Positions 1-64,000 of a stretch of 64,000 nucleotides of DNA are shown here, one piece after another. A program made the translations under genes and the position numbers. The DNA comes from an uncultured delta proteobacterium (GTDB lineage: Bacteria; Desulfobacterota; Binatia; UBA9968): contig CAVXEP010000015.1 of assembly GCA_963760795.1 (NCBI GenBank), positions 32,001 through 96,000 of the forward strand, read 5' to 3'. The notes beneath the pieces are model-generated. The model worked only from the letters and a program-made list of their open reading frames with translations, was not told where the DNA came from and searched no databases. How positions within the stretch are numbered: the stretch's first letter is position 1; the number at the start of each line of letters is the position of its first letter.

Positions 1-596
1 CCAAGGTCAGCGGCTTGTGCAAGATAGACGAGAACGCCGCACCGCCGACTCGGTCAAGATTTTTCAGACCGATATAGCCCAACGCCGCCGCGACTTTCCT
101 GGCGTAGTCGAGCTTCGCCGGGCTGCCTTCGGCCATGGAGCGGCTGGTGTCGACCAGCAGATAAATATTCATCTCCTCCTCGGCGGTGAAGACTTTTAAC
201 AGCAAGCGATCCAGACGCCGGTAAATATTCCAATCGATGTAACGCAAATCGTCGCCGCGCTGGTAGCGCCGGTAATCGGAAAACTCCAGGCTAAAGCCTT
301 TGCGCGACACCGCATGCTCGCCCTTCGCCCCTGCCCAGCTCAACCGCTTGGCGATCAGGTGGAGCCGTTCGAGCCGGCGTAGGAAATCGCGTGTCGAAGA
401 AAGTTTCGGGTTTTAAGTTTCGGGAATCGGGTTTGGCTGCACTCCAATCGGGAATCTGCTCTGCATGCGTGTCATTTCGAGCGAAGCGAGAAATCTTCGT
501 CCTGGCCATCACAGCGAGCTTCAACATCGCTGCGCTAACCCGCCGCCGTTCTGATTCGAAACTAGCAACCCGAAACTCGAAACTCATATCTGTCAC
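1..596 (-). CDS. DUF58 family protein (MoxR partner); runs off the window end; apparent +1 frameshift at ~392
   Basis: Manual translation gives DFLRRLERLHL..GEHAVSRKGFSLEFSDYRRYQRGDDLRYIDWNIYRRLDRLLLKVFTAEEEMNIYLLVDTSRSM, the DUF58 signature. It joins ORF 291..596 if one base is removed (ttc gac [a] cgc gat). The true start is uncertain. Confidence 0.85.
400..586. repeat. Composite palindromic element: inverted heptamer-repeat arms (CGAAACT-like) enclosing a REP-like sequence
   Basis: Arms aagtttcgggttttaagtttcggg (~401-425) and ttcgaaactagcaacccgaaactcgaaact (~555-585), with tgtcatttcgagcgaagcgagaaatct (~470-496) between them. Confidence 0.6.
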
Positions 597-1597
597 GCCA
601 CTTCCGCCACATGGGTGATCAATTCAGCCAAGATTTTTTCCGAACTGACGCCGTCGGCGTCGGCTTCCAAGTTGAGAATCAAGCGATGGCGCAAACTCGG
701 CAGCAACATGGCGCGAATGTCTTCGAAAGAGACATTGGGCCGGCCGGCGAACAGCGCCCGCGCCTTGGCAGCGAGAATGACGCTTTGTAAACCGCGCGGG
801 CTCGATCCATACATGACGTAGCGCTGGGCCAAAGATTCACCGCCGTTTTTCTCTTGTTGAGCGTGGGTGCTCATGATCAGGCGCACCGCGTAGTCCTTGA
901 CGACATCGGCGAGCGGCACTTCGCGCACCCACTGGCGCAATTGCAGAATCCCATCGGCGTCGAGTATTTCCCGCAGCGGCGCCGGCGGCGCTGCCGTGGT
1001 CAGATCGGCGATGCGGGTTAACTCCGTATGGCTGGGATACTGCAAAATCAATTTGAAAAAGAACCGGTCCACCTGCGCCTCGGGCAGCGGATAGGTGCCT
1101 TCCATCTCGATGGGGTTTTGCGTGGCCAAGACCATGAAAGGATTCTCCAAGAGGTGCAGCTTGCCGCCGACGGTGACGCCTTGCTCCTGCATCGCTTCGA
1201 GCAACGCCGACTGAGTTTTGGGCGTCGCCCGGTTGATCTCGTCGGCGAGCACCACATGGGCGAATACCGGACCGCGCTGAAACTCAAAAAGCTTTCGTCC
1301 CGACGGATCGTCGGTCAGCATGTTGGTGCCGGTGATATCCGCCGGCATGAGGTCGGGCGTAAACTGAATGCGCGAAAAACTCAAGCTCAGAATCTCGCCC
1401 AAGCTGCGCACCATCAGCGTCTTGCCCAGACCCGGCACGCCTTCGAGCAGGCAGTGGCCACCGCACACCAGCGCGACAAACACCTGCTCGATCAATTCCT
1501 CATGGCCGACGATGACCCGGGCAATCTCCGCCTTGACCTCGGCGAAAGTGCGCCGCGCACTGTCGATGCGTCGTTCGATATCCCCAAGCGATTCCAT
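593..1597 (-). CDS. moxR: MoxR family AAA+ ATPase
   Basis: Walker A GVPGLGKT, RIQFTPDLMPADITG, LADEINRATPKTQSALLEAMQE, ATQNPIEMEGTYPLPEAQVDRF. Confidence 0.95.
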   Translation of the reverse strand: MESLGDIERRIDSARRTFAEVKAEIARVIVGHEELIEQVFVALVCGGHCLLEGVPGLGKTLMVRSLGEILSLSFSRIQFTPDLMPADITGTNMLTDDPSGRKLFEFQRGPVFAHVVLADEINRATPKTQSALLEAMQEQGVTVGGKLHLLENPFMVLATQNPIEMEGTYPLPEAQVDRFFFKLILQYPSHTELTRIADLTTAAPPAPLREILDADGILQLRQWVREVPLADVVKDYAVRLIMSTHAQQEKNGGESLAQRYVMYGSSPRGLQSVILAAKARALFAGRPNVSFEDIRAMLLPSLRHRLILNLEADADGVSSEKILAELITHVAEVA

Positions 1598-1633
1598 GAA
1601 CGGCTCTCCTCAGCTGTGAATTGCACTGATGGT

Positions 1634-1700
1634 GTACTGGAGTGGTGCAGTCATCGATCCGAAAACAATACTCCTGTATTCCATAACTCCATTACTCGAT
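1634..1700. repeat. Degenerate octamer tandem-repeat hairpin between genes
   Basis: gtactgga gtggtgca ... aatactcc tgtattcc ataactcc attactcg. Confidence 0.5.
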
Positions 1701-1714
1701 TTCCACGCTCGCGC

Positions 1715-3130
1715 CTATCTTGTACCGTCCTCCAACGACAGAAAATATTTTCGCACCGTCTCTTTGAGCGCCGACGGCACCTTTTCCGAATTGAGTTCCT
1801 GCTCCGCCTGGCGCCGGTAGTTGGCGACTACTTCTTGCGGCGCGAGTTCGCTTTTCCCCGGTGTCGGCTTGCCTTTGAACACCACGCCGCTGCTCTCGCC
1901 ATCGCCCAACTGTCCTTGGATCTGAGAGCGCGTGTCGGCGCGAAACTGCGGCAGCGATCTGAGACTGTCGTCGTTTTTCCCCGGTTCTTTGCCGGGTAGG
2001 TTGCTGTGATTTTTTTCGCGCACGCCGTCGCCGGCTTCATCGCGCTCGCCGCGGCCGGCCATTTGCGCGGCCTGGTTATTCTCCTTGCCTTGGCCCTGCT
2101 GCATCATCTGTTCAAGAAACTTTTGCGCGTCGATGAGTGCGCGCCGGTCCAAGGCGCCGGTCACCTGTTGATCGAGACGGTCGAGCAGCGACTGCAACTC
2201 CTGCTGTCCCAGCCCCTTGCCGTCTTCGCGCTGTTGGCGCGCACGGTCGAGCTGTTTGCGCAGCTGCGGCATCGAAGCCAATCGGTCCATCCACTGCTGC
2301 GGCGCTTTGACGCCGTCGGGAAGGTTCAGCATGTCGCGCGCCGCCTCGAGCTCGGCTCTTAAATCCTTGAGACTTTGCTCGCTCTCGGCGCCGCCGACCG
2401 CTTGGTTTTGCTGCCCGGACTGGCCCGCCGCGTCGAGCTTTTGCTTCATGCCGGCCAAATCTTTCTTGAGCTGTTCGTCGTTGGCTTTCTCGGCGAGGTT
2501 TTTCTCCGCGACCTTTGCCAACTCTTGAGCGAGCTGCAAACTTTCGCGCAGCCCTTCGGCTTTAGCTTTTTCTTGAAAGTCGCGGGCGAACTCGCGCAGC
2601 TGCTGCGCCAAGCTTTGCGCCACAGCCGACGGCTGCTGAGAGAACGGCTGATCGAAGTCAAACCACAGCAGCGCGAACCAGACCAGCAACAGCGGCACAG
2701 CGGTATAAGCCGGCCAGCCTAACCGCCGCGGGAACAGGCTGCGCGGTTGCACCGAGCGCAAGCGGTGTTCGGTTTGTTGGAAAACCAGCTGCGCCGCGGC
2801 GCTCCGGTCGCCGCGCCCAGCCAGCTCCCACGCCGTCACCGCGCGCTCGTCCAAGCCGAGCTTGCGGTCTAGTTCGACCAGTGCCCGGGTCGCATCGATC
2901 CCGCGCCAGCGCCGGTAATAGAAAAACAGCGGGGCTAATCCAGTCAGCAACACAAAGGGAACAATCCAGCGCAGCCCGCGCAATGGTAAAAAAATATGCA
3001 GCGGTGACAACAGAACCGCCAAGCCCAGGGCGACGCCAGCCGCGAGGAAGAGTATCTGCTCGCGCCGCTTTTGCCGTTCCCAGCGCAACAGCTCGGCGAA
3101 TTTTCGCTCAACTAAAGTCGCATCCGCCAT
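1715..3130 (-). CDS. Membrane-anchored coiled-coil protein of the MoxR/DUF58 operon
   Basis: Three N-terminal TM segments with LDRKLGLDERAVTAWE, a long Q/E/K-rich helical region and a C-terminal VP..LKETVRKYF motif. The ATG at 3130 overlaps the upstream stop. Confidence 0.75.
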   Translation of the reverse strand: MADATLVERKFAELLRWERQKRREQILFLAAGVALGLAVLLSPLHIFLPLRGLRWIVPFVLLTGLAPLFFYYRRWRGIDATRALVELDRKLGLDERAVTAWELAGRGDRSAAAQLVFQQTEHRLRSVQPRSLFPRRLGWPAYTAVPLLLVWFALLWFDFDQPFSQQPSAVAQSLAQQLREFARDFQEKAKAEGLRESLQLAQELAKVAEKNLAEKANDEQLKKDLAGMKQKLDAAGQSGQQNQAVGGAESEQSLKDLRAELEAARDMLNLPDGVKAPQQWMDRLASMPQLRKQLDRARQQREDGKGLGQQELQSLLDRLDQQVTGALDRRALIDAQKFLEQMMQQGQGKENNQAAQMAGRGERDEAGDGVREKNHSNLPGKEPGKNDDSLRSLPQFRADTRSQIQGQLGDGESSGVVFKGKPTPGKSELAPQEVVANYRRQAEQELNSEKVPSALKETVRKYFLSLEDGTR

Positions 3131-3876
3131 CACCCGGCCAGTTCCTTTCTCAGCGCCCAACGGTGCAGCCGATAACCCGCGCCTCCGAGGAGCAGATGAA
3201 AGCCGAAATGAACCCAGCTCGCCGGCAACTGCCAGCCGAAAATCGCCAAGGGCGCCAACTCTTGGCGGCCGAGAAAGGCGACGAGAAACATTACCGGATT
3301 AATCGTGCCATAAAACAACGCGGTTATAATGACCAAGACTGCGAACAGGCAACGAACGAACACCTGGCGGTTCTCCAGCCGCCGCTCCCACAGTGCTAGA
3401 GCCACCAGGCCCCAAACACCATAGCTGAGGGCGTAGAACAAGAGCAGCAGCATGGTGCCGGCGATGCTGGCGAGCGGCGTGCGCGCGATCGCGCCGGCCC
3501 AGGCTAACAACGGCACAAGCAGCAGCACCGAGATAATCACATGGGTGATGAGAAAGTCCCGTTGGCCGCGACCGATCGCTTCAACCGATTGTCCCTCGTC
3601 GCGAATCCATAGACGCAGCGGTTTGAAGCGCCAGGGCGCGAACTCCTGATTGGCCACGCGCAGGGCAAAATAAATCAGCAGAAACTGCGCCGTCACGGCG
3701 CAGACTTTGAACAAGCTCGCCGAGCCGCTCCACATCTGCGCGTCGAGGGACGGAATGTACAACGAGAAAAACTCCACCGGCGCGAGGATGATGAGAAGAT
3801 AAAAATAGACCTGGAAACCATGCCCCTCGGCGAAGTAAATCGCGACGCTCTCGCGCCAGATTGGATTACGGGTCAT
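3130..3876 (-). CDS. Polytopic membrane protein, ABC-2 permease-like
   Basis: About 6 TM helices and an N-terminal NPIWRE motif; translationally coupled on both sides. Confidence 0.6.
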   Translation of the reverse strand: MTRNPIWRESVAIYFAEGHGFQVYFYLLIILAPVEFFSLYIPSLDAQMWSGSASLFKVCAVTAQFLLIYFALRVANQEFAPWRFKPLRLWIRDEGQSVEAIGRGQRDFLITHVIISVLLLVPLLAWAGAIARTPLASIAGTMLLLLFYALSYGVWGLVALALWERRLENRQVFVRCLFAVLVIITALFYGTINPVMFLVAFLGRQELAPLAIFGWQLPASWVHFGFHLLLGGAGYRLHRWALRKELAG

Positions 3877-5897
3877 TCTTCCTCCCCGCGCGAAAGCGGG
3901 ATGATGGCGCGAAACAGCGCGTAGTCCTGGACTTGAATGCGCGGGTCATTGACCTGCACCCGCGGCGCCGGATCTTTTACCCAAGCGAAGAACACCGCCG
4001 CGCCGCTGCTCCAGCGGCTATCGCCGTCGCGCGGAAAAAACGACGAATGAAACAAAATGTCGCGGGTCTTGTTGGCAAAACTCACTTCGCGCAAGTTGAC
4101 ACTCTCCGCGCGGCCCGCCGCGCCGTTACTGCCCGCCGGCGGCGCCAAAGAAAATTCTTTGTCCAACCCCGCGCCGCGGCGGATCTCGCCCAACGGGTGG
4201 CGCTGCCCCGGCAAGAGTAGCGTGCAGTCGAGCAAATCCTTGCCGCTCTGGTTGTCGATTTTCATGGTCAACTTATCGCCTTGAACGTTGAACTCCGCGC
4301 GCAATCGGAAGCTGTCGACGTAGCGCAGGCGAAACAAGCGGTAGTCCCACTCGCGCAACGGTATTTGGAAGCGGCTCACGCCGCCGCCCTCTTGGCTCAA
4401 GACCGCCGCTTCCTGCGGCCCGCGCGGCCGGTTCGAGAGCGGCGTAAACTCCATCCAGCCACGTTCCATTTGCAGGTTATACTGGCGCGGCTGGGTGGAA
4501 AACAACGCCAGATTAGCCTGGGCGTCGAGGAAGCCGTCGGCGCCGCTCTCCAACACCGTCGACGACAACAAGACACCGTCCGGGATATGACCGCCGCGGC
4601 TAAAATAAACATAGCCCGCGGCGCTACCCACCGTCACCAACAAGAGCAGGGAAATCATTGCCTGCATCGTCGCCAACCGGCCGCGCTGCCATACCCAGCT
4701 GAGCAATCCGATCGCCAGGAGATAAACCACGATGACGAGAAACAGCGAACCATAGGGCACATAGGTCGAAATGAACGTTGGGCTAGTGATCAGCTGCGTA
4801 AAGATCGTGTCATTCCACTCCGCCCGCGCCACCGGCTCCTCGACAGCGCCCGCAGCCAGTAAAGTTTGCAAATATTTCGCCAAGCCCGGCCACTGCGACA
4901 ACGGCGGCCGGCCGATATCGAGTGACAGATAGATAATCTTACCGCGGCCGCGTGCTGCTTCGACCAGCACCGGCACGCCCTGGGACTGCGCCAGCACTTG
5001 GCCCTTGAGTGGCGCCGACACCTGCGCCCAAACATCGGCGATGGTCACGACTTTCTCGTCTTTGCCATGGGCGGGTGTGAAGGCGATGCGCCGGGTGCCG
5101 CTGACCCGCACCGGCAGGAAGCGGCCGATCACCGGCTCCTGGTAGAGCGCATAGTTGAGACTGCCGATGATGACCATCCTGCCGCCCGCGCTAAGCCAGG
5201 TGTCGAGGGCGAGCAACTGCGGCCGCGACAGATCGCGCAGCGATTGATCGTAGAGAATCACATGGGACACGCCGAGCAGCGCCCGCGCATCGGCGGCGAG
5301 TTCGCTTAGGGAAAGCGCAACTAGCCGGCTCTGCGCCGTCGGCCCGAGAGCGATGGGCGGCAGCGAGCCGCTATCGTTGACCAACAACAGCACCGGCGCC
5401 GGCGAAAAATTGCGGCGTAGATCGATCTCGCGCGCCGCACTAACACTAGCGCTGGAAAATGAAATGGTCAGCGGCCGGCTGATGAAATCCGGATCGACGG
5501 TAAATTGAAGCGTCTTGCGCGACTGCGCGGCGAGAAACACTTCGCGCCGGTACTTGACTGGATAAGGAGTGCCGCCCTTAGTCGCGCCGCCCTTCCAGAC
5601 CTGCACGTCAATTGTGCCTTCAGCCGGGCGGCCGGAGTTGCTGAGCTCGACTTCTAACGGAAAGGGCCGTCCCAGTTGAAACACGCCGTGGAAGCCGACC
5701 CGCGCGTCGATGGCAATTTCCGCACCGGCCGGAACCGCCATTAGCGCTAAACACAGCAAGACGAAAATCGCCGGCGCTGCGCTAGACCATGCGCCGCGCA
5801 GAATCCGCTCTTGGAAAAAAAGCAGGAGGGAAAGCCACGCGGTGGAACACCGCGGTGAAATTCTATTCGGAGCAGCCTGTGCGGCTGAAAAGGGCAT
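3873..5897 (-). CDS. Exported/membrane hypothetical protein with a class I glutamine-amidotransferase-like middle domain
   Basis: Signal-like segment, Ig-like region (PLEVELSNSG), LDTWLSAGGRMVIIG..FLPV and GRGKIIYL motifs, two TM helices and a C-terminal soluble domain. The start is uncertain. Confidence 0.6.
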   Translation of the reverse strand: MPFSAAQAAPNRISPRCSTAWLSLLLFFQERILRGAWSSAAPAIFVLLCLALMAVPAGAEIAIDARVGFHGVFQLGRPFPLEVELSNSGRPAEGTIDVQVWKGGATKGGTPYPVKYRREVFLAAQSRKTLQFTVDPDFISRPLTISFSSASVSAAREIDLRRNFSPAPVLLLVNDSGSLPPIALGPTAQSRLVALSLSELAADARALLGVSHVILYDQSLRDLSRPQLLALDTWLSAGGRMVIIGSLNYALYQEPVIGRFLPVRVSGTRRIAFTPAHGKDEKVVTIADVWAQVSAPLKGQVLAQSQGVPVLVEAARGRGKIIYLSLDIGRPPLSQWPGLAKYLQTLLAAGAVEEPVARAEWNDTIFTQLITSPTFISTYVPYGSLFLVIVVYLLAIGLLSWVWQRGRLATMQAMISLLLLVTVGSAAGYVYFSRGGHIPDGVLLSSTVLESGADGFLDAQANLALFSTQPRQYNLQMERGWMEFTPLSNRPRGPQEAAVLSQEGGGVSRFQIPLREWDYRLFRLRYVDSFRLRAEFNVQGDKLTMKIDNQSGKDLLDCTLLLPGQRHPLGEIRRGAGLDKEFSLAPPAGSNGAAGRAESVNLREVSFANKTRDILFHSSFFPRDGDSRWSSGAAVFFAWVKDPAPRVQVNDPRIQVQDYALFRAIIPLSRGEEE

Positions 5898-5938
5898 CGT
5901 TCCCTTCCAGGCAGGCCCGCCCCACCGCCACCGGCGAT

Positions 5939-6421
5939 CTAGATGATAAATTCGACGCCGAGAATATCGAACCTGCGAACGCCCGTGGGAGTGCGGACCT
6001 GAACTTCGTCCCCCTCGCTCTTGCCGATCAAAGCGCGCGCGATGGGAGAACTTACCGAGATCTTACCGTTCTTCGGCTCCGCCTCGTGATCGCCGACGAT
6101 TTTGTATACCACCTTGTCCCCGGTATCGCTATCCGCCAAACTGACCGTCGCGCCGAAGAGAACTTTATCCCCGGACAATTTAGAAACATCGATGACCTGG
6201 GCGCGGGCGATCTTATCTTCCATCTCGCGAATCTGGAAATCGAGCAAGGACTGGCGCTCCTTGGCGGCGTGAAACTCGGCGTTTTCCGAGAGATCGCCGT
6301 GATCGCGCGCCTCCTCGATGTCACGGATGTTCTTCGGCCGCTCGACGCTCTTCAGGCGCTTGAGCTCCTCCATCAAAAACTGGAACCCCTTGCTGGTCAT
6401 CGGGACGCTTGCATCTGCCAT
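5939..6421 (-). CDS. greA: Transcription elongation factor GreA
   Basis: EARDHGDLSENAEFHAAKERQ and ISVSSPIARALIGK; AGGAG ribosome-binding site upstream. Confidence 0.97.
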   Translation of the reverse strand: MADASVPMTSKGFQFLMEELKRLKSVERPKNIRDIEEARDHGDLSENAEFHAAKERQSLLDFQIREMEDKIARAQVIDVSKLSGDKVLFGATVSLADSDTGDKVVYKIVGDHEAEPKNGKISVSSPIARALIGKSEGDEVQVRTPTGVRRFDILGVEFII

Positions 6422-6437
6422 ACCGTCAACTCCTAGA

Positions 6438-6474
6438 CAAAATAAAAACCCCTCGGAATCTCTCCCGAGAGGCC
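6438..6474 (-). terminator. Intrinsic terminator-like hairpin in the greA leader
   Basis: Minus strand GGCCTCTCGGGA-GAGAT-TCCGAGGGGTT followed by TTTATTTT, just before the greA RBS. Confidence 0.6.
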
Positions 6475-6519
6475 TTGAATAAAATCTTAGATTTTCCCCA
6501 GCTGCTAAATCTGCAAGCT

Positions 6520-6547
6520 ATTTTACCATCGACGACGGCTAAATCAA
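6520..6547 (-). promoter_or_regulatory. Putative sigma70 promoter of greA
   Basis: TTGATT-16 bp-TAAAAT with an extended -10 TG. Confidence 0.55.
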
Positions 6548-6577
6548 CCGGCCTTATTGTCAGTCCACAGCCACCAG

Positions 6578-9500
6578 CTATTTTACCGTAAACGCGCGGC
6601 TGCGAGCGTTATTGCCTTCGTCGGATTCGACGACATTGGCATCGCCATCGGCCAGACCAATCACGAAGTAGCGGCCCGGCGCAGTTGCCAGTGGAATCGT
6701 CACGGTGGTTGACGCCGCGCTTGTGGCACGCGCTCCCAGCGCCGGCACCACGCGGCTACCGAGCAGGACATCGCCGCCGTCAAATAGCTTGTCCGTCGAC
6801 AGATAAAACTTCGTGGTGCTGGCGCCACCATCGACCAGGTCGTCGTTTCGAGTGGTATCTTGAATCGCCAGGTTTGCTCCCGCGATTACGGAAGCGGGAC
6901 TGCGCAGCGAGGAAACGCTGAGATCCGGTCGCGTTACTGTTATCCTGCGGCTTCTTAGGTTGCGCTCGTTGGTTTCCACAACCGCCGTGTCATCGTCGGC
7001 CGCGGCGATGATAAAATACCTGCCCAGCGCCGTGCCTCCCGGTATCGTGACTGAGGTTACCGCTGTGCTGCTCTGTTTCATCGCCAACGCAGGCACCACC
7101 CTGGTATTGAGACTAGTGTCGCCGGCGTCCTTTTTACCATCGCTGGAGAGATAAAACCGCGTGACCGTGGCACTGGTGGCGTCAACCGAGCCTGAATTCT
7201 GAGTGGTATCCTGTATATCGATCGTCGCACCCGGTAATACCGCCGATGGCGCGGTCAATGCTCGCACCGTCAGATTAGCAAAGGTCGCAACCGTCAGTTC
7301 CTCGTCGCGGTTGTTCCTTGTGTTAATCTCGCCGTCGTCGGCATCCACAGTAACGACATTGCTCAACGTTCCCTTGGCCGTAGTCATGCCCACGACGACT
7401 ACCGTCCCGCTAGCTCCGTCCGCCAGGTTACCCAGAGCACAGGTAACCGTAGTCGTCCCGTTACAGGTCCCACTGCTGGGAGTCGCGGAAACCAACGTCA
7501 CGGTTGCCGGCAATAGGTCGGTCAACACCACATTGGCCGCGCTATCCGGCCCGTTGTTGGTGACCGTCACCGTATAGGTGACATTATCGCCGACTCTGAC
7601 TGGGTCGGGGGAGTCCACCTGGGTGAGCTGGAGATCGTGGCAAACCGTCACGCAGATTTTTATCACGAAAGCATCGACTCCGCCGTTTCGACTATTATCA
7701 ATGGTCGCCAGTGAATTGATTACAACATCGGCGGGGAAAGAGACAGAATTCGCGTCGGTCTCCCCGGTGATGTAAATATCGCCGTTGTCGTCGACGGCGA
7801 TGCCTTTGCCGCGATCGATACCAGCGCCGCCAATGTAACTAGCGTAGAGCAAAGCCGTTCCGGCCGCGTCCACTCCTGCGACAAAGACGTCGATAACGCC
7901 GTTGTGCGTATTGTCACTGGACGCAAGCGAACCGAAACCGTTGCCATTGGGAAACGTGACTTGGTTGGAATCGGTCTCACCGACGACATGGGCGATGCCG
8001 GCTGCAGTCCACGGCAACGCCGTTGGCCCGATCGGTTCCGCTTCCACCGACGTAACCCGCGTAAACGAGCGCCGTGCCGGAGGCGTTTACCTTCGCGACA
8101 AAGCCATCAATGCCGCCATTATGAGTTAAATCCGGACCGACGGTCACGGGAAACGACGCTTCGGTCGAATTGGTTTCACCGGTAACATAAGCCTCGCAGT
8201 TGAGCGCACACCCTGGCAGGATGGCGATACCTTTACCTTGATCATCACCGACACCGCCAAGAAAGCCTGCATAAACCAACGCCGTACCGGTCGGATTAAC
8301 TTTTGCCACAAACGCATCGACGCCACCATTCTGCACGTCATCGAGAGCTCCGGTGACCGGAAAGGTCGCTGCGCTGGAATTGGTATCGCCGGTTAGATAG
8401 GCCGCGGCCGCGCCATCCACAGCGATTCCGAAGACTTGATCGGCGCCGGATCCACCGATGTAACTGGCGTATTCCAGTGCTGTACCATTGGCCGCCACCC
8501 TGACAACAAAGCCATCGAGTATGCCGCTTTCGGTGCTATCGAAGGACGCCAGCACGCCAAAACCATCCCCGTCCGGGAACGAGGTACCCAGGGAGTTTGT
8601 CGCCCCGGCGACATAAGCCCGGTTCGAACTATCCACCGCGATGGCGTTGCCCTGATCGCTGCCGCTACCACCTATAAAGCCGGCGTAGGACAACGCGGTG
8701 CCGGAGGCATTCACCTTGGCGACAAACGCATCCGTCCCGCCATTCTGTGTTAGGTCAGGGCCAACGGTCACAGGGAAACTGCTCTGGGTGGAGGTCGTAT
8801 CGCCGGCGATGTAGGCATTCCCCACGCTATCCACGGCGATGGCTTTGCCCCGGTCGTTACCTGTGCCGCCGAGAAATCCCGCGTAGATCAGGGCCGTCCC
8901 CGCGGCGTTCACCTTGGCGACAAAAGCGTCCACCGTGCCGTTGAAGCTTTGGTCCGGACCCGTGACCTCGGGAAATGACGATTCGAGCGAATTGGTTTCG
9001 CCAGTGATGTAAGCATTGCCGTCACTGTCCACGGCAATCGCGTTACCGCGATCGTCGCCGCTGCCGCCAATAAATCCCGAGTAGACAAGTATCGCCGGAT
9101 CGATGATTAAGGGAATCGAGCGATCGTAGTCGGTGAGCTTAAAACCATACTGGTGCGATTCGCCAGCCGCGCTCGATTGCAATTCGTACGCGACGTCAAC
9201 ATCGGCAAGTTCCGAACTCCGCTCCTGGTACGCTGTCGGTTTGTCGTCATTGAGATCGCCCAAGGGCGTGCGCACGGTCAATTGACCGGCGCGGTTTATC
9301 GCGACGGAATCGGCGCCTCGGTAGCGCAGTTTGATGGCTGAGGGATCCGCCCCCGGCTTCACAACGAAGAGATATTTCAGCTGGTTGGCGACGCCGGTGA
9401 AAACCAGATCGATGCCGGGCCACAAATCGGCGTAGACCAACCGCGTAAAAGTTCTCACAGCCGGCTGCCATTCCTCCGGACGGCCCTTGAAATAACTGAT

Positions 9501-9953
9501 CAGCGCCGTCGACGGATTTTCGCCGTTGGGCCGGATTGCGGGATTGGCATCGACAAAATCGAGCTGCAGCGTCCAACGCGCCGTGGCAACGGGAGCAAGA
9601 TTATCGCTGGCACTGACAACCACGGGAACTGGTGACACGGCAGCTTGCTGCCGCTGACTGTGCAGAACTACGGTCAACCCGCCGGCCGTGAAATAAATGA
9701 CTTTGTCGCGTCCGTGAACATAGTACGCCGCCCGCCGATCGAGCTGACCTCGATTCTCAATAAAATAAAGCGGCAGATTGGCCACCAGTCGTTGAGCCAT
9801 CGTGGTTTTAGACAACCTCGTGGCCGCGGCAGCAGGTTCCGGCGTGGCCGCGCTGGCCGGCACCGCACTGCCAGGAAAAGCTATTGCCGAGAGGAGAAAG
9901 ACTCTTGTCAGCCCAGACCACTGTCTGAGATAACGCAAACTTGAGATCGCCAT
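6578..9953 (-). CDS. Large secreted surface protein: SBBP beta-propeller repeats + DUF11 + two CARDB-like Ig domains; +1 frameshift at ~8006
   Basis: ORFs 7977..10076 and 6578..8047 join as AVD[t]AAGIAHVVGET. Repeats GGSGxDxGxxIAVDxxGxAYxxGxT..DAFVAKVN; DUF11 DSPDPVRVGDNVTYTVTVTNNGP; two xxTRFYLSxD..G.Y.IIA.AD....V.E..E.N domains. ATG 9953 has GGAGG. Confidence 0.88.
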
Positions 9954-10114
9954 AGCGTCAGACCCTCCAGCAATCTTCTCACCTACGCGCCACTGCTGGA
10001 CCCCGGCGACAGCAGCGATCAAAGCACCTATGCATCGGCTGTCGGTTCCCCGGCTGTGGTAAAAAAATGTCGGCAACCGAAACTTTTTCGAACACGAAAT
10101 AGCAGTGAAATGAC

Positions 10115-11107
10115 TCAGCGCCGCGCGCCCGGCCCAAACACATGGCAGGATACGCCATGGCCGTCAGCGCTAAACTCCAGCGGCGGCTCGATCTGGCTGC
10201 AGGCGGCTTCGCGGTAGGCGCAACGCGGATGGAAGGTGCAGCCGGACGGTGGATTGACCGGACTCGGCACATCGCCTTCGAGCACCACGCGTTCTTTTTT
10301 CTTGTTCATGTCGGGGATCGGCACGGCGGAAAGCAGCGCCCGGGTATAAGGATGCTTGGCGTCGCGGTAAATCGTGTCGCTCTTGGCGATCTCGACGACT
10401 TTGCCGAGATACATGATCGCTACTCGATGGCTGATATGTTCGACGACGCGCAGATCGTGGGAGATGAACAGATAAGTCAAATGCATCTTCTCTTGCAGTT
10501 CCTGCAACAGGTTGATGATCTGCGCCTGGATCGACACATCGAGAGACGACACCGGCTCGTCGCAGACGATAAATTTGGGACTGACCGCCAAGGCGCGGGC
10601 GATACCGATGCGCTGGCGCTGGCCGCCGCTGAACTCATGGGGATAGCGATCGAAGTGATCCTCGCGCAGACCGACCTGGTGGAGCAACTCCATCACCCGC
10701 TCGCGCTTGGCTTTGCCCTTGGCGAGCTTGTGAATCTCCAATCCCTCGCCGACGATGTCGCCGACGCGCATGCGCGGGTTGAGCGAGGCGTAGGGATCTT
10801 GAAAGATAATCTGCATCTCGCGCCGGGCGTCGCGCAGCTCGCGCTGCGACATGGACAGCAAATTCTTGCCGAGAAAATTGATTTCGCCAGCGGTCGGCTC
10901 GATCAAGCGCAGGATCGTCCGCCCTAGGGTCGACTTGCCGCAACCCGACTCGCCGACCAAGCCGAGCGTCTCGCCCTCTTCGATCGACAAATTGACGCCG
11001 TCAACCGCCTTGACGGCGCCCTTGCCGCGCGAGAATAGTCCTTCTCCGACCGGGAAGTGTTTTTTTAAGTTGCGAATTTCTAGCAAGCTCATCGGCAAAA
11101 ATCCCAT
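10115..11107 (-). CDS. oppF: Oligo/dipeptide ABC transporter ATPase (OppF/DppF)
   Basis: [20 protein letters not shown] and the C-terminal GC.FHPRC domain. The start may be 11092. Confidence 0.93.
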
Positions 11108-11111
11108 GTCC

Positions 11112-11171
11112 AGGATAGTGGATCGAGGATCGAGGGTGGCAATCTTCTATCCTCCATCTGCCATCTTCGAT
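11112..11171. repeat. Heptamer tandem-repeat hairpin (GAGGATC/GATCCTC family)
   Basis: aggatag tggatcg aggatcg agggtgg | cttctat cctccat ctgccat cttcgat. Confidence 0.7.
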
Positions 11172-12172
11172 TAAACTTCCGCATTGACCCCCAACCTCGT
11201 CTCGGAATGCGGGAAATGACAAGCCACCGTATGCCCCGGCTCCTTCTCCACCAACTCGGGTTCGGTCTGGGCGCACAGATCGGCGGCCTTCGGGCAGCGA
11301 TCGCGAAAGCGGCAACCGCTCGGCAAATGGAGCGGGTTGGGCACCACACCGGGGATCGCGTCCAAGCGATGCCTTTTCGCGCCGCCGGTGCGCGGCAAGG
11401 AGTTGAGCAGGCCTACCGTATAAGGATGAAACGGCTTGGTGAAAATCTCCCGCGTATTCGAGCGCTCGACCATCTTGCCGGCGTACATGATCGCGACATC
11501 GTCGGCCTGCTCGGCGACCACGCCGAGATCATGGGTGATCAACAACAGAGCCATGCCGATCTTCTGCTGCAACTCTTTCATCAGATCGAGGATCTGGGCT
11601 TGAATCGTCACGTCGAGCGCGGTGGTCGGCTCATCGGCGATCAAGAGCGACGGATTGCACGACAGCGCCATGGCGATCATGACCCGTTGGCGCATGCCGC
11701 CGCTCAACTGATGGGGATAGGCATCGACGCGGGATTCAGGATCGGCGATCTTCACCAGCCGGAGCATTTCGATGGTTTTCGCTCGAGTCGCCTGCTTGTT
11801 CAGCCCTTGGTGCAGCTTGATCGCTTCGCCGATCTGATTGCCGACGGTAAAAACCGGATTGAGCGAGGTCATCGGCTCCTGGAAGATCATCGAGATCTCG
11901 TTGCCTCGGATCTTGCGCATCTCCTCGTTACCGAGCTTGAGCAGATCCTTGCCGCGGTAGACGATCTCGCCGCCGACAATTTTCCCCGGCGGCGACGGGA
12001 TCAGCCGCATGATCGACAACGAAGTGACGCTCTTGCCGCAGCCGGACTCGCCGACCAGCCCAAGAGTCTTGCTCTCGTCGATCTCGAAGCTAATGCCGTC
12101 GATGGCGCGTACTTCGCCTTCCGGTGTGAAGAAAGAAGTCTGGAGGTTTTTGACTTGGAGTAGGTCCGCCAT
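11171..12172 (-). CDS. oppD: Oligo/dipeptide ABC transporter ATPase (OppD/DppD)
   Basis: [52 protein letters not shown]. Confidence 0.95.
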
Positions 12173-12198
12173 GGTGACAAAGTCGCGTTTGGGTTAAC

Positions 12199-12438
12199 TC
12201 ACGTTGTACGGCCTCCGCGCACCCGATTCAACATGCGCGGCTCCAAAATATCGCGAATTGCATCTCCCATAGCATTAAATCCCAGCACTGCCAACATGAT
12301 GAGTAGTCCGGGAAACACCGCCAGATGCGGAGGGAAGCGCAATTAAGGGCTGCCCGCGCGCACCATGCCGCCCCAAGCGGGCAGAGTCGGATCGACGTCG
12401 AGGCCGAGAAAACTCAGGCCCGCCTCCGCCTTGATCGC
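12199..12438 (-). pseudogene. 3' remnant of a DppC/OppC permease with an internal stop
   Basis: AIKAEAGLSFLGLDVDPTLPAWGGMVRAGSP*LRFPPHLAVFPGLLIMLAVLGFNAMGDAIRDILEPR; TAA at 12343-12345; no 5' part. Confidence 0.85.
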
Positions 12439-12439
12439 C

Positions 12440-12637
12440 CGCTGCCGTCTGTTCGGCATCGACAAGTTTGAAGCCCTCAACCGCAAAGGAATCTCTGCAA
12501 ACCCCGTCGCCGATCTCTATACCGTGCTGGAGCACAGCAACCCCGATTCAACCGGAGTCTTTACCGGCAGCCACTTGGGCCAGCGCCCGCAGACTTTTCC
12601 CACCTTGGTTAGCTGGCTGAAAATCCGTCTGGCCTAG
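12440..12637 (+). pseudogene. 3' remnant of an alpha/beta hydrolase paralogous to 22603..23730
   Basis: NPVADLYTVLEHSNP..GSHLGQ..LVSWLKIRLA aligns with HPISDLYLLAEHGSP..AGHMG..VTHWLKEKLA. Confidence 0.7.
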
Positions 12638-12725
12638 CGTGCTAGAATTTTCTTTGCTGCCTGCGCACTTGCATTAACAGTTGGCTTTGGTCGAAGCATG
12701 ACGTAGAATTTCCCGGCATCATGTT

Positions 12726-13979
12726 ATGCACTTATTAAGCAGAATTCTCACCATACTTTCGTACCTGCTGCCGCTTGTACTGGTCGCGGCCATTTACATG
12801 GCAATCGACCTCCACCCGACCGTCAGGCGTGCCGCCGAAATTACCCCAGGCAATATTCAGAGTGCGCGGCAGATCCTGGCACAAAACGACCCGCGTAAAC
12901 CGGCATACCGGACTCGCCAATCACTCACGCTAAACCAGCAAGATCTCGATCTAGCCGCCAATTACCTCGCATACTTTTACGCCAACGGCGGTGCTCGGCT
13001 CACCGTAGGCAACGGCAGGATCGATTTGACCGCCAGCCTGCGGCCGCCGAAAGCACCGGTGATTTTTTATTTCAATATCGGCGCGATCCTTTCCAGCGGC
13101 GGGCCAGCGCTACAATTCGAGGAACTTCGCATTGGTCAGCTGCCACTGCCAGGGTCCGTTGGCCATTGGTTAGTCAAACTGATCGGCACACAGCTGATTG
13201 GAAAAGATGCCTACGACCTGGTCAATGATGCCATTAAGCGAGTAGAGATTAGAAATGGCCAAATCGTGGTTGGCTACGAATGGCCAGCTTCGTCAACCGG
13301 CCAACTCACCGCGGCGGTAATTTCAGCAGAGGATCAAGAGCGGCTTCGTGTCTATCAAGAACGTTTGGCGTTAATCAACAGTTCGCCCAAAACACGAAAT
13401 GTCCCTCTGGCCGAACTCTCCGCCGCCCTGTTTGAACTCGCCACATTTCGCTCACAACAATTCAGCGCCGCAGGTGAGAATCGCGCCGCCCTTGTCGTCC
13501 TGGCTTTCTATGTCAGCGGCAATTCGCTCGGCAGGTTATTACCGGCGGCCAATAGTTGGCCGCGGCCGACTGAGCAGGTCGTTACGCTCAACGGCCGTGA
13601 CGACTTCGCCAAACACTTTATCGTCTCCGCCGCGCTCGCCGCCAGCACCGGCAGCCCGCTTGCAGACGCCGCGGGGCTCTATAAAGAAATCGCTGACTCA
13701 CGCGCCAGCAGCGGCTTTTCCTTTAGCGATATCGCCGCCGACCGTGCCGGCACGCGCTTTGGAGAGCTTGCCGCCGGAATCACCAGCGCGCAGAAATTTC
13801 AGCAACGGTTATCCGGCGGAATTGCTGAAAAAGACATCATGCCCGCCACTGCCGATCTGCCGGAATTCATGCCGGAGGCGGAGTTCAAGCGCCGCTTCGG
13901 CAGCGTCAATGGAGTCGAATACAAAAAGATGATGGCGGAAATCGAGCGGCGCGTCGCAGCGTTGCCGATTTACCGGTGA
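12726..13979 (+). CDS. Membrane-anchored hypothetical protein with a YfiM-like C-terminal motif
   Basis: N-terminal TM helix; DFAKHFIVSA..GLYKEIADSRASSGFSFSDIAADRAG resembles the YfiM D..QHF..SA..KE.WDSR..GSGWS..DL..D..G motif. Confidence 0.65.
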   Translation: MHLLSRILTILSYLLPLVLVAAIYMAIDLHPTVRRAAEITPGNIQSARQILAQNDPRKPAYRTRQSLTLNQQDLDLAANYLAYFYANGGARLTVGNGRIDLTASLRPPKAPVIFYFNIGAILSSGGPALQFEELRIGQLPLPGSVGHWLVKLIGTQLIGKDAYDLVNDAIKRVEIRNGQIVVGYEWPASSTGQLTAAVISAEDQERLRVYQERLALINSSPKTRNVPLAELSAALFELATFRSQQFSAAGENRAALVVLAFYVSGNSLGRLLPAANSWPRPTEQVVTLNGRDDFAKHFIVSAALAASTGSPLADAAGLYKEIADSRASSGFSFSDIAADRAGTRFGELAAGITSAQKFQQRLSGGIAEKDIMPATADLPEFMPEAEFKRRFGSVNGVEYKKMMAEIERRVAALPIYR

Positions 13980-14520
13980 GGCATTAAGACAATTTGGTGG
14001 GACATTTCGTACGCCGTTGTGAAGCTAAGTGCATGTCCGTCAAACCGGGGATAACTTATAGTGTTACCTAATTGACTGTCCGCGAAACTTGGCATAGCTC
14101 ATCCCGACCCATTTGGATTTCCCGCTTTTCATTAAAAGCTTAAAATTTCCCAAGGCGTGTTGAAAAGACCTCCGCCCAAAGGCCCGGTAAAAAACACCAT
14201 CGGTCTGTTCAAGCTAACCCACGAAGCCCGGTCACAACCCAAGATATTCCTAATCCTCGACCTAGTCGTCGCGGCGATCTCCGACCACCCACTGGGAGGC
14301 TACGAGTTAGTCTTGAAAGGTTCCGAACTCTTTGTGAATGGGAAATTAATCGAGAAGGCTCCGCGCAGTAAGGAGCTGTGCTTTATCATACTGTTAAACT
14401 TCCTCACTACGGAGACAAGAACAATAAGCGACTACCAGAGCTGCACTGCTTCCTGATTCGGCCTCTGATTCGGCCCCCACTTCTAATTGACAGCACTATA
14501 GAGGACCGCACCCGCTATAG

Positions 14521-15516
14521 CTAAAGGTAGCGAGACAGCCGGGGCGTAAAGTAAGCGTGCATTCGTTCGATGCCTTGTTCGAGAGAAGTTGACGGGAACC
14601 ATCCGGTTATTTGGCCGAGTTTAGCGGTATCGAAGTGAACGTCGCCGGTTTCAACGTGCTCGTAATTTTCCGGCCATGGGACGTATTCGATTGAGCCTTT
14701 CTGCAAAACGCGGACAATCGTTTCAGCCATGGTTCGAAACGGGACCGATCGGCCAAAACCGCAATTGAATATCTCCCCGGCCGCAAATGGCGCCACACCG
14801 ACGGCAAGGAAGGCGTTGGCAATATCCGTGGCATAAATGTAATCGCGCATCTGATTGCCGTCACCGAAAATCTTGATCGGGATTCCTTCGAGCGCCAATC
14901 GCATGAACCAGCCGGGTAGCGAATATTTGCTATGCTGTAATTGTTGACGTTCACCATATGGATTAGTGATGCGCAGAACCGCCGTCTTGAGGCCGTAGAG
15001 GCTGGCATAAAGCCGGTGGTATTTTTCAGCCGCGAGCTTATGAACGCCATAAAGAGAAAGCGGCTCAGTGGGATGATCTTCCCGCACCGGCTGGTTAACG
15101 ATTTTGCCGAGCACCAGCCGGGAGCTCGCGAAAATCACTTTAATATCTCGCTGACATTGGCGACAGAGTTCCAGTAGCTGGAGCGTCCCACGAGCATTGA
15201 TGTCGAGGTCGTCAAACGGCATGTGAGCGCTGTCGATGTAGCTCACCTGCGCGGCGAGGTGAAAAATAATATCAACATCCGCGATCAACGGGCGAATCAG
15301 AGATTCATTTCTAAAATCGCCGATACATAGTGCAATGCCTTCGCGAATTTCCTCGATGTTGGTTAAATTGCCGCCGTAAAGGGGTGCCAAAGAATCGATA
15401 ATAGTAACTTTGGCGCCGTAACGTACCAGCTTATGCGCGATATTACTGCCGATAAAACCTAATCCGCCAGTTATAAGCACGCGCGTGCCACGATACTCCT
15501 CAAAATTAACCATCAA
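14521..15516 (-). CDS. NAD-dependent nucleotide-sugar epimerase/dehydratase
   Basis: TGGLGFIG, YGVHK (YxxxK), IFGDGNQMRDYIY. Confidence 0.92.
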   Translation of the reverse strand: MMVNFEEYRGTRVLITGGLGFIGSNIAHKLVRYGAKVTIIDSLAPLYGGNLTNIEEIREGIALCIGDFRNESLIRPLIADVDIIFHLAAQVSYIDSAHMPFDDLDINARGTLQLLELCRQCQRDIKVIFASSRLVLGKIVNQPVREDHPTEPLSLYGVHKLAAEKYHRLYASLYGLKTAVLRITNPYGERQQLQHSKYSLPGWFMRLALEGIPIKIFGDGNQMRDYIYATDIANAFLAVGVAPFAAGEIFNCGFGRSVPFRTMAETIVRVLQKGSIEYVPWPENYEHVETGDVHFDTAKLGQITGWFPSTSLEQGIERMHAYFTPRLSRYL

Positions 15517-16498
15517 GACTATCCTTGGCTGCGTTGAACCCGACCAAATCCCCGATGATATACAAGGGTCGTCCTTTCAACTCATCGTAGATTCTACCGA
15601 TGTATTGCCCGATCATTCCCAGGATCGTTAGCTGAACGCAGCCGATGAAAAGCACGATGGCGACCAGCGAGGCCCATCCTTGAACCGGCACGCCCCAGAC
15701 CGCGTTGGCGATCATGATATAAGCGAAATAAGTTATACATAAGCTCACGCCTAAGAAACCAAGCCAGGTCGCAATCCGTAGCGGCACGTCAGAAAATGAC
15801 ACCACCGCATCGAAGGCTAGCCGCACTAAGCGACCGATCGAATATTGAGATTTGCCTGCCCAACGGGGGGCACGTTTATAATACACCGGCGCCTGTGGGT
15901 AGCCGAGCCAACCCACCATCCCCCGAACGAAGCGCGCCCGTTCCCGAAGCTGGTTAAAACTATCCATGGCCCGGCGACTTAGCAGGCGGAAATCGCCAGA
16001 ATCTAGAGCGATTTCGGTCTTTGTGAGCTTCCTTAGGATGCGATAAAAGATTGAGGCGGTTAGCCGCTTGAAGCGCGATTCTCCGGCTCGTTCAAGTCGG
16101 ACTCCATAGACGATATCGTAACCTTCGCGCCACTTTTGGAGAAACTCGGGAATCGCTTCGGGGGGGTCCTGGAGATCAGCATCCATCACCAGAACGGCGT
16201 CACCTTTGCTCAGGTCAAATCCTGCGGTGATAGCGAATTGATGGCCAAAATTCCTGGTTAATTGAATCAACTTGACGCGAGAGTCGGATTCACGGACTGA
16301 TTTAATTACATCGCGCGAATTGTCGCCGCTTCCGTCATCGACGCAGATAATTTCATAATCTTTCAGTCCCGCTTGACCCAAGATTTCGGATAGTCTTTGC
16401 AAGAGCTCTTGAAGGCAGTCGGCATTGTTAAACACCGGCAGCACTACCGTCAATGTGATAGGTATCCGGGTGGCAATGGCCGTCTCAGGCGACATCAT
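15506..16498 (-). CDS. GT2 polyprenol-phosphate glycosyltransferase (GtrB/ArnC-like)
   Basis: VDDGSGD, LTRNFGHQ, MDADLQDPPE, GDFRLL, two C-terminal TM helices, RPLYI. Confidence 0.93.
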   Translation of the reverse strand: MMSPETAIATRIPITLTVVLPVFNNADCLQELLQRLSEILGQAGLKDYEIICVDDGSGDNSRDVIKSVRESDSRVKLIQLTRNFGHQFAITAGFDLSKGDAVLVMDADLQDPPEAIPEFLQKWREGYDIVYGVRLERAGESRFKRLTASIFYRILRKLTKTEIALDSGDFRLLSRRAMDSFNQLRERARFVRGMVGWLGYPQAPVYYKRAPRWAGKSQYSIGRLVRLAFDAVVSFSDVPLRIATWLGFLGVSLCITYFAYIMIANAVWGVPVQGWASLVAIVLFIGCVQLTILGMIGQYIGRIYDELKGRPLYIIGDLVGFNAAKDSLDG

Positions 16499-17244
16499 CA
16501 GCGAATTCCAATATTCGTGTTTAGATATTCGTCAATCTGAGTCAGAGATTTTTTGGCCGCGCTTATGACGTATTGCGCTCCGATTGGACACCAGCCGAGA
16601 AATCGTTCGACGGGACGACACCCGGACAATAACCTTGGAAAGAACACTATGTAGTCCCGCCGGATGACTCGGAGCTCGGCATCGCGCATGTGCTCGATCA
16701 CATGCTGGGGCTTGACTAAAACAGCATCGCGATCGAACGCACATTGTTTGACTACCCAGCGAGTTACCGGGTTTAGTGGATTGTGCTCGAAGACGATTAA
16801 TTTGCCGTTCGCTGCTAAACGACCTGAAAGATCGCGAAAGATATTGCCGCGCTCGCCCACGGGGACATGATGCAAGACTGCCGCCATTACGATGGCATCA
16901 TAGTCATGATCGAGGCGCCCAAGGTCGCTGGTGAAGCATCCTGATTGTGCAAGACTAGTATCGACGCTGGCAATCGATGCCGCTGAGACATCGTAACCGT
17001 GCTGAATCGCGCCTGGAAAGTATTTTTTCAAGGCAGCTGAAAGCAGCCCTACGCCGCAACCGTAGTCGAGAATTTTCTTTCGGCGCCCGTTTGCGCCCAA
17101 GGCCGCCGCCATATAGCTGGCCTTATAATCGGCAAAATAATGCGACGTCTCTCCCGAGAGGGCAACACATTGGTCCAGCAACTTGCGATAGCTTTGCCCA
17201 TATTGGTCGAAATCCGCCACTGAATAATTTCCTCGGCAATTCAA
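16498..17244 (-). CDS. Class I SAM-dependent methyltransferase
   Basis: ILDYGCGVG, VLHHVP, FEHNPLNP. The start may be the GTG at ~17220. Confidence 0.88.
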   Translation of the reverse strand: MNCRGNYSVADFDQYGQSYRKLLDQCVALSGETSHYFADYKASYMAAALGANGRRKKILDYGCGVGLLSAALKKYFPGAIQHGYDVSAASIASVDTSLAQSGCFTSDLGRLDHDYDAIVMAAVLHHVPVGERGNIFRDLSGRLAANGKLIVFEHNPLNPVTRWVVKQCAFDRDAVLVKPQHVIEHMRDAELRVIRRDYIVFFPRLLSGCRPVERFLGWCPIGAQYVISAAKKSLTQIDEYLNTNIGIR

Positions 17245-17699
17245 GAGTCGATATGCGACCCGCTGCTGTGTCTAGCATATAGAGCTCCATTGTGAAACCA
17301 CCGGGGTAAACGATCTTGCCACAATGGGTCATAGTCCCATTGGGCGAAAGAGTGGGTTCTGTGAAAAGAGAAGATTCTGCTGACAAGTCTCTGCCAAAAA
17401 TAATTTAAACCCTTTTCACTCACAATTACCCCACAATGAACGCCACTCATGGCCGCAGCTTCGGCAGCTACTGGCCTACCAAGATTAAGCTCCGCTGACA
17501 GAATGGTTACAGATCCTCCACAGTGTAAGGCCCCCCTTAGTCGGTTAACCTCACGCTATGGCCGCACCGACCTTTGAATTCTAGCGCCGTCATCGGATAG
17601 TATAAAGGCCACATTGTCGCGTGCCCTGGTCGCGAATCGGCATTTCCAATGCGATGATCGACACCGGAAGCCATTACTCTCTTTAACGTGAGGTAAGTC

Positions 17700-18905
17700 T
17701 TGCGAAAAACTGCGATCCAGTCGAAAGCGAACCTGAGCAATCAGAGCGAATCCGCAGCTACCGTTTCCTTTGCCTCAAGCCGTGACATTGTTATCTTTTC
17801 CATCATTATGTTCGCAATTGCGCTCCGACTCACGGCATTATTCATCCCGCACAACGAGGCAGACGAAGTGATCTATCTGACGCTCGCGGAAAAAGTAACC
17901 CAGAACTTTTCCGATTACACGCTTCAGGGCACACCCCTGCTTGCCAAACTGCCTAAAGCGACCTACGATCAACCGATCTTCCTCCGCCCGCCGTTGTTTG
18001 TATATTTGCTGGCTTTCTTCGGGATTTTTCACGCCCAAGTTTTTCTCCCGTTACTATCCGCTTTAGGAACTCTGTGGACCACCTCGGCAATCGCCACGAA
18101 ACTCTCGAAGCAGAATAACCAAATGATTCTCAGTTGCTTGGTATTATCCTTTTGTCCCATCCTACTTTTTTCATCGGTTAGAATTCTCATTGACATTGTT
18201 TTGGCTCTATTGGTCAGCCTTTGTGTACTGATAACGATTCTCGCGATCGAAAAAGCGAAAACACCTATTTTCGCGATAGCGGGATTGATCTTTGGTCTGG
18301 CCCTCTTGACCAAAGAATCGGCGGTTTTCATATTGCCAGTAATACTTTATTTAATTCTTAGGCCCGGAATTAACCTCCAAAGCCTAATATCAATTGCTTG
18401 TTTTGCAGTTGCTGCACTTTTAATTTCCACTCCATGGTTTCTTTATTTTTTTAAAGTCACCGGTTCTTTTGCTCGCGGTGCCGTGATTGATGCGGAATAC
18501 CTCCAAGTGCCCTTTATCAAGATGGCGGTGGAGAGAAGCTGGTATTTCTATTTCCTGCATGTCGCGCTGATTTCACCGGTTTATTTGTTCGGCTACTTTG
18601 AGATCATCGAGCGATTACGCAAGCGCGAGAGTCTTACGGAAGTTATCTGGGTGTTATCTTATTTCATCCCCTTGACCGTTCATGGTTTTATGGGGAATAG
18701 CTATCAAACGCGATACATTTTGCCCGCCATACCCGCCCTTGCGCTTCTCACCGCTGCTTCGCTGAATAGGCAAAAGCATTGGGCACAATTGACCGCCGTA
18801 GTGCTGCTGGCTTATGAACTATTGACGGGAATCCTCAATTCCGTCGTATTCAAACTCGCCGATGTGTTTTCGCCCTTTCAATTTTTCATCGAGCTTATGT
18901 CTTAG
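17700..18905 (+). CDS. GT-C glycosyltransferase (ArnT/PMT_2, GT39-like)
   Basis: First-loop ADEVIY motif, RPPLF, GLALLTKES, RYILPAIPAL; about 11 TM helices; AT-richer than the flanks. Confidence 0.8.
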   Translation: MRKTAIQSKANLSNQSESAATVSFASSRDIVIFSIIMFAIALRLTALFIPHNEADEVIYLTLAEKVTQNFSDYTLQGTPLLAKLPKATYDQPIFLRPPLFVYLLAFFGIFHAQVFLPLLSALGTLWTTSAIATKLSKQNNQMILSCLVLSFCPILLFSSVRILIDIVLALLVSLCVLITILAIEKAKTPIFAIAGLIFGLALLTKESAVFILPVILYLILRPGINLQSLISIACFAVAALLISTPWFLYFFKVTGSFARGAVIDAEYLQVPFIKMAVERSWYFYFLHVALISPVYLFGYFEIIERLRKRESLTEVIWVLSYFIPLTVHGFMGNSYQTRYILPAIPALALLTAASLNRQKHWAQLTAVVLLAYELLTGILNSVVFKLADVFSPFQFFIELMS

Positions 18906-19078
18906 CGATTGAGCCGACTCAGCGCAGCGATCGTCTGGAGCGGCGGTGTGCACTATTTTTTCCAGAAAGATTGACTCAACGAGTCGACCAACACCCGCCC
19001 GCTGCCGCGTGCTCGGCCCGGACAAATTCGCAGATCCGATTAGCCCAGCATCTAGGTTGGGTTTTCGAACAAAATCTC

Positions 19079-19103
19079 GGATTCCGGCCGGCCCCGGAAT
19101 GAC
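19079..19103. repeat. REP-like palindrome
   Basis: ggattccgg-ccggcc-ccggaatgac, of the GGATTCC...GGAATGAC type. Confidence 0.55.
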
Positions 19104-19223
19104 GGAAAGGGAGACCTATTGATTGTGAATTCGACGATCGGTAGATGAATGAGTTAGGATTTGAGCGCACCCTACTTGGCAGATGCAGCTTCGACCCGCC
19201 GTCGATAAAGCCACTAGCATCAA

Positions 19224-19267
19224 CGTTTTAAACGGCTCGAACGCTTGAACGATTGGAACGTTAAACG
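19224..19267. repeat. Degenerate 8-9-mer tandem repeats at the SDR 3' end
   Basis: gtttaaacg gctcgaacg cttgaacg attggaacg ttaaacg. Confidence 0.55.
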
Positions 19268-20044
19268 CTATTTTTGAAACTGCTCTCGCGGAAAATTCGC
19301 CGTCGCCATGACGCCGCCGTCGACGATCAGCGGATGGCCGATGATAAAATTCGAATCATCGCTGACCAGGAACAACGCCGCCTTCGCCTGATCGTCAGCC
19401 GTGCCGAGGCGGCCGGCGAGATTCTGAAATGTCCGGCTGCCCGCCACGTCATCGTCGTAACCCACCGGCGAACCGGAGCGATTGGGCACGATGCAATTGA
19501 CGCGAATGCCGTGCTCCGCCAGCTGCACCGCCATGGCCCGCGTCATGTTGATGACGCCGGCTTTAGCCGCCGCGTAGGCGATGCCGTCGAAGCGGCCGAC
19601 CAAGCCTGATGTCGAACCGAAATTCAAAACTTTGCCGCCGCGTCCCTGGTTCTTCATCTCCATGGCGACATACTTGGTCACCAGATACGGACCTTTCAAA
19701 CTGACGGCGATGACCTTATCGAACTCTTCTTCGGTGCTGTCGAAAATATTGGCGTGATCGGTGAGCGCCGCGTTGTTGACCAGGATATCGATGCCGCCGA
19801 ATTTACCAACCGCTTCTTTCACCATCCGCTGCACATCCCCCGACTTGGAAACATCGCCCAACACTAACGCCGCTTGGCCGCCGGATTGGGTGATCTCGTC
19901 GACCACCGCCTGGCCGCGCCCCTCATGCATCTCGGCGACGACGATCTTCGCGCCTTCGGCGGCGAACAGTTTCGCCATCGACTTGCCGATATTTCTGCCC
20001 GCGCCGGTAATGAGTGCCACTTGATCTTTGAGCTTCATCTTCAA
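19268..20044 (-). CDS. SDR family oxidoreductase
   Basis: TGAGRNIG, DILVNNA, YAAAK. Confidence 0.93.
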   Translation of the reverse strand: MKMKLKDQVALITGAGRNIGKSMAKLFAAEGAKIVVAEMHEGRGQAVVDEITQSGGQAALVLGDVSKSGDVQRMVKEAVGKFGGIDILVNNAALTDHANIFDSTEEEFDKVIAVSLKGPYLVTKYVAMEMKNQGRGGKVLNFGSTSGLVGRFDGIAYAAAKAGVINMTRAMAVQLAEHGIRVNCIVPNRSGSPVGYDDDVAGSRTFQNLAGRLGTADDQAKAALFLVSDDSNFIIGHPLIVDGGVMATANFPREQFQK

Positions 20045-20132
20045 TCCCCTTAATAAAGACTGTTGCGCGCAATCGTAGCGAGCCTATCCGACGACCTGAC
20101 AGTGTGTCAACTAACGGTCCAACACTTTTCCC

Positions 20133-21764
20133 TCACTCCGCTTTTTGCAGCACCGCTTCGCGCGGCAATTCGTACTTGGCAATGACCGGCTGATTGGCAC
20201 CGAACCGGCGGGCAAGGATAAGAATTTCCTTGTCGAAAAACACCGCCGCCCAATCCGGGTCGAGCATGCGCTGAATGACAAAATTTTCCGCCGCAGCGGA
20301 GCGGCCACTGGGGTTGATGACGATGCTGTTGAATTTATGGGCGGCCAGATGGCGGCGCCACTTTTCCTCGTTCACTAAGAGGGGAAAATAATCCTCAGTG
20401 AAAAACGTCGCCGGATAGGCTTCAGGGCGGTTGTCGACATACACACGCTCGCGCGGATAAAGGCCATAAGTCAAATAGCTGCCGACGTCGAAGGTGTTGA
20501 AGATCGGCCCCTGTAATCGCTCGCTCCGGAGAAACTCCAGCGCCGCCAGATTGCCCTCTTTGAGGCCGATGCCAAAGGCGCCGCGCCCGCCGGCAAAAAA
20601 AAATGCCGGATTGATCAGCAAAAGCAGAACCGCCACACCACTCACCGTAGCCACAGTGCCGAAGGACGAATTGAGCCAGCGCGAGGACTGCGCTCGCACC
20701 ATGCCGCGAAAGTTAGCCGCCGTCAGCGGCAACGCGAAGAAAGCAAAGATAACGAAGTTACGGATGGTCCACCATGCCAGCGCGGCGAAAAACAACGTCA
20801 AGACAAAGTTGCTTACCGAGAAACTAGTACGGTCTTTAATGATGACGTAAAGCCAACTTAAACAGAGCAGGCCGATGATGACTAAGAAAAAAGTTAGCGG
20901 AAGAAACTGAAAGCCTGCCTGAAGAATAGCCGGAACCGAATAGTTTTCGATCACCGGAAATCCATAGCCCTGGAAGATAAACAGCGGATAGACCGCGCCG
21001 CGCAACCCCGCGGGATTGATACAACTGGCGCCAACGGTCGCCAGCGCCACCGCGGTGAGAACTTTCCATGGCTGCCTTTGGGAACTTGCTTGGGGCGATC
21101 TTTGGGCGGCAAGATCGATGAGCGACTGCAAAAGAAAGACACCGACGAGAAACATGCCGATGAAAAAATAAATATGCAGGTTGACCCAAACGATCTGCAA
21201 CAGCGGTAGAATCACCAGCCAACGCGCGCCACGGTGGCCTTGCCGGTAATCCCACAGCAGATGCAGGAACAGACCGCTCATGAGATAGCTGAACATTTCC
21301 GGTCTAATTTCGGAGCGGGTGATCAGAATCGGCATGACGATGACGGTGCATACAGCTCCGAGAGCGAAGCTGCCATAGCGCACGGCCAGGCGGAAGAAAA
21401 TCCATAGGGTGGTCACGCTAACAGCGAGAAAAAACAGCGATAGCCCGGCAAAGCCCAGCATACGCTCGACCAGATAGTAGATCGCACCGCTGCCCCAAGA
21501 ATGATTGACGAACGGATGATCCGGCGTCGTGTAGGCGAAAAGATTGGTGTCGGCTATGAGACCGCTGTGAAAAAACAGCTCGCCGTTCTTCAGGTAGCGG
21601 CCGAGGTCGCTGGTGGTGAGATCGACCGGGTGAGCGAGAAAGCCGGTGTAGACAGCGAGCAAAGCTACGGTCAGACAACCTTGAATGAGCGCGCCTATTG
21701 GACGCGGCTCAACCGCGGCTGCCGCTGGAGCGGCTTGCCGCCGCGCGGAACGTTTCTTGACCAT
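20133..21764 (-). CDS. Polytopic membrane protein, probable GT-C fold
   Basis: Basic N-tail MVKKRSARR; first-loop SDLGRYLKNG, NHSWG, RPEMFS, WVNLH; C-terminal GSYL...VYVDNRPEAY domain. Confidence 0.7.
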   Translation of the reverse strand: MVKKRSARRQAAPAAAAVEPRPIGALIQGCLTVALLAVYTGFLAHPVDLTTSDLGRYLKNGELFFHSGLIADTNLFAYTTPDHPFVNHSWGSGAIYYLVERMLGFAGLSLFFLAVSVTTLWIFFRLAVRYGSFALGAVCTVIVMPILITRSEIRPEMFSYLMSGLFLHLLWDYRQGHRGARWLVILPLLQIVWVNLHIYFFIGMFLVGVFLLQSLIDLAAQRSPQASSQRQPWKVLTAVALATVGASCINPAGLRGAVYPLFIFQGYGFPVIENYSVPAILQAGFQFLPLTFFLVIIGLLCLSWLYVIIKDRTSFSVSNFVLTLFFAALAWWTIRNFVIFAFFALPLTAANFRGMVRAQSSRWLNSSFGTVATVSGVAVLLLLINPAFFFAGGRGAFGIGLKEGNLAALEFLRSERLQGPIFNTFDVGSYLTYGLYPRERVYVDNRPEAYPATFFTEDYFPLLVNEEKWRRHLAAHKFNSIVINPSGRSAAAENFVIQRMLDPDWAAVFFDKEILILARRFGANQPVIAKYELPREAVLQKAE

Positions 21765-21904
21765 GAATCGATTACGCTGCGGACAGGACGGATTTTCTGT
21801 CAGATAGGCCGCCTGGCGCTGCCGTTGCCGGGCGACAGCGGCTAGATACCGGCCGCGGTCGCCGCGGGTCGTCTTCGGGAACGACACGAACGATGAGCTC
21901 CAGA

Positions 21905-22453
21905 TCAGATCTGCAAATCATCCGGCGGTGTCACCGTGTAGACATCGAAGGTGTTGAGCGTGCACGCGAGCATGGCGTAGTAACCGATGGTCGCGGACAA
22001 CTCCACCATCCCCTTGTCGCCGAACCGGCCGTGGATCGCTTGAAAGGTCGGCTCGCTCACGCGATGGTTATGAATCATCTCACGGACGAAACTGACCAGC
22101 TGAGCATCTTCCGAGGAAAACGTTTCAGCGCCCTGCTTTTGGTACACCGCGCGAATGGTGTCGAGGGAGATGCCGGCCTTTTGCGCGTGGTTCACATGGG
22201 CGGCCCACTCATGCTTGCAGTCGAGCTCCCGCGCCGATACCAAAGCGGCGAACTCAATGACCTTGTGATCCAAGCTCGACTCGAAGCGCACATAGCTGCC
22301 TAGATGCATGGTCCGATAGGCCATCTCCGGGCTATGCAAAAGCGCTTTCCAAGGTCCGCCCACGACGCCACGGCTTTGCGCGATGTCATCGTAGATCTTC
22401 TGATCCTCGAGTTTAAGGTCTTCTTTTTTATCGATGGTTGCAATGCGTGCCAT
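21905..22453 (-). CDS. Carboxymuconolactone decarboxylase (AhpD-like) family protein
   Basis: GPWKALLHSP, SARELDCKHEWAAH, GMVELSATIGYY; GGAG before ATG 22453. Confidence 0.85.
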   Translation of the reverse strand: MARIATIDKKEDLKLEDQKIYDDIAQSRGVVGGPWKALLHSPEMAYRTMHLGSYVRFESSLDHKVIEFAALVSARELDCKHEWAAHVNHAQKAGISLDTIRAVYQKQGAETFSSEDAQLVSFVREMIHNHRVSEPTFQAIHGRFGDKGMVELSATIGYYAMLACTLNTFDVYTVTPPDDLQI

Positions 22454-22602
22454 ATTCTCACTCCGTTCAGAATTGCTGATTTCAGATTCCAAATTACAGA
22501 ATAAACTAAGCCATTTTTCGCGGTCGAGGTGTTGTCACTCTTTTTGGAAACCCGATGTAGAGGTTCTCACCCGCGAGCGACGTGGTCAACGGCAAATTTG
22601 CC

Positions 22603-23730
22603 CTAAGCCAACTTTTCTTTGAGCCAATGAGTCACGATATCGACCACCTCGTCGTTCGACTGACCTTTCTTTCGGCCCATATGGCCGGCGCCGGCGATGA
22701 TGCGCAGATCCTTCGGGCTGCCATGCTCCGCCAGTAAGTATAAGTCGCTGATCGGATGCTGGTCATCTTCTTTGCCGTTGATGCACAGAAGCGGTGCGCA
22801 AGGTTGATCGATCAAACCCTGCTTGACCAGCGACAAGGTCGGCGCGGTTTTTAGAACTTCCTCCAAGCCCTTCAAGCCGAAAATATACGAGCGCGCGTCG
22901 AGCAAGCTCGCCGGCCCCATCAAATATTGCGACGCGGTCAAAGTCAGCGCCGGGCGCAGCCACTCTTCTTGAAAGGTTCGATGCACACCGGCGCCCCAGT
23001 TAACCGCGCCGCGCAGCCGTTTCGGTTCGGTATGCGCCAGCTTGGCCGCCCAGTAACCGCCGAAGCTACCGCCCATGCAAGCAATGCGCTTACCGTCGAT
23101 ATCGCTGCGAGTTTCGAGATAATCCATCGCCGCGGAAAAAGTTCGTTCCGCCTTTGGCTCTTGTCCTAGACAGGGATTCTCTCCGGCGCCGGGCATGTCG
23201 ATGGTAAAGCAGGCGACGCCCGCCTTGAGCAGTACATCGTTGTTGGTGCGCCGGTCTTCTTTCCAACCATCGACGCCGCCCCAGTGCATGACGACCGGCG
23301 GCCGATTGACGCCCTTGGGCACCTGCAGATAGCCAACGACTTTTTTGCCTTCGAAAGGAATCTCGCAACGCTCCAGCGGTGGATCCATAGATGGCGCGGC
23401 CTTGAGAAAGGTGCGCAGCGCGCCCTGGTAGCAGGACATTTTCTCCGGGCTGCTCGGCACCGGGTAGCGGCCAATGCGATAATATTCGTAGGCGAGATAG
23501 AAAGTTTCGCCGGCTTCATTCGTCTTACCCTGTTTTTCTTGGACATCGCCCAACGCTTCGTACTTGGCGCCGAACTTGCCCCATTCGCGACCCCACAGCT
23601 CCGAGTCGAGACTGGTGAGATTCTTCAGAACTTGATCGACGTCTTCTTTCTTCACCCGCTCGAACGGATTGATCCGCCCGGCGCGTTGGGCGATATCCGC
23701 TTTGATTTCTTCGAGGGTTTTCTCCGCCAT
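22603..23730 (-). CDS. Alpha/beta hydrolase (FrsA/DUF1100-like)
   Basis: GGVDGWKE, DMPGAGE, nucleophile elbow GGSFGG, distal Asp and GHMG. Confidence 0.88.
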   Translation of the reverse strand: MAEKTLEEIKADIAQRAGRINPFERVKKEDVDQVLKNLTSLDSELWGREWGKFGAKYEALGDVQEKQGKTNEAGETFYLAYEYYRIGRYPVPSSPEKMSCYQGALRTFLKAAPSMDPPLERCEIPFEGKKVVGYLQVPKGVNRPPVVMHWGGVDGWKEDRRTNNDVLLKAGVACFTIDMPGAGENPCLGQEPKAERTFSAAMDYLETRSDIDGKRIACMGGSFGGYWAAKLAHTEPKRLRGAVNWGAGVHRTFQEEWLRPALTLTASQYLMGPASLLDARSYIFGLKGLEEVLKTAPTLSLVKQGLIDQPCAPLLCINGKEDDQHPISDLYLLAEHGSPKDLRIIAGAGHMGRKKGQSNDEVVDIVTHWLKEKLA

Positions 23731-23799
23731 GCTGTTTTTCTCCTTATAACTTCGCGCCCGGCTCCTTGGCCAAGGTCTTCAGTGCGATCTTGTAAATCA

Positions 23800-23957
23800 G
23801 ATACCCTTCGGCTTGATCGCCAACGCGGAGATCAAACGGCTCGGAGATCTCAAGGGGAAAAAGATCGCGGTCACTTTCGGCCGCTCGACTCATAGTGTCT
23901 TGCAGGCGTTGTTCGTGAAGCATGGCTACAGCGATAAGTTTGCCGAGTATATCAATC
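23800..23957 (+). pseudogene. Internal fragment of an NMT1/SsuA-type ABC substrate-binding protein
   Basis: PFGLIANAEIKRLGDLKGKKIAVTFGRSTHSVLQALFVKHG; no signal peptide and no C-terminal part. Confidence 0.65.
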
Positions 23958-24152
23958 GACGTAATAGGCTCAATGTTGAACGTTTCCCGGACCGGGCAGC
24001 GAAATGTAAATCGGCTTACCCTGTTGCGCGACTGCGATCGTCGGTAGGCAAACAATCGCCGCCAACAAAGCGAAGCGAATGAAGCGCTTCATGAGACTTC
24101 TCCTACAGGAAAATCTGCAAGAACCAGGACCGACTTAACAGAAAGAATGCGG

Positions 24153-25262
24153 CTAGCGCAAGCCGCGCAGACGAGGATCGAGCACTTCGCGCAACCCTTC
24201 GCCGACGAGATAGTAAGCCAGCACGGTAACGAAGATGGCAAAGCCGGGAAAGACCGCGAGCCACCAGGCGTAGGTGGTGGTGCTGGCTTCGTGAAGTATC
24301 GAACCCCAAGTCACCAGCTCGGCCGGCACGCCGATGCCAAGAAAACTCAGGCTCGATTCGACAAGGATCGCCCCGGCGATGCCGAGAACTACAGAAACGA
24401 TGACCGGTGCCAATGCGTTCGGCAAAATATGTTTGAACATCACCTTGCGGTCCGTGCCCCCCAGCGCGATCGCCGAGGTTACGTAATCGAGATTGCGAAT
24501 CCGCAGAAATTCATTTCGGGTAAAGCGCGCGATGCCGACCCAACTGGTCGCGCCGATGATGAACATCGTGAGAAAAATGCTTGGCGGCAACAGCGCCGCG
24601 ATGGTGATCAATAGAAAAAACGTCGGTATCGACAACATGACCTCGAACAAACGGGAAATGACCAAATCCGTCCATGAGCCAAAGTATCCGGCAATGGCGC
24701 CGAGCACGACTCCGATCATGACCGCGATGCCAACGGCGACAAAACCAATCGATAGCGAGACGCGCGAACCATGAACCATGCCCGCCATGACGTCCCGGCC
24801 CAACTTGTCGGTGCCGAACCAATGACGCCCAGACGGCGGCTCGAGGGGTTCGAGAAGATTGATGTTACTGGGGCGATACGGAATTGGCGGAAAGAACGAC
24901 TTGGCGCCTTGAAGTTTCTTGAATTCGGCGTTGACAAGCTCCGCGGGCCATTGGCCGAGCTTCATTCCCACCAAGTAGCTGCGAAAGATCGGAAAATATG
25001 ACTTGCTTTTATACTCGGTGTAGTAAGGTTTGTCGTTTGCGATGAAATCGGCGAACAGCGCCATAAAGACAAAAACACAGACAACGAAAAAACCCGTGAG
25101 CGCGACGGGATTGCGTTTGAAGCGCTGCCATACATCGGACCACAGCCCGCCAGCCTCGGTGGTCTCCGTTGCCATGTCCTGGGTTGTCGAATTCGTCGAT
25201 GCCATGACCGTTGAAATTCGCTTATTGCGCCCGGCGGCCGAAGGCGATTCGCGGATCGACAA
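24153..25262 (-). CDS. oppC: Oligopeptide ABC permease OppC
   Basis: HWFGTDKLGRDV, HILPNA, ESSLSFLG. The true start is probably ~25206 or ~25176. Confidence 0.93.
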   Translation of the reverse strand: MSIRESPSAAGRNKRISTVMASTNSTTQDMATETTEAGGLWSDVWQRFKRNPVALTGFFVVCVFVFMALFADFIANDKPYYTEYKSKSYFPIFRSYLVGMKLGQWPAELVNAEFKKLQGAKSFFPPIPYRPSNINLLEPLEPPSGRHWFGTDKLGRDVMAGMVHGSRVSLSIGFVAVGIAVMIGVVLGAIAGYFGSWTDLVISRLFEVMLSIPTFFLLITIAALLPPSIFLTMFIIGATSWVGIARFTRNEFLRIRNLDYVTSAIALGGTDRKVMFKHILPNALAPVIVSVVLGIAGAILVESSLSFLGIGVPAELVTWGSILHEASTTTYAWWLAVFPGFAIFVTVLAYYLVGEGLREVLDPRLRGLR

Positions 25263-26253
25263 CAGCCAATAGCAGATCCGAGATCAAGATGCCGATCAAG
25301 GTTAAAATCGACGTCACAGCGAGCAGCGCCAGCACCACGGGATAGTCGCGGGATAAAACGGACTCGAAGCCAAGCTGTCCTAAGCCGGGAATGGAAAAAA
25401 TCGTTTCGACGATCACGCTGCCGCCAATCATTCCGGGCAAGATGGAGGCGAGCAATGTCACCTGCGGTATGAGCGAATTACGCAGCACATGCTTAAAGAC
25501 GACGACGCCTTCGTCGAGCCCTTTGGAGCGGGCGACCTGGACATAATCTTGGCGCAATACTTCGAGCATGCTTGCGCGCATATAACGCGACAATCCCGCG
25601 AAGCCGTCGTAGGAAAGCAGCACGACGGGCATAAACAAATGCCAAGCATGGTCCGAGAACTTGCGCCACCAGGACCAGTTTTCCGCCGCATCCAGCGACT
25701 CCAGGCCGCCGGGCGGGAAAAGATAGTAGAAATCGCCGCCGCAGATAAACACCAGCGCCATGGTCGCCGCCCACACCAGCGGCACGGCGAACAACACGAA
25801 GGCGATCAAAGTTGTCGCCTGATCGGCAAAAGAATACTGATGCGTGGCCGAATAAATACCCAAAGGGATCGCCACCAAATACACCACCAGAAGCGACCAA
25901 AAATTCAGCTTGAGCGTCACCGGAATACGCTCAGTAATTTTCTCCCAAACCGGCTGGCTGTCTTTGAATGACACGCCGAAGCTCAAAGTGAAGATATTTT
26001 GCAACCAAACCGCATATTGCACATAAAGCGGCTTATCGAGACCGTACTGCGCGCGCCACTGGGCCATCGCTTCATCCACCGCGCCGCGTTTGTCGACCGT
26101 GATCCCGCCGCTCGCCGCCGCGCCCAGTCCACCCGCAGCGCGAAGCTCTGCGGGATCGCCAGGCGCCAGGCGAACAACTAGAAAGACGATGAGCGTAATA
26201 CCGATAAACGTCGGTATCATCAGCAACACACGTTGAAAAAAATAGCCGGTCAT
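25222..26253 (-). CDS. oppB: Oligopeptide ABC permease OppB
   Basis: APGDP, GLDKPL, DYVQVARSKGL, VETIFSIPGLG. Confidence 0.93.
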   Translation of the reverse strand: MTGYFFQRVLLMIPTFIGITLIVFLVVRLAPGDPAELRAAGGLGAAASGGITVDKRGAVDEAMAQWRAQYGLDKPLYVQYAVWLQNIFTLSFGVSFKDSQPVWEKITERIPVTLKLNFWSLLVVYLVAIPLGIYSATHQYSFADQATTLIAFVLFAVPLVWAATMALVFICGGDFYYLFPPGGLESLDAAENWSWWRKFSDHAWHLFMPVVLLSYDGFAGLSRYMRASMLEVLRQDYVQVARSKGLDEGVVVFKHVLRNSLIPQVTLLASILPGMIGGSVIVETIFSIPGLGQLGFESVLSRDYPVVLALLAVTSILTLIGILISDLLLAVVDPRIAFGRRAQ

Positions 26254-26261
26254 CAGAAGAA

Positions 26262-28037
26262 TTATTGCGGTGTCAAAGCACTGGCAAATTTTTGATTTCG
26301 CGCCGGTACCCACCAATCGATCGGTCGTAACCCAGCGGGGAAAATTTCGACGTCTTGAAACCGGCGATGCACAGCAGAAACCTGTTTCCGAACAAACAGA
26401 AAGGTGTAAGGCTGCTCCTCATGCAGAATCTGCTGGAACTCTTTATACATTTCAACGCGTTTCTGCGCGTCGAACTCACGCCGGGTCGTTTCGAGAATCT
26501 CGTCGACCCGAGGGTTTTTGTAACTGATCGCGTTCGAACCTTTGTTCGCCGCTTGCGAGGAGTGCCACACCTGATAGGCGTCCGGCTCGTCCGTCGGCAT
26601 CTGCCATCCCAGCACCACGGCATCGAACTGATGATTTTTCACGTCATTGAGAAAAATTGTCCAGTCAAGCTCTCGAACGCTGGCGGCAATGCCGTGCTTT
26701 TTTAGCTCATCGAGCAGTACCAGTGCCACACTTTTGCGCAGCGCGTTGCCGGAGTTTACTTTGATCTCGAAGCGCAGCGGAGTTTTTTTGCCATTGATCA
26801 TCTTATCGAGCACACCGTCACCGTCCGTGTCTCGCCAACCGGCCTCGGCAAGTAGCGCGCTCGCCTTCAACGGATCATAAGGATAACCGACCAAACTCTT
26901 GTCATACTCGGGCCGGAAAAGATAAATATGGCTGTCAACGACTTCGCCTAAGCCGAACAGCACGCTCTTAACGATCAATTTCCGATCCGTGAAATAGGTC
27001 ATGGCTTGCCGAACTTTTTTATCGCGAAAGATCGGGTGCTCATTATTCCAGCCAAGGTAAGTATAGGTTGGTGAGTAATACTCGTATTTGCGGAATTCTT
27101 GGTTGAAGCGAGTGCTGGACGTGCCCCTTACGGCCTGCACGGGCTGCAAGGCGTCAATGTAGTCGAGACTTCCGCTTTTCAGGCGATTCAACGCCGCGTC
27201 CATATTATTCACGACGCGGAATTTTAGGCGATCCAGGCGGGGTTGATCGATTCCTTGCTTGCCATTACCCCAATAATCGCGATTACGAATGAGTTCGATC
27301 TCGCTGCCGGTTTTCCAGCGGTTGAATTTGTACGGTCCGGACCCCAATGGATTCCGATTGTAGTTCTTATTGAACTGTTCGCCGAATCGCTTCACCTCGG
27401 GCGGTAATTTGCTCGCGTCTCCCGCGAGTGCCTTCACCGTTACGCGAGCCAATAGATTATCCGGATCGTAGTGATGGCGGGGCAACAGGACAATGCTGCC
27501 GCCTAACACGGTTTCATTTTTAAAGTACGGCTCCTTGGTAGTGAATCGGATCGTGTAAGGATCGAGCAGCTCGGCATCGATCAGGGAATTGAAATAGACG
27601 CGGAGGAACGGCGCGTTAACGAACGGGCATTTGATCGCCTTGGCACTGAACAATACGTCCTCACCCGTAAGCGGGCGACCATCCTGAAAGCGCGCGTCTT
27701 TGCGTATCTTGAAAGTATAGATCAATTTATCTTTTGAGATTTCCGGCCGCGCCTCCGCGATGTACGGTTGAATATCTAAATTACGCGGATCACGGGTCAG
27801 CAAAGCCTCGAAAATAAATCCGGTTATCTCACTGGAAGCCGCGTCGCTGCTGGTCAGTGGATTGAGCTGCTCCGGATCGCTTAGGCTGTGGATGATCAGC
27901 CAGTCCCCGGTCACCGGTTTGCCGGCTTCTTCCTTGCTCAGCATGGGTTTGACGCCGGCGATATTCACTTCGGGCTTTTCGCCGCAGCCAGCGATAAGAA
28001 TTAATGGAATGATGAACCGCCAGCTTTTCGCAAACAT
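26262..28037 (-). CDS. oppA: Family 5 peptide-binding lipoprotein (OppA/AppA)
   Basis: Lipobox IAGC, GSGPYKF, VRQAM..FTDR. Confidence 0.92.
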   Translation of the reverse strand: MFAKSWRFIIPLILIAGCGEKPEVNIAGVKPMLSKEEAGKPVTGDWLIIHSLSDPEQLNPLTSSDAASSEITGFIFEALLTRDPRNLDIQPYIAEARPEISKDKLIYTFKIRKDARFQDGRPLTGEDVLFSAKAIKCPFVNAPFLRVYFNSLIDAELLDPYTIRFTTKEPYFKNETVLGGSIVLLPRHHYDPDNLLARVTVKALAGDASKLPPEVKRFGEQFNKNYNRNPLGSGPYKFNRWKTGSEIELIRNRDYWGNGKQGIDQPRLDRLKFRVVNNMDAALNRLKSGSLDYIDALQPVQAVRGTSSTRFNQEFRKYEYYSPTYTYLGWNNEHPIFRDKKVRQAMTYFTDRKLIVKSVLFGLGEVVDSHIYLFRPEYDKSLVGYPYDPLKASALLAEAGWRDTDGDGVLDKMINGKKTPLRFEIKVNSGNALRKSVALVLLDELKKHGIAASVRELDWTIFLNDVKNHQFDAVVLGWQMPTDEPDAYQVWHSSQAANKGSNAISYKNPRVDEILETTRREFDAQKRVEMYKEFQQILHEEQPYTFLFVRKQVSAVHRRFQDVEIFPAGLRPIDWWVPARNQKFASALTPQ

Positions 28038-28040
28038 CGC

Positions 28041-28842
28041 TCAACTACCGATCATCTCGATGGGAACTTCTTGGACGTTGGCCGGCTTTTGCTGAGAAAA
28101 CGATTCGGCGGGGATGGTCGCGTTGAATTCCGGTTCTTGGAAGCGGATTTCTAGCTTCTTGCCTTGCTGTGTTGCCTCGACATTGATCTTGGATGGAAAC
28201 AAGCCGGCCGGAGTCGTGATGTAGTCGGAGAAGAGCGCGGTCAATTCGAGCACGCCTGTGCCATTGAAGCGCTGCCAACGAGTTGGCACCGGCAGGTGCG
28301 AGTCAAAAGCCAGAGTGTCTTTGATCCGGCCGTTGACTGAAAAAATCAGCGAGTTGCCTTCTTGGCGCCACGGCGCCGACGCCTCCACCGGCGGCAAGCC
28401 AAGTAATAGCGCCGTGATTTCGTCAAGCTCTAGCGGGATCTGGGTAAGGCGCTGCAAATTCTCTTTGGAGCTGCGGCCGCGCACCAGCACGCCCTCGCGC
28501 GGGTGGTAGCCGACGATTTCTTTATCGTTGGCCGTGACGATGAGGATCGCGCCCAGGAAGGATAGCGTCTCCAAACGCAATCGATCCGGCCGCTGCACCA
28601 GCACCGCTTCTTCGAAACCGTGTTTGCCCTCCGGTCCGGCGTAGTTGACCCGCGCCAGCGCGCGCACCGAGCGAAACTGCTGGCGCCGTTGGCCCATCGA
28701 CTCGATCAGCTTGCTCAACTCCCACTGCGGCGCGGGCGCCGTCGGCAAGGCAGGCGGTTTAGCCGTGGTGGCGCAACCAGTGACGATTAACGCAAGAATG
28801 GCCAGGGAAACGGAAGACGGCGCGGCGCGGCAGGACGATCAA
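28041..28842 (-). CDS. LolB/DUF4292-like lipoprotein; frameshift in the signal peptide at ~28811
   Basis: In-frame upstream VSLAILALIVTGC lipobox. The TTG at 28842 overlaps the TPR gene stop and connects if one C is removed. Body has RPDRLRLE and a beta-rich LolA/LolB-like pattern. Confidence 0.65.
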
Positions 28843-30584
28843 ATCTTTTTCTCCAGCCGCTGGATTTTTTCGCGCACGCGCTTGGTCTGTTCGGGCTCTT
28901 TGGAATGCTTCAGCGACTCGCGGTAACGCACCACGGCACGGTCGACCCGGCCAGCCTTCTCGTAGGCATCGCCCAGATGCTCGATGATCGTCGGGTCGTC
29001 CACCGTGAGTTCGACGGCGCGTTCGAGCTGTTCGACGGCGCGCGGGTAATCGCCCTTTTGATAGTAAACCCAACCCAAGCTGTCGATGTAGAAACCGTCG
29101 TTGGGCGCGATCTTGAGCGCCCGCGCGATCAATTCTTCGGCTTCGTCCAACTGCACGCCCATCTCCGCCCAGGTGTAGCCCAAGTAGTTGAGCGCCGGCG
29201 CGTTCTTGGGATTGAGCTCGATGGCCTTCTTCATGCTGGCGATGGATTTGTCTTTGACTTTGTTCTCGTCATAGAGCGCGCCCAGTTGAAAGTGCGCCTC
29301 GTCGTTCTTGGGATCGAGGGCGACGACCCGCTCCATCGACTGAATCGCCCGCGGAAAGTCTTTAGTCTTACGGTAGAGCACGCTCAAATAGGCATGGATT
29401 TCTTTGCGGTCGTTGAGTTTTTTAATGACCGCCTGCAGAGTTTCGATGGCCTTTTGGGTTTGGTCTTTGCGCTCGTAGAGTTGCGCCGCCTGCACCCGGG
29501 CGTCTGCGTAGAACTCGCTCTTCTCGGAAATTCGCTCGAAGGATTCCAGCGCCTTATCGTTGGCTTTGAGTTCGATATAGGTGGCGGCGAGATAATAACG
29601 CGCGCGATCGTTTTCCGGATCGCCGGCGAGAACCAGATTGAACTCGGTGGCGGCGCGGTCGTAGTCGCCCTTCTCAAACGAGATCAGACCGATCTTGATG
29701 CGCGTGTCGCGCGGATCGGTTTCGCTGCCTTCCAAGCGCTCGAACTGGCGCAGCGCTTCATCGAGCTTATTCTGCCCGACATAGAGTTCGCCCAAGCGGC
29801 GGCGCGACCAAACATGTTGCGGATTGACTTGCAGCAGACGCTGATAGGTTTGGATTGCATCTTCGGTCTTGCTTTCGAGCTCATAGACCAGCGCCAAGTC
29901 CAGCAACACAGCTTCCGACTTGGGATTGAACTCCAGGGCCTTGCGAAAGCTCTGCTCGGCGGCAAGATAGAGCTTGCTCTTGGCACGCACCCGGCCCAAA
30001 TAATAGTGGCCCAGAGCCGAGTTGTCGTCGAGTTTGAGCAGCTCGTCCAAATGTTGCGTCGCGCGCGCGTAGTCTTCAACCTGCAAATACAGCGCGCCGG
30101 CGTAGAGCAGCGCTTCTTGATTGTTGGGATCGAGTTTGAGCACCGCGTTGTATTCCGCCAGCGCCTTTTGATTATCACCCAGCGCGGAATACAGCCCAGC
30201 CAGGAGTAAATGATAATCGACGCTCTTGGGCTCCAGCCGGACCGCCGACTCCGCCTCGCCCAAGGCCTTCCTAAGATCGCCGCGGCGCAGATAGAGCTGG
30301 GCCAATCGGAAATGCAAAAAACTGTCCGCGGGACTAGCCTGCGCGGCGGCTTCGAACTCTTTCAGAGCCGGCTCGAATTCGCCCTCGGTGAGCAATAGCT
30401 GTCCCTTAAGGAAATGGTTGAACGCCTTGGCGTCGTCGCCAAGGTCAGCTTTGGCTTCTTTGCTAAAGGGCCTTTCGGAAGACCAAACCAAACCGTCGGG
30501 AGGGAGCTGGTAATCGGCCACGGCCGTCGCGCAACCGGAGAATATAACTAGCAAAAAGGCTACCCGAAAACTGCGTGTAGACAT
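28839..30584 (-). CDS. Multi-TPR lipoprotein
   Basis: Lipobox FSGC, many TPRs, ALNYLGYTWAE and DSLGWVYY...HLGDAY, typical of the TPR gene preceding lolB. Confidence 0.88.
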   Translation of the reverse strand: MSTRSFRVAFLLVIFSGCATAVADYQLPPDGLVWSSERPFSKEAKADLGDDAKAFNHFLKGQLLLTEGEFEPALKEFEAAAQASPADSFLHFRLAQLYLRRGDLRKALGEAESAVRLEPKSVDYHLLLAGLYSALGDNQKALAEYNAVLKLDPNNQEALLYAGALYLQVEDYARATQHLDELLKLDDNSALGHYYLGRVRAKSKLYLAAEQSFRKALEFNPKSEAVLLDLALVYELESKTEDAIQTYQRLLQVNPQHVWSRRRLGELYVGQNKLDEALRQFERLEGSETDPRDTRIKIGLISFEKGDYDRAATEFNLVLAGDPENDRARYYLAATYIELKANDKALESFERISEKSEFYADARVQAAQLYERKDQTQKAIETLQAVIKKLNDRKEIHAYLSVLYRKTKDFPRAIQSMERVVALDPKNDEAHFQLGALYDENKVKDKSIASMKKAIELNPKNAPALNYLGYTWAEMGVQLDEAEELIARALKIAPNDGFYIDSLGWVYYQKGDYPRAVEQLERAVELTVDDPTIIEHLGDAYEKAGRVDRAVVRYRESLKHSKEPEQTKRVREKIQRLEKKI

Positions 30585-30592
30585 CGTCGAAA

Positions 30593-30621
30593 AATGTAAC
30601 ACGCTCACCGGAGGGGGTCAA
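30593..30621 (-). promoter_or_regulatory. sigma70-like promoter, probably giving a leaderless mRNA
   Basis: TTGACC-17 bp-TACATT (TGn extended); 8 nt to ATG 30584; no SD sequence. Confidence 0.5.
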
Positions 30622-30686
30622 TGTAGAGTGGCTGACGCCTTCATTCACCGCGCCAACTATGGTAATTTTCCTGGCGGCGGCGGTAA

Positions 30687-33091
<2,405 letters not shown>

Positions 33092-33229
33092 CTTAGCCCT
33101 CCTTGTTGGATCGACGCATACTCATCTCGGGATCAATTTGGCCAAAAAGCCGGGCCGCAAACGGGTCTCACGGACGGCAACCTCTCGGCACGCTCTTCGG
33201 TACCCTGACCCTCGGAAAAAAACGCCGCT

Positions 33230-33259
33230 AGGCTACAAAAGTCGCTGGCCGCTTGTCAA
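33230..33259 (-). promoter_or_regulatory. Putative promoter of the RRM gene with a ~130 nt leader
   Basis: TTGACA-18 bp-TAGCCT. Confidence 0.5.
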
Positions 33260-33296
33260 ATCTTTTGGCTCTTCCAGGTTTACTGTGAAGACGGGT

Positions 33297-33403
33297 TAAC
33301 CACGAAGACGCCAAGGACACGAAGGTTTTCGTAGGGCGGGCTTCGCGGACCGGTCGGTCTCGGATTGTCTCGCGCTAGGCATGTCCTGAGCGAGGTCGAA
33401 GAG
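33297..33403. repeat. Cluster of REP-like half-elements
   Basis: aaccacgaagacgccaaggacacgaag; gtagggcgggc; gcatgtcctgagcgaggtcgaag. Confidence 0.45.
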
Positions 33404-33490
33404 GCGCTATTGCCACAAAGGGATTGAACTCAAAGGTTACCGTCGTCTTGCCGCAGCCAGCAGTCTAGGCTAGATACTTGCGAGAATCCC

Positions 33491-33783
33491 ATGACCAATC
33501 CACTGGAAAAAAGTTCCGTCCATCTCAATATCTCGGGCCGGGTTCAGGGCGTGTATTACCGCGCCTCAATGTTACAGGAAGCACAGCGGTTGGGCCTCAC
33601 CGGTTGGGTGATGAATCGCCCCGACGGTTCGGTGGAAGCGGTGGCGGAAGGTTGGAAAGCGAAAATAGAAGAACTCATCGCCTGGTGCCGTCAAGGACCG
33701 CAAGGCGCACGGGTGGCTGGTGTCGAAGTATATGGCAAAAGCCGGAGAATAGTTTTTTCGGCTTCGCGATTCGGCGCGTGTAA
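33491..33783 (+). CDS. acyP: Acylphosphatase; frameshift at ~33731
   Basis: [25 protein letters not shown]; the C-terminus [16 protein letters not shown] lies in the adjacent frame. Confidence 0.9.
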
Positions 33784-33786
33784 TGC

Positions 33787-34630
33787 TCACTTGGCGAGCT
33801 TGGAACCCTTGAGATCGAGCGCCAGCTTATAGACTTCCTTCTTCGCCAGTCCGTAGCGCTCACCGAGCAACTCCGCGATCTCCTTCACGCCCATGCCGGT
33901 GCCGGCGAGTTGGCGGATCGTCCCGTGCAGTTCCTCGTCGGACACCCGCGCCTCGCCGCTGGTGCCATGAACCATAATCACGATTTCGCCTTTAATGTCG
34001 CGGTCGGCGAGCGCGCGAACAACTTCGCTTAGCTTGCCGCGTCGGAACTCTTCGTGAACCTTGGTCAGCTCGCGGGCCACAGCGATCTCCCGGTCGCCGA
34101 AGATCTTGAGCATTTCGGCGAGCGAGTCCAAGAGCCGGTGCGGCGCCTCGTAAAAAACCAATGTCGCCGACTGCGTCGCGCAGGCTTTGCAATTTGGTTT
34201 TTCGCTCCTGGGTCCTGGCCGGCAGAAAACCTTCGAACAAGAAGCGGTCCGTCGGCAAACCGCTGGCACTGAGCGCCGTGGTCAATGCCGATGCGCCGGG
34301 CAACGGAACGACCTGAATCCCGGCCTGAATCGCATCGACGACAATGCGATAACCCGGATCGGAAATCGCCGGCGTGCCGGCGTCGGACACTAGCGCGATG
34401 CTGGCGCCGCTCTTCAGGCGCTCCACCAGAGTCCGTGCTTTGCCGCGTTCGTTATGGTCGTGATAGCTGGTCAGCGCCGTATTGATGCCAAAGTGCGCGA
34501 GCAAGTGCTGCGTGTGCCGGGTGTCCTCTGCGGCGATCAATTCGACTTCTTTGAGAACCCGCAGCGCGCGCAAAGTGATGTCTTCGAGATTGCCGATGGG
34601 AGTTGGAACGATGTAGAGGGTCCCGGCCAT
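33787..34630 (-). CDS. rsmI: 16S rRNA C1402 2'-O-methyltransferase; frameshift at ~34174
   Basis: [32 protein letters not shown], then FYEAPHR and [10 protein letters not shown] in the second frame. Confidence 0.93.
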
Positions 34631-34651
34631 TCAATCCACCCCAAGCGGGCC

Positions 34652-34716
34652 GAGGATGGATAGTGGAGGATAGAAAATGGCGCGCTGCTCTATCCTCGAC
34701 CCTCCATCCTCGACCA
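34652..34716. repeat. Heptamer tandem-repeat hairpin, same family as 11112-11171
   Basis: gaggatg gatagtg gaggata gaaaatg | ctctatc ctcgacc ctccatc ctcgacc. Confidence 0.7.
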
Positions 34717-35539
34717 TCATTTCCCCCAGTCTCTAGAATAGCGGAAGTCGCGGTCGATGGTGCGCTGCGACACCTTGGCGATCACCGGCAGGCGCCGTTT
34801 GAATTGGGAATTCATGATCCGCGCGGCGATGTCGTCGATGAAGCGTTCGGGAAATCCCGCTGGCGACCAGCTCAGCTTTGGTGTAGCGCTGGTCGACCAT
34901 CAAGTAGAGCAGCTTGTCTACTTCGCGGTAGGTAAAACCCAACTCACCCTCGTCGGTCTGGCCGCTCCACAGATCCGCCGACGGCTCTTTCTGGACGATG
35001 ACTTGGGGCACGCCGATCGCCTCGGAGAGCGCCCACACTTGGGTCTTGTAGAGATCGCCCAGCGGATTGATCGCCGACGCCGTGTCGCCGTGCAGCGTAC
35101 CATAGCCCAACAAAAGTTCGGTCTTGTTGCTGGTGCCGAGAACTAAAGCGCTCCAGCGCATCGATTGGTCATAAAGAATCGTCATGCGCTCGCGCGCCAT
35201 CTTGTTGCCACGCCGGCGCGCGTCGGCATCGGGGAAGCCAGCAAAATAACCGTCGATCTGCGCCGTGATCTCGACCAACATCGACTCGATACCGCTTTTT
35301 TGCACGACCATTTCGGCATGGGCCCGGCTATCCGAATTGGAGCTCTTGTAAGGCATCAAGACGCCCAATACGTTTTGCCGCCCTAGAGCCTCAGCAGCCA
35401 ACATCGCGCTCAGCGCCGAATCCACCCCGCCGGAAAGACCGACCACCACGCGCGCCAGCCCGGTCTTGCGCACTTCATTGCGAATAAAAGCGACGAGAAT
35501 CTGGCGCAGCAAAGCAGCGTTGGTCGGTATTTGCGTCAT
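34717..35539 (-). CDS. nadE: NAD+ synthetase, synthetase subunit; frameshift at ~34857
   Basis: [29 protein letters not shown]; the corrected tail reads [28 protein letters not shown]. Confidence 0.93.
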
Positions 35540-35547
35540 GCGGCAGG

Positions 35548-36462
35548 TTATTTCTTCTTGGCGCTTCTCCGGCCTTGAACTTTTGAACCCTTGAACCCTT
35601 GAACGATTTTAGCCCCCGGCCGCTCGCGGATGCGCATCAGCTCGTTGATCGTCAGATCCAAATCTTCGTCGCGCAACAGCGGCGACATGGTGCGTTTGCG
35701 CCGCACCGCTTCGAAGCTAGCGTCGACGGCGATGAAGTCCTCGTCATAGTAGCGCGCTTTAGCGAGCCGCTCGCCGAAGGGATCGACGATCTCGGAGCCG
35801 CCCCAGAAGCCGACGCCGTCTTCAAAACCGCAGCGGTTGCCGTAGATCATGAACAGGCTGAAGGTTTCGGCATAGACGCGATTGAGCATTTCCCAGTAGC
35901 GCGCGTTGTCGTCCTGGCTCTGCTGGTCGACGATGCCGCGGAGTGGGCTCGCCGACGGACAGAGCACCGCCAGGGCGCCGTCCAAGGCGGCTAAGTAAAT
36001 CGTCGACGGGTGCCAGAGATCTTCACAAATCAACAGCGCCATACGGCCGAACTTGGAGTCGAAGGCGCGTACCCGGTCGCCGCGGGCGAAGTAGCGCTGC
36101 TCATCGAACATGCCATAGGTCGGCAGATAGACTTTGCGGTGCACATGGCGAATCTCGCCATCTTCGAAATAGACTGCCGAGTTGAAAAACCTATGATCGG
36201 CGCTCTCTTCCACCAGGCCGGCGACGAAGGACAGCTTGCGGCTGAGTGCCATGAGCTGCTTGATTTCCGGCGCGTTGAGCGTCAGCGCCACCGTCGGCAC
36301 GGTATCGCGCAGCATGTAACCGGTGAGACTCAATTCGGGGAATAACAACAATTGGGTTTTGTCAGCGGCGGCGTGGCCGATGCGTTCTTCATACACGGCC
36401 AGGTTGGCCTGGAGGTCGCCAAGTCTTGGGTTGACCTGACCGATAGCGATGCGGATAGACAC
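35548..36462 (-). CDS. Nitrilase-family (CN hydrolase) protein, probable glutaminase subunit of NadE
   Basis: Catalytic triad FPELSLTGY / [18 protein letters not shown] / ICEDLW; directly upstream of nadE. Confidence 0.88.
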
Positions 36463-36530
36463 GGGAAAATCTCCGTCTGCGAGCCAGCTAGAAATAAATT
36501 CTCACGAAACTAACATAGGCCTAACCACAC

Positions 36531-36559
36531 TTGCAATTTCCCCCAGTCGCGCTTACCTT
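36531..36559 (+). promoter_or_regulatory. Putative sigma70 promoter for the selenoprotein/amgK-murU unit
   Basis: TTGCAA-17 bp-TACCTT. Confidence 0.45.
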
Positions 36560-36607
36560 GATTGTATCGACGAAACCAAGCGTAACCGGCCATCCAGCCG
36601 CAAAACC

Positions 36608-36832
36608 ATGGCAGAAAACGTTACTATTTACGGCCAAGATCTGTGAGCTTTTACTTCGGGAGCCCGTGCGGACTTCACCCGGCGCAAAGTGCCATTCGAG
36701 TATGTCAACGTCTTGGAAGACGGCGCCGGCCTTGAGCGCATGAGACAGCTCACCAATGGCCGGCGCAAGATTCCGGTGATCGTCCAAGACGGTAAGGTCA
36801 GCGTCGGCTTCGGCGGCACCTGAGAAGTCTGA
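36608..36832 (+). CDS. Glutaredoxin-like di-selenoprotein (UXX-star type), 74 aa with Sec at codons 13 and 72
   Basis: MAENVTIYGQDL-U-AFTSGARADFTRRKVPFEYVNVLEDGAGLERMRQLTNGRRKIPVIVQDGKVSVGFGGT-U-EV*. UGA at 36644 sits at the glutaredoxin active-site position and UGA at 36821 precedes two codons and a stop. Confidence 0.88.
36659..36676 (+). promoter_or_regulatory. Candidate bacterial SECIS for UGA-1
   Basis: GGAG-C-CC[GUGC]GG-A-CUUC, 12 nt after the UGA, loop beginning GU. Confidence 0.55.
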
Positions 36833-36834
36833 AC

Positions 36835-36851
36835 TGCCGGCGGTGTCGGCA
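36835..36851 (+). promoter_or_regulatory. Candidate bacterial SECIS for UGA-2 (in the 3' UTR)
   Basis: UGCCGGC[GGU]GUCGGCA, starting 11 nt after the UGA, loop beginning G. Confidence 0.65.
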
Positions 36852-36906
36852 CCAATACGAGAGCGCCCAGGCGAAAATTACCCTTAGCCAAACTCCAAAT
36901 CCACCC

Positions 36907-37983
36907 TTGGTTGCATCCATCGATCAACTAATTGCCGAGAAAGTCGGCTTGCTTTTCGGCCGCAACACCGCCGTAACCGGCGTCACCGCCTTACCCGGCG
37001 ACGCCTCGACGCGGCGCTATTATCGCGTCCACCTAAACGGATCCGGCACGCCGCCGTCGCTGATGTCGATGCAATTGCCCGCCGGCAGCGGACTGCCGAT
37101 CTCCAGCGAAGAGCTGGCGGTCTTCCCAGACGCTCCCAAGGAACTGCCGTTTTTAAACGTACACCGTTTCCTCGATCGCGTCGGCGTCAGAGTGCCAATT
37201 ATCTACGGCCATTGGGAAGCCGAGGGCCTGCTGCTACTCGAAGATCTGGGCAATGTCGCTTTGTGGGACCGGGTGCAAGGTTTATCCGAAGCCGAAGTCG
37301 TCGCGTGGTACAAAAAGGCCATCGACGAGCTTCTACGATTACAAATTGCCGGCACCGAACACCGTGACGACTCCTGCATCGCTTTTCAGCAACGTTTCGA
37401 CGAGAAACTCTACGTCTGGGAATTCGAGCATTTTATCGAATGGGGTTTGAAAAAACGGCCTGGCGCAAAGATCTCAACCACTACGCTCGCGACGCTGCGC
37501 GAAACCTTTGCCGCCATCGCGCAGACGCTCGACCGCCAACCGCCCTGTCTCAATCACCGTGATTACCATAGCTGGAATCTGATGATCCACAACGAGGCGG
37601 TATGCGTCATCGACTTTCAAGACGCCCTGCTCGCGCCGGCGCAATACGATCTCGCCTCGCTGTTAAACGATCGCATCACTGACGCCGTCATCCAACCGCA
37701 TATTGAACCGCAGCTGGTCGAGTATTATCGCGAAAGAGCCATTGAGCTATCGGGTCGCGCCATCTCGCGCCAGGAATTTTTGGATATCTACCGGCTGTCG
37801 GCGATCCAACGCGACTTAAAAGTCGTCGGCCGCTTCTACTATCTCGATCTGGTCAAAGGCAAACCGGGCTATATGAAATTCGTCCCGCCCACCGTGCGCC
37901 GGCTCCAGCGCAATCTCGCCCATGTGGCGCAGACTGAGATAATCCTGCCGCTGTTGCGCGAACATTTTGAGGCGATGCTGTGA
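36907..37983 (+). CDS. amgK: Anomeric MurNAc/GlcNAc kinase (APH-like phosphotransferase)
   Basis: GDASTRRYYR, LLEDLG, HRDYHSWNLM, IDFQDA; coupled to murU. Confidence 0.85.
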   Translation: MVASIDQLIAEKVGLLFGRNTAVTGVTALPGDASTRRYYRVHLNGSGTPPSLMSMQLPAGSGLPISSEELAVFPDAPKELPFLNVHRFLDRVGVRVPIIYGHWEAEGLLLLEDLGNVALWDRVQGLSEAEVVAWYKKAIDELLRLQIAGTEHRDDSCIAFQQRFDEKLYVWEFEHFIEWGLKKRPGAKISTTTLATLRETFAAIAQTLDRQPPCLNHRDYHSWNLMIHNEAVCVIDFQDALLAPAQYDLASLLNDRITDAVIQPHIEPQLVEYYRERAIELSGRAISRQEFLDIYRLSAIQRDLKVVGRFYYLDLVKGKPGYMKFVPPTVRRLQRNLAHVAQTEIILPLLREHFEAML

Positions 37984-38720
37984 AAGCGATGGTGCTGGCC
38001 GCCGGCCAAGGCACACGCCTGCGACCGATCACTGACGGCATGCCCAAAGCGCTGGTGCCGGTGGCCGGCCGGCCGATGATCGAGTTTGTCGTGCTGCTGC
38101 TGCGCCGTTACGGTGTCCGCGATATCGTCATTAATCTGCATCATTTCGGTGCGCAGATCGAAAAACAGCTGGGCGATGGCCAACGCTTCGACGTAAACAT
38201 CTGCTATTCAAACGAGCCCGAGCTCTTAGACACCGGCGGCGGACTGTTGAAAACCAAGGCGTTTTTACAGGATGGCACGTTCATCGTCATCAACACCGAC
38301 GCCCTGATCGACGTTGACCTAGCAGCGGTGCTGAACGACCATCGAAAGAATAATGCGGCAGCCACGCTGGTGCTGCGCCCCGATGCCGACGCCGACCGCT
38401 ATGGCTCCATCGATATCGGCGCCGACGGCCGCATCTGCCGCTTTCTCCAGCACCGATCTCCGGAACCGCCGGTTGGCGCAGTGAGAAAATTGATGTTCAC
38501 CGGCGTGCAAATTCTCGAACCGCGGATCTTCGACTACATGGATGGCGGCTTAAAAAAATTCAGCACCACCAGGGAGACCTATCCGCGCATGTTGGGCGCC
38601 GGGGAGATGCTCTACGGCTATTGTTTCGACGGCTTCTGGCAAGATCTCGGCACCCAAGAACGGATCGCGGAAGCCGAACGGCAGCTCCGCGGCGGTCAGG
38701 CACGGCTGCATTATCTGTGA
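37980..38720 (+). CDS. murU: MurNAc-1-phosphate uridylyltransferase (NTP transferase)
   Basis: MKAMVLAAGQGTRLRPIT..PKAL, LDTGGGL, WQDLGT; follows amgK. Confidence 0.8.
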   Translation: MKAMVLAAGQGTRLRPITDGMPKALVPVAGRPMIEFVVLLLRRYGVRDIVINLHHFGAQIEKQLGDGQRFDVNICYSNEPELLDTGGGLLKTKAFLQDGTFIVINTDALIDVDLAAVLNDHRKNNAAATLVLRPDADADRYGSIDIGADGRICRFLQHRSPEPPVGAVRKLMFTGVQILEPRIFDYMDGGLKKFSTTRETYPRMLGAGEMLYGYCFDGFWQDLGTQERIAEAERQLRGGQARLHYL

Positions 38721-38775
38721 ATTGTAGAACGAAAATCGCGGAACCTGGACATTGCCACGTTGCGCGCTAACCGAT

Positions 38776-38858
38776 TTGGCAGATTTAGCGCAAGGCAGCC
38801 CAACATGTTCGCTGCTTTGCCGGTAAATCTTGCCAATCTTTCTGGCTGAAAACTTGCT
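38776..38858 (+). promoter_or_regulatory. Long imperfect inverted repeat followed by a sigma54-type -24/-12 element
   Basis: ttggcagattta-gcgcaaggcagc...gctgctttgc-cgg-taaatcttgccaa (38776-38836), then TGGCTGAAAACTTGCT (38843-38858; GG-N10-GC). Confidence 0.5.
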
Positions 38859-38901
38859 ACAATTTTCAGACAGTCAACACTTGAACCGTAACCCACTAGC
38901 G

Positions 38902-39804
38902 ATGCTCGACCGAATCATCATCGACCTGCTGCAAAACCAAAACCCGGATGGCGGTTGGGGCGCGCTACGCGGCAAGCGCAGCAACACCGAGGCAACCTCC
39001 TTAGCCGTCGCCGCGCTGAAAGCGCTAGCGGACAACGAACTGGCGGAAAACCGCAAACGCGGCGTCGCTTGGTTGGTGCGACAACAAAACCAAGACCATA
39101 GCTGGCCGCTCAATGAGACAGTCAAAGAAGGCTCTTGGACAACCGCTTTGGCGATCACGGCGCTCGGCGATATCGCGGAGAACAGCGAACGTGTGCTCGC
39201 CGCGGCGCGTTGGCTACTGCAACAAGCGGGAAGCAAGCCGGGCATTCTCGCTGAGATCATCCTGTGGGCCACCGGCAAATCGGGCGCCAACAAACTCAAC
39301 AAAGATCTCATCGGCTGGTCCTGGGTACCGAGCTCATTTAGCTGGGTGGAGCCGACCAGCTATGCGCTGATTGCGCTGAAAAAACAGCGTGGCCGTCTCG
39401 CCGGCACCAACGTTGACGAGCGCATTCGCCAAGCCGATGCGATGATCTACGATCGCATGTGCACCGGCGGCGGTTGGAATTATGGCAACTCCAAGGTTCT
39501 AGACTATGCGCTTTGGCCCTACCCGGATATCACCGCGCTGGCATTGATCGCCATGCAAGATCATGCGAACGAGAAAGCCAATCAAGAAAGTCTGCAAGTC
39601 CTAAGCAAGATCGCCCTTGAAACCGATTCCGGGTTTGGCCTCTGTTGGGCGGCTATCTGTCTAAACCTTTACGGCCGAGATCATTCGCAGTTTCACAAAC
39701 GGATCGAAAAACGTTTCGCCGCCACGGCATTCTTGGGTGAGACTAAGACTCTCGCTCTGGCTTTGATCGCGCTGCGGGCCAAGTCCAATCCTTTTCAGAT
39801 TTAG
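38902..39804 (+). CDS. Prenyltransferase/squalene-cyclase-repeat (alpha/alpha barrel) protein
   Basis: QW-like repeats QNPDGGWG, QNQDHSW, MCTGGGWNYGN; WVEPTSYALIAL. Confidence 0.78.
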   Translation: MLDRIIIDLLQNQNPDGGWGALRGKRSNTEATSLAVAALKALADNELAENRKRGVAWLVRQQNQDHSWPLNETVKEGSWTTALAITALGDIAENSERVLAAARWLLQQAGSKPGILAEIILWATGKSGANKLNKDLIGWSWVPSSFSWVEPTSYALIALKKQRGRLAGTNVDERIRQADAMIYDRMCTGGGWNYGNSKVLDYALWPYPDITALALIAMQDHANEKANQESLQVLSKIALETDSGFGLCWAAICLNLYGRDHSQFHKRIEKRFAATAFLGETKTLALALIALRAKSNPFQI

Positions 39805-39813
39805 GGTCAAACG

Positions 39814-40806
39814 ATGCGTCGCCGAGAATTTCTTAAATACACCGCCCTGGGCTCGCTCAGCACGACACTCGCCAGTTGCCAATCGACTGGGCGCTGGCAG
39901 CCTGTGGCGTTTCGCAAGAAATCCTCCTCGCGCGTCGCCATCTTGGCGGCCAAGTCCTACGACCAACCGCTCAAGGACGTGATACTGAGAGGTATCAAAC
40001 TTTGCGGTTTGCAGGTCACAGGAAAAAAAATCGTCCTCAAACCGAACCTGGTCGAATTCGATCCCAAAGGCGTCATCAACACCAATCCGGCGGTCATCGA
40101 GGCGACCATCGATGCCTTTCGCACTCTCGGCGCCGCCGAAGTGATCGTCGCCGAAGGGCCGGGCCATCGGCGCGACAACGAATATTTGCTCTCGGCCTCG
40201 GGACTTTACGACGTTATACGCGAGCATAAGGTCCGCTACGTCGATCTCAACTCCGACGACGTCCGCGCCACACCGGTGCGCAGCAGCTATACCAGCTTCA
40301 AACAACTGTACCTGCCGGAGACACTGTTCAACGCCGACCTGCTGGTCTCCATGCCCAAGTTGAAGACCCATCATTGGGCCGGCGTGACACTGTCGATGAA
40401 AAACCTGTTCGGCATCATTCCCGGGACGGTTTACGGCTGGCCAAAAAATATTCTCCACTGGCAAGGCATCGATAACAGCATCTTGGATATCAACAGCTCG
40501 CTGCCGTTGCCGCAGTTCGCCATCGTCGACGGCATCGTCGGCATGGAAGGCAACGGTCCGCTGCAAGGCCAAGCGAAGAACGCTGGCGTGCTGATCTTCG
40601 GCGACGATTTCGTGTCGGTGGACGCCAGCGCGGCGCGCCTGATGAAACTCGAACCGCGCAAAGTCATTCACCTCGCCAAGGCCGATGAATTTCTCGGCAA
40701 CTTAGCCTACGAAAAAATCGAACAAATCGGCGAGAAGTTGGAAAGTCTTCAGCAGGACTTCGACATCATCGAAGACTTACAAGATTTGAAAAAATTCAAG
40801 GGTTAA
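39814..40806 (+). CDS. DUF362 domain protein with a Tat-lipoprotein signal
   Basis: MRRREFLK...LASC; VLKPNLV, PKLKTH..AGVTLSMKNLFG, IVDGIVGMEGNGP. Confidence 0.88.
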   Translation: MRRREFLKYTALGSLSTTLASCQSTGRWQPVAFRKKSSSRVAILAAKSYDQPLKDVILRGIKLCGLQVTGKKIVLKPNLVEFDPKGVINTNPAVIEATIDAFRTLGAAEVIVAEGPGHRRDNEYLLSASGLYDVIREHKVRYVDLNSDDVRATPVRSSYTSFKQLYLPETLFNADLLVSMPKLKTHHWAGVTLSMKNLFGIIPGTVYGWPKNILHWQGIDNSILDINSSLPLPQFAIVDGIVGMEGNGPLQGQAKNAGVLIFGDDFVSVDASAARLMKLEPRKVIHLAKADEFLGNLAYEKIEQIGEKLESLQQDFDIIEDLQDLKKFKG

Positions 40807-40850
40807 AGCCGTCTTGGCAAAGCGCAATTAAGCCGCGCGGCAGCGCAACA

Positions 40851-41471
40851 TTAGTTGCGCGCAGCAATCACACCGCAGGCAGCGCGGTCGCCGGCGTTTC
40901 CCGTCGGATCGGTGGTGTCATCGTCAACGCCGGCATGTACGACCAAGGCACTGCCATCGGCGTCAAAGACTGAGTTTGGCCCGGCCCCAAGGGTGACAGC
41001 GTCGGTCAGAGCTTCAAAACGGCCGGCGCCATCCTTCGCAACCAGCATGTTCGGCAAATCGCCGGCGTGGGCGCCATCCGGGTTCCGGTAGCCATGTTTC
41101 TTCTGCGTTGGGTTAAAATGTCCGCCCGCGCTGGTAAACGCCGGCCCGTCACATTTGCCAACCGCATGGATATGCACCGCATGGAGACCGGCGCTGAGCC
41201 TTTTGACCTCCGCTCTAACCCGCACACCGTCGCCGACCTCGATAAACGATGCCATGCCGATCGTCTTGCCATCTTTGTCCTTGAGTTCGGCGGTCGCTCG
41301 TTCGCCTGGGCCGACTAGTGCGCAACCCGCTCCGGCAACGAACGACAAGGCGCAAAAAGTTACGATAGCTATCCAGCCATGAAGGTCTTTGAAGCAGCGG
41401 CAATATTGCATAGGGAATTCGATACCATCGATCGAATTGGCTAGCAACCAATTCATGACAAATTGGTGCAA
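40851..41471 (-). CDS. sodC: Cu/Zn superoxide dismutase, probable lipoprotein
   Basis: HAVHIH..C, GGHFNP, KHG, HAGDLPN, VVHAGVDD, GDRAACG; AGAGC lipobox. The start is uncertain. Confidence 0.92.
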   Translation of the reverse strand: MHQFVMNWLLANSIDGIEFPMQYCRCFKDLHGWIAIVTFCALSFVAGAGCALVGPGERATAELKDKDGKTIGMASFIEVGDGVRVRAEVKRLSAGLHAVHIHAVGKCDGPAFTSAGGHFNPTQKKHGYRNPDGAHAGDLPNMLVAKDGAGRFEALTDAVTLGAGPNSVFDADGSALVVHAGVDDDTTDPTGNAGDRAACGVIAARN

Positions 41472-41539
41472 AGGTGGCGTCTATTTACCCGCTGATTGCG
41501 ACGCATCCGGGCCTATGCTAGCGTTCGACGTTATTCGTC

Positions 41540-42259
41540 ATGTCCGCTCTAGCGATATATTTGCCGACGGTGGTTTTCGTCTCCTTGCTCGGCGGCTTCT
41601 TGCCATTGATGCGGGCGTTGTCCCAGCGGGCCCTCGCCCTACTGCTCAGTTTTAGCGCCGGTGTCCTGCTCGGCGCGGTGTTTTTTCACATGTTGCCGGA
41701 GACCGGTAAAGTCCTTGGCGAAAACGTCGGCCTACCGGTGCTGGCTGGCTTCCTGCTGATCTTCGTCATGGAACGGTTTGTCTTCATCCATGCCTGCGAA
41801 GAACATGACTGCGACATCCATCAAATGGGTCTTCCAGCGTTTCTCGGTATTTCGCTGCACAGTCTACTCGACGGCATCGCCCTCGGTGCCGGTCTGATTC
41901 TGCCACAGATTGGCCCGATGGTGTTACTCGCCGTGATCATTCACAAGATGCCCGACAGCATGTCGATCTCGTCGATCCTGCTCTCCGCCGGCTGGGAACG
42001 CCATAAAGTCGGCAAGCTCAATTTGCTGTTTTCCCTCACCACCCCCATCGGCGCGCTGCTGGCCTTTTTCAGCTTCCGTGTGCTCTCTCCGGAGAATGTC
42101 GCCGTCGCCATCGGCTTATCCGCCGGCACTTTCCTGGCCATCGCCACCGCCGACATCTTGCCCCATGTGCACCGCATCGAGCAGCGCAATCCGATGACTC
42201 TTGCTTTTCTGGCCATTGGCCTAGCGGTCAGTTGGATGGGCACGCTGTTGGTCCACTGA
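41540..42259 (+). CDS. ZIP family metal transporter
   Basis: LHSLLDG and IHKMPD metal-site helices; His/Cys loop HACEEHDCDIH. Confidence 0.9.
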   Translation: MSALAIYLPTVVFVSLLGGFLPLMRALSQRALALLLSFSAGVLLGAVFFHMLPETGKVLGENVGLPVLAGFLLIFVMERFVFIHACEEHDCDIHQMGLPAFLGISLHSLLDGIALGAGLILPQIGPMVLLAVIIHKMPDSMSISSILLSAGWERHKVGKLNLLFSLTTPIGALLAFFSFRVLSPENVAVAIGLSAGTFLAIATADILPHVHRIEQRNPMTLAFLAIGLAVSWMGTLLVH

Positions 42260-42287
42260 GCCGGTTGCGGCGAGTCTCACTCGACCT

Positions 42288-43031
42288 TCACAACCGATAC
42301 TTTCCACTTAACAGATTACGCCGCACGGTGAAGGTATCGCCCAGGACATGGAAATAGTCTGACAATTTTACATGGCTGCGGTCGTCGTTGAGCCAACGCG
42401 CCGAAATGACGCCGATTTTGTAGCCCAGCCGTTGCGCCAGCGCCAGCACTTCGATATCGAATCCCCAGCCGTCGATGGTCGTCTGCGCGAAGATCCGCTC
42501 CGCCGCTTCGGCCCGAAAGGCCTTAAAGCCGCACTGGGTATCCCAGATTCCCGGCACCACGGCGATCTGCACAATCCGATTGCCGAGCCGGCCAATGGCG
42601 CGCTTGTACCAGGCCTGGGAAATCACTTGCAGCGCCTCGGGTACGTCCTTAGCATTGCGCGACGCGATGACAACATCGTAGCCCTGGTCGAACAGCGGCT
42701 TCATTTTGTCAAAGTGAGCAATATCCGTAGAGTTGTCCGCATCGCAGAATAACCGGACCTCGCCTTTGGCAGCGAGCATGCCTTCTTTGACGGTGTAGCC
42801 TTTACCGCGATTGTCTTTGCGATCAAGGATCTTTAGTTGAGGCACATCGCGTGCCACGCTGCGCACGATATCGAGCGTTGCATCAGTTGGGCCATCGAGA
42901 ACAACTATGATCTCGGAACTGAATGGACGCTGCAACAAATATTCCTGCATACGTTGAAGGGTGTTCGGTAATCTCGCCGCCTCATTGTACGCGGGAACGA
43001 CTATCGACAAATAAGCTCCGGGTTGTGTCAA
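42288..43031 (-). CDS. Dolichyl/polyprenyl-phosphate glycosyltransferase (Alg5/DPG-synthase-like GT2)
   Basis: SIVVPAYNEAARL, NRGKG, CDADNST, DTQCGFKAF, GWGFDIEVL. Confidence 0.9.
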   Translation of the reverse strand: MTQPGAYLSIVVPAYNEAARLPNTLQRMQEYLLQRPFSSEIIVVLDGPTDATLDIVRSVARDVPQLKILDRKDNRGKGYTVKEGMLAAKGEVRLFCDADNSTDIAHFDKMKPLFDQGYDVVIASRNAKDVPEALQVISQAWYKRAIGRLGNRIVQIAVVPGIWDTQCGFKAFRAEAAERIFAQTTIDGWGFDIEVLALAQRLGYKIGVISARWLNDDRSHVKLSDYFHVLGDTFTVRRNLLSGKYRL

Positions 43032-43188
43032 TTATGCATCCTGACTGACTCGGCCTTGGCCAAACACCGAAACCTTAATGACTTAACCTTTCGTCTCCTC
43101 GACCCGCCAGAACGGCGGTCGGTCTTGGCAGTGAACCGCTTGGCGGATCATCGTCACAAACTGTCTATGCCGCAGTACAGTAACGTGC

Positions 43189-45213
43189 TTATCTGGCGGT
43201 CGGACTGGAGCGCAAAATGCGCAACGATTCGGCTAAATGTTTGGCGCCCTCTTCTTTGTTTCCAAGTTCCAACTGACCGCGACCAAGGCTCTCGTGAGCT
43301 TCGGCATCATGAGGCAAGAGCCTCGTCGCTTCGCGAAAGTAATTTACCGCATCGTTAAGTTTCCCTTGCGCCGCTAAAACCCGCCCCATTTGCAAGAGAA
43401 TTCGCCCGTCATGTGGATCTTTTTTTGCGGCAATAGCCAAGACCTGCGCCGCCTCGTCAAGGCGGCCTTCGACAGCCAAGATCATTCCCAGTTTGACCCG
43501 TGCTAGGTTGCGTTCGGGCGCTAATTCTATGACTTTTCGTAAGTGTTCAACAGCTTCTCGGGTCTGCGCTTGGTTGACTAAAGCGGTAGCCAGATTTTCT
43601 CGAGCTTCGATGCTGTTTGGATTGAATTGAACAAACACCCGGTAGTGTTCGAGCGCTTCGGCCATCTTTCCTTGTTTATACAGTAACGCGCCCGCACGTT
43701 CGTGGGCATCCCAATGTTCCGGGTTGAGCTCGAGCGCGCGGCGGTATGACGAAACTGCGTCGCCGTAATTTCCTTGTGACTCGGACAGCATCGCGAGATT
43801 GTAATAAGCTGAGCTGGTAGGATTCATCGCAGCAGCATTTCTCCATAGAGTCTCAGCGTTTTGCCACAGCGGAATTTGCCGCCAAGTGAGCACCCCTAAA
43901 GTGGTTAACCCGGCTACAATGATGGATGCACAGGAAACCAACACCGGGGTTCGCATTCCTCGCACCGCAACAACATAGAGACCGCGTTCAGCACAGGCGC
44001 CGATCAACAGCGTCCAGGGCAGCGCGGCAAGATAGGTGAACCGATCGGCGAAGACCTGCTCGACCGGAAATCCGTCCCGGAAAACCGGCAGCAATAGCAA
44101 TATATAACAGAGCCACAACGGGACTAATGCAGGCCACTTGTGACGCAGGACAACAACGAGTGCGCCGAGAACCATGCTCGCCGCGATAAATAACGCCATA
44201 GACGATGCCGTTAACTCGTAAGCCGGCGTCAAACCGATCGGCAATATTGCGTTCCACAAATAAAGCGCCGGTGCGGCAAGCTGATCGAGCGCCCAATGGA
44301 GTACATTTCCTCGGTGGGTGGTCAGCTGAGACGGATCCTCATAACGACCGGCAATGACCGCCACGACCGCATACGCACCCGACAGGAGTATATAGGGCGA
44401 CTGATCTCTTAACGACCGTCCTACGCTACCCGGCATATCGTTTTTCGGACTGCCATCCGCCCTTGCGGCAAAGTGGTGCATGATCGATAAGATCGCAGGC
44501 AAAAAAAATCCACTCGGTCCGGCTAAAAGACTAAGCAAAAATGTCGCCAGCGAGGCAAATCTCCAGGCCGCGCTCATTACACCACCTGCCGCGCCGGCGA
44601 TTGCCTTGAGATAAATTAACAGACTCAAGAGAAAAAACATTGAAGCGATGAGTTCGCCTCGTGTAGACGCCCATGCCACAGATTCGACCCGGAGCGGATG
44701 GAGCGCGAAGCTAAGAGCAGCAACCGCAGCGGGCAAACCAAACCATTTCACGCCTGGGTATGCATCGCCCCTTTGCCAGTGAACAAACAGCGCCACAGCG
44801 ATGTGATAGAAGATCACTGCGTTGACGATATGGACAGACAAATTTATTAAGTGATAGCCAAACGGGTCGGTCCACCAAAACACATGGTTGATACCGAGAC
44901 TCAACCAGGCGACTGGCTGGAACTGACCGAAGTGAAAGCCCGTGAACATCCATTGAAGCTGGACCCAGCCGAGCCCACGATAGCCCAGGTTTTCGACAAG
45001 CAGCCGCGTGTCGGAATCAACAAAACCATTGTTGAGTACCGGTAAAAACACCAAAAAGGTGACCCCAATAATGATCGACGGAAAAACACTCGGCCCCGAT
45101 AGAATTCGGCAACCGCTGAGGAAAGTCTGCAGCTGTGCCGCAGACGATGGATCAGTCACCGGAGCCGTTCGAGAAACCGCCGGTATGCGGCGCCGAGTTT
45201 GCTTCGCCTTCAT
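43189..45213 (-). CDS. TMTC-like GT-C + TPR membrane protein
   Basis: LNNGFVDSD, YHLINLSVH, FALHPLRVESVAWAS.R, ADRFTYL, W.NAETLW, then several TPRs. Confidence 0.88.
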   Translation of the reverse strand: MKAKQTRRRIPAVSRTAPVTDPSSAAQLQTFLSGCRILSGPSVFPSIIIGVTFLVFLPVLNNGFVDSDTRLLVENLGYRGLGWVQLQWMFTGFHFGQFQPVAWLSLGINHVFWWTDPFGYHLINLSVHIVNAVIFYHIAVALFVHWQRGDAYPGVKWFGLPAAVAALSFALHPLRVESVAWASTRGELIASMFFLLSLLIYLKAIAGAAGGVMSAAWRFASLATFLLSLLAGPSGFFLPAILSIMHHFAARADGSPKNDMPGSVGRSLRDQSPYILLSGAYAVVAVIAGRYEDPSQLTTHRGNVLHWALDQLAAPALYLWNAILPIGLTPAYELTASSMALFIAASMVLGALVVVLRHKWPALVPLWLCYILLLLPVFRDGFPVEQVFADRFTYLAALPWTLLIGACAERGLYVVAVRGMRTPVLVSCASIIVAGLTTLGVLTWRQIPLWQNAETLWRNAAAMNPTSSAYYNLAMLSESQGNYGDAVSSYRRALELNPEHWDAHERAGALLYKQGKMAEALEHYRVFVQFNPNSIEARENLATALVNQAQTREAVEHLRKVIELAPERNLARVKLGMILAVEGRLDEAAQVLAIAAKKDPHDGRILLQMGRVLAAQGKLNDAVNYFREATRLLPHDAEAHESLGRGQLELGNKEEGAKHLAESLRILRSSPTAR

Positions 45214-45268
45214 CTAATTTGTCGAACTGTGATCGAACGATCGAGCGGACGCTTGCCCGCGCCGGTGG

Positions 45269-46780
45269 TTATTTTTTTTTGCCGGACTTGCGCGACGCCG
45301 CCGCCACCGCGAGTTTATTATTCTGCCGGTCTCTCTGGCGCGAGCCGCGCGCATTTCCAGAGACCACGGCTCCCTTCCTTTGGGAAAACACCTGAAAGAT
45401 CGTTTCTCCCAGTATCCCGGCGACTAGTGCCAACCAAAATAGCCTTTGGTGAAAATCGCCGTAATCAGCCATGACTCGCTGCTTGAGTGTCCACACGTTC
45501 GGCGCCATAACGCCTTGCACTCCGTAATTTGTCGCCGCCACCGCGAATACTACGCTATAGAATAGAGTGCAAAAGACCAGCCCGCGGGCGACCTTTCCTG
45601 GCCAACCCGCGACATGAAAGAATGCCGGCAGCCCCAACGCGAGAATTGCATACAAAGGCAGAAAAAAACGGCCCATGCCCCAACCCACTGACCCATGATG
45701 CTCCATAGTAACAATAAACAAAAAATGGACTGCCGCTAAAAGTATCAACATATGCCGCACGCGGGGTTTGAGGGGTGCGCCGAGCATGAGGCCGATGGCC
45801 CCTAAAAAAAACACCGGAAACGTCCATAGTAAGCCGTACTCCGACTGCCATAGGTAAAATCCAATTTTCTCCCAGGCATTAGACAGGTTAAGGGGCGATG
45901 GAAAATTCTGGTCGAACCCGCCGGCCGAATAACCGGTAGCGAAAGGCGATCCAAAAACCGTCGCGTTTGAGATCGGCAGAATCGATAGTGTCGGCAAGAA
46001 CGCCAACGTGAAACAAACCATGGAGCGGCGCGACGGGCGGCTGACAATTAGGTACACGCAAATCAGCAAAACGATCGGCAGCACCAAATAAGTCGTCACC
46101 ACGGCGAATGCGAGGAGAAAACCAACAGCCAGCGCACAGAGGGATGCGCCAAGGCCATTGTCGGTTGATCGGCACTGCCAGATAACTAGGCCAAGGAGAA
46201 TCAGCGCGACCGCCAGACTGTCATGATAGAGCACTCCAGACGCAGCCCACCACGGACTCGAGAAGGCAACCGTCATGCTGGCGAAAGCCGCAGCCAGCCA
46301 TGGAATTTCCCAGTACCGTCCCAGGACAAAAAGCGCCATGACTCCGAGCGCGCCCAGTGGCGCGGTTAAGCTCCAGACCAAGATTTTCCACACCAGTGGC
46401 TCGTGTGTCTCGAATCGCCATCCCAAATGCACGCATACGGCATACCATGGCGCCGCCAGAAGAAATTGTCCGGGGGCATGATTCACATAGTACCTGCCGC
46501 CGTAGGGGAAAATATTGAAAAGTTCACGGAAGGCAGCAGTCTTCGTGTCGAAGTTTTCGAACACCCGTTCATTGTTGGCTTCCTTGATGTTGCCATGAAC
46601 AAAGTGCAACCGACCGCGCTCCACCAGGGCTTCGACCACGGCACCCTGCAGCGCAAACGGACGCTGCTCGACCGTTGCAAACAATACCCAACAAACCAGG
46701 AATATGCCGACCGCGGTCCACCGGTCACGCTGTTGCCACTGGACTAAAGAGCCCGCAGGAGAATTCATCGTATCGGCCAA
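45269..46780 (-). CDS. Polytopic membrane protein, probable GT-C fold
   Basis: ALVERG.L, YYVNHAPG, FGSPFATGY, GLLWTFP, GWGMGRFFLP; about 11 TM helices. Confidence 0.65.
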   Translation of the reverse strand: MADTMNSPAGSLVQWQQRDRWTAVGIFLVCWVLFATVEQRPFALQGAVVEALVERGRLHFVHGNIKEANNERVFENFDTKTAAFRELFNIFPYGGRYYVNHAPGQFLLAAPWYAVCVHLGWRFETHEPLVWKILVWSLTAPLGALGVMALFVLGRYWEIPWLAAAFASMTVAFSSPWWAASGVLYHDSLAVALILLGLVIWQCRSTDNGLGASLCALAVGFLLAFAVVTTYLVLPIVLLICVYLIVSRPSRRSMVCFTLAFLPTLSILPISNATVFGSPFATGYSAGGFDQNFPSPLNLSNAWEKIGFYLWQSEYGLLWTFPVFFLGAIGLMLGAPLKPRVRHMLILLAAVHFLFIVTMEHHGSVGWGMGRFFLPLYAILALGLPAFFHVAGWPGKVARGLVFCTLFYSVVFAVAATNYGVQGVMAPNVWTLKQRVMADYGDFHQRLFWLALVAGILGETIFQVFSQRKGAVVSGNARGSRQRDRQNNKLAVAAASRKSGKKK

Positions 46781-47292
46781 GACGCTAATCGAATTACTGA
46801 TACTGCCAAACCTTTTCGCCGGTTTGTCGCATGTGATTTTTCACGAGCCAAGTGAAAATCAGCAGCGCTGCGCATGAAAGTTCGCGTTTCTTCGTCGTCA
46901 ATCTGCTACAGCCTGCCAAGCTTCGTCTTGTCTCGAGAGATGCTCAAACAGAACATACTATTAAATCGCGTTCAAACCCTATTCTCACGTGTCGGCGGTT
47001 ATCCGCGCCGACTTCATGCTTGTACATGGCCGCGCTTGCGGGTATTTTTGCACAGGGCAAGCCAACTCGTCGGTCGATTTACCAATACGCTGCATGAGTC
47101 TTATTGACAATTTTTTGCCGCTTCGGAATGATCTGTGCAGCGTTCATGGGCTGCTCACTGTCCCCAAGATGTTATCCCTGAGGCCTCTCGATTTAACTCT
47201 TCATGGGAGGCAAGTTATCGCTCAAGCCGCTTGGTTGTGATCAAAACATCAACACCGAGGGCGTTAGCGCATAACTGTAAAGCCAATCACCG

Positions 47293-49378
47293 ATGCTAGA
47301 AACTTCTCGGTATCCCGGCTTACGACCGAACTTGACCGGCATCATGCTAGCCTGGTGCATTTTGGTGTTTATCGAGTTTACTTTTTTCGTATTGATTTCG
47401 CGTAGCGCGTTTCATAGTCGCGAATTGCCTCTTGGCGCTCTCCTTCTTCTTTTCAGCGAGTCGGTCACGCTACTTACAATCGTGACTTTTGTCATCGGCG
47501 CCGCGCTGGCAACCGGGGGCATCGCTATTCAAAGATATTTCTCCCCTGGGCCTCGGACAATTTGGATCATCCGCTTCCTGGGCACATCGCTAGTTTGGCT
47601 AGGCCTCATAGTCTATGGCGCAAGCTGGAGTCTATTCTGGCAAACCGGCAGCTTTATCGGCAAACAAGTGTTCATCTTTTTAGCGCCCCATCCGCTGCAG
47701 GTTTTCCATTGGGTCGACTTCGATATAGCCTGTGCCATAGTCGCGGTCGCCGGGGTCGGCGCGTTTGTCCTCACCGTGGCGATTCCGCAGCTGGGTCGCG
47801 GCGCATTCGTCAACGGTTCAGCTCCAGTTATTGCGAAGCGGCAACCGAGCGATAGTTGTTTTTGCCATCGGCGCGCTGCTCGGCTTCGTGTACAGCCAAG
47901 GCGGCGATCGCAAATCCACAAAGGCTGGGATCGTCTATACTAGAATCCGCGAAAATATCTCCGGCCCGTGGTCTTTTGCGTTCGCCGAATTTGTCAAACC
48001 GACAAGTGATTCGGTAACGGGACTGCCCATCGACAAGAGTTTTCGGATATCGCAACGGCCGCTCATGCCGGTCGATCGATACACCGCTATGGCTCGGCAA
48101 AAACCCCACCACCAATGGAATGTCGTGCTGCTGACCGTCGAATCGCTTCGCGCCGATCAATTGCGCGCTTATGGCGGTGGTCGAGAGGTCATGCCGGCTC
48201 TAGACCAGCTCGCCAGCGAGGCGCGGGTCTTCCTGAACAGCTACACCCAGTCCAGCCACACCAATTACGCTACGATCGTGCCGCTGTCGTCGCATTATCC
48301 GTTACGCTCGGCAACCATGTATAGCTACCCGAAAAATCCGACTTATCCACGAGTCTTGATCTACGACTTGCTTAAGGCACTCGGTTATCGCACCGCGATC
48401 TTCTCTTCATCGAATGAAAATTGGAGCGGCATGAACAATTATTTAGAAACTGGAAACCTCGATCGATTTATTCATGCCGCCAATTCAAAGAAGCCCACCT
48501 ATCTCATGCCAGGAGACGCCGGATTCGCCACGTGGGCTCGAGACTCCAATCATGCCGGGAGCCTCGATGACCGCACGACCGTCGATGAAGCCCTTGAATG
48601 GCTTGATGGCCTTGGTAACGAACCCTTCTTTGTGGCACTGAATTTTCAGAACAGCCATCTCCCTTACCCCATCCCGCCGGACTTTCCGCGACGATTCGGA
48701 CCAGCGAAACTCGACTTCACGATTCGCTTCGCCCACTTCCCGAAGGACAAGGTAGAGATCGTCAAAGATGTGTATGCGGATAGCCTGGCGTACGTTGATT
48801 CTCAGATTCAGCGTTTTATTCAACATCTCAAACTCAAGAACAAGTGGGACAACACCCTGGTGATTATCACCGGCGACCACGGCCAGGCTTTTTATGAACA
48901 TGGGTTTGCCTCTCATGCGAGTGCAATCTTCGACGAAGTCATGCGCGTTCCCTTGATCGTCCGTGCGCCCGGACTCAAAGCTGGGCGTGAGAATCGCCTC
49001 GCCCAGCATGTCGATATCGCGCCGTCGATCACTGGACTGCTTGGCCTGCCCAATCATCCAAGCTTCCAAGGAATCGATCTCTTCGCCACGCCGGAGAACC
49101 CCAGCCGAGCCGCGTACATGGTTGCCCAAACACCGGATGCCTATCAATACGGTATCGTGCGCGCAGGCTTCAAACTCATCTTTGATGAAAGACTGCGAGT
49201 ACATCGGCTCTTCAACCTTGAAACGGATCCTGGCGAGAAACAGGATGTAGCCACCACCGAGCCAGTGATTGTGAAGGAACTGGCAACCCGTCTAAACACC
49301 TGGCGTAAACTCCAAATCGATTATTATTCGGACCCCACGGTCCAAAAGCGCGAGTACCCACCGATACTCAACGATTAG
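47293..49378 (+). CDS. Membrane-anchored alkaline-phosphatase-superfamily (sulfatase/LtaS-like) protein; frameshift at ~47788
   Basis: About 5 TM helices (ORF 47293..47943) join ORF 47765..49378 as IP[c]SWV. Motifs VLLTVESLRAD, SHLPY, TGDHG, VPLIV, HVDIAP, LFNLETDPGE. Confidence 0.85.
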
Positions 49379-49411
49379 CTGGTCGATCCCATCCCAAAGC
49401 GCTGGTGCACC

Positions 49412-51376
49412 TTGGCAAAAAGCCGGCATCAAAGAAAAAAACCAACCAACGACCGACCGGCAGCGACGCGCTCACGTTTGCATCGCGGCTCGACGGCCGA
49501 ACACAATTACCATTTCCCCAGATGGGCCGGTGTAGTGTTTATACTCCATGCCTTTGCCCTCGCGCTGAGCTTTGAAACAATCTACGCGCTATTTGGCAAC
49601 CAGCCGCTGATCGACCAGGACTGGGGGCTGCACTTCCATCATCTGAAATCACTGGAAGCTTTCTGGCGCGATAGCGCTGGTTTGTCGGGCTACAACCCCT
49701 ACTTCATGGCCGGCTATCCATCGAACACGATCCAAGATTTGAGCGTCAAATTTTTCGAATTCGCTTCGCTGGGACTCGCGACCATCGGATTAGCGCCGGC
49801 CCAAGGGTTCAAGATCACCGCATTCCTGGCCATGGCCAGCGTACCAGGGCTGAGCTATTTTGCCGGGCGTAATTTTTTCTATAACCACGAGTCAAGGGAC
49901 ATGATCGCCCTCGGCTCTGCCTCGTTGGGCGCCCTCTATTGGTGGAACTCCTTGCCGCGGGAAATGTTTTTCTACGGCATGATCGGCTTTCCCGTGGCAG
50001 CCTATTTCAGCGTCTGGGGAGTGTCCTTGTTCTACCGCTTGGTCATGGAGTCGCCGAAACCGGGGCTACTCCATGTTGGCTGGCTCTTGTTCGCGGCAGT
50101 GATTCTCCCATTGCATGTCCAGTCGCTGGTTATTTTCGCGCCGTCGATGATCGCGCTATTGATCGTCCAGCCAAGACGAATGACAGCAATGTTATTTTTT
50201 TGGCTGGTTGCAGCGCTGGCGCTTTGCGCCCTGGTAAACTTCCCATGGCTCATAACCGCGTTCAATCACCGTCACGACGACGTTTCTTCAGCCATCGTCG
50301 CGCAGCTGCCGCTGTTTGCCAGCAGCGATCCGTTGACGTTCTTGATCGACTATCTCGGCGCCAAGGGGTATTGGACGTTTCGTCCATCGTTTGTCGAAAA
50401 AGGCTTTCGCCTCATGCTGTTGATTTTGGGCGTGCTTGGAACCATTGAGTTAATCAAGAAAGGCAACCGCCCTGTCGGCATTGCGCTCACTGCGGGGCTG
50501 TTGAGCCTGTTCGTATTAACCTACTTCGGCGCCTTCATTCCTGGTCTGGCGGCTTGGCAGCCGTTGCGTTTCAAGGTCCCGTTCGATCTTTTCCTGGTGA
50601 TTGGCGCGGCGTATTGCCTCAACCAATGGCTTACCGGTCAGAAAGCGTGGCGCTTTCATCTCGTTCCGGCAACGTTCGCGCTGGGCGGCTTGGCCTTCGC
50701 GATCAATCTTGTTCAGACAGAGTCGATGGGCAAGCTGCAACTGCGTACCCGCATGGTTCCGGAAATCACGGCGATTGTCGACTGGGTTGGCCGTGAAACG
50801 CCGCGCGACGCCCGAGTGCTGTTCGAAGAATCCGGCGATGAAACCGGCTTTGTCTACGACGGCATCTATCTGTCATCTTTTCTGCCGCACTTGAGCGACC
50901 GGCAGTTGATCGGCGGCCCGATCAATATCTACAATGATCGCCACCATTTCGCCGAGTTTCATTCGGGCCAGCTTTTTAAGCGCGACATTGGCACCATTTC
51001 TGACGATGACCTGCGTAACTATTTGCGACTGTACAACATCGGCGCGGTAGTCGCTTTTCATCCGGCTTCGATTAAAAAGCTGCTGTCGATACCTGGTCTC
51101 GTGACTGTCGATCGGCGCATCGGACCGATCCATCTAATGAAAGTAAATCAGCCGCTGAGCTGGTTTGTGGAGGGTGACGGAAAAGTGCAAGCCGGCGCCA
51201 ATCGTTTAGAGCTTCACGACCTGAAAGGCAGTGAAATCGTGCTTAAATATCATTGGGTCGCCGGCCTTAACAGCGAGCCTGCCGCAAAGATCGAAGCGGT
51301 CAAACTAGCCGACGATCCGATTCCGTTCATTAAACTCATCGACCCACCGTCGTCATTGGTCTTGCGCGTCCAATAG
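49412..51376 (+). CDS. Polytopic membrane protein, probable GT-C fold, with a periplasmic C-terminal domain
   Basis: First-loop DQDWGLH and GYNPYFMAGYP; about 12 TM helices; ARVLFE..YNIGAVV tail. Confidence 0.68.
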   Translation: MAKSRHQRKKPTNDRPAATRSRLHRGSTAEHNYHFPRWAGVVFILHAFALALSFETIYALFGNQPLIDQDWGLHFHHLKSLEAFWRDSAGLSGYNPYFMAGYPSNTIQDLSVKFFEFASLGLATIGLAPAQGFKITAFLAMASVPGLSYFAGRNFFYNHESRDMIALGSASLGALYWWNSLPREMFFYGMIGFPVAAYFSVWGVSLFYRLVMESPKPGLLHVGWLLFAAVILPLHVQSLVIFAPSMIALLIVQPRRMTAMLFFWLVAALALCALVNFPWLITAFNHRHDDVSSAIVAQLPLFASSDPLTFLIDYLGAKGYWTFRPSFVEKGFRLMLLILGVLGTIELIKKGNRPVGIALTAGLLSLFVLTYFGAFIPGLAAWQPLRFKVPFDLFLVIGAAYCLNQWLTGQKAWRFHLVPATFALGGLAFAINLVQTESMGKLQLRTRMVPEITAIVDWVGRETPRDARVLFEESGDETGFVYDGIYLSSFLPHLSDRQLIGGPINIYNDRHHFAEFHSGQLFKRDIGTISDDDLRNYLRLYNIGAVVAFHPASIKKLLSIPGLVTVDRRIGPIHLMKVNQPLSWFVEGDGKVQAGANRLELHDLKGSEIVLKYHWVAGLNSEPAAKIEAVKLADDPIPFIKLIDPPSSLVLRVQ

Positions 51377-51434
51377 CTCCCGGCATGTCGTCAAGCGCTT
51401 ACCACTTGGAACCGCGCCATGTTACATCGAGATA

Positions 51435-53438
51435 CTATCTAGCCGGCGAATTCGAGCCGCTTTGCTGCATCAAGCGAACTGCTTCCTGATGGTGCTGCAT
51501 CGCCTGCGCTTTTTTCCCTTGAAGCGCTAGCAGCTGCGCCAAGCTCTGATGGGCCGGGGCAAAATCGGCGCGCCGTTGCAGCGCTTGGGTAAACGCCGCC
51601 TCCGCCTCGGCGTAACGATTCTGCGCCGCGTAGACGCTGCCCAGATAGTAAATCGGCTCGGCGGCCTCCGGACTAAGCGCTGCCGCCTGTTGCAGCGGGG
51701 CAACCGCCTCATCCATCCGACCGTTTTTTGCCAAGGCGACGCCAAGATTGAGCTGCGCCCGGCTCACCGACGGATCGAGCGTGATCGCCTTTTGGAAATG
51801 TTCCATGCCGGTAGCGAGATCGCCGCCCTCGGCGAGAAGTTGGCCATAGTTGCTATGAGCTTCGGCATAGTTGGGCAATAACCGGAGTGAGTCTTCAAAA
51901 TGGCGCCGTGCCAGATCGGATCGGCCCTTCTGCATGTACAGATTGCCAAGGTTATAGTGGGCCACTCCATAGTCCGGTTGAATCTCCAGGGCACGCAAGG
52001 CGGCGTCGATCGCGTCATCGACGTTACCCTGCTTCGCATAAGCATTGGCCAAGTTATTATAGCCGGCGGCGCCTGGCCCGGATGGACCGCCAAGGGGCCA
52101 GTTTACCAACCCGGCTGTGATTGCCAGAACTATCGACGCCGTGATTGCTTGGGACCAATTCTTTTGGCGCAATAGCCGGACAAACTCGACAATCGCTACC
52201 CCGGCAAACAATGCTAAAAACGGCACCAGCGGATAACGATATCGGCCAAAGACATAAAACAGCGCCACACTGCCGGCGAGCGCCAAGATCATCGCATGGA
52301 GGAGCCACAGCCGGCGCCACTCGCGCCAGGTAAAAAACATCCCGGCAGCGGCAAGCGGCGCAAGTACACCGAAGTGAGCGAGCCACGCCAAAAGTGCCAG
52401 CGGCGCCGAGAACTGGCGGTAGATGTAAAAATCATCGGAGTCCTCGATCTCGCGCGCATGCCAAACCAACAACCACTTCCGCCCCAAGAGACTCAGCCAT
52501 CGACCCGGTTGCGCTTCGATAAAAGCGATCGACTGGCGCAACCAGTAACTGGAAACCTCGCCGGGCGTCAGTGAGTGGCCGGTCGCTCTTTCAGCCAGGC
52601 GCTTAGCGTCCGGACCTTCCAGCTGAACCTCTTTGATGAGTTGCCTAACCGATCCGTAGGTTCCGTCGGCAACCGGATTATTGCCGATAAAGAAGTTCGG
52701 CCCCAGCTGCGAGGTGGTGAGCTTGAACTCGCCGCCAACGATCAAGTTGCGGATTCCGACGGGGACCAGGACGAATAACAAACCAGCCAGGAAGCAGCCC
52801 AGCCAGCGCGCGCGGACCGCCGGCGGTTCGCGAGGAAGCTCAACAAATATCCATATCGCGACAAGCGGAGCCAAGATCAGGGCATTCTCGCGCGACAGGC
52901 CCAGAAGTCCCAGCAGCGAACCCACGCCGAGCCATTTCATCAGGTAGTGGGTTCGACCAACATCCACCAGGAGGTAGAGCATCAGACAGAGCAACGTCAA
53001 GTCAAGAATACTTTTTTCAATCAACGCGTCGAAAAATATCGCCGGCGCATAAATAGCCAGCACCAAGCCAGCGGCGATGCCCGCCGAACGAGAAAACAAT
53101 TTATCACCGACAAGAAATAGCAAGGCGCAAGACAACGCCCCGAGGAGGATCTGCAAGAAACGAATCAGCCAGAGGTTGTGGCCAAAAACAAATTGCCAGA
53201 CGGCGAGAAAATAGGGATATAACGGCGCTTGGTAAAATACCCCGCTGCCAAGCCAGTCACCCGCGGCGATTCGCTGCGCCCACTCGTCGTAAGTCCGGCC
53301 GTCGCCGGCGAGGTTGTCGAACAGCGGCATCGCCTCGATCTGCCAAAGGTGAACAAATCGCAGTAGCAGCGCGATCGCAAAGATCGTACTGAACCACAGG
53401 GCGGTTGTCTTGGGCGCGAAGCTATCAGCCGCGCGCAC
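51435..53438 (-). CDS. GT39/ArnT-like GT-C + TPR protein
   Basis: GDGRTYDEWAQRIAAGDW, YQAPLYPYFL, LSREN, NFFIGNNP.ADG, RYRYPLVP, then about 5 TPRs. Confidence 0.85.
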   Translation of the reverse strand: MRAADSFAPKTTALWFSTIFAIALLLRFVHLWQIEAMPLFDNLAGDGRTYDEWAQRIAAGDWLGSGVFYQAPLYPYFLAVWQFVFGHNLWLIRFLQILLGALSCALLFLVGDKLFSRSAGIAAGLVLAIYAPAIFFDALIEKSILDLTLLCLMLYLLVDVGRTHYLMKWLGVGSLLGLLGLSRENALILAPLVAIWIFVELPREPPAVRARWLGCFLAGLLFVLVPVGIRNLIVGGEFKLTTSQLGPNFFIGNNPVADGTYGSVRQLIKEVQLEGPDAKRLAERATGHSLTPGEVSSYWLRQSIAFIEAQPGRWLSLLGRKWLLVWHAREIEDSDDFYIYRQFSAPLALLAWLAHFGVLAPLAAAGMFFTWREWRRLWLLHAMILALAGSVALFYVFGRYRYPLVPFLALFAGVAIVEFVRLLRQKNWSQAITASIVLAITAGLVNWPLGGPSGPGAAGYNNLANAYAKQGNVDDAIDAALRALEIQPDYGVAHYNLGNLYMQKGRSDLARRHFEDSLRLLPNYAEAHSNYGQLLAEGGDLATGMEHFQKAITLDPSVSRAQLNLGVALAKNGRMDEAVAPLQQAAALSPEAAEPIYYLGSVYAAQNRYAEAEAAFTQALQRRADFAPAHQSLAQLLALQGKKAQAMQHHQEAVRLMQQSGSNSPAR

Positions 53439-53620
53439 TCGGTTCGCGACGGCGTTGGGCCCGCGTCCTGTCAGCCAATCGATCTGATCGCTGACCCATG
53501 GCCCAATCGTTTTTTGCCGGCGGACTGCGTGACTCGCCTAGTTGACCTGATCATGGACATCGTGCAATCGGCTTGCTTTTTAGCGGATTATTGCGTTTCA
53601 TTGAGAATTCGAGTTCAACT

Positions 53621-55066
53621 ATGGCATATAACAGCCTGCAAGATTTCCTTCAAGTTTTGGAGCGTGAGGGCGAGTTGAAGCGGATATCCCATCCCGGTCA
53701 AGGCCGAGTTGGAAATCACCGAGATCGCCGATCGCGTGATGAAATCCGCCGGGCCGGCGTTGCTCTTTGAAAACGTCGTCGGCAAAAACATCCCGGTGTT
53801 GATCAACGCCTTCGGTTCGACCAAGAGGATGGCGTTGGCGTTGGGTGTGAAGGACATCGAGGAGATCGCCGCCGAGATCGCCAAGCTAATCCAAACCCGC
53901 CCGCCAAAGTCGTTCAAAGACAAACTGCAGCTACTCGGCGAACTGGTGAAACTGGCGGGTATCCCGCCGAAGATGGTCAAAGAAGCGGCTTGCCAGGAAG
54001 TCGTCAATCGCGATCCTGATCTGAACCTGCTGCCGGTGCTGACCTGCTGGCCCGGCGACGCCGGGCCGTTTATCACTCTGCCGATGGTTTTTTCCAAAGA
54101 TGCCGTGAAAGGCACGAGAAATGTCGGGCTCTATCGCATGCAGATCTTCGATCAAGCGCACCACCGGCATGCATTGGCATCTGCACAAAGTCGGCGCCAG
54201 ACATTTTCAGCAACAGAAAGAAAACAAGGGTAAGTTGGAGCTGGCGGTCTGCCTCGGCGGCGATCCGGCGATGATCTACGCCGCCACCGCGCCGCTGCCG
54301 CCGCAGATCGATGAGATCCTCTTCACTGGCTTCTTGCGCAAAAAAGGCGTCGAGTTAATTAAATGCCTAACCGTCGACATCGAAGTGCCGGCCAACTCGG
54401 ACATCGTCATCGAAGGCTACGTCGATCCAGCGGAGCCGCTGCGGCGTGAAGGCCCCTTCGGCGATCACACGGGTTTCTATTCGCTGGCCGATGATTATCC
54501 GGTGTTTCACGTGACCTGCATCACCCAGCGGAAAAATCCGATTTATCCAACCACCATCGTCGGCCGTCCGCCGATGGAAGACGCCTTTCTTGGCAAAGCC
54601 ACTGAACGACTGTTTCTGCCGCTCTTGCGCGTCACCCTGCCCGAGATCGTCGACATGAACCTGCCCGTGCATGGGGTGTTTCATAACCTGGCGATCATCT
54701 CGATCAAGAAAGAATATCCGGCCCACGGGCGCAAAGTCATGCACGCTCTATGGGGCTTGGGGCAGATGATGTTCACCAAGACCCTGATCGTCGTCGATCA
54801 CGACGTCAATGTGCATGATCTCGCCGAAGTCACCTGGGTAGTCGGTAATAATATCGAACCCAAACGCGACACTATCTTCGTCCGACGGCCCGGTCGACGT
54901 CCTCGATCATGCCGCGCCGGTGCTCGGCTATGGCTCTAAGCTCGGTCTCGATGCCACGCGCAAGTGGCGCAGCGAGGGTTTCGAGCGGGAATGGCCCGAC
55001 GCCATCGTCATGGACGAGAAAACCAAAAAACACATCGACGCAATCTGGGAAAAACTGGGACTATGA
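53621..55066 (+). CDS. mqnL: UbiD-family menaquinone-biosynthesis decarboxylase; three +1 frameshifts (~53693, ~54153, ~54882)
   Basis: LEITEI, GPALLFEN, NVGLYRMQ, GMHWH, EGPFGDHTGFY, GSKLGLDAT. Removing one C at each site gives one ORF ending in an ATGA overlap with the next gene. Confidence 0.88.
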
Positions 55067-55995
55067 AAGCCGATACCGTTCGCCAATCCAAATTTATAAA
55101 CCTAAAAACTAAAATCGCCGCCTACGGCAGCCTTGTGCGCTTTTCTCACACCGTCTTTGCGCTCCCCTTCGCCATGGCGTCGCTCGCCCTGGCTTGGCCG
55201 CGACATCCGGTGTCGCTACGCAGTTTGCTTTGGATACTGGTCGCCATGGTCGGCGCGCGCACCGCGGCGATGGGATTTAACCGCCTGGCGGATCGTAAGT
55301 TCGACGCCTTGAATCCGCGCACGAAGAACTGGGAGATACCCCAGGGCAAAGTGAAGGTCGGTGAAGCCGTACTGCTCACAGCCCTGGCTTCGGCACTCTT
55401 TATTTTCGCCGCCTATCAGCTCAACTGGGTTTGTTTTGTCCTATCCCCCGTTGCTTTGGCGATTGTGTTCTTTTACTCGCTCACCAAGAGGTTTACTTGG
55501 GCGGCCCATCTGTTTCTCGGCCTCGCCCTGGCTATCGCTCCGATAGGCGCTTGGTTAGCCGTCGCGCGCCCGCCGTTCGACATCGCCGAACTGCAAATCC
55601 CGATTTATCTTGGTCTCGCCGTGGTCTTTTGGCTCGCCGGCTTCGACATCATCTACTCGCTGCAAGACCGGGAGTTTGACGGCAAGATCGGCCTCCATTC
55701 GATCCCAGTGCGATTCGGCGTCGCCGGCGCGCTAAGATTGTCGAGCGCCTTTCATTGCGGCACGGTTTTGTTTCTCGCCCTCGTCGGCAGCGCGGCTGCG
55801 ATGGGGGCTTTTTACTGGCTCGGGTTTCTGGCGGTCACCGCAGTTTTAGTCTGGGAGCATCGCATCGTCACACCTACCGATCTATCGCGCATTGATAAAG
55901 CTTTCTTCGACCTCAATGCCTATGTCAGCCTAGGCTATTTTCTTTTCACCCTCGCCGATATTCTGCTGATCTCGAAAAACGGGATCGGTGCATGA
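55063..55995 (+). CDS. mqnP: UbiA-family prenyltransferase, futalosine-pathway type
   Basis: FSHTVFALPFA, ARTAAMGFNRLADRKFDALNPRT, YSLTKRFT, GFDIIYSLQD. Confidence 0.88.
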   Translation: MKADTVRQSKFINLKTKIAAYGSLVRFSHTVFALPFAMASLALAWPRHPVSLRSLLWILVAMVGARTAAMGFNRLADRKFDALNPRTKNWEIPQGKVKVGEAVLLTALASALFIFAAYQLNWVCFVLSPVALAIVFFYSLTKRFTWAAHLFLGLALAIAPIGAWLAVARPPFDIAELQIPIYLGLAVVFWLAGFDIIYSLQDREFDGKIGLHSIPVRFGVAGALRLSSAFHCGTVLFLALVGSAAAMGAFYWLGFLAVTAVLVWEHRIVTPTDLSRIDKAFFDLNAYVSLGYFLFTLADILLISKNGIGA

Positions 55996-56777
55996 GTTTC
56001 TCGCTGATCGCACTCCTGGCGTCGTTGGGCGCCTTGGGTGGCTTTGCCGCTGGGCTGCTCGGTGTCGGCGGCGGCGTCGTGATGTTTCCGCTGCTCTATT
56101 ACGTACCGCCGCTTTTCGGTTTGACGCCGCTCGATGCCAAAACGGTTGCGGCAGTCGTCAGTAGCCAAGTGTTCTTTTCCGCTCTGTTCGGAGGCTGGGC
56201 GCATTTGCGCAGGGGGCAAGTTGAGAGTGGCATCACCATCACAGCTGGAGTCGCATCCGCGGCCGGTGCCTTGCTCGGCGCCGTGGCGTCTAAATGGGTA
56301 TCCGAAGGATTTCTGCTGGTTCTTTTCGGATTGATGACCACAACTGCCGGGCTGGCGATGTCTCTGCCAATGCCTCACCGCAGCGGCAACGAAGCATCGG
56401 CGCAATATCTCCCAGTCGCCAAGCTCCCACTAGCCGCTGCCTCCATCTCGGCAGGGGTCGTGATCGGCTTTCTTGGAGCGGGTAATTTTGCTTTCGTGCC
56501 GTTGCTCATATACGCCTTCAAGGTTCCCACCCGAGTCGCTATCGGCAGCACACTGGTAATCGGCTTGATGAATGGCACCTTGGGATTCATCGGCAAATTG
56601 GCAACCAAGCAAGTGCCGCTGCTGGCTGCAAGCGTCGTCGTCACGGCAGCCGCGCTAAGCGCGCTCGCCGGTGCAAGAGTGCATCGAGAAATAACCATCG
56701 GGGTCCTACGGAAAATCTACGCGGTGCTGGTGAGCCTGATCGCGCTCACGGTGTGGATCACCGCGTGGCGTAGGTAG
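55992..56777 (+). CDS. TauE/SafE (TSUP) family membrane protein
   Basis: GLLGVGGG and GFLGAG repeats, AIGSTL; about 8 TM helices. Confidence 0.85.
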   Translation: MSFSLIALLASLGALGGFAAGLLGVGGGVVMFPLLYYVPPLFGLTPLDAKTVAAVVSSQVFFSALFGGWAHLRRGQVESGITITAGVASAAGALLGAVASKWVSEGFLLVLFGLMTTTAGLAMSLPMPHRSGNEASAQYLPVAKLPLAAASISAGVVIGFLGAGNFAFVPLLIYAFKVPTRVAIGSTLVIGLMNGTLGFIGKLATKQVPLLAASVVVTAAALSALAGARVHREITIGVLRKIYAVLVSLIALTVWITAWRR

Positions 56778-56920
56778 CAAACCCCTGGAGAGAACCAGCC
56801 CGCACACGAAATGTTGTAATTTCGAATCACGAGCGCTCAGCGATGGTCGAATTTCACACATTGAATTCGATAATCCGTCGGCGTATGCTCAAGCGTAAAA
56901 TCATCATAGGGAGGGGTCTG

Positions 56921-57565
56921 ATGAAAACTAGATACTCGCTTGGATTGTTTCTTATGGTGGCCCTCATTGGCGGCTGCGCCAGCCTTCAGATTGGCACTGA
57001 TTTCCAAGCTGGCCGTAACGCGCTCATAACCGGCAAAAGCGAAGTCGCGCTGTCCTACTTCCAGAGCGTAGCTGAGAAAGACCCTGGGTATCGTTACGGC
57101 ACCGCGTACCGGCAAGGCGTTTTGAGTTATCTCGGCCGCGCCGAATATTTCGTCGGCCAGCTGCCGCAAGCGCAGAAGACGCTCGAGCGCGCGATCGCCG
57201 CCAACCGCGACGAAGATCTAGCCCGCCTCTATTTAGGCCTAACACTTACCCGCACAGGAGAGCGCCAGCGCGGCGTGAGCGAGATTGAGAACGGCATGAA
57301 GGGGATTAACGGCTTCTTGGAGTATGTTACCGAAGCCCATCGCTTCTCGTTCGGTCGCTTCTGGGACCCGGCACGCGCCATCCGATCGGCGATTCAGAGC
57401 GACTTGGCGATGATTTCTCGCCGGGAATTCGATGTCGAACGGTTAATCGTTTCGGCTGAAGCGATCGGCAAACAGATGGAAGACGAGGTCGATCGCGCCC
57501 GTCAAGACGAAACCCGCGAGCTCTCGCGCCAAAACGACGGCGGCTCAGGCAGCAGCCAACCTTAA
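56921..57565 (+). CDS. TPR lipoprotein
   Basis: GGAGG RBS, lipobox IGGC, YLGRAEY TPR. Confidence 0.8.
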   Translation: MKTRYSLGLFLMVALIGGCASLQIGTDFQAGRNALITGKSEVALSYFQSVAEKDPGYRYGTAYRQGVLSYLGRAEYFVGQLPQAQKTLERAIAANRDEDLARLYLGLTLTRTGERQRGVSEIENGMKGINGFLEYVTEAHRFSFGRFWDPARAIRSAIQSDLAMISRREFDVERLIVSAEAIGKQMEDEVDRARQDETRELSRQNDGGSGSSQP

Positions 57566-57583
57566 TACTTTAGCGAGCGGCAC

Positions 57584-57625
57584 CCACGGCCAAATCGGCA
57601 ATTGCGATTGCCGATTTGGCCGTGG
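57584..57625. repeat. Perfect 19-bp inverted repeat between convergent genes
   Basis: ccacggccaaatcggcaat-tgcg-attgccgatttggccgtgg; no U-tract on either side. Confidence 0.85.
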
Positions 57626-57660
57626 AACGATTCGCCGCTACCCCAGAGTTCAGCTATGGT

Positions 57661-58293
57661 TTATTGACCGTAGAAGGGCCGCAGGTTTTGCTGTCTGGTG
57701 TTTCTTTGAAAGTTGTCTTCTTCGTCGACAATCGCCAATAACCGATCGGTAGCTTCGATAATATTGCTTTTCTCCTCGGCCCCTTTCGTCAACAGGAACG
57801 CAGACCGCCGGAGCGCCGCGCGGATCAGACCGCGGGTATCCCAGTAAACATAGTTCTTGTAGCCGTCCACCATCACCTTGTTGGCCAAGGTGATTCCACC
57901 CTTGAGAGTTTCCACGCCTTTATCATTTTCGCCCAAGCGAAGTTGAGTAACTCCGAACGCGATCCAGGCGATCTCATCGTCCTTGTTCACCACCAGGGCG
58001 CGCTGCAATATGGCGTGGGCATCTTGAAACCGCGCTTTGCGATAGTACGCCCGGCCCAGATAGGTCAGGCTGTCTTTATAGGTCGGATCTTGGCTTACGA
58101 CGTTTTCCAAGGCGACCACCGCAGTATCCATGTCGCCGGCGCGGCCGCGAAGGAATTGCTCGCGCCCCTCTTCGTATCGCCCACCCATGCCAAAGCGTGG
58201 AATACTGTGGCTGCAAGCTAGATTCATGATGACTATCATGATCAGCGCGCTGGCGGCCGCGAGCCAACGCCGATAAAATTGCCGTCCAATCAT
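57661..58293 (-). CDS. TPR lipoprotein, paralog of 56921..57565
   Basis: Lipobox NLAC, YLGRAYY; YWDTRGLIRAAL versus FWDPARAIRSAI in the paralog. Confidence 0.8.
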   Translation of the reverse strand: MIGRQFYRRWLAAASALIMIVIMNLACSHSIPRFGMGGRYEEGREQFLRGRAGDMDTAVVALENVVSQDPTYKDSLTYLGRAYYRKARFQDAHAILQRALVVNKDDEIAWIAFGVTQLRLGENDKGVETLKGGITLANKVMVDGYKNYVYWDTRGLIRAALRRSAFLLTKGAEEKSNIIEATDRLLAIVDEEDNFQRNTRQQNLRPFYGQ

Positions 58294-58500
58294 AACCAGA
58301 CTCCCTAAATCGATGGCTGAAACCTTCTGACTTGACAAAATGCGACTGTAAAAATCGCGCTATCGGTTATTTAGCATATCCAAGTGGCAACTCAATGACA
58401 GGTCCACGCCAACACCCAGCCTTAGCCTTACATCATTCAGAGATTCTGACGATAACCCGTAGCAGCCAAACCCACTGCTTTTGCATGCCTGGCCGACAAT

Positions 58501-58533
58501 AAAAAGGGGGAGTCATTGCTGACTCCCCCTTTT
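58501..58533 (-). terminator. Intrinsic terminator of the porin gene
   Basis: aaaaagggggagtc-attgct-gactcccccttt; A/T tails on both sides. Confidence 0.88.
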
Positions 58534-58559
58534 GCTTGAAACGTCTGTAAGCTATGCGC

Positions 58560-60065
58560 TTAGAACGTGTAGCGCCAGTTCAAGAACCACTCCATCCAGT
58601 CGCCGCCCTTGCCGTTGCGGCAGTTGGCAGGAGCATTCGGACACACGTCAAGATTATGCGCCGGTTGGTTACGCGCATTTTGCAGGTTGGATGCTTCGGT
58701 CCACAGGATGTTGATACCCACGCTCATGCGCGGCGCGATGAAGTACCACAGATCCCACTCGTTGAGCCTGATCGCGCTGCGGTGAAAGTCGCCGCTGTTG
58801 AGCGTCGCCGGGCAGGTTATGCCCGTGCTGCCATTACAACCCACCGACAAGTCGGTGCGCTCAAAGTGGTAGCCGAACAAGATCGAGCCAGGCGTCGTCG
58901 ACGACCCGGTCAACCAGCCCTTGGGACTCCACAGATACATATCGTGACCGATCAGGAATACATTGGCTTTCTTTTGGCCTTGGCCATTGGCTGCGTTGCC
59001 GATGCCGGTGCCCCGATCCTCGGATCGTTGCCAGGCGTACATCGACCGTAAGGTATACGGGCCGACGTTCCACACCAAACCGGGACCCTGTTGGATCGTC
59101 AGGCCGTCACCCACCGAGTTGGCGCCGGTGCTAAACAGCGTCTGCCGGCCGCCACGGGCGTTGGTCTGGATGCGGTACTGGTTGCAACCGTTCGCCACTG
59201 CGCGGTTGTCCGAGTTACAGAACCACGCGCCATACTCGAGGGTTAAACCACTGATCCATTTGTTCTTGACCTGCGAGAACGGCGAAATGTTGAGGTAGGA
59301 GTGGAAGTCTTTGCGGTCGGTGTTGAGCTGCGTGCCGTCGCCGCCTTCGCCGTAGGAGTTCATGCCGACTTGGAAGCGGCCGATGCGGCCGGGGATGCCG
59401 ATGCTCGACAACGATCGGTCATCCCAGGTAAGGGTGATGCCGGAGCTGGCGCTGCCGGTGTTGAAGCCCAAAGCCTGGGTCAACATGTCGTACTCGGCCT
59501 GCGCGCCCGTGGCGCCCGAGCCCTGGCGCGCCAAGCTGACCGGACCCGAGTTGGTCGTGTCCATGCCGAACTGCACACTGGGCAGCCAGGGATTGAGCTG
59601 GTCGGCATTGAAATAGATTACGCCGCGCTGCAACGGCGTGTTGCCGCCGAAGCCGTCCAAGTCCAGGCGCCAGTCGATCTGCCATAGGCAGTTGTTGACG
59701 CACAGATAAAACTCCGGCCGGAAGCGCCGCCCTTCCAACTCGCCCATGCTGCGGCCGACCTGGTCGCGCCCTTGCTCGAAATTGTAGCGCATATGCGCTT
59801 CGAACGAATGACGGAACGACCACGACTTGTCGGCCGCTTCGATCATCATGCCGTTGCCGGGACGATACGAAAACGAGGGCATCGCCGCCGCTGCCGCGGT
59901 CGCCTCTTTCTTCAACTCGATCTGCGATTCTTTTAGCTGCTGGAGTTCCTGCTCGAGCGCGCTGATCTTGTCACTCACACTCTGCGCTTGAACCGTTCCC
60001 GCCGCTAGAAGGAACGCAGCTAGCAAACTCGCTAACCACATACTCTTCTTCTTCATAATACCCAT
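58560..60065 (-). CDS. Outer-membrane porin-like beta-barrel (OprO/P-like architecture)
   Basis: Signal peptide AQA, N-terminal coiled coil, amphipathic strands and a C-terminal beta-signal NWRYTF; AGGAGG RBS. Confidence 0.75.
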   Translation of the reverse strand: MGIMKKKSMWLASLLAAFLLAAGTVQAQSVSDKISALEQELQQLKESQIELKKEATAAAAAMPSFSYRPGNGMMIEAADKSWSFRHSFEAHMRYNFEQGRDQVGRSMGELEGRRFRPEFYLCVNNCLWQIDWRLDLDGFGGNTPLQRGVIYFNADQLNPWLPSVQFGMDTTNSGPVSLARQGSGATGAQAEYDMLTQALGFNTGSASSGITLTWDDRSLSSIGIPGRIGRFQVGMNSYGEGGDGTQLNTDRKDFHSYLNISPFSQVKNKWISGLTLEYGAWFCNSDNRAVANGCNQYRIQTNARGGRQTLFSTGANSVGDGLTIQQGPGLVWNVGPYTLRSMYAWQRSEDRGTGIGNAANGQGQKKANVFLIGHDMYLWSPKGWLTGSSTTPGSILFGYHFERTDLSVGCNGSTGITCPATLNSGDFHRSAIRLNEWDLWYFIAPRMSVGINILWTEASNLQNARNQPAHNLDVCPNAPANCRNGKGGDWMEWFLNWRYTF

Positions 60066-60422
60066 TGCCTCCTTTTGCCTCCCTTAAAATAGCTACCGTT
60101 ACTTCGTTTGAAAGCGAAATTGCCAGGAAATGACCTGGAAATTGCGACTGTTCTCAAAGGTTTTACTCGAATTATCCCTTATCCGACAATAGGACGTTGG
60201 CCTGATTTTCCTCTTGAGCTCGCGGTTAATTCCAAAAATACTAATACCTAAGTACTATAATCTTGGTGAAAGGCTTTATTTTAAAGCCATTCTAGCGATG
60301 AAGAGGCTCAAACGAGCCGCCTTTTGACGCATTTTCCCATGGCTGCACGTGCGGTATAGAGCTTGGAATTTGTTTATTTTTATGCGACTTAACGAATTAA
60401 ATGGTGAACCGTTAAAAATCTC

Positions 60423-60893
60423 ATGATTAGCAATAACCACAAAAATTTCTTAGCAGCGCGATGGCTGGCGATGGGATTGTGTTTTTTATCCGCGTCCTGC
60501 GCGCCGCGGATAGTTGAAATGCAGCCGCTCAAGGGGTTCCCCGGCGACACCGTTAGCTTGTCGTTCGAATATTTAGTCGGTTGGCCGCGCGTCGAGATCG
60601 GCAACGTGATGATGGACTGGCCGCAGCTCAGGCTTCAAGCCAGCGATCCGACTCGGCGAGACGTTCCTGGGGAAGAACTCATTTGGATCGAAGATAAAAT
60701 TCTCCATTTCAAGATCCCGGAGCTAGCTCCCGGCGATTATCAAGTCACCATCCACGACGATAAGGGGCCTCCCGGCGATTGGATTTATTCCTTCCTTGAG
60801 ACCACTGCTTACCTGGTGTTTCCGCCGGTATGGCCCTTCGTCTTGCGCTCTAATCAAGTGCAGGTTGGATTACACGTATTGCCGAAAAACTAA
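60423..60893 (+). CDS. Small lipoprotein with an IPT/TIG-like fold
   Basis: Lipobox SASC; PRIVEMQPLKGFPGDTVSL and FKIPELAPGDYQVTI. Confidence 0.6.
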   Translation: MISNNHKNFLAARWLAMGLCFLSASCAPRIVEMQPLKGFPGDTVSLSFEYLVGWPRVEIGNVMMDWPQLRLQASDPTRRDVPGEELIWIEDKILHFKIPELAPGDYQVTIHDDKGPPGDWIYSFLETTAYLVFPPVWPFVLRSNQVQVGLHVLPKN

Positions 60894-60902
60894 CCCACAC
60901 CT

Positions 60903-60977
60903 GACTGCCATTCCACTCATGGCAGTCGACAGCGGCACCGAGAATAAGCTTGACTCAGATACTCGTGCATGTATGCT
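60903..60977 (+). promoter_or_regulatory. Hairpin followed by a putative bamD promoter
   Basis: gactgccat-tccactc-atggcagtc, then TTGACT-16 bp-TATGCT. Confidence 0.4.
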
Positions 60978-61011
60978 AAAAAGAATCTCACGAAATATCG
61001 GGGCTGAATCT

Positions 61012-62829
61012 ATGCCGAAGATAACCATTACACTAATTTTAGTGCTATGCGTGATGTTGCCCGCATGCTCGTCGGTTTCATTGCCGTCTCTGCCATGGTC
61101 CGGTTCGGCGGCGAAGGCCGACCCCACGGCGGAAGCGCTCTTCGACGAGGGCACGCGCAATTTCAACGACAAGAAATATGTGCGCGCCATCGATAGTTTC
61201 ACGAAAATCAAGACCGATCATCCGTTCAGCCCGCTGGTCACCCAGGCCGAACTGATGGTTGCCGACGCTCACTATCTCAATGAACAGTTTCCCGAGGCGA
61301 TCAATCTGTTTAAGGAGTTCCAGGAGCTGCATCCGACCAGCGAGCATCTTCCCTTCATCACGTTGCGCCTCGGCCAAGCCCACTTCGACCAGTTCACCGC
61401 CGTCGACCGCGAACAGAAAAATACTGAACTCGCTAAGGGATATTTTGAAGCGGTGATCACCAAATATCCGAAGTCGCCGCAAGCGGCCATCGCCAAGACC
61501 AAACTCGCGCAGACCGTCGAGTACCTGGCCGAGCATGAATTCAGCGCCGCCGAATTTTATTTCAAACAGCAAAAATTTGCCGCCGCGCGCGACCGCTTCG
61601 AGGAGATCGTGCGCAAGTACCGAGACACGCCGACGGCGGTCAAGAGCCTGTACTTCTTGGGTGAATGCTATCGCCAGGAGAAAAATAGCCCGCGCGCGAC
61701 GCTGGCCTATGAAGCGCTGATCCAGCGCTATCCGCAAAGTAAGTACGCCGCCGATGCGCGCACCCAACTAGCCCTGGTCGAGAAAGAAAAAGGCGATCCA
61801 CTGGATATTTTGTTGATGCGCGACCGCCGCCCCGGCGCCGCTCCCGCTCCTGAAGTGAAGGAAGACCCGGCGCTGGCCAAGCTCAAGGATCTCAACCTGG
61901 TGGCCAAGAACGAAGTCGTTTACGAGGAGCCCGGCGCGGAAAAAGGATTTTTCCGCCGCGTCACCGAGAAAATCAACCCTTTTTCGTCTTCGTCAAGCTC
62001 GAATTCAAGCGAACCTAAGCCCCAGTCGGCCTTGGATCTAATGGTAAAGAAAACCGAAGCAGCCGCCAAGAGCAACGAGCCCAAAGCCAGCGGTCTTGTC
62101 GCTGGTGTCGATCAGTCGTTGCAACAAAGGGGCATCGACAGCCAGTCGCGCCAGGCGACGCTGAAAGCTCCAGCCGCGGATCTACCCAAACCGGATGCTG
62201 CGCCGGCGCCGCCAACCGATACCCGCGCGCTCTTGGGTTCCATCGACGTCAATCTGCAAAAGAGCGGGACAAATCCCAACCAAATGCCAAATGCACCGGC
62301 AGCGGCCGCAGCATTCAACGACAGCGCAATTGTGCAAGCCGCGGTGGCTCAAGCCGCCACGGCAAATCAGAAACCCCAAAGCGCTCCAGTTAATGACGTT
62401 TTGAGCAGCATCGATCAGAAGTTACGCGCTAGAGGGGTCGAACCGGCAAAGTTTGAAGCTGCGCCATCCCCGGCGCAGGTGAAGGAAGCCACGGTTGCCA
62501 AACCACAACCGCCGACCGTCGAATTGGAACCCAAGCTCGTCCTGGAAAAAGGGCCGTTGTATTTGAGTCCGAGCGAAACCCAACCGAGCGCCAGCGCTGA
62601 ACCGGTGCCAAGCGGTGCTCCGTCTCCGGCTAGCGAGCCCAAGCAAGAAAACGCCTCCAGATTGCTGGTGAAGGGACCGGTACAGGCGCAAGCCCAAGTG
62701 CCGGGCCAAAAGCCAGCCACTGCGAGAACCCCTGGGGCTGGGCAAGACGATACGCCACCGAGCGCATTCGGACAGATTCAGCAGGATCTCGAGAAGGCCA
62801 GCAAGATTCTCAATCCGTTCAACTGGTAA
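61012..62829 (+). CDS. bamD: BamD lipoprotein with a long Pro/Ala-rich C-terminal extension
   Basis: Lipobox LPAC, HPFSP...AELMVADAHY, FQELHPTS, DREQ..T..A...F, LAEHEF..AEFY. Confidence 0.85.
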   Translation: MPKITITLILVLCVMLPACSSVSLPSLPWSGSAAKADPTAEALFDEGTRNFNDKKYVRAIDSFTKIKTDHPFSPLVTQAELMVADAHYLNEQFPEAINLFKEFQELHPTSEHLPFITLRLGQAHFDQFTAVDREQKNTELAKGYFEAVITKYPKSPQAAIAKTKLAQTVEYLAEHEFSAAEFYFKQQKFAAARDRFEEIVRKYRDTPTAVKSLYFLGECYRQEKNSPRATLAYEALIQRYPQSKYAADARTQLALVEKEKGDPLDILLMRDRRPGAAPAPEVKEDPALAKLKDLNLVAKNEVVYEEPGAEKGFFRRVTEKINPFSSSSSSNSSEPKPQSALDLMVKKTEAAAKSNEPKASGLVAGVDQSLQQRGIDSQSRQATLKAPAADLPKPDAAPAPPTDTRALLGSIDVNLQKSGTNPNQMPNAPAAAAAFNDSAIVQAAVAQAATANQKPQSAPVNDVLSSIDQKLRARGVEPAKFEAAPSPAQVKEATVAKPQPPTVELEPKLVLEKGPLYLSPSETQPSASAEPVPSGAPSPASEPKQENASRLLVKGPVQAQAQVPGQKPATARTPGAGQDDTPPSAFGQIQQDLEKASKILNPFNW

Positions 62830-62885
62830 CCATCCGCGACGAACCCAATCCCATCGTAACTCCCCGGCGCCATCGACTCTGACGG

Positions 62886-64000
62886 TCATTTCGCCGTTGG
62901 CGCCGGGCGCACGCGCACACCTTCTGTGATTTCGCTAAGCCGCTCGGCAATCACTCTATCGCCGGCATTCAAGCCGTCGCGAATCGCCACTGGGTCGGCG
63001 CTCTCGTCGGCGAGTTGCACCGCGCGCCGCGCGGCACGACCGTCGATTATTAAATAGACAAAATACTGGTCGGCCAGCGATTGCAGCGCCGACCGGGGAA
63101 TCGACAATACCAGCTCTTGATGCGCCAGAGTTAGAGCAACATCGACGACGGTACCGATGGGCAGGGCGCGATCGCGATTGTCGACGCTGATTTCTAGCTG
63201 AATCTCCTCGGCGGCGGCGCTGCCTTCTAGGCGCACCACTTTCCCCGCGCGCGCCCCGGCGGGCAATTCCCGGGGGGAAACTTGCGCGGTTATGCCGTCA
63301 CCAATGAGATCTTTGAATCTCGCCGGCGCTGCGCCAACCAGCTTCAACCTATCGATCTGCGCGATGGCAAGAATCGCGCGCGCCGCAGTGACCGGGGCGC
63401 CCGGCGATAATGCACCCACGACCAAACCGCTCACCGGCGCGACGATATGCGCCAGTTGTTGCAGTTTGCGCGCCTGGAGCAACATCGCTTCCTCTTGGGC
63501 AATTTGGGCACGCGCCAACTCAAGCTGCGCTGTCGCCGTAGCGGCTTGAATCTCAGCCTGTTCGACGTCGCGCCGGGCAATCAAGTCTCGACGATAAAGC
63601 TCCTGGTGGCGCGACAGCTGTTTGTCCGCTTCCGCGGCCTCCTGTTGCCTTTCCTGGAACTGCTTTCTGGTGGCGATGAGTCCGGATTCAACTAGGCGGG
63701 TGCGCTCAACGATCTCACCAGAAGACACTGACGCCACCACCGCGCCGGCGGTGACAGTTTCGCCGGTTTTGAATCTAACCTCGGTCAACCTGCCGGCAAG
63801 CCGCGATACCACATCGACTTCGGCGCTCGGCTGAAGCTCACCGCTCATGCGTAGGACCACCGGCCGCGACTCTGGCTTGACCTCGGCAACGGCAACGACA
63901 ATTTCCTTGGCATCGGTAAACCGCTGCCAAGGAATCAGCCCGAAGCGGAATAAACCAAGAGCAAGCAGCGCCAGAGAGCCAGAGACAGCGATAACCGGCC
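62886..64000 (-). CDS. RND efflux periplasmic adaptor (MFP) subunit; 5' end outside the window
   Basis: Lipoyl halves VVSRLAGRL..V.FKTGETV and IVAPVSG, alpha-hairpin, GLNAGDRVI; the frame continues into a TM anchor at the window edge. Confidence 0.88.
   Translation of the reverse strand, partial: PVIAVSGSLALLALGLFRFGLIPWQRFTDAKEIVVAVAEVKPESRPVVLRMSGELQPSAEVDVVSRLAGRLTEVRFKTGETVTAGAVVASVSSGEIVERTRLVESGLIATRKQFQERQQEAAEADKQLSRHQELYRRDLIARRDVEQAEIQAATATAQLELARAQIAQEEAMLLQARKLQQLAHIVAPVSGLVVGALSPGAPVTAARAILAIAQIDRLKLVGAAPARFKDLIGDGITAQVSPRELPAGARAGKVVRLEGSAAAEEIQLEISVDNRDRALPIGTVVDVALTLAHQELVLSIPRSALQSLADQYFVYLIIDGRAARRAVQLADESADPVAIRDGLNAGDRVIAERLSEITEGVRVRPAPTAK

Follow-up and report, generated by a model that had tools for sequence, protein, structure and literature searches.

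The window analyzed here is a 64,000-nt stretch of DNA from an uncultured delta proteobacterium, and its forward strand carries at positions 36608..36832 a coding sequence of 74 amino acids that we assign to UXX-star selenoprotein family 1. The sequence starts with ATG 36608 and, under translation table 11, is broken by a TGA at 36644..36646; if TGA is read as selenocysteine (Sec, U), the frame extends to 74 codons. This first TGA (codon 13) occupies the first position of a U-x-x-T motif, and a second in-frame TGA (codon 72, 36821..36823) places Sec at the third residue from the C-terminus. Codon 72 is followed by GAA GTC and then by a third TGA (36830..36832), which is the true stop and lies 6 nt past the preceding Sec UGA and 2 nt before a hairpin in the 3' UTR (36835..36851). 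The gene thus contains three UGAs inside 190 nt, two of which are assigned to Sec and one to termination. The product has no Cys; it displays U-A-F-T where a CxxC motif would lie, has I-P-V at the cis-Pro position and ends with GFGG-T-U-E-V. This layout, which the original prediction had drawn from ATG 36608 through both in-frame TGAs to the GGT-U-E-V-stop end, proved accurate to the base. Judged from its sequence, this is a small glutaredoxin-like gene that decodes two UGAs as selenocysteine, and its frame had been read correctly.

On one side, the gene is flanked by a divergent pair encoding a CN-hydrolase and an NAD synthase, and downstream lies a pair encoding an APH-family kinase and an NTP-transferase, which fits amgK-murU. 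The window's genus and genus g5 share this arrangement of neighbors. None of the four neighbors was present at eight loci of genus g3, and at the one g3 locus that was examined for its surroundings, the gene adjoins an HlyD-type efflux adaptor and an ORF without a Pfam family. Because the arrangement is absent in g3, the position of the gene reflects lineage synteny and says little about function. The place ahead of amgK-murU, to which the original prediction had drawn attention, carries no signal across lineages, as it is restricted to the window's genus and a neighboring genus. Among the loci inspected, we found no conserved neighbor that hints at a redox partner.

Three minus-strand genes of the window showed irregular frames. 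An RsmI-like methyltransferase, recognized by eye at 33787-34630, is spread over two ORFs (33992-34630 and 33787-34269) that overlap in different frames, the first of which has an Arg/Pro-rich tail; the pattern suggests a frameshift or an indel in the assembly, in line with an earlier remark that indel errors occur in this DNA. An RRM-type RNA-binding protein, likewise recognized by eye (32722-33091), appears in two frames, with the N-terminal part at 32768-33091 and the rest at 32722-33015. The NAD synthase ORF (34733-35539) has 268 residues, of which its Pfam profile matches none beyond residue 234 (profile positions 5-225 of 242), and the last ~30 residues look out of frame, which may represent another indel.

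We compared the 74-residue protein with profile models of known families. The NCBIfam equivalog model NF041114.2, 'UXX-star selenoprotein family 1', which includes the U-x-x end, matched residues 5-74 over all of its positions (1-70 of 70) with 98.6 bits against a cut-off of 72, and the broader Uxx-star subfamily model NF041212 was also passed (84.2 versus 66). The name UXX-star given in the original prediction was therefore right. In contrast, the models NF041211, NF047338 and NF045501 gave 52.2, 45.4 and 54.7 bits, under their cut-offs of 100, 97 and 325, respectively. UXX-star families 2 and 3 and the HUGP/GUXX-star fusion share with the window protein the same small glutaredoxin-like fold and the same U-x-x end, but the protein scored under the cut-offs of all three. 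Furthermore, the names of these three families carry '(seleno)', which we read as indicating that Cys forms exist, whereas in family 1 no Cys72 was present among 51 sequences. The Pfam model PF00462 (Glutaredoxin) matched with 37.3 bits, and the classical glutaredoxin and NrdH models of NCBIfam yielded 18-36 bits against cut-offs of 85-131, so that none was passed; for example, TIGR02181, TIGR02194, TIGR02196 and TIGR02200 gave 25-36 bits against cut-offs of 85-90. A classical dithiol glutaredoxin or NrdH was ruled out because the motif is UxxT rather than CxxC and because these scores lie below the cut-offs.

The family is already on record. Table 1 of the 2026 review of the prokaryotic selenoproteome lists 'Distant Grx-like protein 1', which corresponds to the NF041114 family, with the motif UxxT and two Sec residues, and describes UXX-star family 2 as having one Sec and the motif GxGU. 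In its passages on these proteins, the review suggests that the Sec residues of family 1 may bind metals or have unknown substrates, cites the 2008 GOS paper for this family and refers to Haft and Tolstoy 2025 (mSystems) for other UXX-star families. The passages of the 2008 GOS paper that were searched do not name family 1, and the main text of the BSepDB paper does not mention it. Accordingly, the description of the gene as a 'hidden' selenoprotein was not sustained: the family is curated, the review tabulates it with two Sec residues, and the two-Sec architecture is documented, so that the reading was correct without being a discovery. The window protein shares with family 1 the full-length match, the U-x-x-T motif, the two Sec residues and the C-terminal U-x-x-stop, and shows no substantive difference from it; the window's clade adds TGA as a stop codon (10/51).

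We next considered whether the genome is able to decode these codons. The assembly comprises 35 contigs (6.58 Mb; 88.9% complete) and contains selA (531 bits), selB (410 bits) and selD (379 bits), all over their cut-offs and clustered on a contig outside the window (G000:C11:1948-7292; loci L001, L003 and L010), as well as a tRNA-SeC with the anticodon tca on contig C13. The Sec machinery that the original prediction presupposed is thus entirely present. In selD, a TGA occurs in frame close to the N-terminal end (…AAGU AAK…), with a GGUC-CGGGC-GACC hairpin downstream of it, which indicates that SelD is itself a selenoprotein in this genome; this hairpin resembles those of the two-Sec gene. In addition, two ORFs with a thioredoxin fold contain one in-frame TGA at the active site followed by a hairpin (L015, G000:C34:24696-24887, …LPG-U-GPC…; L016, G000:C32:474038-474208, …SHT-U-PYA…), and these are probably further selenoproteins of the genome.

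The possibility that no selenoprotein exists here, and that the TGAs are assembly errors or marks of a pseudogene in an indel-bearing assembly, draws on the frameshifted appearance of neighboring genes in the window. However, short-read contigs from three independent studies of soil metagenomes span the gene in full, with an identity of 95-99% or better, both TGAs unchanged and no indels; the differences fall at 36694, 36700, 36723, 36796, 36835 and 36854. The concern that raw reads might show TGC or TGG at these sites was thereby answered to the extent that sequence data allow. Moreover, TGA recurs at these two codons in relatives with 53-96% identity, and the Sec machinery is complete, which together leave this explanation with a negligible probability. 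Contigs from a metatranscriptomic library also cover 36486-36660 and 36747-36894, including both UGAs, and these may derive from DNA carry-over. We consider it almost certain that the gene is an ordinary member of UXX-star family 1 in which both UGAs are decoded as Sec by the genome's own SelA, SelB, SelD and tRNA-Sec.

The family model, when read through stop codons, scored over its cut-off in 36 of 41 related genomes, including the window's own; by family, matches were found in 24/24 (f1), 11/11 (f3) and 2/5 (f2). Nearly every related genome also contained a second, weaker match (~29-44 bits, positions 1-64; for example, G000:C2:76746-76934); nearly all of these were stop-free, and they appear to represent a Cys-containing glutaredoxin-like paralogue without the U-x-x end. 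We aligned 27 homologues of the window protein and found them to be 53-96% identical to it with no indels; the original prediction had held that the frame is kept across both UGAs, unlike at the indel errors elsewhere. At 30 loci, codon 72 was TGA in all cases (30/30), and codon 13 was TGA in 24 and TGC or TGT in 6; with the window included, residue 72 was U in 31/31, and position 13 was U in 25 and C in 6. One of these 30 relatives (L028) comes from a genome flagged as unpublished; it contributes a single row to these counts and to the alignment, and no conclusion hinges on it.

We further scanned 185,579 species genomes with two patterns that demanded Cys at either codon 13 or codon 72 and could accordingly retrieve Cys forms only. 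The scan returned 26 confirmed loci, six of which duplicate earlier ones; all 26 combined Cys13 with TGA72, and none was a Cys72 form. In the resulting set of 51 distinct sequences, codon 72 was TGA in 51/51, and codon 13 was TGA in 25 and a Cys codon (TGC/TGT) in 26, with nothing else observed. The 25:26 ratio of Sec13 to Cys13 is biased by the Cys-only scan, which supplied 20 of the 26 Cys forms; the unbiased ratio is 25:6. As for the expectation that homologues should have Cys or Sec at both sites, position 13 indeed takes only U or C, and position 72 takes only U. A tree built without codons 13 and 72 required seven switches between Sec and Cys at position 13, at least four of which were forced by well-supported branches.

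These homologues also bear on an alternative in which only UGA13 encodes Sec, whereas UGA72 is a real stop that yields a mono-selenoprotein of 71 residues, and the following hairpin is a terminator or another 3' element. UGA72 is indeed only three codons from the end, and the hairpin is GC-rich, lies in the 3' UTR and resembles a terminator. Nevertheless, codons 73-74 are conserved as protein: codon 74 encodes Val in 30/31 sequences with four synonymous codons in use, and such free synonymous variation indicates that the frame beyond the UGAs is under protein-level selection. A stop occurs exactly two codons past UGA72 in 51/51 sequences (TAG in 31, TAA in 10 and TGA in 10), while the distance from the stop to the stem varies. 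In the window, there is no U-tract 3' of the stem. Furthermore, a loop beginning with G[GU] lies 15-19 nt past UGA72 in 48/51 sequences, at the same distance as in the internal element, and the curated NF041114 model includes the U-x-x end (positions 1-70 of 70). Termination at UGA72 is therefore very improbable, and comparison of the sequences indicates that UGA72 is decoded and is not the stop.

A bacterial SECIS element typically consists of a stem-loop that begins ~11 nt after the UGA and has a G in its apical loop at a fixed distance, according to the consensus used for bSECISearch. In the gene described here, each UGA would be served by its own downstream stem-loop, namely an internal one for codon 13 and one in the 3' UTR for codon 72. 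The latter (36835..36851) is a 7-bp stem, UGCCGGC/GUCGGCA, in which 36835-36841 pairs with 36845-36851 around the loop GGU (36842-36844); it starts 11 nt past UGA72 and 2 nt past the stop. The spacing claimed earlier for SECIS-like hairpins was reproduced at both sites; the internal apical loop GUGC begins 19 nt past UGA13. The UGA that acts as the stop lies so near the stem that the stem cannot serve it, as expected of a distance-dependent SECIS.

We evaluated the hairpin after UGA72 both by folding energy and by comparison. Taken alone, it was within chance relative to dinucleotide shuffles (MFE z = -1.26), and minimum free energy folding of a 60-nt window favored longer-range pairing over the conserved hairpin. 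Two chance-level matches far below the gathering scores were obtained from Rfam, with no SECIS family among them. However, a loop-anchored search identified a stem of 4-8 bp at this place in 51/51 homologues with a spacer of 8-14 nt, and a loop of 3-4 nt starting with G[GU] at 15-19 nt past the UGA was present in 48/51 homologues, compared with 83/2040 mononucleotide shuffles; this procedure, which selects the best hairpin in each sequence, favors a positive outcome, a bias that the shuffle control addresses. Different pair types were observed at stem levels 2 (GC/AU/GU), 3 (GC/CG), 5 (CG/GC) and 7 (UA/GC/CG), consistent with compensatory change; for example, the loop-anchored count gave 39 GC and 11 CG at one level and 38 CG and 11 GC at another. 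A column-wise count on a MAFFT alignment was weaker than the loop-anchored count, with 77.2% of the cells paired and three of seven pairs changed on both sides. In that alignment, the g3 sequences are shifted by one column, an error that a covariance model did not correct on re-alignment; the counts stayed unchanged, and we therefore used the loop-anchored count. Thus, it is the comparison of homologous sequences that suggests hairpins in excess of chance. In environmental contigs from four runs, G replaces T at 36835 and breaks the outermost U-A pair of this hairpin, which is also the least conserved pair among the homologues.

The candidate internal SECIS (36656..36682) lies within the coding region, where bacterial SECIS elements are usually weak. 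Its lower stem pairs 36656-36660 with 36678-36682, its upper pairs are 36661/36674, 36662/36673, 36664/36671 and 36665/36670, and its apical loop GUGC occupies 36666-36669. We compared its stability with that of randomized sequences and found no excess relative to dinucleotide shuffles (MFE z = +1.16). Relative to synonymous recodings with the codon usage of the genome, there was likewise no excess stability in this region for the 25 Sec13 forms (mean z = -0.39; window, +0.46), and the six Cys13 forms, with a mean z of -0.94, folded at least as well as the Sec13 forms. RNAalifold, applied to the ungapped region, returned a consensus of only 2 bp, and the register differs between clades. Nevertheless, nearly every Sec13 form adopts a predicted two-part stem-loop whose apical loop (CGGGA, GUGA or GUGC) is situated 18-19 nt past the UGA, and the lower stem is compensatory between clades (CGGGA/UCCCG, CGAGU/ACUCG, GCGAGC/GCUCGC and CGGGC/GCCCG), with the encoded residues also changed.

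A further indication comes from the synonymous sites of codons 17-23, which are unusually uniform, and this uniformity is tied to the presence of TGA13. Ala19 is encoded by GCC in 25/25 Sec13 forms and in 20/26 Cys13 forms; Arg20 is encoded by CGG or CGT, and never by CGC, in the same proportions (25/25 versus 20/26); and Asp22 is encoded by GAC in 12/12 Sec13 forms compared with 12/21 Cys13 forms. The corresponding Fisher tests gave P values of ~0.02, 0.02 and 0.01, which are uncorrected for phylogeny and were obtained with 20 of the 26 Cys forms drawn from the Cys-only scan. On the basis of the folds and the synonymous-site pattern, we read the internal element as a real but weak candidate SECIS.

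To place the two Sec residues in a structure, we modeled the protein with AlphaFold2 from 28 homologues. The model (mean pLDDT 86.9) has the order beta-alpha-beta-alpha-beta-beta, and the predicted fold is that of a glutaredoxin minus the last helix. A Foldseek search yielded 12 PDB matches at E <= 0.001, all of which were glutaredoxins, with NrdH just below this threshold; the match to 3ic4, for example, had an E value of 1.1e-4 and a TM score of 0.79. Together with the PF00462 match, these results bear out the glutaredoxin fold of the original prediction. A sequence profile search of the PDB placed U13 opposite the first Cys, and T16 opposite the second Cys, of the CPHC motif of Clostridium Grx1 (7c10/7c12), and T16 was invariant in the 28 aligned sequences. 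The dithiol proteins cGrx1 (7c10), A. fulgidus Grx-1 (3ic4) and E. coli NrdH (1h75) have the same fold as the model (TM 0.74-0.79), and what they have in common with it includes the placement of position 13 on the N-terminal active-site Cys, the cis-Pro and the GF/GG turn. The window protein differs from them in having Thr in place of the resolving Cys and a three-residue Sec tail in place of the C-terminal helix; Sec-containing glutaredoxins with the motif UxxC are a near system alongside these dithiol proteins.

These features suggest how the protein might work. Sec13 would occupy the nucleophilic position of the CxxC motif, with Thr16 in place of the resolving Cys, and Sec72, the only other chalcogen, would be carried by a free tail of three residues, two positions beyond the conserved GG turn. 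If the tail enters the glutathione groove and thereby brings Sec72 to Sec13, Sec72 could act as the second redox partner, and the protein would alternate between its diselenol state and one with an Se-Se bond inside the molecule, or an S-Se bond in the Cys13 forms. Under this mechanism, the protein would be a low-potential electron shuttle that is independent of glutathione. A Sec13-Sec72 diselenide is plausible, and we give an Se-Se couple of this kind about an even chance of being the actual mechanism; a search of the literature for diselenides in bacterial glutaredoxin-like selenoproteins found nothing. The explanation as a whole, that is, a two-Sec protein of family 1 for which an Se-Se mechanism is proposed, is very probably right.

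As the main alternative, the two selenolates could together bind a soft metal or metalloid (Hg, As, Cu or Cd) with high affinity, in which case the protein would be a chaperone or scavenger and no redox shuttle. Such a role would agree with the HlyD-type efflux adaptor next to the g3 gene, with a protein devoid of any Cys and with the mention of metal binding for this family in the passage of the 2026 review on family 1. However, no metal-resistance operon was found at any of the 30 loci inspected, and the neighbors in the window's lineage are the NAD synthase/CN-hydrolase and APH kinase/NTP-transferase pairs. Both the fold and the placement of U13 correspond to a nucleophile in redox catalysis. 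Moreover, almost all genomes of the lineage (36/41) have the gene, in a single copy, which gives it the appearance of a housekeeping rather than a resistance function. We therefore regard metal binding as unlikely.

With regard to the redox mechanism, the distribution of Sec among the homologues suggests a division of roles. Because the tail Sec is invariant and position 13 toggles between Sec and Cys, we take the tail Sec as the reactive end that meets the substrate, which suggests that Sec72 is the indispensable reactive center. Glutaredoxins bind the cysteine of glutathione through backbone hydrogen bonds of the residue that precedes the cis-Pro. DSSP analysis of the AlphaFold2 model assigned isolated short bridges at residues 72-73 and 54-55, the latter just before Pro56 (the cis-Pro), and we infer from the model that these two segments are bridge partners. 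Such pairing would fit a tail aligned with the strand on which glutaredoxins hold the cysteine of glutathione. It is possible, though we hold it only tentatively, that the T/S-U-x-x tail provides the protein with its own selenium counterpart of the glutathione cysteine and bonds with residue 13, so that the tail Sec attacks and residue 13 resolves.

A Sec tail that cooperates with a thioredoxin-fold site has a counterpart in animals. The thioredoxin reductase and thioredoxin-glutathione reductase of animals are large flavoenzymes with a C-terminal Gly-Cys-Sec-Gly tail, in which Sec is paired with the adjacent Cys. Their likeness to the protein described here lies in a Sec near the C-terminus, a flexible tail and the exchange of electrons with a thioredoxin-fold active site, and the glutaredoxin domain of a thioredoxin-glutathione reductase was among the PDB sequence matches (5w1j, E = 7.5e-4). 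In contrast to those enzymes, the window protein combines the tail and the glutaredoxin site in one chain of 74 residues, the tail Sec and its partner are 59 residues apart, and the SECIS is of the bacterial type. If the reading of the tail as a glutathione analogue is true, the roles would be the reverse of those usually assigned in the thioredoxin fold, and the protein would constitute a self-contained, glutathione-independent redox module. In that case, the family would be a one-domain bacterial counterpart of the relay between the Sec tail and the glutaredoxin domain of thioredoxin-glutathione reductase.

For the organisms concerned, the value of these results lies in annotation. Standard gene callers cut the gene at codon 13, and as a result it is missing from the MAG annotations of the lineage, in which the records of the relatives are labeled Candidatus Binatia or Deltaproteobacteria; the family model recovers it in most of the related genomes. 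Its three UGAs also provide a compact natural case that is convenient for analyzing how the distance to a SECIS sets the meaning of a UGA. With respect to the family, the constancy of Sec72 and the Sec-Cys toggle at position 13 offer a usable clue to function, while the known kind of protein to which the gene belongs remains unchanged.

Follow-up and report, generated by a model that had tools for sequence, protein, structure and literature searches.

The analysed window, a stretch of 64,000 nt, comes from an uncultured soil-type bacterium of the class Binatia. Six genes, here called A-F, lie inside 42288-53438, where the sequence-only reading had placed them, and their identities are largely as it had claimed (Table 1). 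They form a leftward string, C-B-A, with C first and A last, and an opposite string, D-E; E and F are convergent. The gaps between co-directional neighbours are 55, 157 and 33 nt, the last of them lying between the end of D and E. The island is situated between zip and ubiD, and a second, complete GT2 + PMT_2 module is found elsewhere in the window (14521-18905).

Table 1. Genes and spacer of the glycosylation island, in coordinates of the 64,000-nt window
Feature	Position	Strand	Length	Description
A	42288-43031	-	247 aa	GT2, polyprenol-phosphate-sugar synthase-like, without membrane anchor
B	43189-45213	-	674 aa	Multi-TM domain (43834-45213) and TPR domain (43189-43833)
C	45269-46780	-	503 aa	Compact membrane protein of predicted GT-C fold, without Pfam family
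C/D intergenic region	46781-47292		512 bp	Divergent spacer
D	47293-49378	+		LtaS-type: 5-6 TM segments and extracytoplasmic alkaline-phosphatase/sulfatase-fold domain; frame-split
E	49412-51376	+	654 aa	Predicted GT-C fold and C-terminal beta-rich domain (residues ~440-654)
F	51435-53438	-	667 aa	PMT_2-type GT-C and C-terminal TPR domain

Neither the cluster nor its flanks contain genes for Wzx, Wzy, Wzz, an ABC exporter or a GT4 enzyme, in agreement with the earlier view that this is not an O-antigen or capsule locus. The cluster has no flippase gene, and the C/D spacer offers no candidate for one, because the list of open reading frames holds no small hydrophobic ORF there. The strongest promoter-like match in this spacer is TTGACA-17-AATGAT at 47104-47132(+); the total of promoter-like sites in it is not above that of shuffled sequences. 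The ORFs between 28.8 kb and 63.9 kb of the window were found to encode no pilin domain, and no gene for an S-layer protein or other candidate substrate adjoins the cluster.

The product of gene A matches PF00535 (Glycos_transf_2, E 3.9e-24) and has a DxD motif, D97-A-D99. Its closest PDB chains are GtrB sll0501 (2.4e-11), an archaeal Dol-P-Man synthase (DPMS, 2.4e-8) and ArnC (4.2e-8), by which A would be a GT2 of the polyprenol-phosphate-sugar synthase type, in the GtrB/DPM1/ArnC group. The lipid-phosphate-sugar synthase that had been read from the letters is thus supported by family, motif and nearest structures. Hydrophobic or transmembrane segments were sought in A and none was found, thus the C-terminal membrane helices of GtrB and ArnC are missing. 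Among NCBIfam models, A aligns weakly over its full length with dolichyl-P hexose transferase, AglJ, PpgS, ArnC and PgfS, all far under cut-off; PpgS and the Dol-P hexose transferase are short anchor-less forms. The curated equivalog test failed, the top score being 55.6 bits (cut-off 500), and that of the ArnC model 41.9 (cut-off 529).

Neither Pfam nor NCBIfam yielded a match for two of the membrane proteins, C and E, and a profile of E also found nothing among the PDB sequences. The AF2 model of C (pLDDT 87, pTM 0.87) was matched by Foldseek, across the listed PDB ranks 1-46, to GT-C enzymes with the exception of two GPI-transamidase subunit U chains; ArnT 5f15 came first (E 2e-6, TM 0.44) and AftB reached a TM-score of 0.50. 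For E (pLDDT 75, pTM 0.75), the listed ranks 1-34 are all GT-C enzymes, i.e., STT3, AftA, DPY19, PglB, AglB, ArnT, AftD, ALG9/12, Emb and Pmt4, with a top E-value of 3.4e-6 and TM-scores of 0.31-0.48. Judged by these models, C adopts the GT-C membrane fold and so does E; the fold class is clear, at TM-scores of only 0.31-0.50 and with no near functional relative found. The first loop of C is without an invariant Asp, E50 and E54 being present in at least 90% of the sequences, and D187, farther on, is invariant. All 72 homologues of C are unnamed or 'hypothetical', and its neighbours in the Atlas include clusters with PMT or PMT_2 on a minority of members. In an alignment of 79 sequences of E (A2), D70 is invariant and D68 occurs in at least 90%, both directly after TM1 (helix 35-52), and an EESGDE motif is invariant.

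E is a member of a large, unnamed GT-C family for which Pfam and NCBIfam have no model, with 1,521 clusters at 50% identity (E<=1e-3). In a sample of 40 members, 36 had no Pfam match, three weakly matched PF10131 (PTPS_related membrane protein) and one DUF6541; only one of these four scores exceeds its cut-off (29.4 vs 26.4), and E itself matches neither. The family may therefore be a distant branch of PF10131/DUF6541, which are uncharacterised GT-C-like families.

The assignment of F is direct. It matches PMT_2 (PF13231) at residues 70-223 with 52.7-53.7 bits against a gathering cut-off of 26.1, it carries TPR repeats, and D46, Y50 and W53 in its first loop are invariant in alignment A3. In B, about eight hydrophobic segments precede a region, residues 447-673, that matches TPR families. 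Its residues 1-460 gave no Pfam match even at E<=10, neither to TMTC_DUF1736 nor to PMT_2, and the membrane domains of the B-like proteins in related loci likewise matched neither family (0/18); among 18 database homologues, a single one scores with PMT_2, at 26.3 bits. A profile of B found no match in the PDB, and hhalign gave probabilities of 6.9% against F, 0.6% against C and 0.9% against E, and in a run with a deeper alignment 4.5%. Indirect evidence comes from 872 homologues, 12 of the 120 listed bearing the JGI name 'protein O-mannosyl-transferase', and from Atlas neighbours, among which one cluster, at 0.98, has PMT_2 on 30% of its members and another, at 0.92, is a chordate TMTC_DUF1736 cluster. 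Of the four GT-C proteins originally proposed, C and E are thus borne out by structural comparison of the models and F by PMT_2, whereas for B the evidence is indirect. The two GT-C + TPR fusions fared similarly: F is one, and the TPR part of B is confirmed, but its membrane domain lacks a Pfam match.

Animal TMTC1-4, the GT-C + TPR protein O-mannosyltransferases, offer the nearest comparison in architecture, since B likewise has a membrane domain, with a putative GT-C identity, followed by TPR. Motifs M1-M4 and M7 of TMTC resemble FVxWDD, H..Y.P, RRD, K-A-T-x-x-T and (D)RxxY of the paralogues of B. B itself has an acidic loop-1 motif, H..(Y/F).P, and, at the M7 position, D390-R391-F-T-Y394, whose R391 and Y394 are shared by all 18 sequences aligned; its Y318-x6-P-x4-P is like that of Emb and TfpW. 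Its loop 1 reads FVD-SD (D66, S67, D68) with a one-residue deletion where the paralogues have FVNWDD (alignment A4), its M4 position reads A-G232-P-S-G-F against S-K-A-T-A-M-T, so that the donor-phosphate lysine is gone, and H246 replaces a conserved Asp. S67 and G232 fall on the TMTC ligand-binding motifs DD and K-E-T-x-x-T. The label 'TMTC-like' that had been given to B is not supported, since the Pfam test failed and B has lost one Asp of the M1 DD as well as the lysine of M4. We describe B as TPR-GT-C-like, with a TMTC/TfpW-like architecture and divergent catalytic motifs, and as a putative GT-C.

D was found as two overlapping ORFs, 47293-47943 with five hydrophobic segments and 47765-49378 with the Sulfatase fold (PF00884, E 4e-46), whose frames differ by one extra base at ~47790-47792. 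Its whole domain matches LtaS (2w8d, 4.7e-14, and 4uoo) in the PDB, sulfatases align to the C-terminal half only, and the C/S-x-P-x-R sulfatase signature is absent from the domain. By homology D is LtaS-like over the entire catalytic domain and without the sulfatase signature; it scores far under the curated equivalog cut-offs of LtaS (65.2 vs 970) and EptA (21 vs 561), and likewise of EptB. The LtaS-like transferase of the sequence-only reading is therefore upheld in family, but its gene is frame-broken in the window sequence. In the same window, ubiD contains three frame changes, so the break in D is most simply an assembly indel, and the split is probably an assembly error.

The changed residues of B (S67, G232, H246, where the paralogues have D, K and D), which mean that B of this clade may be inactive, and the frameshift in D could also be taken together as signs that the accessory part of the island is decaying. 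B would then be a dead pseudo-enzyme and D a true pseudogene, A, C, E and F being active, whether the acceptor is a protein or an envelope glycan. We consider such decay improbable. B, which is kept at full length in three genomes (75-88% identity), retains D66, D68, R391 and Y394, the counterpart of D in locus L002 is a single intact ORF of 696 aa with TM helices and catalytic domain, and the ubiD frame changes favour an assembly indel in D.

The comparison with 45 related loci, mostly of the class Binatia, showed which of the six genes belong together. Among the 32 loci with at least 2.2 kb downstream of E, a relative of F lies within the locus in 29 and is the immediate next gene after E in 24. 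Where at least 7.5 kb upstream of E was available (n=26), A is present in 12 loci and absent from 14, thus the E-F pair does not depend on A in cis. The B-C-D block occurs in four of the 26, placed exactly between A and E, and orthologues of B are confined among the related loci to L001, L002, L004 and L027. With the block occupying precisely the divergent A/E spacer, C and B share the strand of A and lie upstream of that gene, and 33 nt separate the end of D from E. In other loci the same slots hold other PMT_2 genes with or without TPR; two ORFs of equal size and position occupy them in L032 and L033, and the L032 pair, the sole one scanned, consists of an epimerase gene and a UbiA-HAD polyprenyl-phosphoribose-synthase-like gene. 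The island is thus variable, with E-F as a conserved core, A as an optional gene and B-C-D as a lineage-specific insertion. The idea of one conserved multi-gene system is not sustained, for only the E-F neighbourhood is kept and the six-gene set is not fixed.

Such variability could also mean that there is no shared pathway. The zip-ubiD interval would then be a recombination hot spot that gathers independent GT-C paralogues with their own donors and targets, and the E-F pair would be inherited synteny in one class. In keeping with this, the inserts vary from genome to genome, A is often missing, a separate GT2 + PMT_2 module exists in the window, and most loci come from Binatia. We nevertheless regard it as improbable. 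The adjacency of E and F recurs in two Planctomycetota records (L041 and L042) at 34-40% identity, and this pairing in at least two phyla suggests a joint function. Moreover, the inserted genes are co-directional with A and E across the short gaps given above, and the entire block is found at 44-93% identity in four genomes. The grouping of A-F, with E and F together in most loci and the full block in several genomes, exceeds chance.

Taken together, the A-F set probably serves extracytoplasmic glycosylation of the polyprenol-phosphate-sugar type, acting on proteins or envelope glycans. We hypothesize, at about even chances, that this locus represents one form of a periplasmic glycosylation island that varies among Binatia and whose core would be E and F as polyprenol-phosphate-sugar-dependent GT-Cs. 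The neighbouring GT2 gene is the sole support for the inference that the GT-C proteins take a polyprenol-phosphate-linked sugar. In the proposed order of steps, A would move a sugar from a nucleotide sugar to polyprenol phosphate at the inner membrane face, a flippase encoded elsewhere would carry the lipid-sugar across the membrane, and every GT-C would pass single sugars to the acceptor at the periplasmic face. The 5-kb insertion between A and E would have added B, C and D and so created the two divergent strings, C-B-A and D-E. D could add to the same product a phospho-alcohol head group; this would probably be glycerol phosphate, taken from a phospholipid.

For the acceptor, we lean tentatively, and at somewhat less than even chances, towards secreted or envelope proteins. 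By analogy with TfpW and TMTC, target choice would fall to the TPR domains of F and B, whereas extension and decoration of the glycan would be the task of C, E and D. Pilin arabinosylation (D-arabinofuranosyl) in Pseudomonas aeruginosa requires TfpW, a characterised TPR-GT-C. The first loop of this 646-aa enzyme bears a DDX motif; the protein further has a cytoplasmic N-terminus, 11 TM segments, a periplasmic TPR domain with a proline motif before this C-terminal domain, and a polyprenol-phosphate sugar donor. B and F are like it in size and architecture, the features on which the comparison was made, and L032 carries the matching donor genes, UbiA-type and epimerase, beside B-like genes. The differences are that tfpW directly follows pilA, whereas the A-F cluster has no nearby pilin gene, and that the donor gene is a UbiA-type synthase there and a GT2 here. 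The idea of TPR-GT-C protein glycosylation in bacteria thus has a precedent in this pilin enzyme. TMTC1-4 are the second precedent for a TPR-GT-C acting on protein, and the TMTC paper notes full-length homologues in uncharacterised prokaryotes. The three-component extracytoplasmic systems of the GtrA/GtrB/Gtr type, e.g., a polyprenyl-phosphoribose synthase with a MATE flippase and GT136, likewise combine a lipid-phosphate-sugar synthase with a GT-C acting after export; the A-F cluster differs in that it has no flippase, lies outside an O-antigen cluster and possesses four GT-C-type proteins, two with TPR, where those systems have one.

Most characterised bacterial sets of GT2, GT-C and phosphotransferase have lipid or polymer targets. 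ArnC/ArnT/EptA act in lipid A modification and LtaS + CsbB + YfhO in teichoic acid glycosylation, and both sets represent the same enzyme classes as the cluster, i.e., a GT2 synthase, a GT-C transferase and a membrane-anchored phosphotransferase of the alkaline-phosphatase fold. The A-F enzymes might accordingly decorate a non-protein envelope glycoconjugate, the TPR domains being periplasmic scaffolds. The target could be lipid A or the LPS core, as for ArnC/ArnT/EptA and the rhizobial Rgt enzymes, a glycerophosphate polymer that is teichoic-acid-like (LtaS + CsbB + YfhO) or osmoregulated-glucan-like (OpgB), or, as in mycobacteria, a lipid-anchored glycan that several GT-Cs assemble step by step. 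The top structural match of C is ArnT, the LtaS-like D lies directly upstream of E, and close relatives differ in gene content, as is usual for surface-glycan loci. The neighbourhoods of distant E relatives also look like envelope-polymer loci: one is adjoined by an LtaS-like gene and a GDPD gene (L037), another by a YfhO-like gene, MurJ and an L,D-transpeptidase (L023), and in the Planctomycetota E-F stands beside amino-sugar genes and a GDSL esterase, with two DegT genes, a formyltransferase and a GFO oxidoreductase in L041 and one DegT and a formyltransferase in L042. We rate this explanation as possible yet doubtful. For the TPR fusions B and F, and for the numerous TPR-GT-C paralogues of sister loci, the sole characterised counterparts known are TfpW and TMTC, which glycosylate proteins; D is far under the LtaS, EptA and EptB equivalog cut-offs; and LPS-core or lipid A genes are not nearby. 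The known systems differ further in that the genes for ArnA, ArnB and ArnD are absent here and the organism analysed is a diderm of a different phylum.

If proteins are indeed the acceptor, a bolder and unlikely extension would be that E and F constitute a widespread, as yet undescribed two-enzyme machine for periplasmic protein O-glycosylation in Binatia, Planctomycetota and beyond. F and B would be bacterial counterparts of TMTC that select folded proteins, E would act on the same targets, and the variable neighbouring genes would mark envelope proteins with a glycan code particular to the species.

GT-C enzymes build or decorate much of the bacterial exterior, and their targets are obscure outside a few model groups. 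Our analysis newly delineates a sizeable GT-C family, that of E, and the related loci provide a natural series in which GT-C, TPR-GT-C, LtaS-like and donor-synthesis genes are swapped, allowing function to be inferred by comparison. As the organism is uncultured, the value of these data is as a guide to heterologous tests. Should the TPR members modify proteins, they would be prokaryotic relatives of the animal TMTC enzymes; should lipids or polymers be the targets, they would represent a new use of TPR in envelope assembly.

The six genes A to F (window 42288-53438) lie between housekeeping flanks, and the domain scan found no Wzx, Wzy, Wzz, ABC exporter or GT4 in the cluster or its flanks, just as the sequence-only reading had stated. 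No GtrA-, SMR-, MATE- or Wzx-like flippase ORF occurs within the cluster, the 512-bp spacer between C and D contains no small hydrophobic ORF, and a promoter and terminator scan counted no more promoter-like sites than in shuffled sequence.

Features of the cluster, its flanks and other parts of the window (position, strand, length, content)
Feature	Position	Strand	Length (aa)	Content
Left flank				ZIP transporter, Cu/Zn superoxide dismutase, DUF362, AmgK/MurU-like pair; housekeeping
A	42288-43031	minus	247	Family-2 glycosyltransferase, PF00535 (E 3.9e-24)
B	43189-45213	minus	674	~8 hydrophobic segments, then TPR repeats
C	45269-46780	minus	503	Multi-pass membrane protein
D, first ORF	47293-47943			Five hydrophobic segments; overlaps second ORF
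D, second ORF	47765-49378			Sulfatase fold (E 4e-46)
E	49412-51376	plus	654	Multi-pass membrane protein
F	51435-53438	minus	667	PMT_2 (52.7 bits vs cut-off 26.1) and TPR
Right flank				ubiD, ubiA, tauE; housekeeping
ubiD	53573-54939			Four frame pieces
AmgK/MurU-like pair	36907-38720			Kinase and uridylyltransferase
Second sugar module	14521-18905			Polyprenol-phosphate-sugar genes
Two large proteins	6578-10076			DUF11, CARDB, SBBP beta-propeller and DUF7948 domains
ORFs without Pfam match	1715-5897, 12726-13979, 20133-21887, 58560-60065		248-674	

The glycosyltransferase A has the D97-A-D99 motif and is devoid of hydrophobic segments. Its nearest solved structures are GtrB (2.4e-11), an archaeal dolichol-phosphate mannose synthase (2.4e-8) and ArnC (4.2e-8), and its NCBIfam matches are all sub-threshold, several of them being full-length matches to short dolichyl/polyprenyl-phosphate hexose transferases. 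The AmgK-like kinase and MurU-like uridylyltransferase, both under their equivalog cut-offs, constitute a cell-wall-sugar recycling pair that is a backbone member in most related loci; we dropped the pair as a donor supply because it belongs to this syntenic backbone with or without A. A second, self-contained polyprenol-phosphate-sugar module, separate from A-F, comprises a NAD-dependent epimerase/dehydratase, an ArnC/PgfS-like GT2 (full-length, 330 aa, 265 bits to PgfS), a methyltransferase and a 401-aa PMT_2 protein, and the G+C content there falls to ~0.51 vs 0.55-0.61 in adjacent bins. One of the ORFs that Pfam did not match (58560-60065) is a conserved member of the syntenic backbone shared by related loci.

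The membrane proteins C and E gave no match in Pfam or NCBIfam even at E<=10, a plain sequence search of both against PDB chains returned nothing useful, and a profile of E had no PDB match at E<=1. The GT-C-like fold (the membrane glycosyltransferase class of ArnT, PMT and STT3) proposed for them from sequence was nevertheless borne out when AlphaFold2 models, built from alignments of 79 E relatives (pLDDT 75.1, pTM 0.75) and 58 C relatives (pLDDT 87.0, pTM 0.87), were compared with the PDB by Foldseek. For E, ranks 1-34 among the matches listed are GT-C enzymes throughout (STT3, AftA, DPY19, PglB, ALG12, AglB, ArnT, AftD, ALG9, Emb, Pmt4), with a best E-value of 3.4e-6 and TM-scores of 0.31-0.48, and transporters are confined to E>0.04 and low probabilities. 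The best match of C is ArnT (E 2e-6, TM 0.44), AftB reaches a TM-score of 0.50, and ranks 1-46 among the matches listed are GT-C enzymes, bar two GPI-transamidase subunit U chains. Membership of C and E in the GT-C fold class is thus clear from the predicted models, while with these modest TM-scores a close functional relative does not emerge.

The catalytic acid of GT-C enzymes is sited directly after the first membrane helix, and in the alignment of E the residue D70, immediately past this helix, is invariant and D68 nearly so. The C-terminal beta-rich domain of E is highly conserved and includes an invariant EESGDE. A profile search over 1.84 billion representatives recovered 1,521 E-family clusters at E<=1e-3, 1,040 at 1e-10 and 428 at 1e-30, mostly full-length proteins of ~600-660 aa. 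Pfam had no match for 36 of 40 sampled members; three matched PF10131, one of them above the cut-off, and one matched DUF6541 weakly. No paper on this family turned up in the open-access literature searched. A predicted complex of the membrane parts of E (33-460) and F (1-455) scored 0.00, which speaks neither for nor against binding.

The designation of B as TMTC-like, after the animal O-mannosyltransferases TMTC1-4 that combine a GT-C domain with TPRs, holds for the TPR repeats following the membrane domain and failed in the Pfam, PDB-profile and hhalign tests of the membrane domain itself. This domain has no Pfam match, none of 18 B-family N-terminal domains from the related loci matched a GT-C family in Pfam, and a profile of 18 such domains had no PDB match at E<=1. 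BLASTP detected no similarity between the N-terminal domains of B and F. Profile-profile comparison did not tie B to the other GT-Cs, since hhalign probabilities were 6.9% against the F family, 0.6% against C and 0.9% against E; a deeper B alignment of 103 sequences gave 4.5%. The B membrane domain has 872 homologues across many phyla; among the best 120 of these, 12 bear the JGI name "protein O-mannosyl-transferase", and one of 18 homologues scanned matched PMT_2 at 26.3 bits. In the Atlas, a language-model map of protein clusters, a neighbour of the B domain (0.98) is a cluster with PMT_2 on 30% of its members, and rank 19 is a chordate TMTC_DUF1736 cluster (0.92, 191 shared features). The B family has the motifs FVNWDD (loop 1), H..Y.P, RRD, K-A-T-x-x-T and D-R-x-x-Y, which parallel published TMTC motifs, and a Y-x6-P-x4-P motif of B resembles that reported for Emb and for the Pseudomonas aeruginosa pilin arabinosyltransferase TfpW. 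The window B departs from its paralogues in having FVD-SD for FVNWDD, G232 for the motif-4 lysine and H246 for a conserved Asp, as do its orthologues in three related loci (L001, L002, L027) and, in part, in L004. Given these departures, B may have changed its donor or lost activity; it is the weak point of the GT-C set, its assignment to this class being indirect.

The two ORFs of D form a single 696-aa ORF in L002, and the window carries a single additional base at ~47790-47792. Against the intact 496-aa gene of L002, the nearby ubiD shifts frame three times. Because ubiD is also affected, assembly indel errors, not pseudogenes, are the simplest reading of the breaks in both genes, and D is probably intact in life. 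Frame breaks occur in related assemblies too, where the E and F genes are in pieces (L027 10001-14100, L029 and L031). The sulfatase fold raises the alternative that D is a sulfatase; sulfatases match its C-terminal half only, the whole catalytic domain matches LtaS (PDB 2w8d, 4.7e-14; 4uoo, 1.2e-11), and this domain has no formylglycine motif C/S-x-P-x-R. The sulfatase reading was ruled out on these grounds, and D stands as the LtaS-like protein it had been taken for, with NCBIfam scores far under the cut-offs of the LtaS, EptA and EptB equivalogs.

Scanning the E alignment against one genome per species yielded 45 related loci, titled mostly as Binatia or delta-proteobacterial MAGs, with Sumerlaeota (n=3) and Planctomycetota (n=2), and their genes were mapped by tblastn and at ORF level. 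The backbone order is NAD synthase - nitrilase - AmgK - MurU - (two genes) - sodC - zip - [A] - [variable] - E - F - [variable] - ubiD - ubiA - tauE. The ORF that directly follows E encodes an F relative in 24 of the 32 loci with at least 2.2 kb downstream of E, and such a relative occurs somewhere in the locus in 29; the other three (L037-L039) bear the most distant E relatives. L023, where ORF calling missed E, was left out of this count and has a YfhO-like gene in place of the F relative. The adjacency of E and F is kept at 34-40% identity even in the Planctomycetota loci L041 and L042. A occurs in 12 of the 26 loci with at least 7.5 kb upstream, and C and D in four of them (L001, L002, L004, L027), with partial further evidence for C/D from the cut contigs L018 and L034. 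Genomes that lack the insert have A and E side by side in divergent orientation, which places the B-C-D block exactly within the A/E spacer; in the window, C and B share the strand of A, upstream of that gene, and D stops 33 nt short of E. Elsewhere the same slots are filled by PMT_2+TPR proteins (673-841 aa), PMT_2-only proteins (483-749 aa) and unknown multi-pass proteins. What emerges is a fixed E-F pair set in a variable island, not the single six-gene system proposed from sequence.

Two ORFs each, matching in size and position, lie between F and B-like genes in L032 and L033. The L032 pair (14292-17038), the one scanned, encodes an epimerase plus a UbiA-HAD fusion similar to polyprenyl-phosphoribose synthase, a donor pathway of the type used by TfpW and pentofuranose three-component systems. 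L033, L024 and L040 are titled Verrucomicrobiia or Syntrophobacter, yet they have the Binatia gene order and E proteins 54-66% identical, and their bin labels may be wrong. In L041 (617-14753), the genes ahead of E-F encode two DegT aminotransferases, a GFO/IDH/MocA oxidoreductase, a formyltransferase-like protein and two unknown proteins (one of 445 aa, the other of 709 aa with ~14 TM segments), and a GDSL esterase gene comes after the pair; a partial scan of L042 found a single DegT together with the formyltransferase-like gene, both unknown proteins and the esterase. This gene content suggests a formylated or acylated amino-sugar donor at these Planctomycetota loci.

Beyond what is established so far, namely the fold or family of each of A, C, D, E and F, the gene arrangement and its conservation, we propose a working scheme based on what these families are known to do. 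A would form a polyprenol-phosphate sugar at the cytoplasmic face, a flippase, placed elsewhere in the genome because the cluster has none, would carry the lipid-sugar across the membrane, the GT-Cs would transfer single sugars on the periplasmic face, and D would add a phospho-alcohol group. For the TPR-bearing enzymes we lean slightly towards proteins as the acceptor, because the characterised enzymes of this architecture, TMTC1-4 and TfpW, all act on proteins. TfpW, a 646-aa protein needed for pilin arabinosylation, has 11 TM segments, and its loop 1 bears a DDX motif while its TPR domain is periplasmic; L032 resembles that system in coupling B-like genes with a TfpW-type donor pathway. The TMTC paper mentions full-length homologues in uncharacterised prokaryotes, and in the open-access literature searched TfpW is the one bacterial TMTC-like protein characterised. 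Against a protein acceptor, there is no substrate gene near the cluster, and distant E relatives sit in contexts resembling envelope-polymer loci (MurJ, YfhO-like, L,D-transpeptidase, LtaS-like with GDPD, amino-sugar genes, GDSL). Lipid A and teichoic acid modification systems, moreover, consist of the same trio of GT2, GT-C and phosphotransferase. The two large proteins of the window, at least 32 kb from the cluster, have domains of surface-protein types and are conceivable candidate targets of glycosylation.

Overall, what the sequence-only reading had observed in this DNA is confirmed, and its interpretation as an extracytoplasmic glycosylation system is supported in part. The glycosylation locus is real and not a chance grouping; its general kind is known, and its new elements are the E family and the pairing of E with F inside a variable GT-C island.
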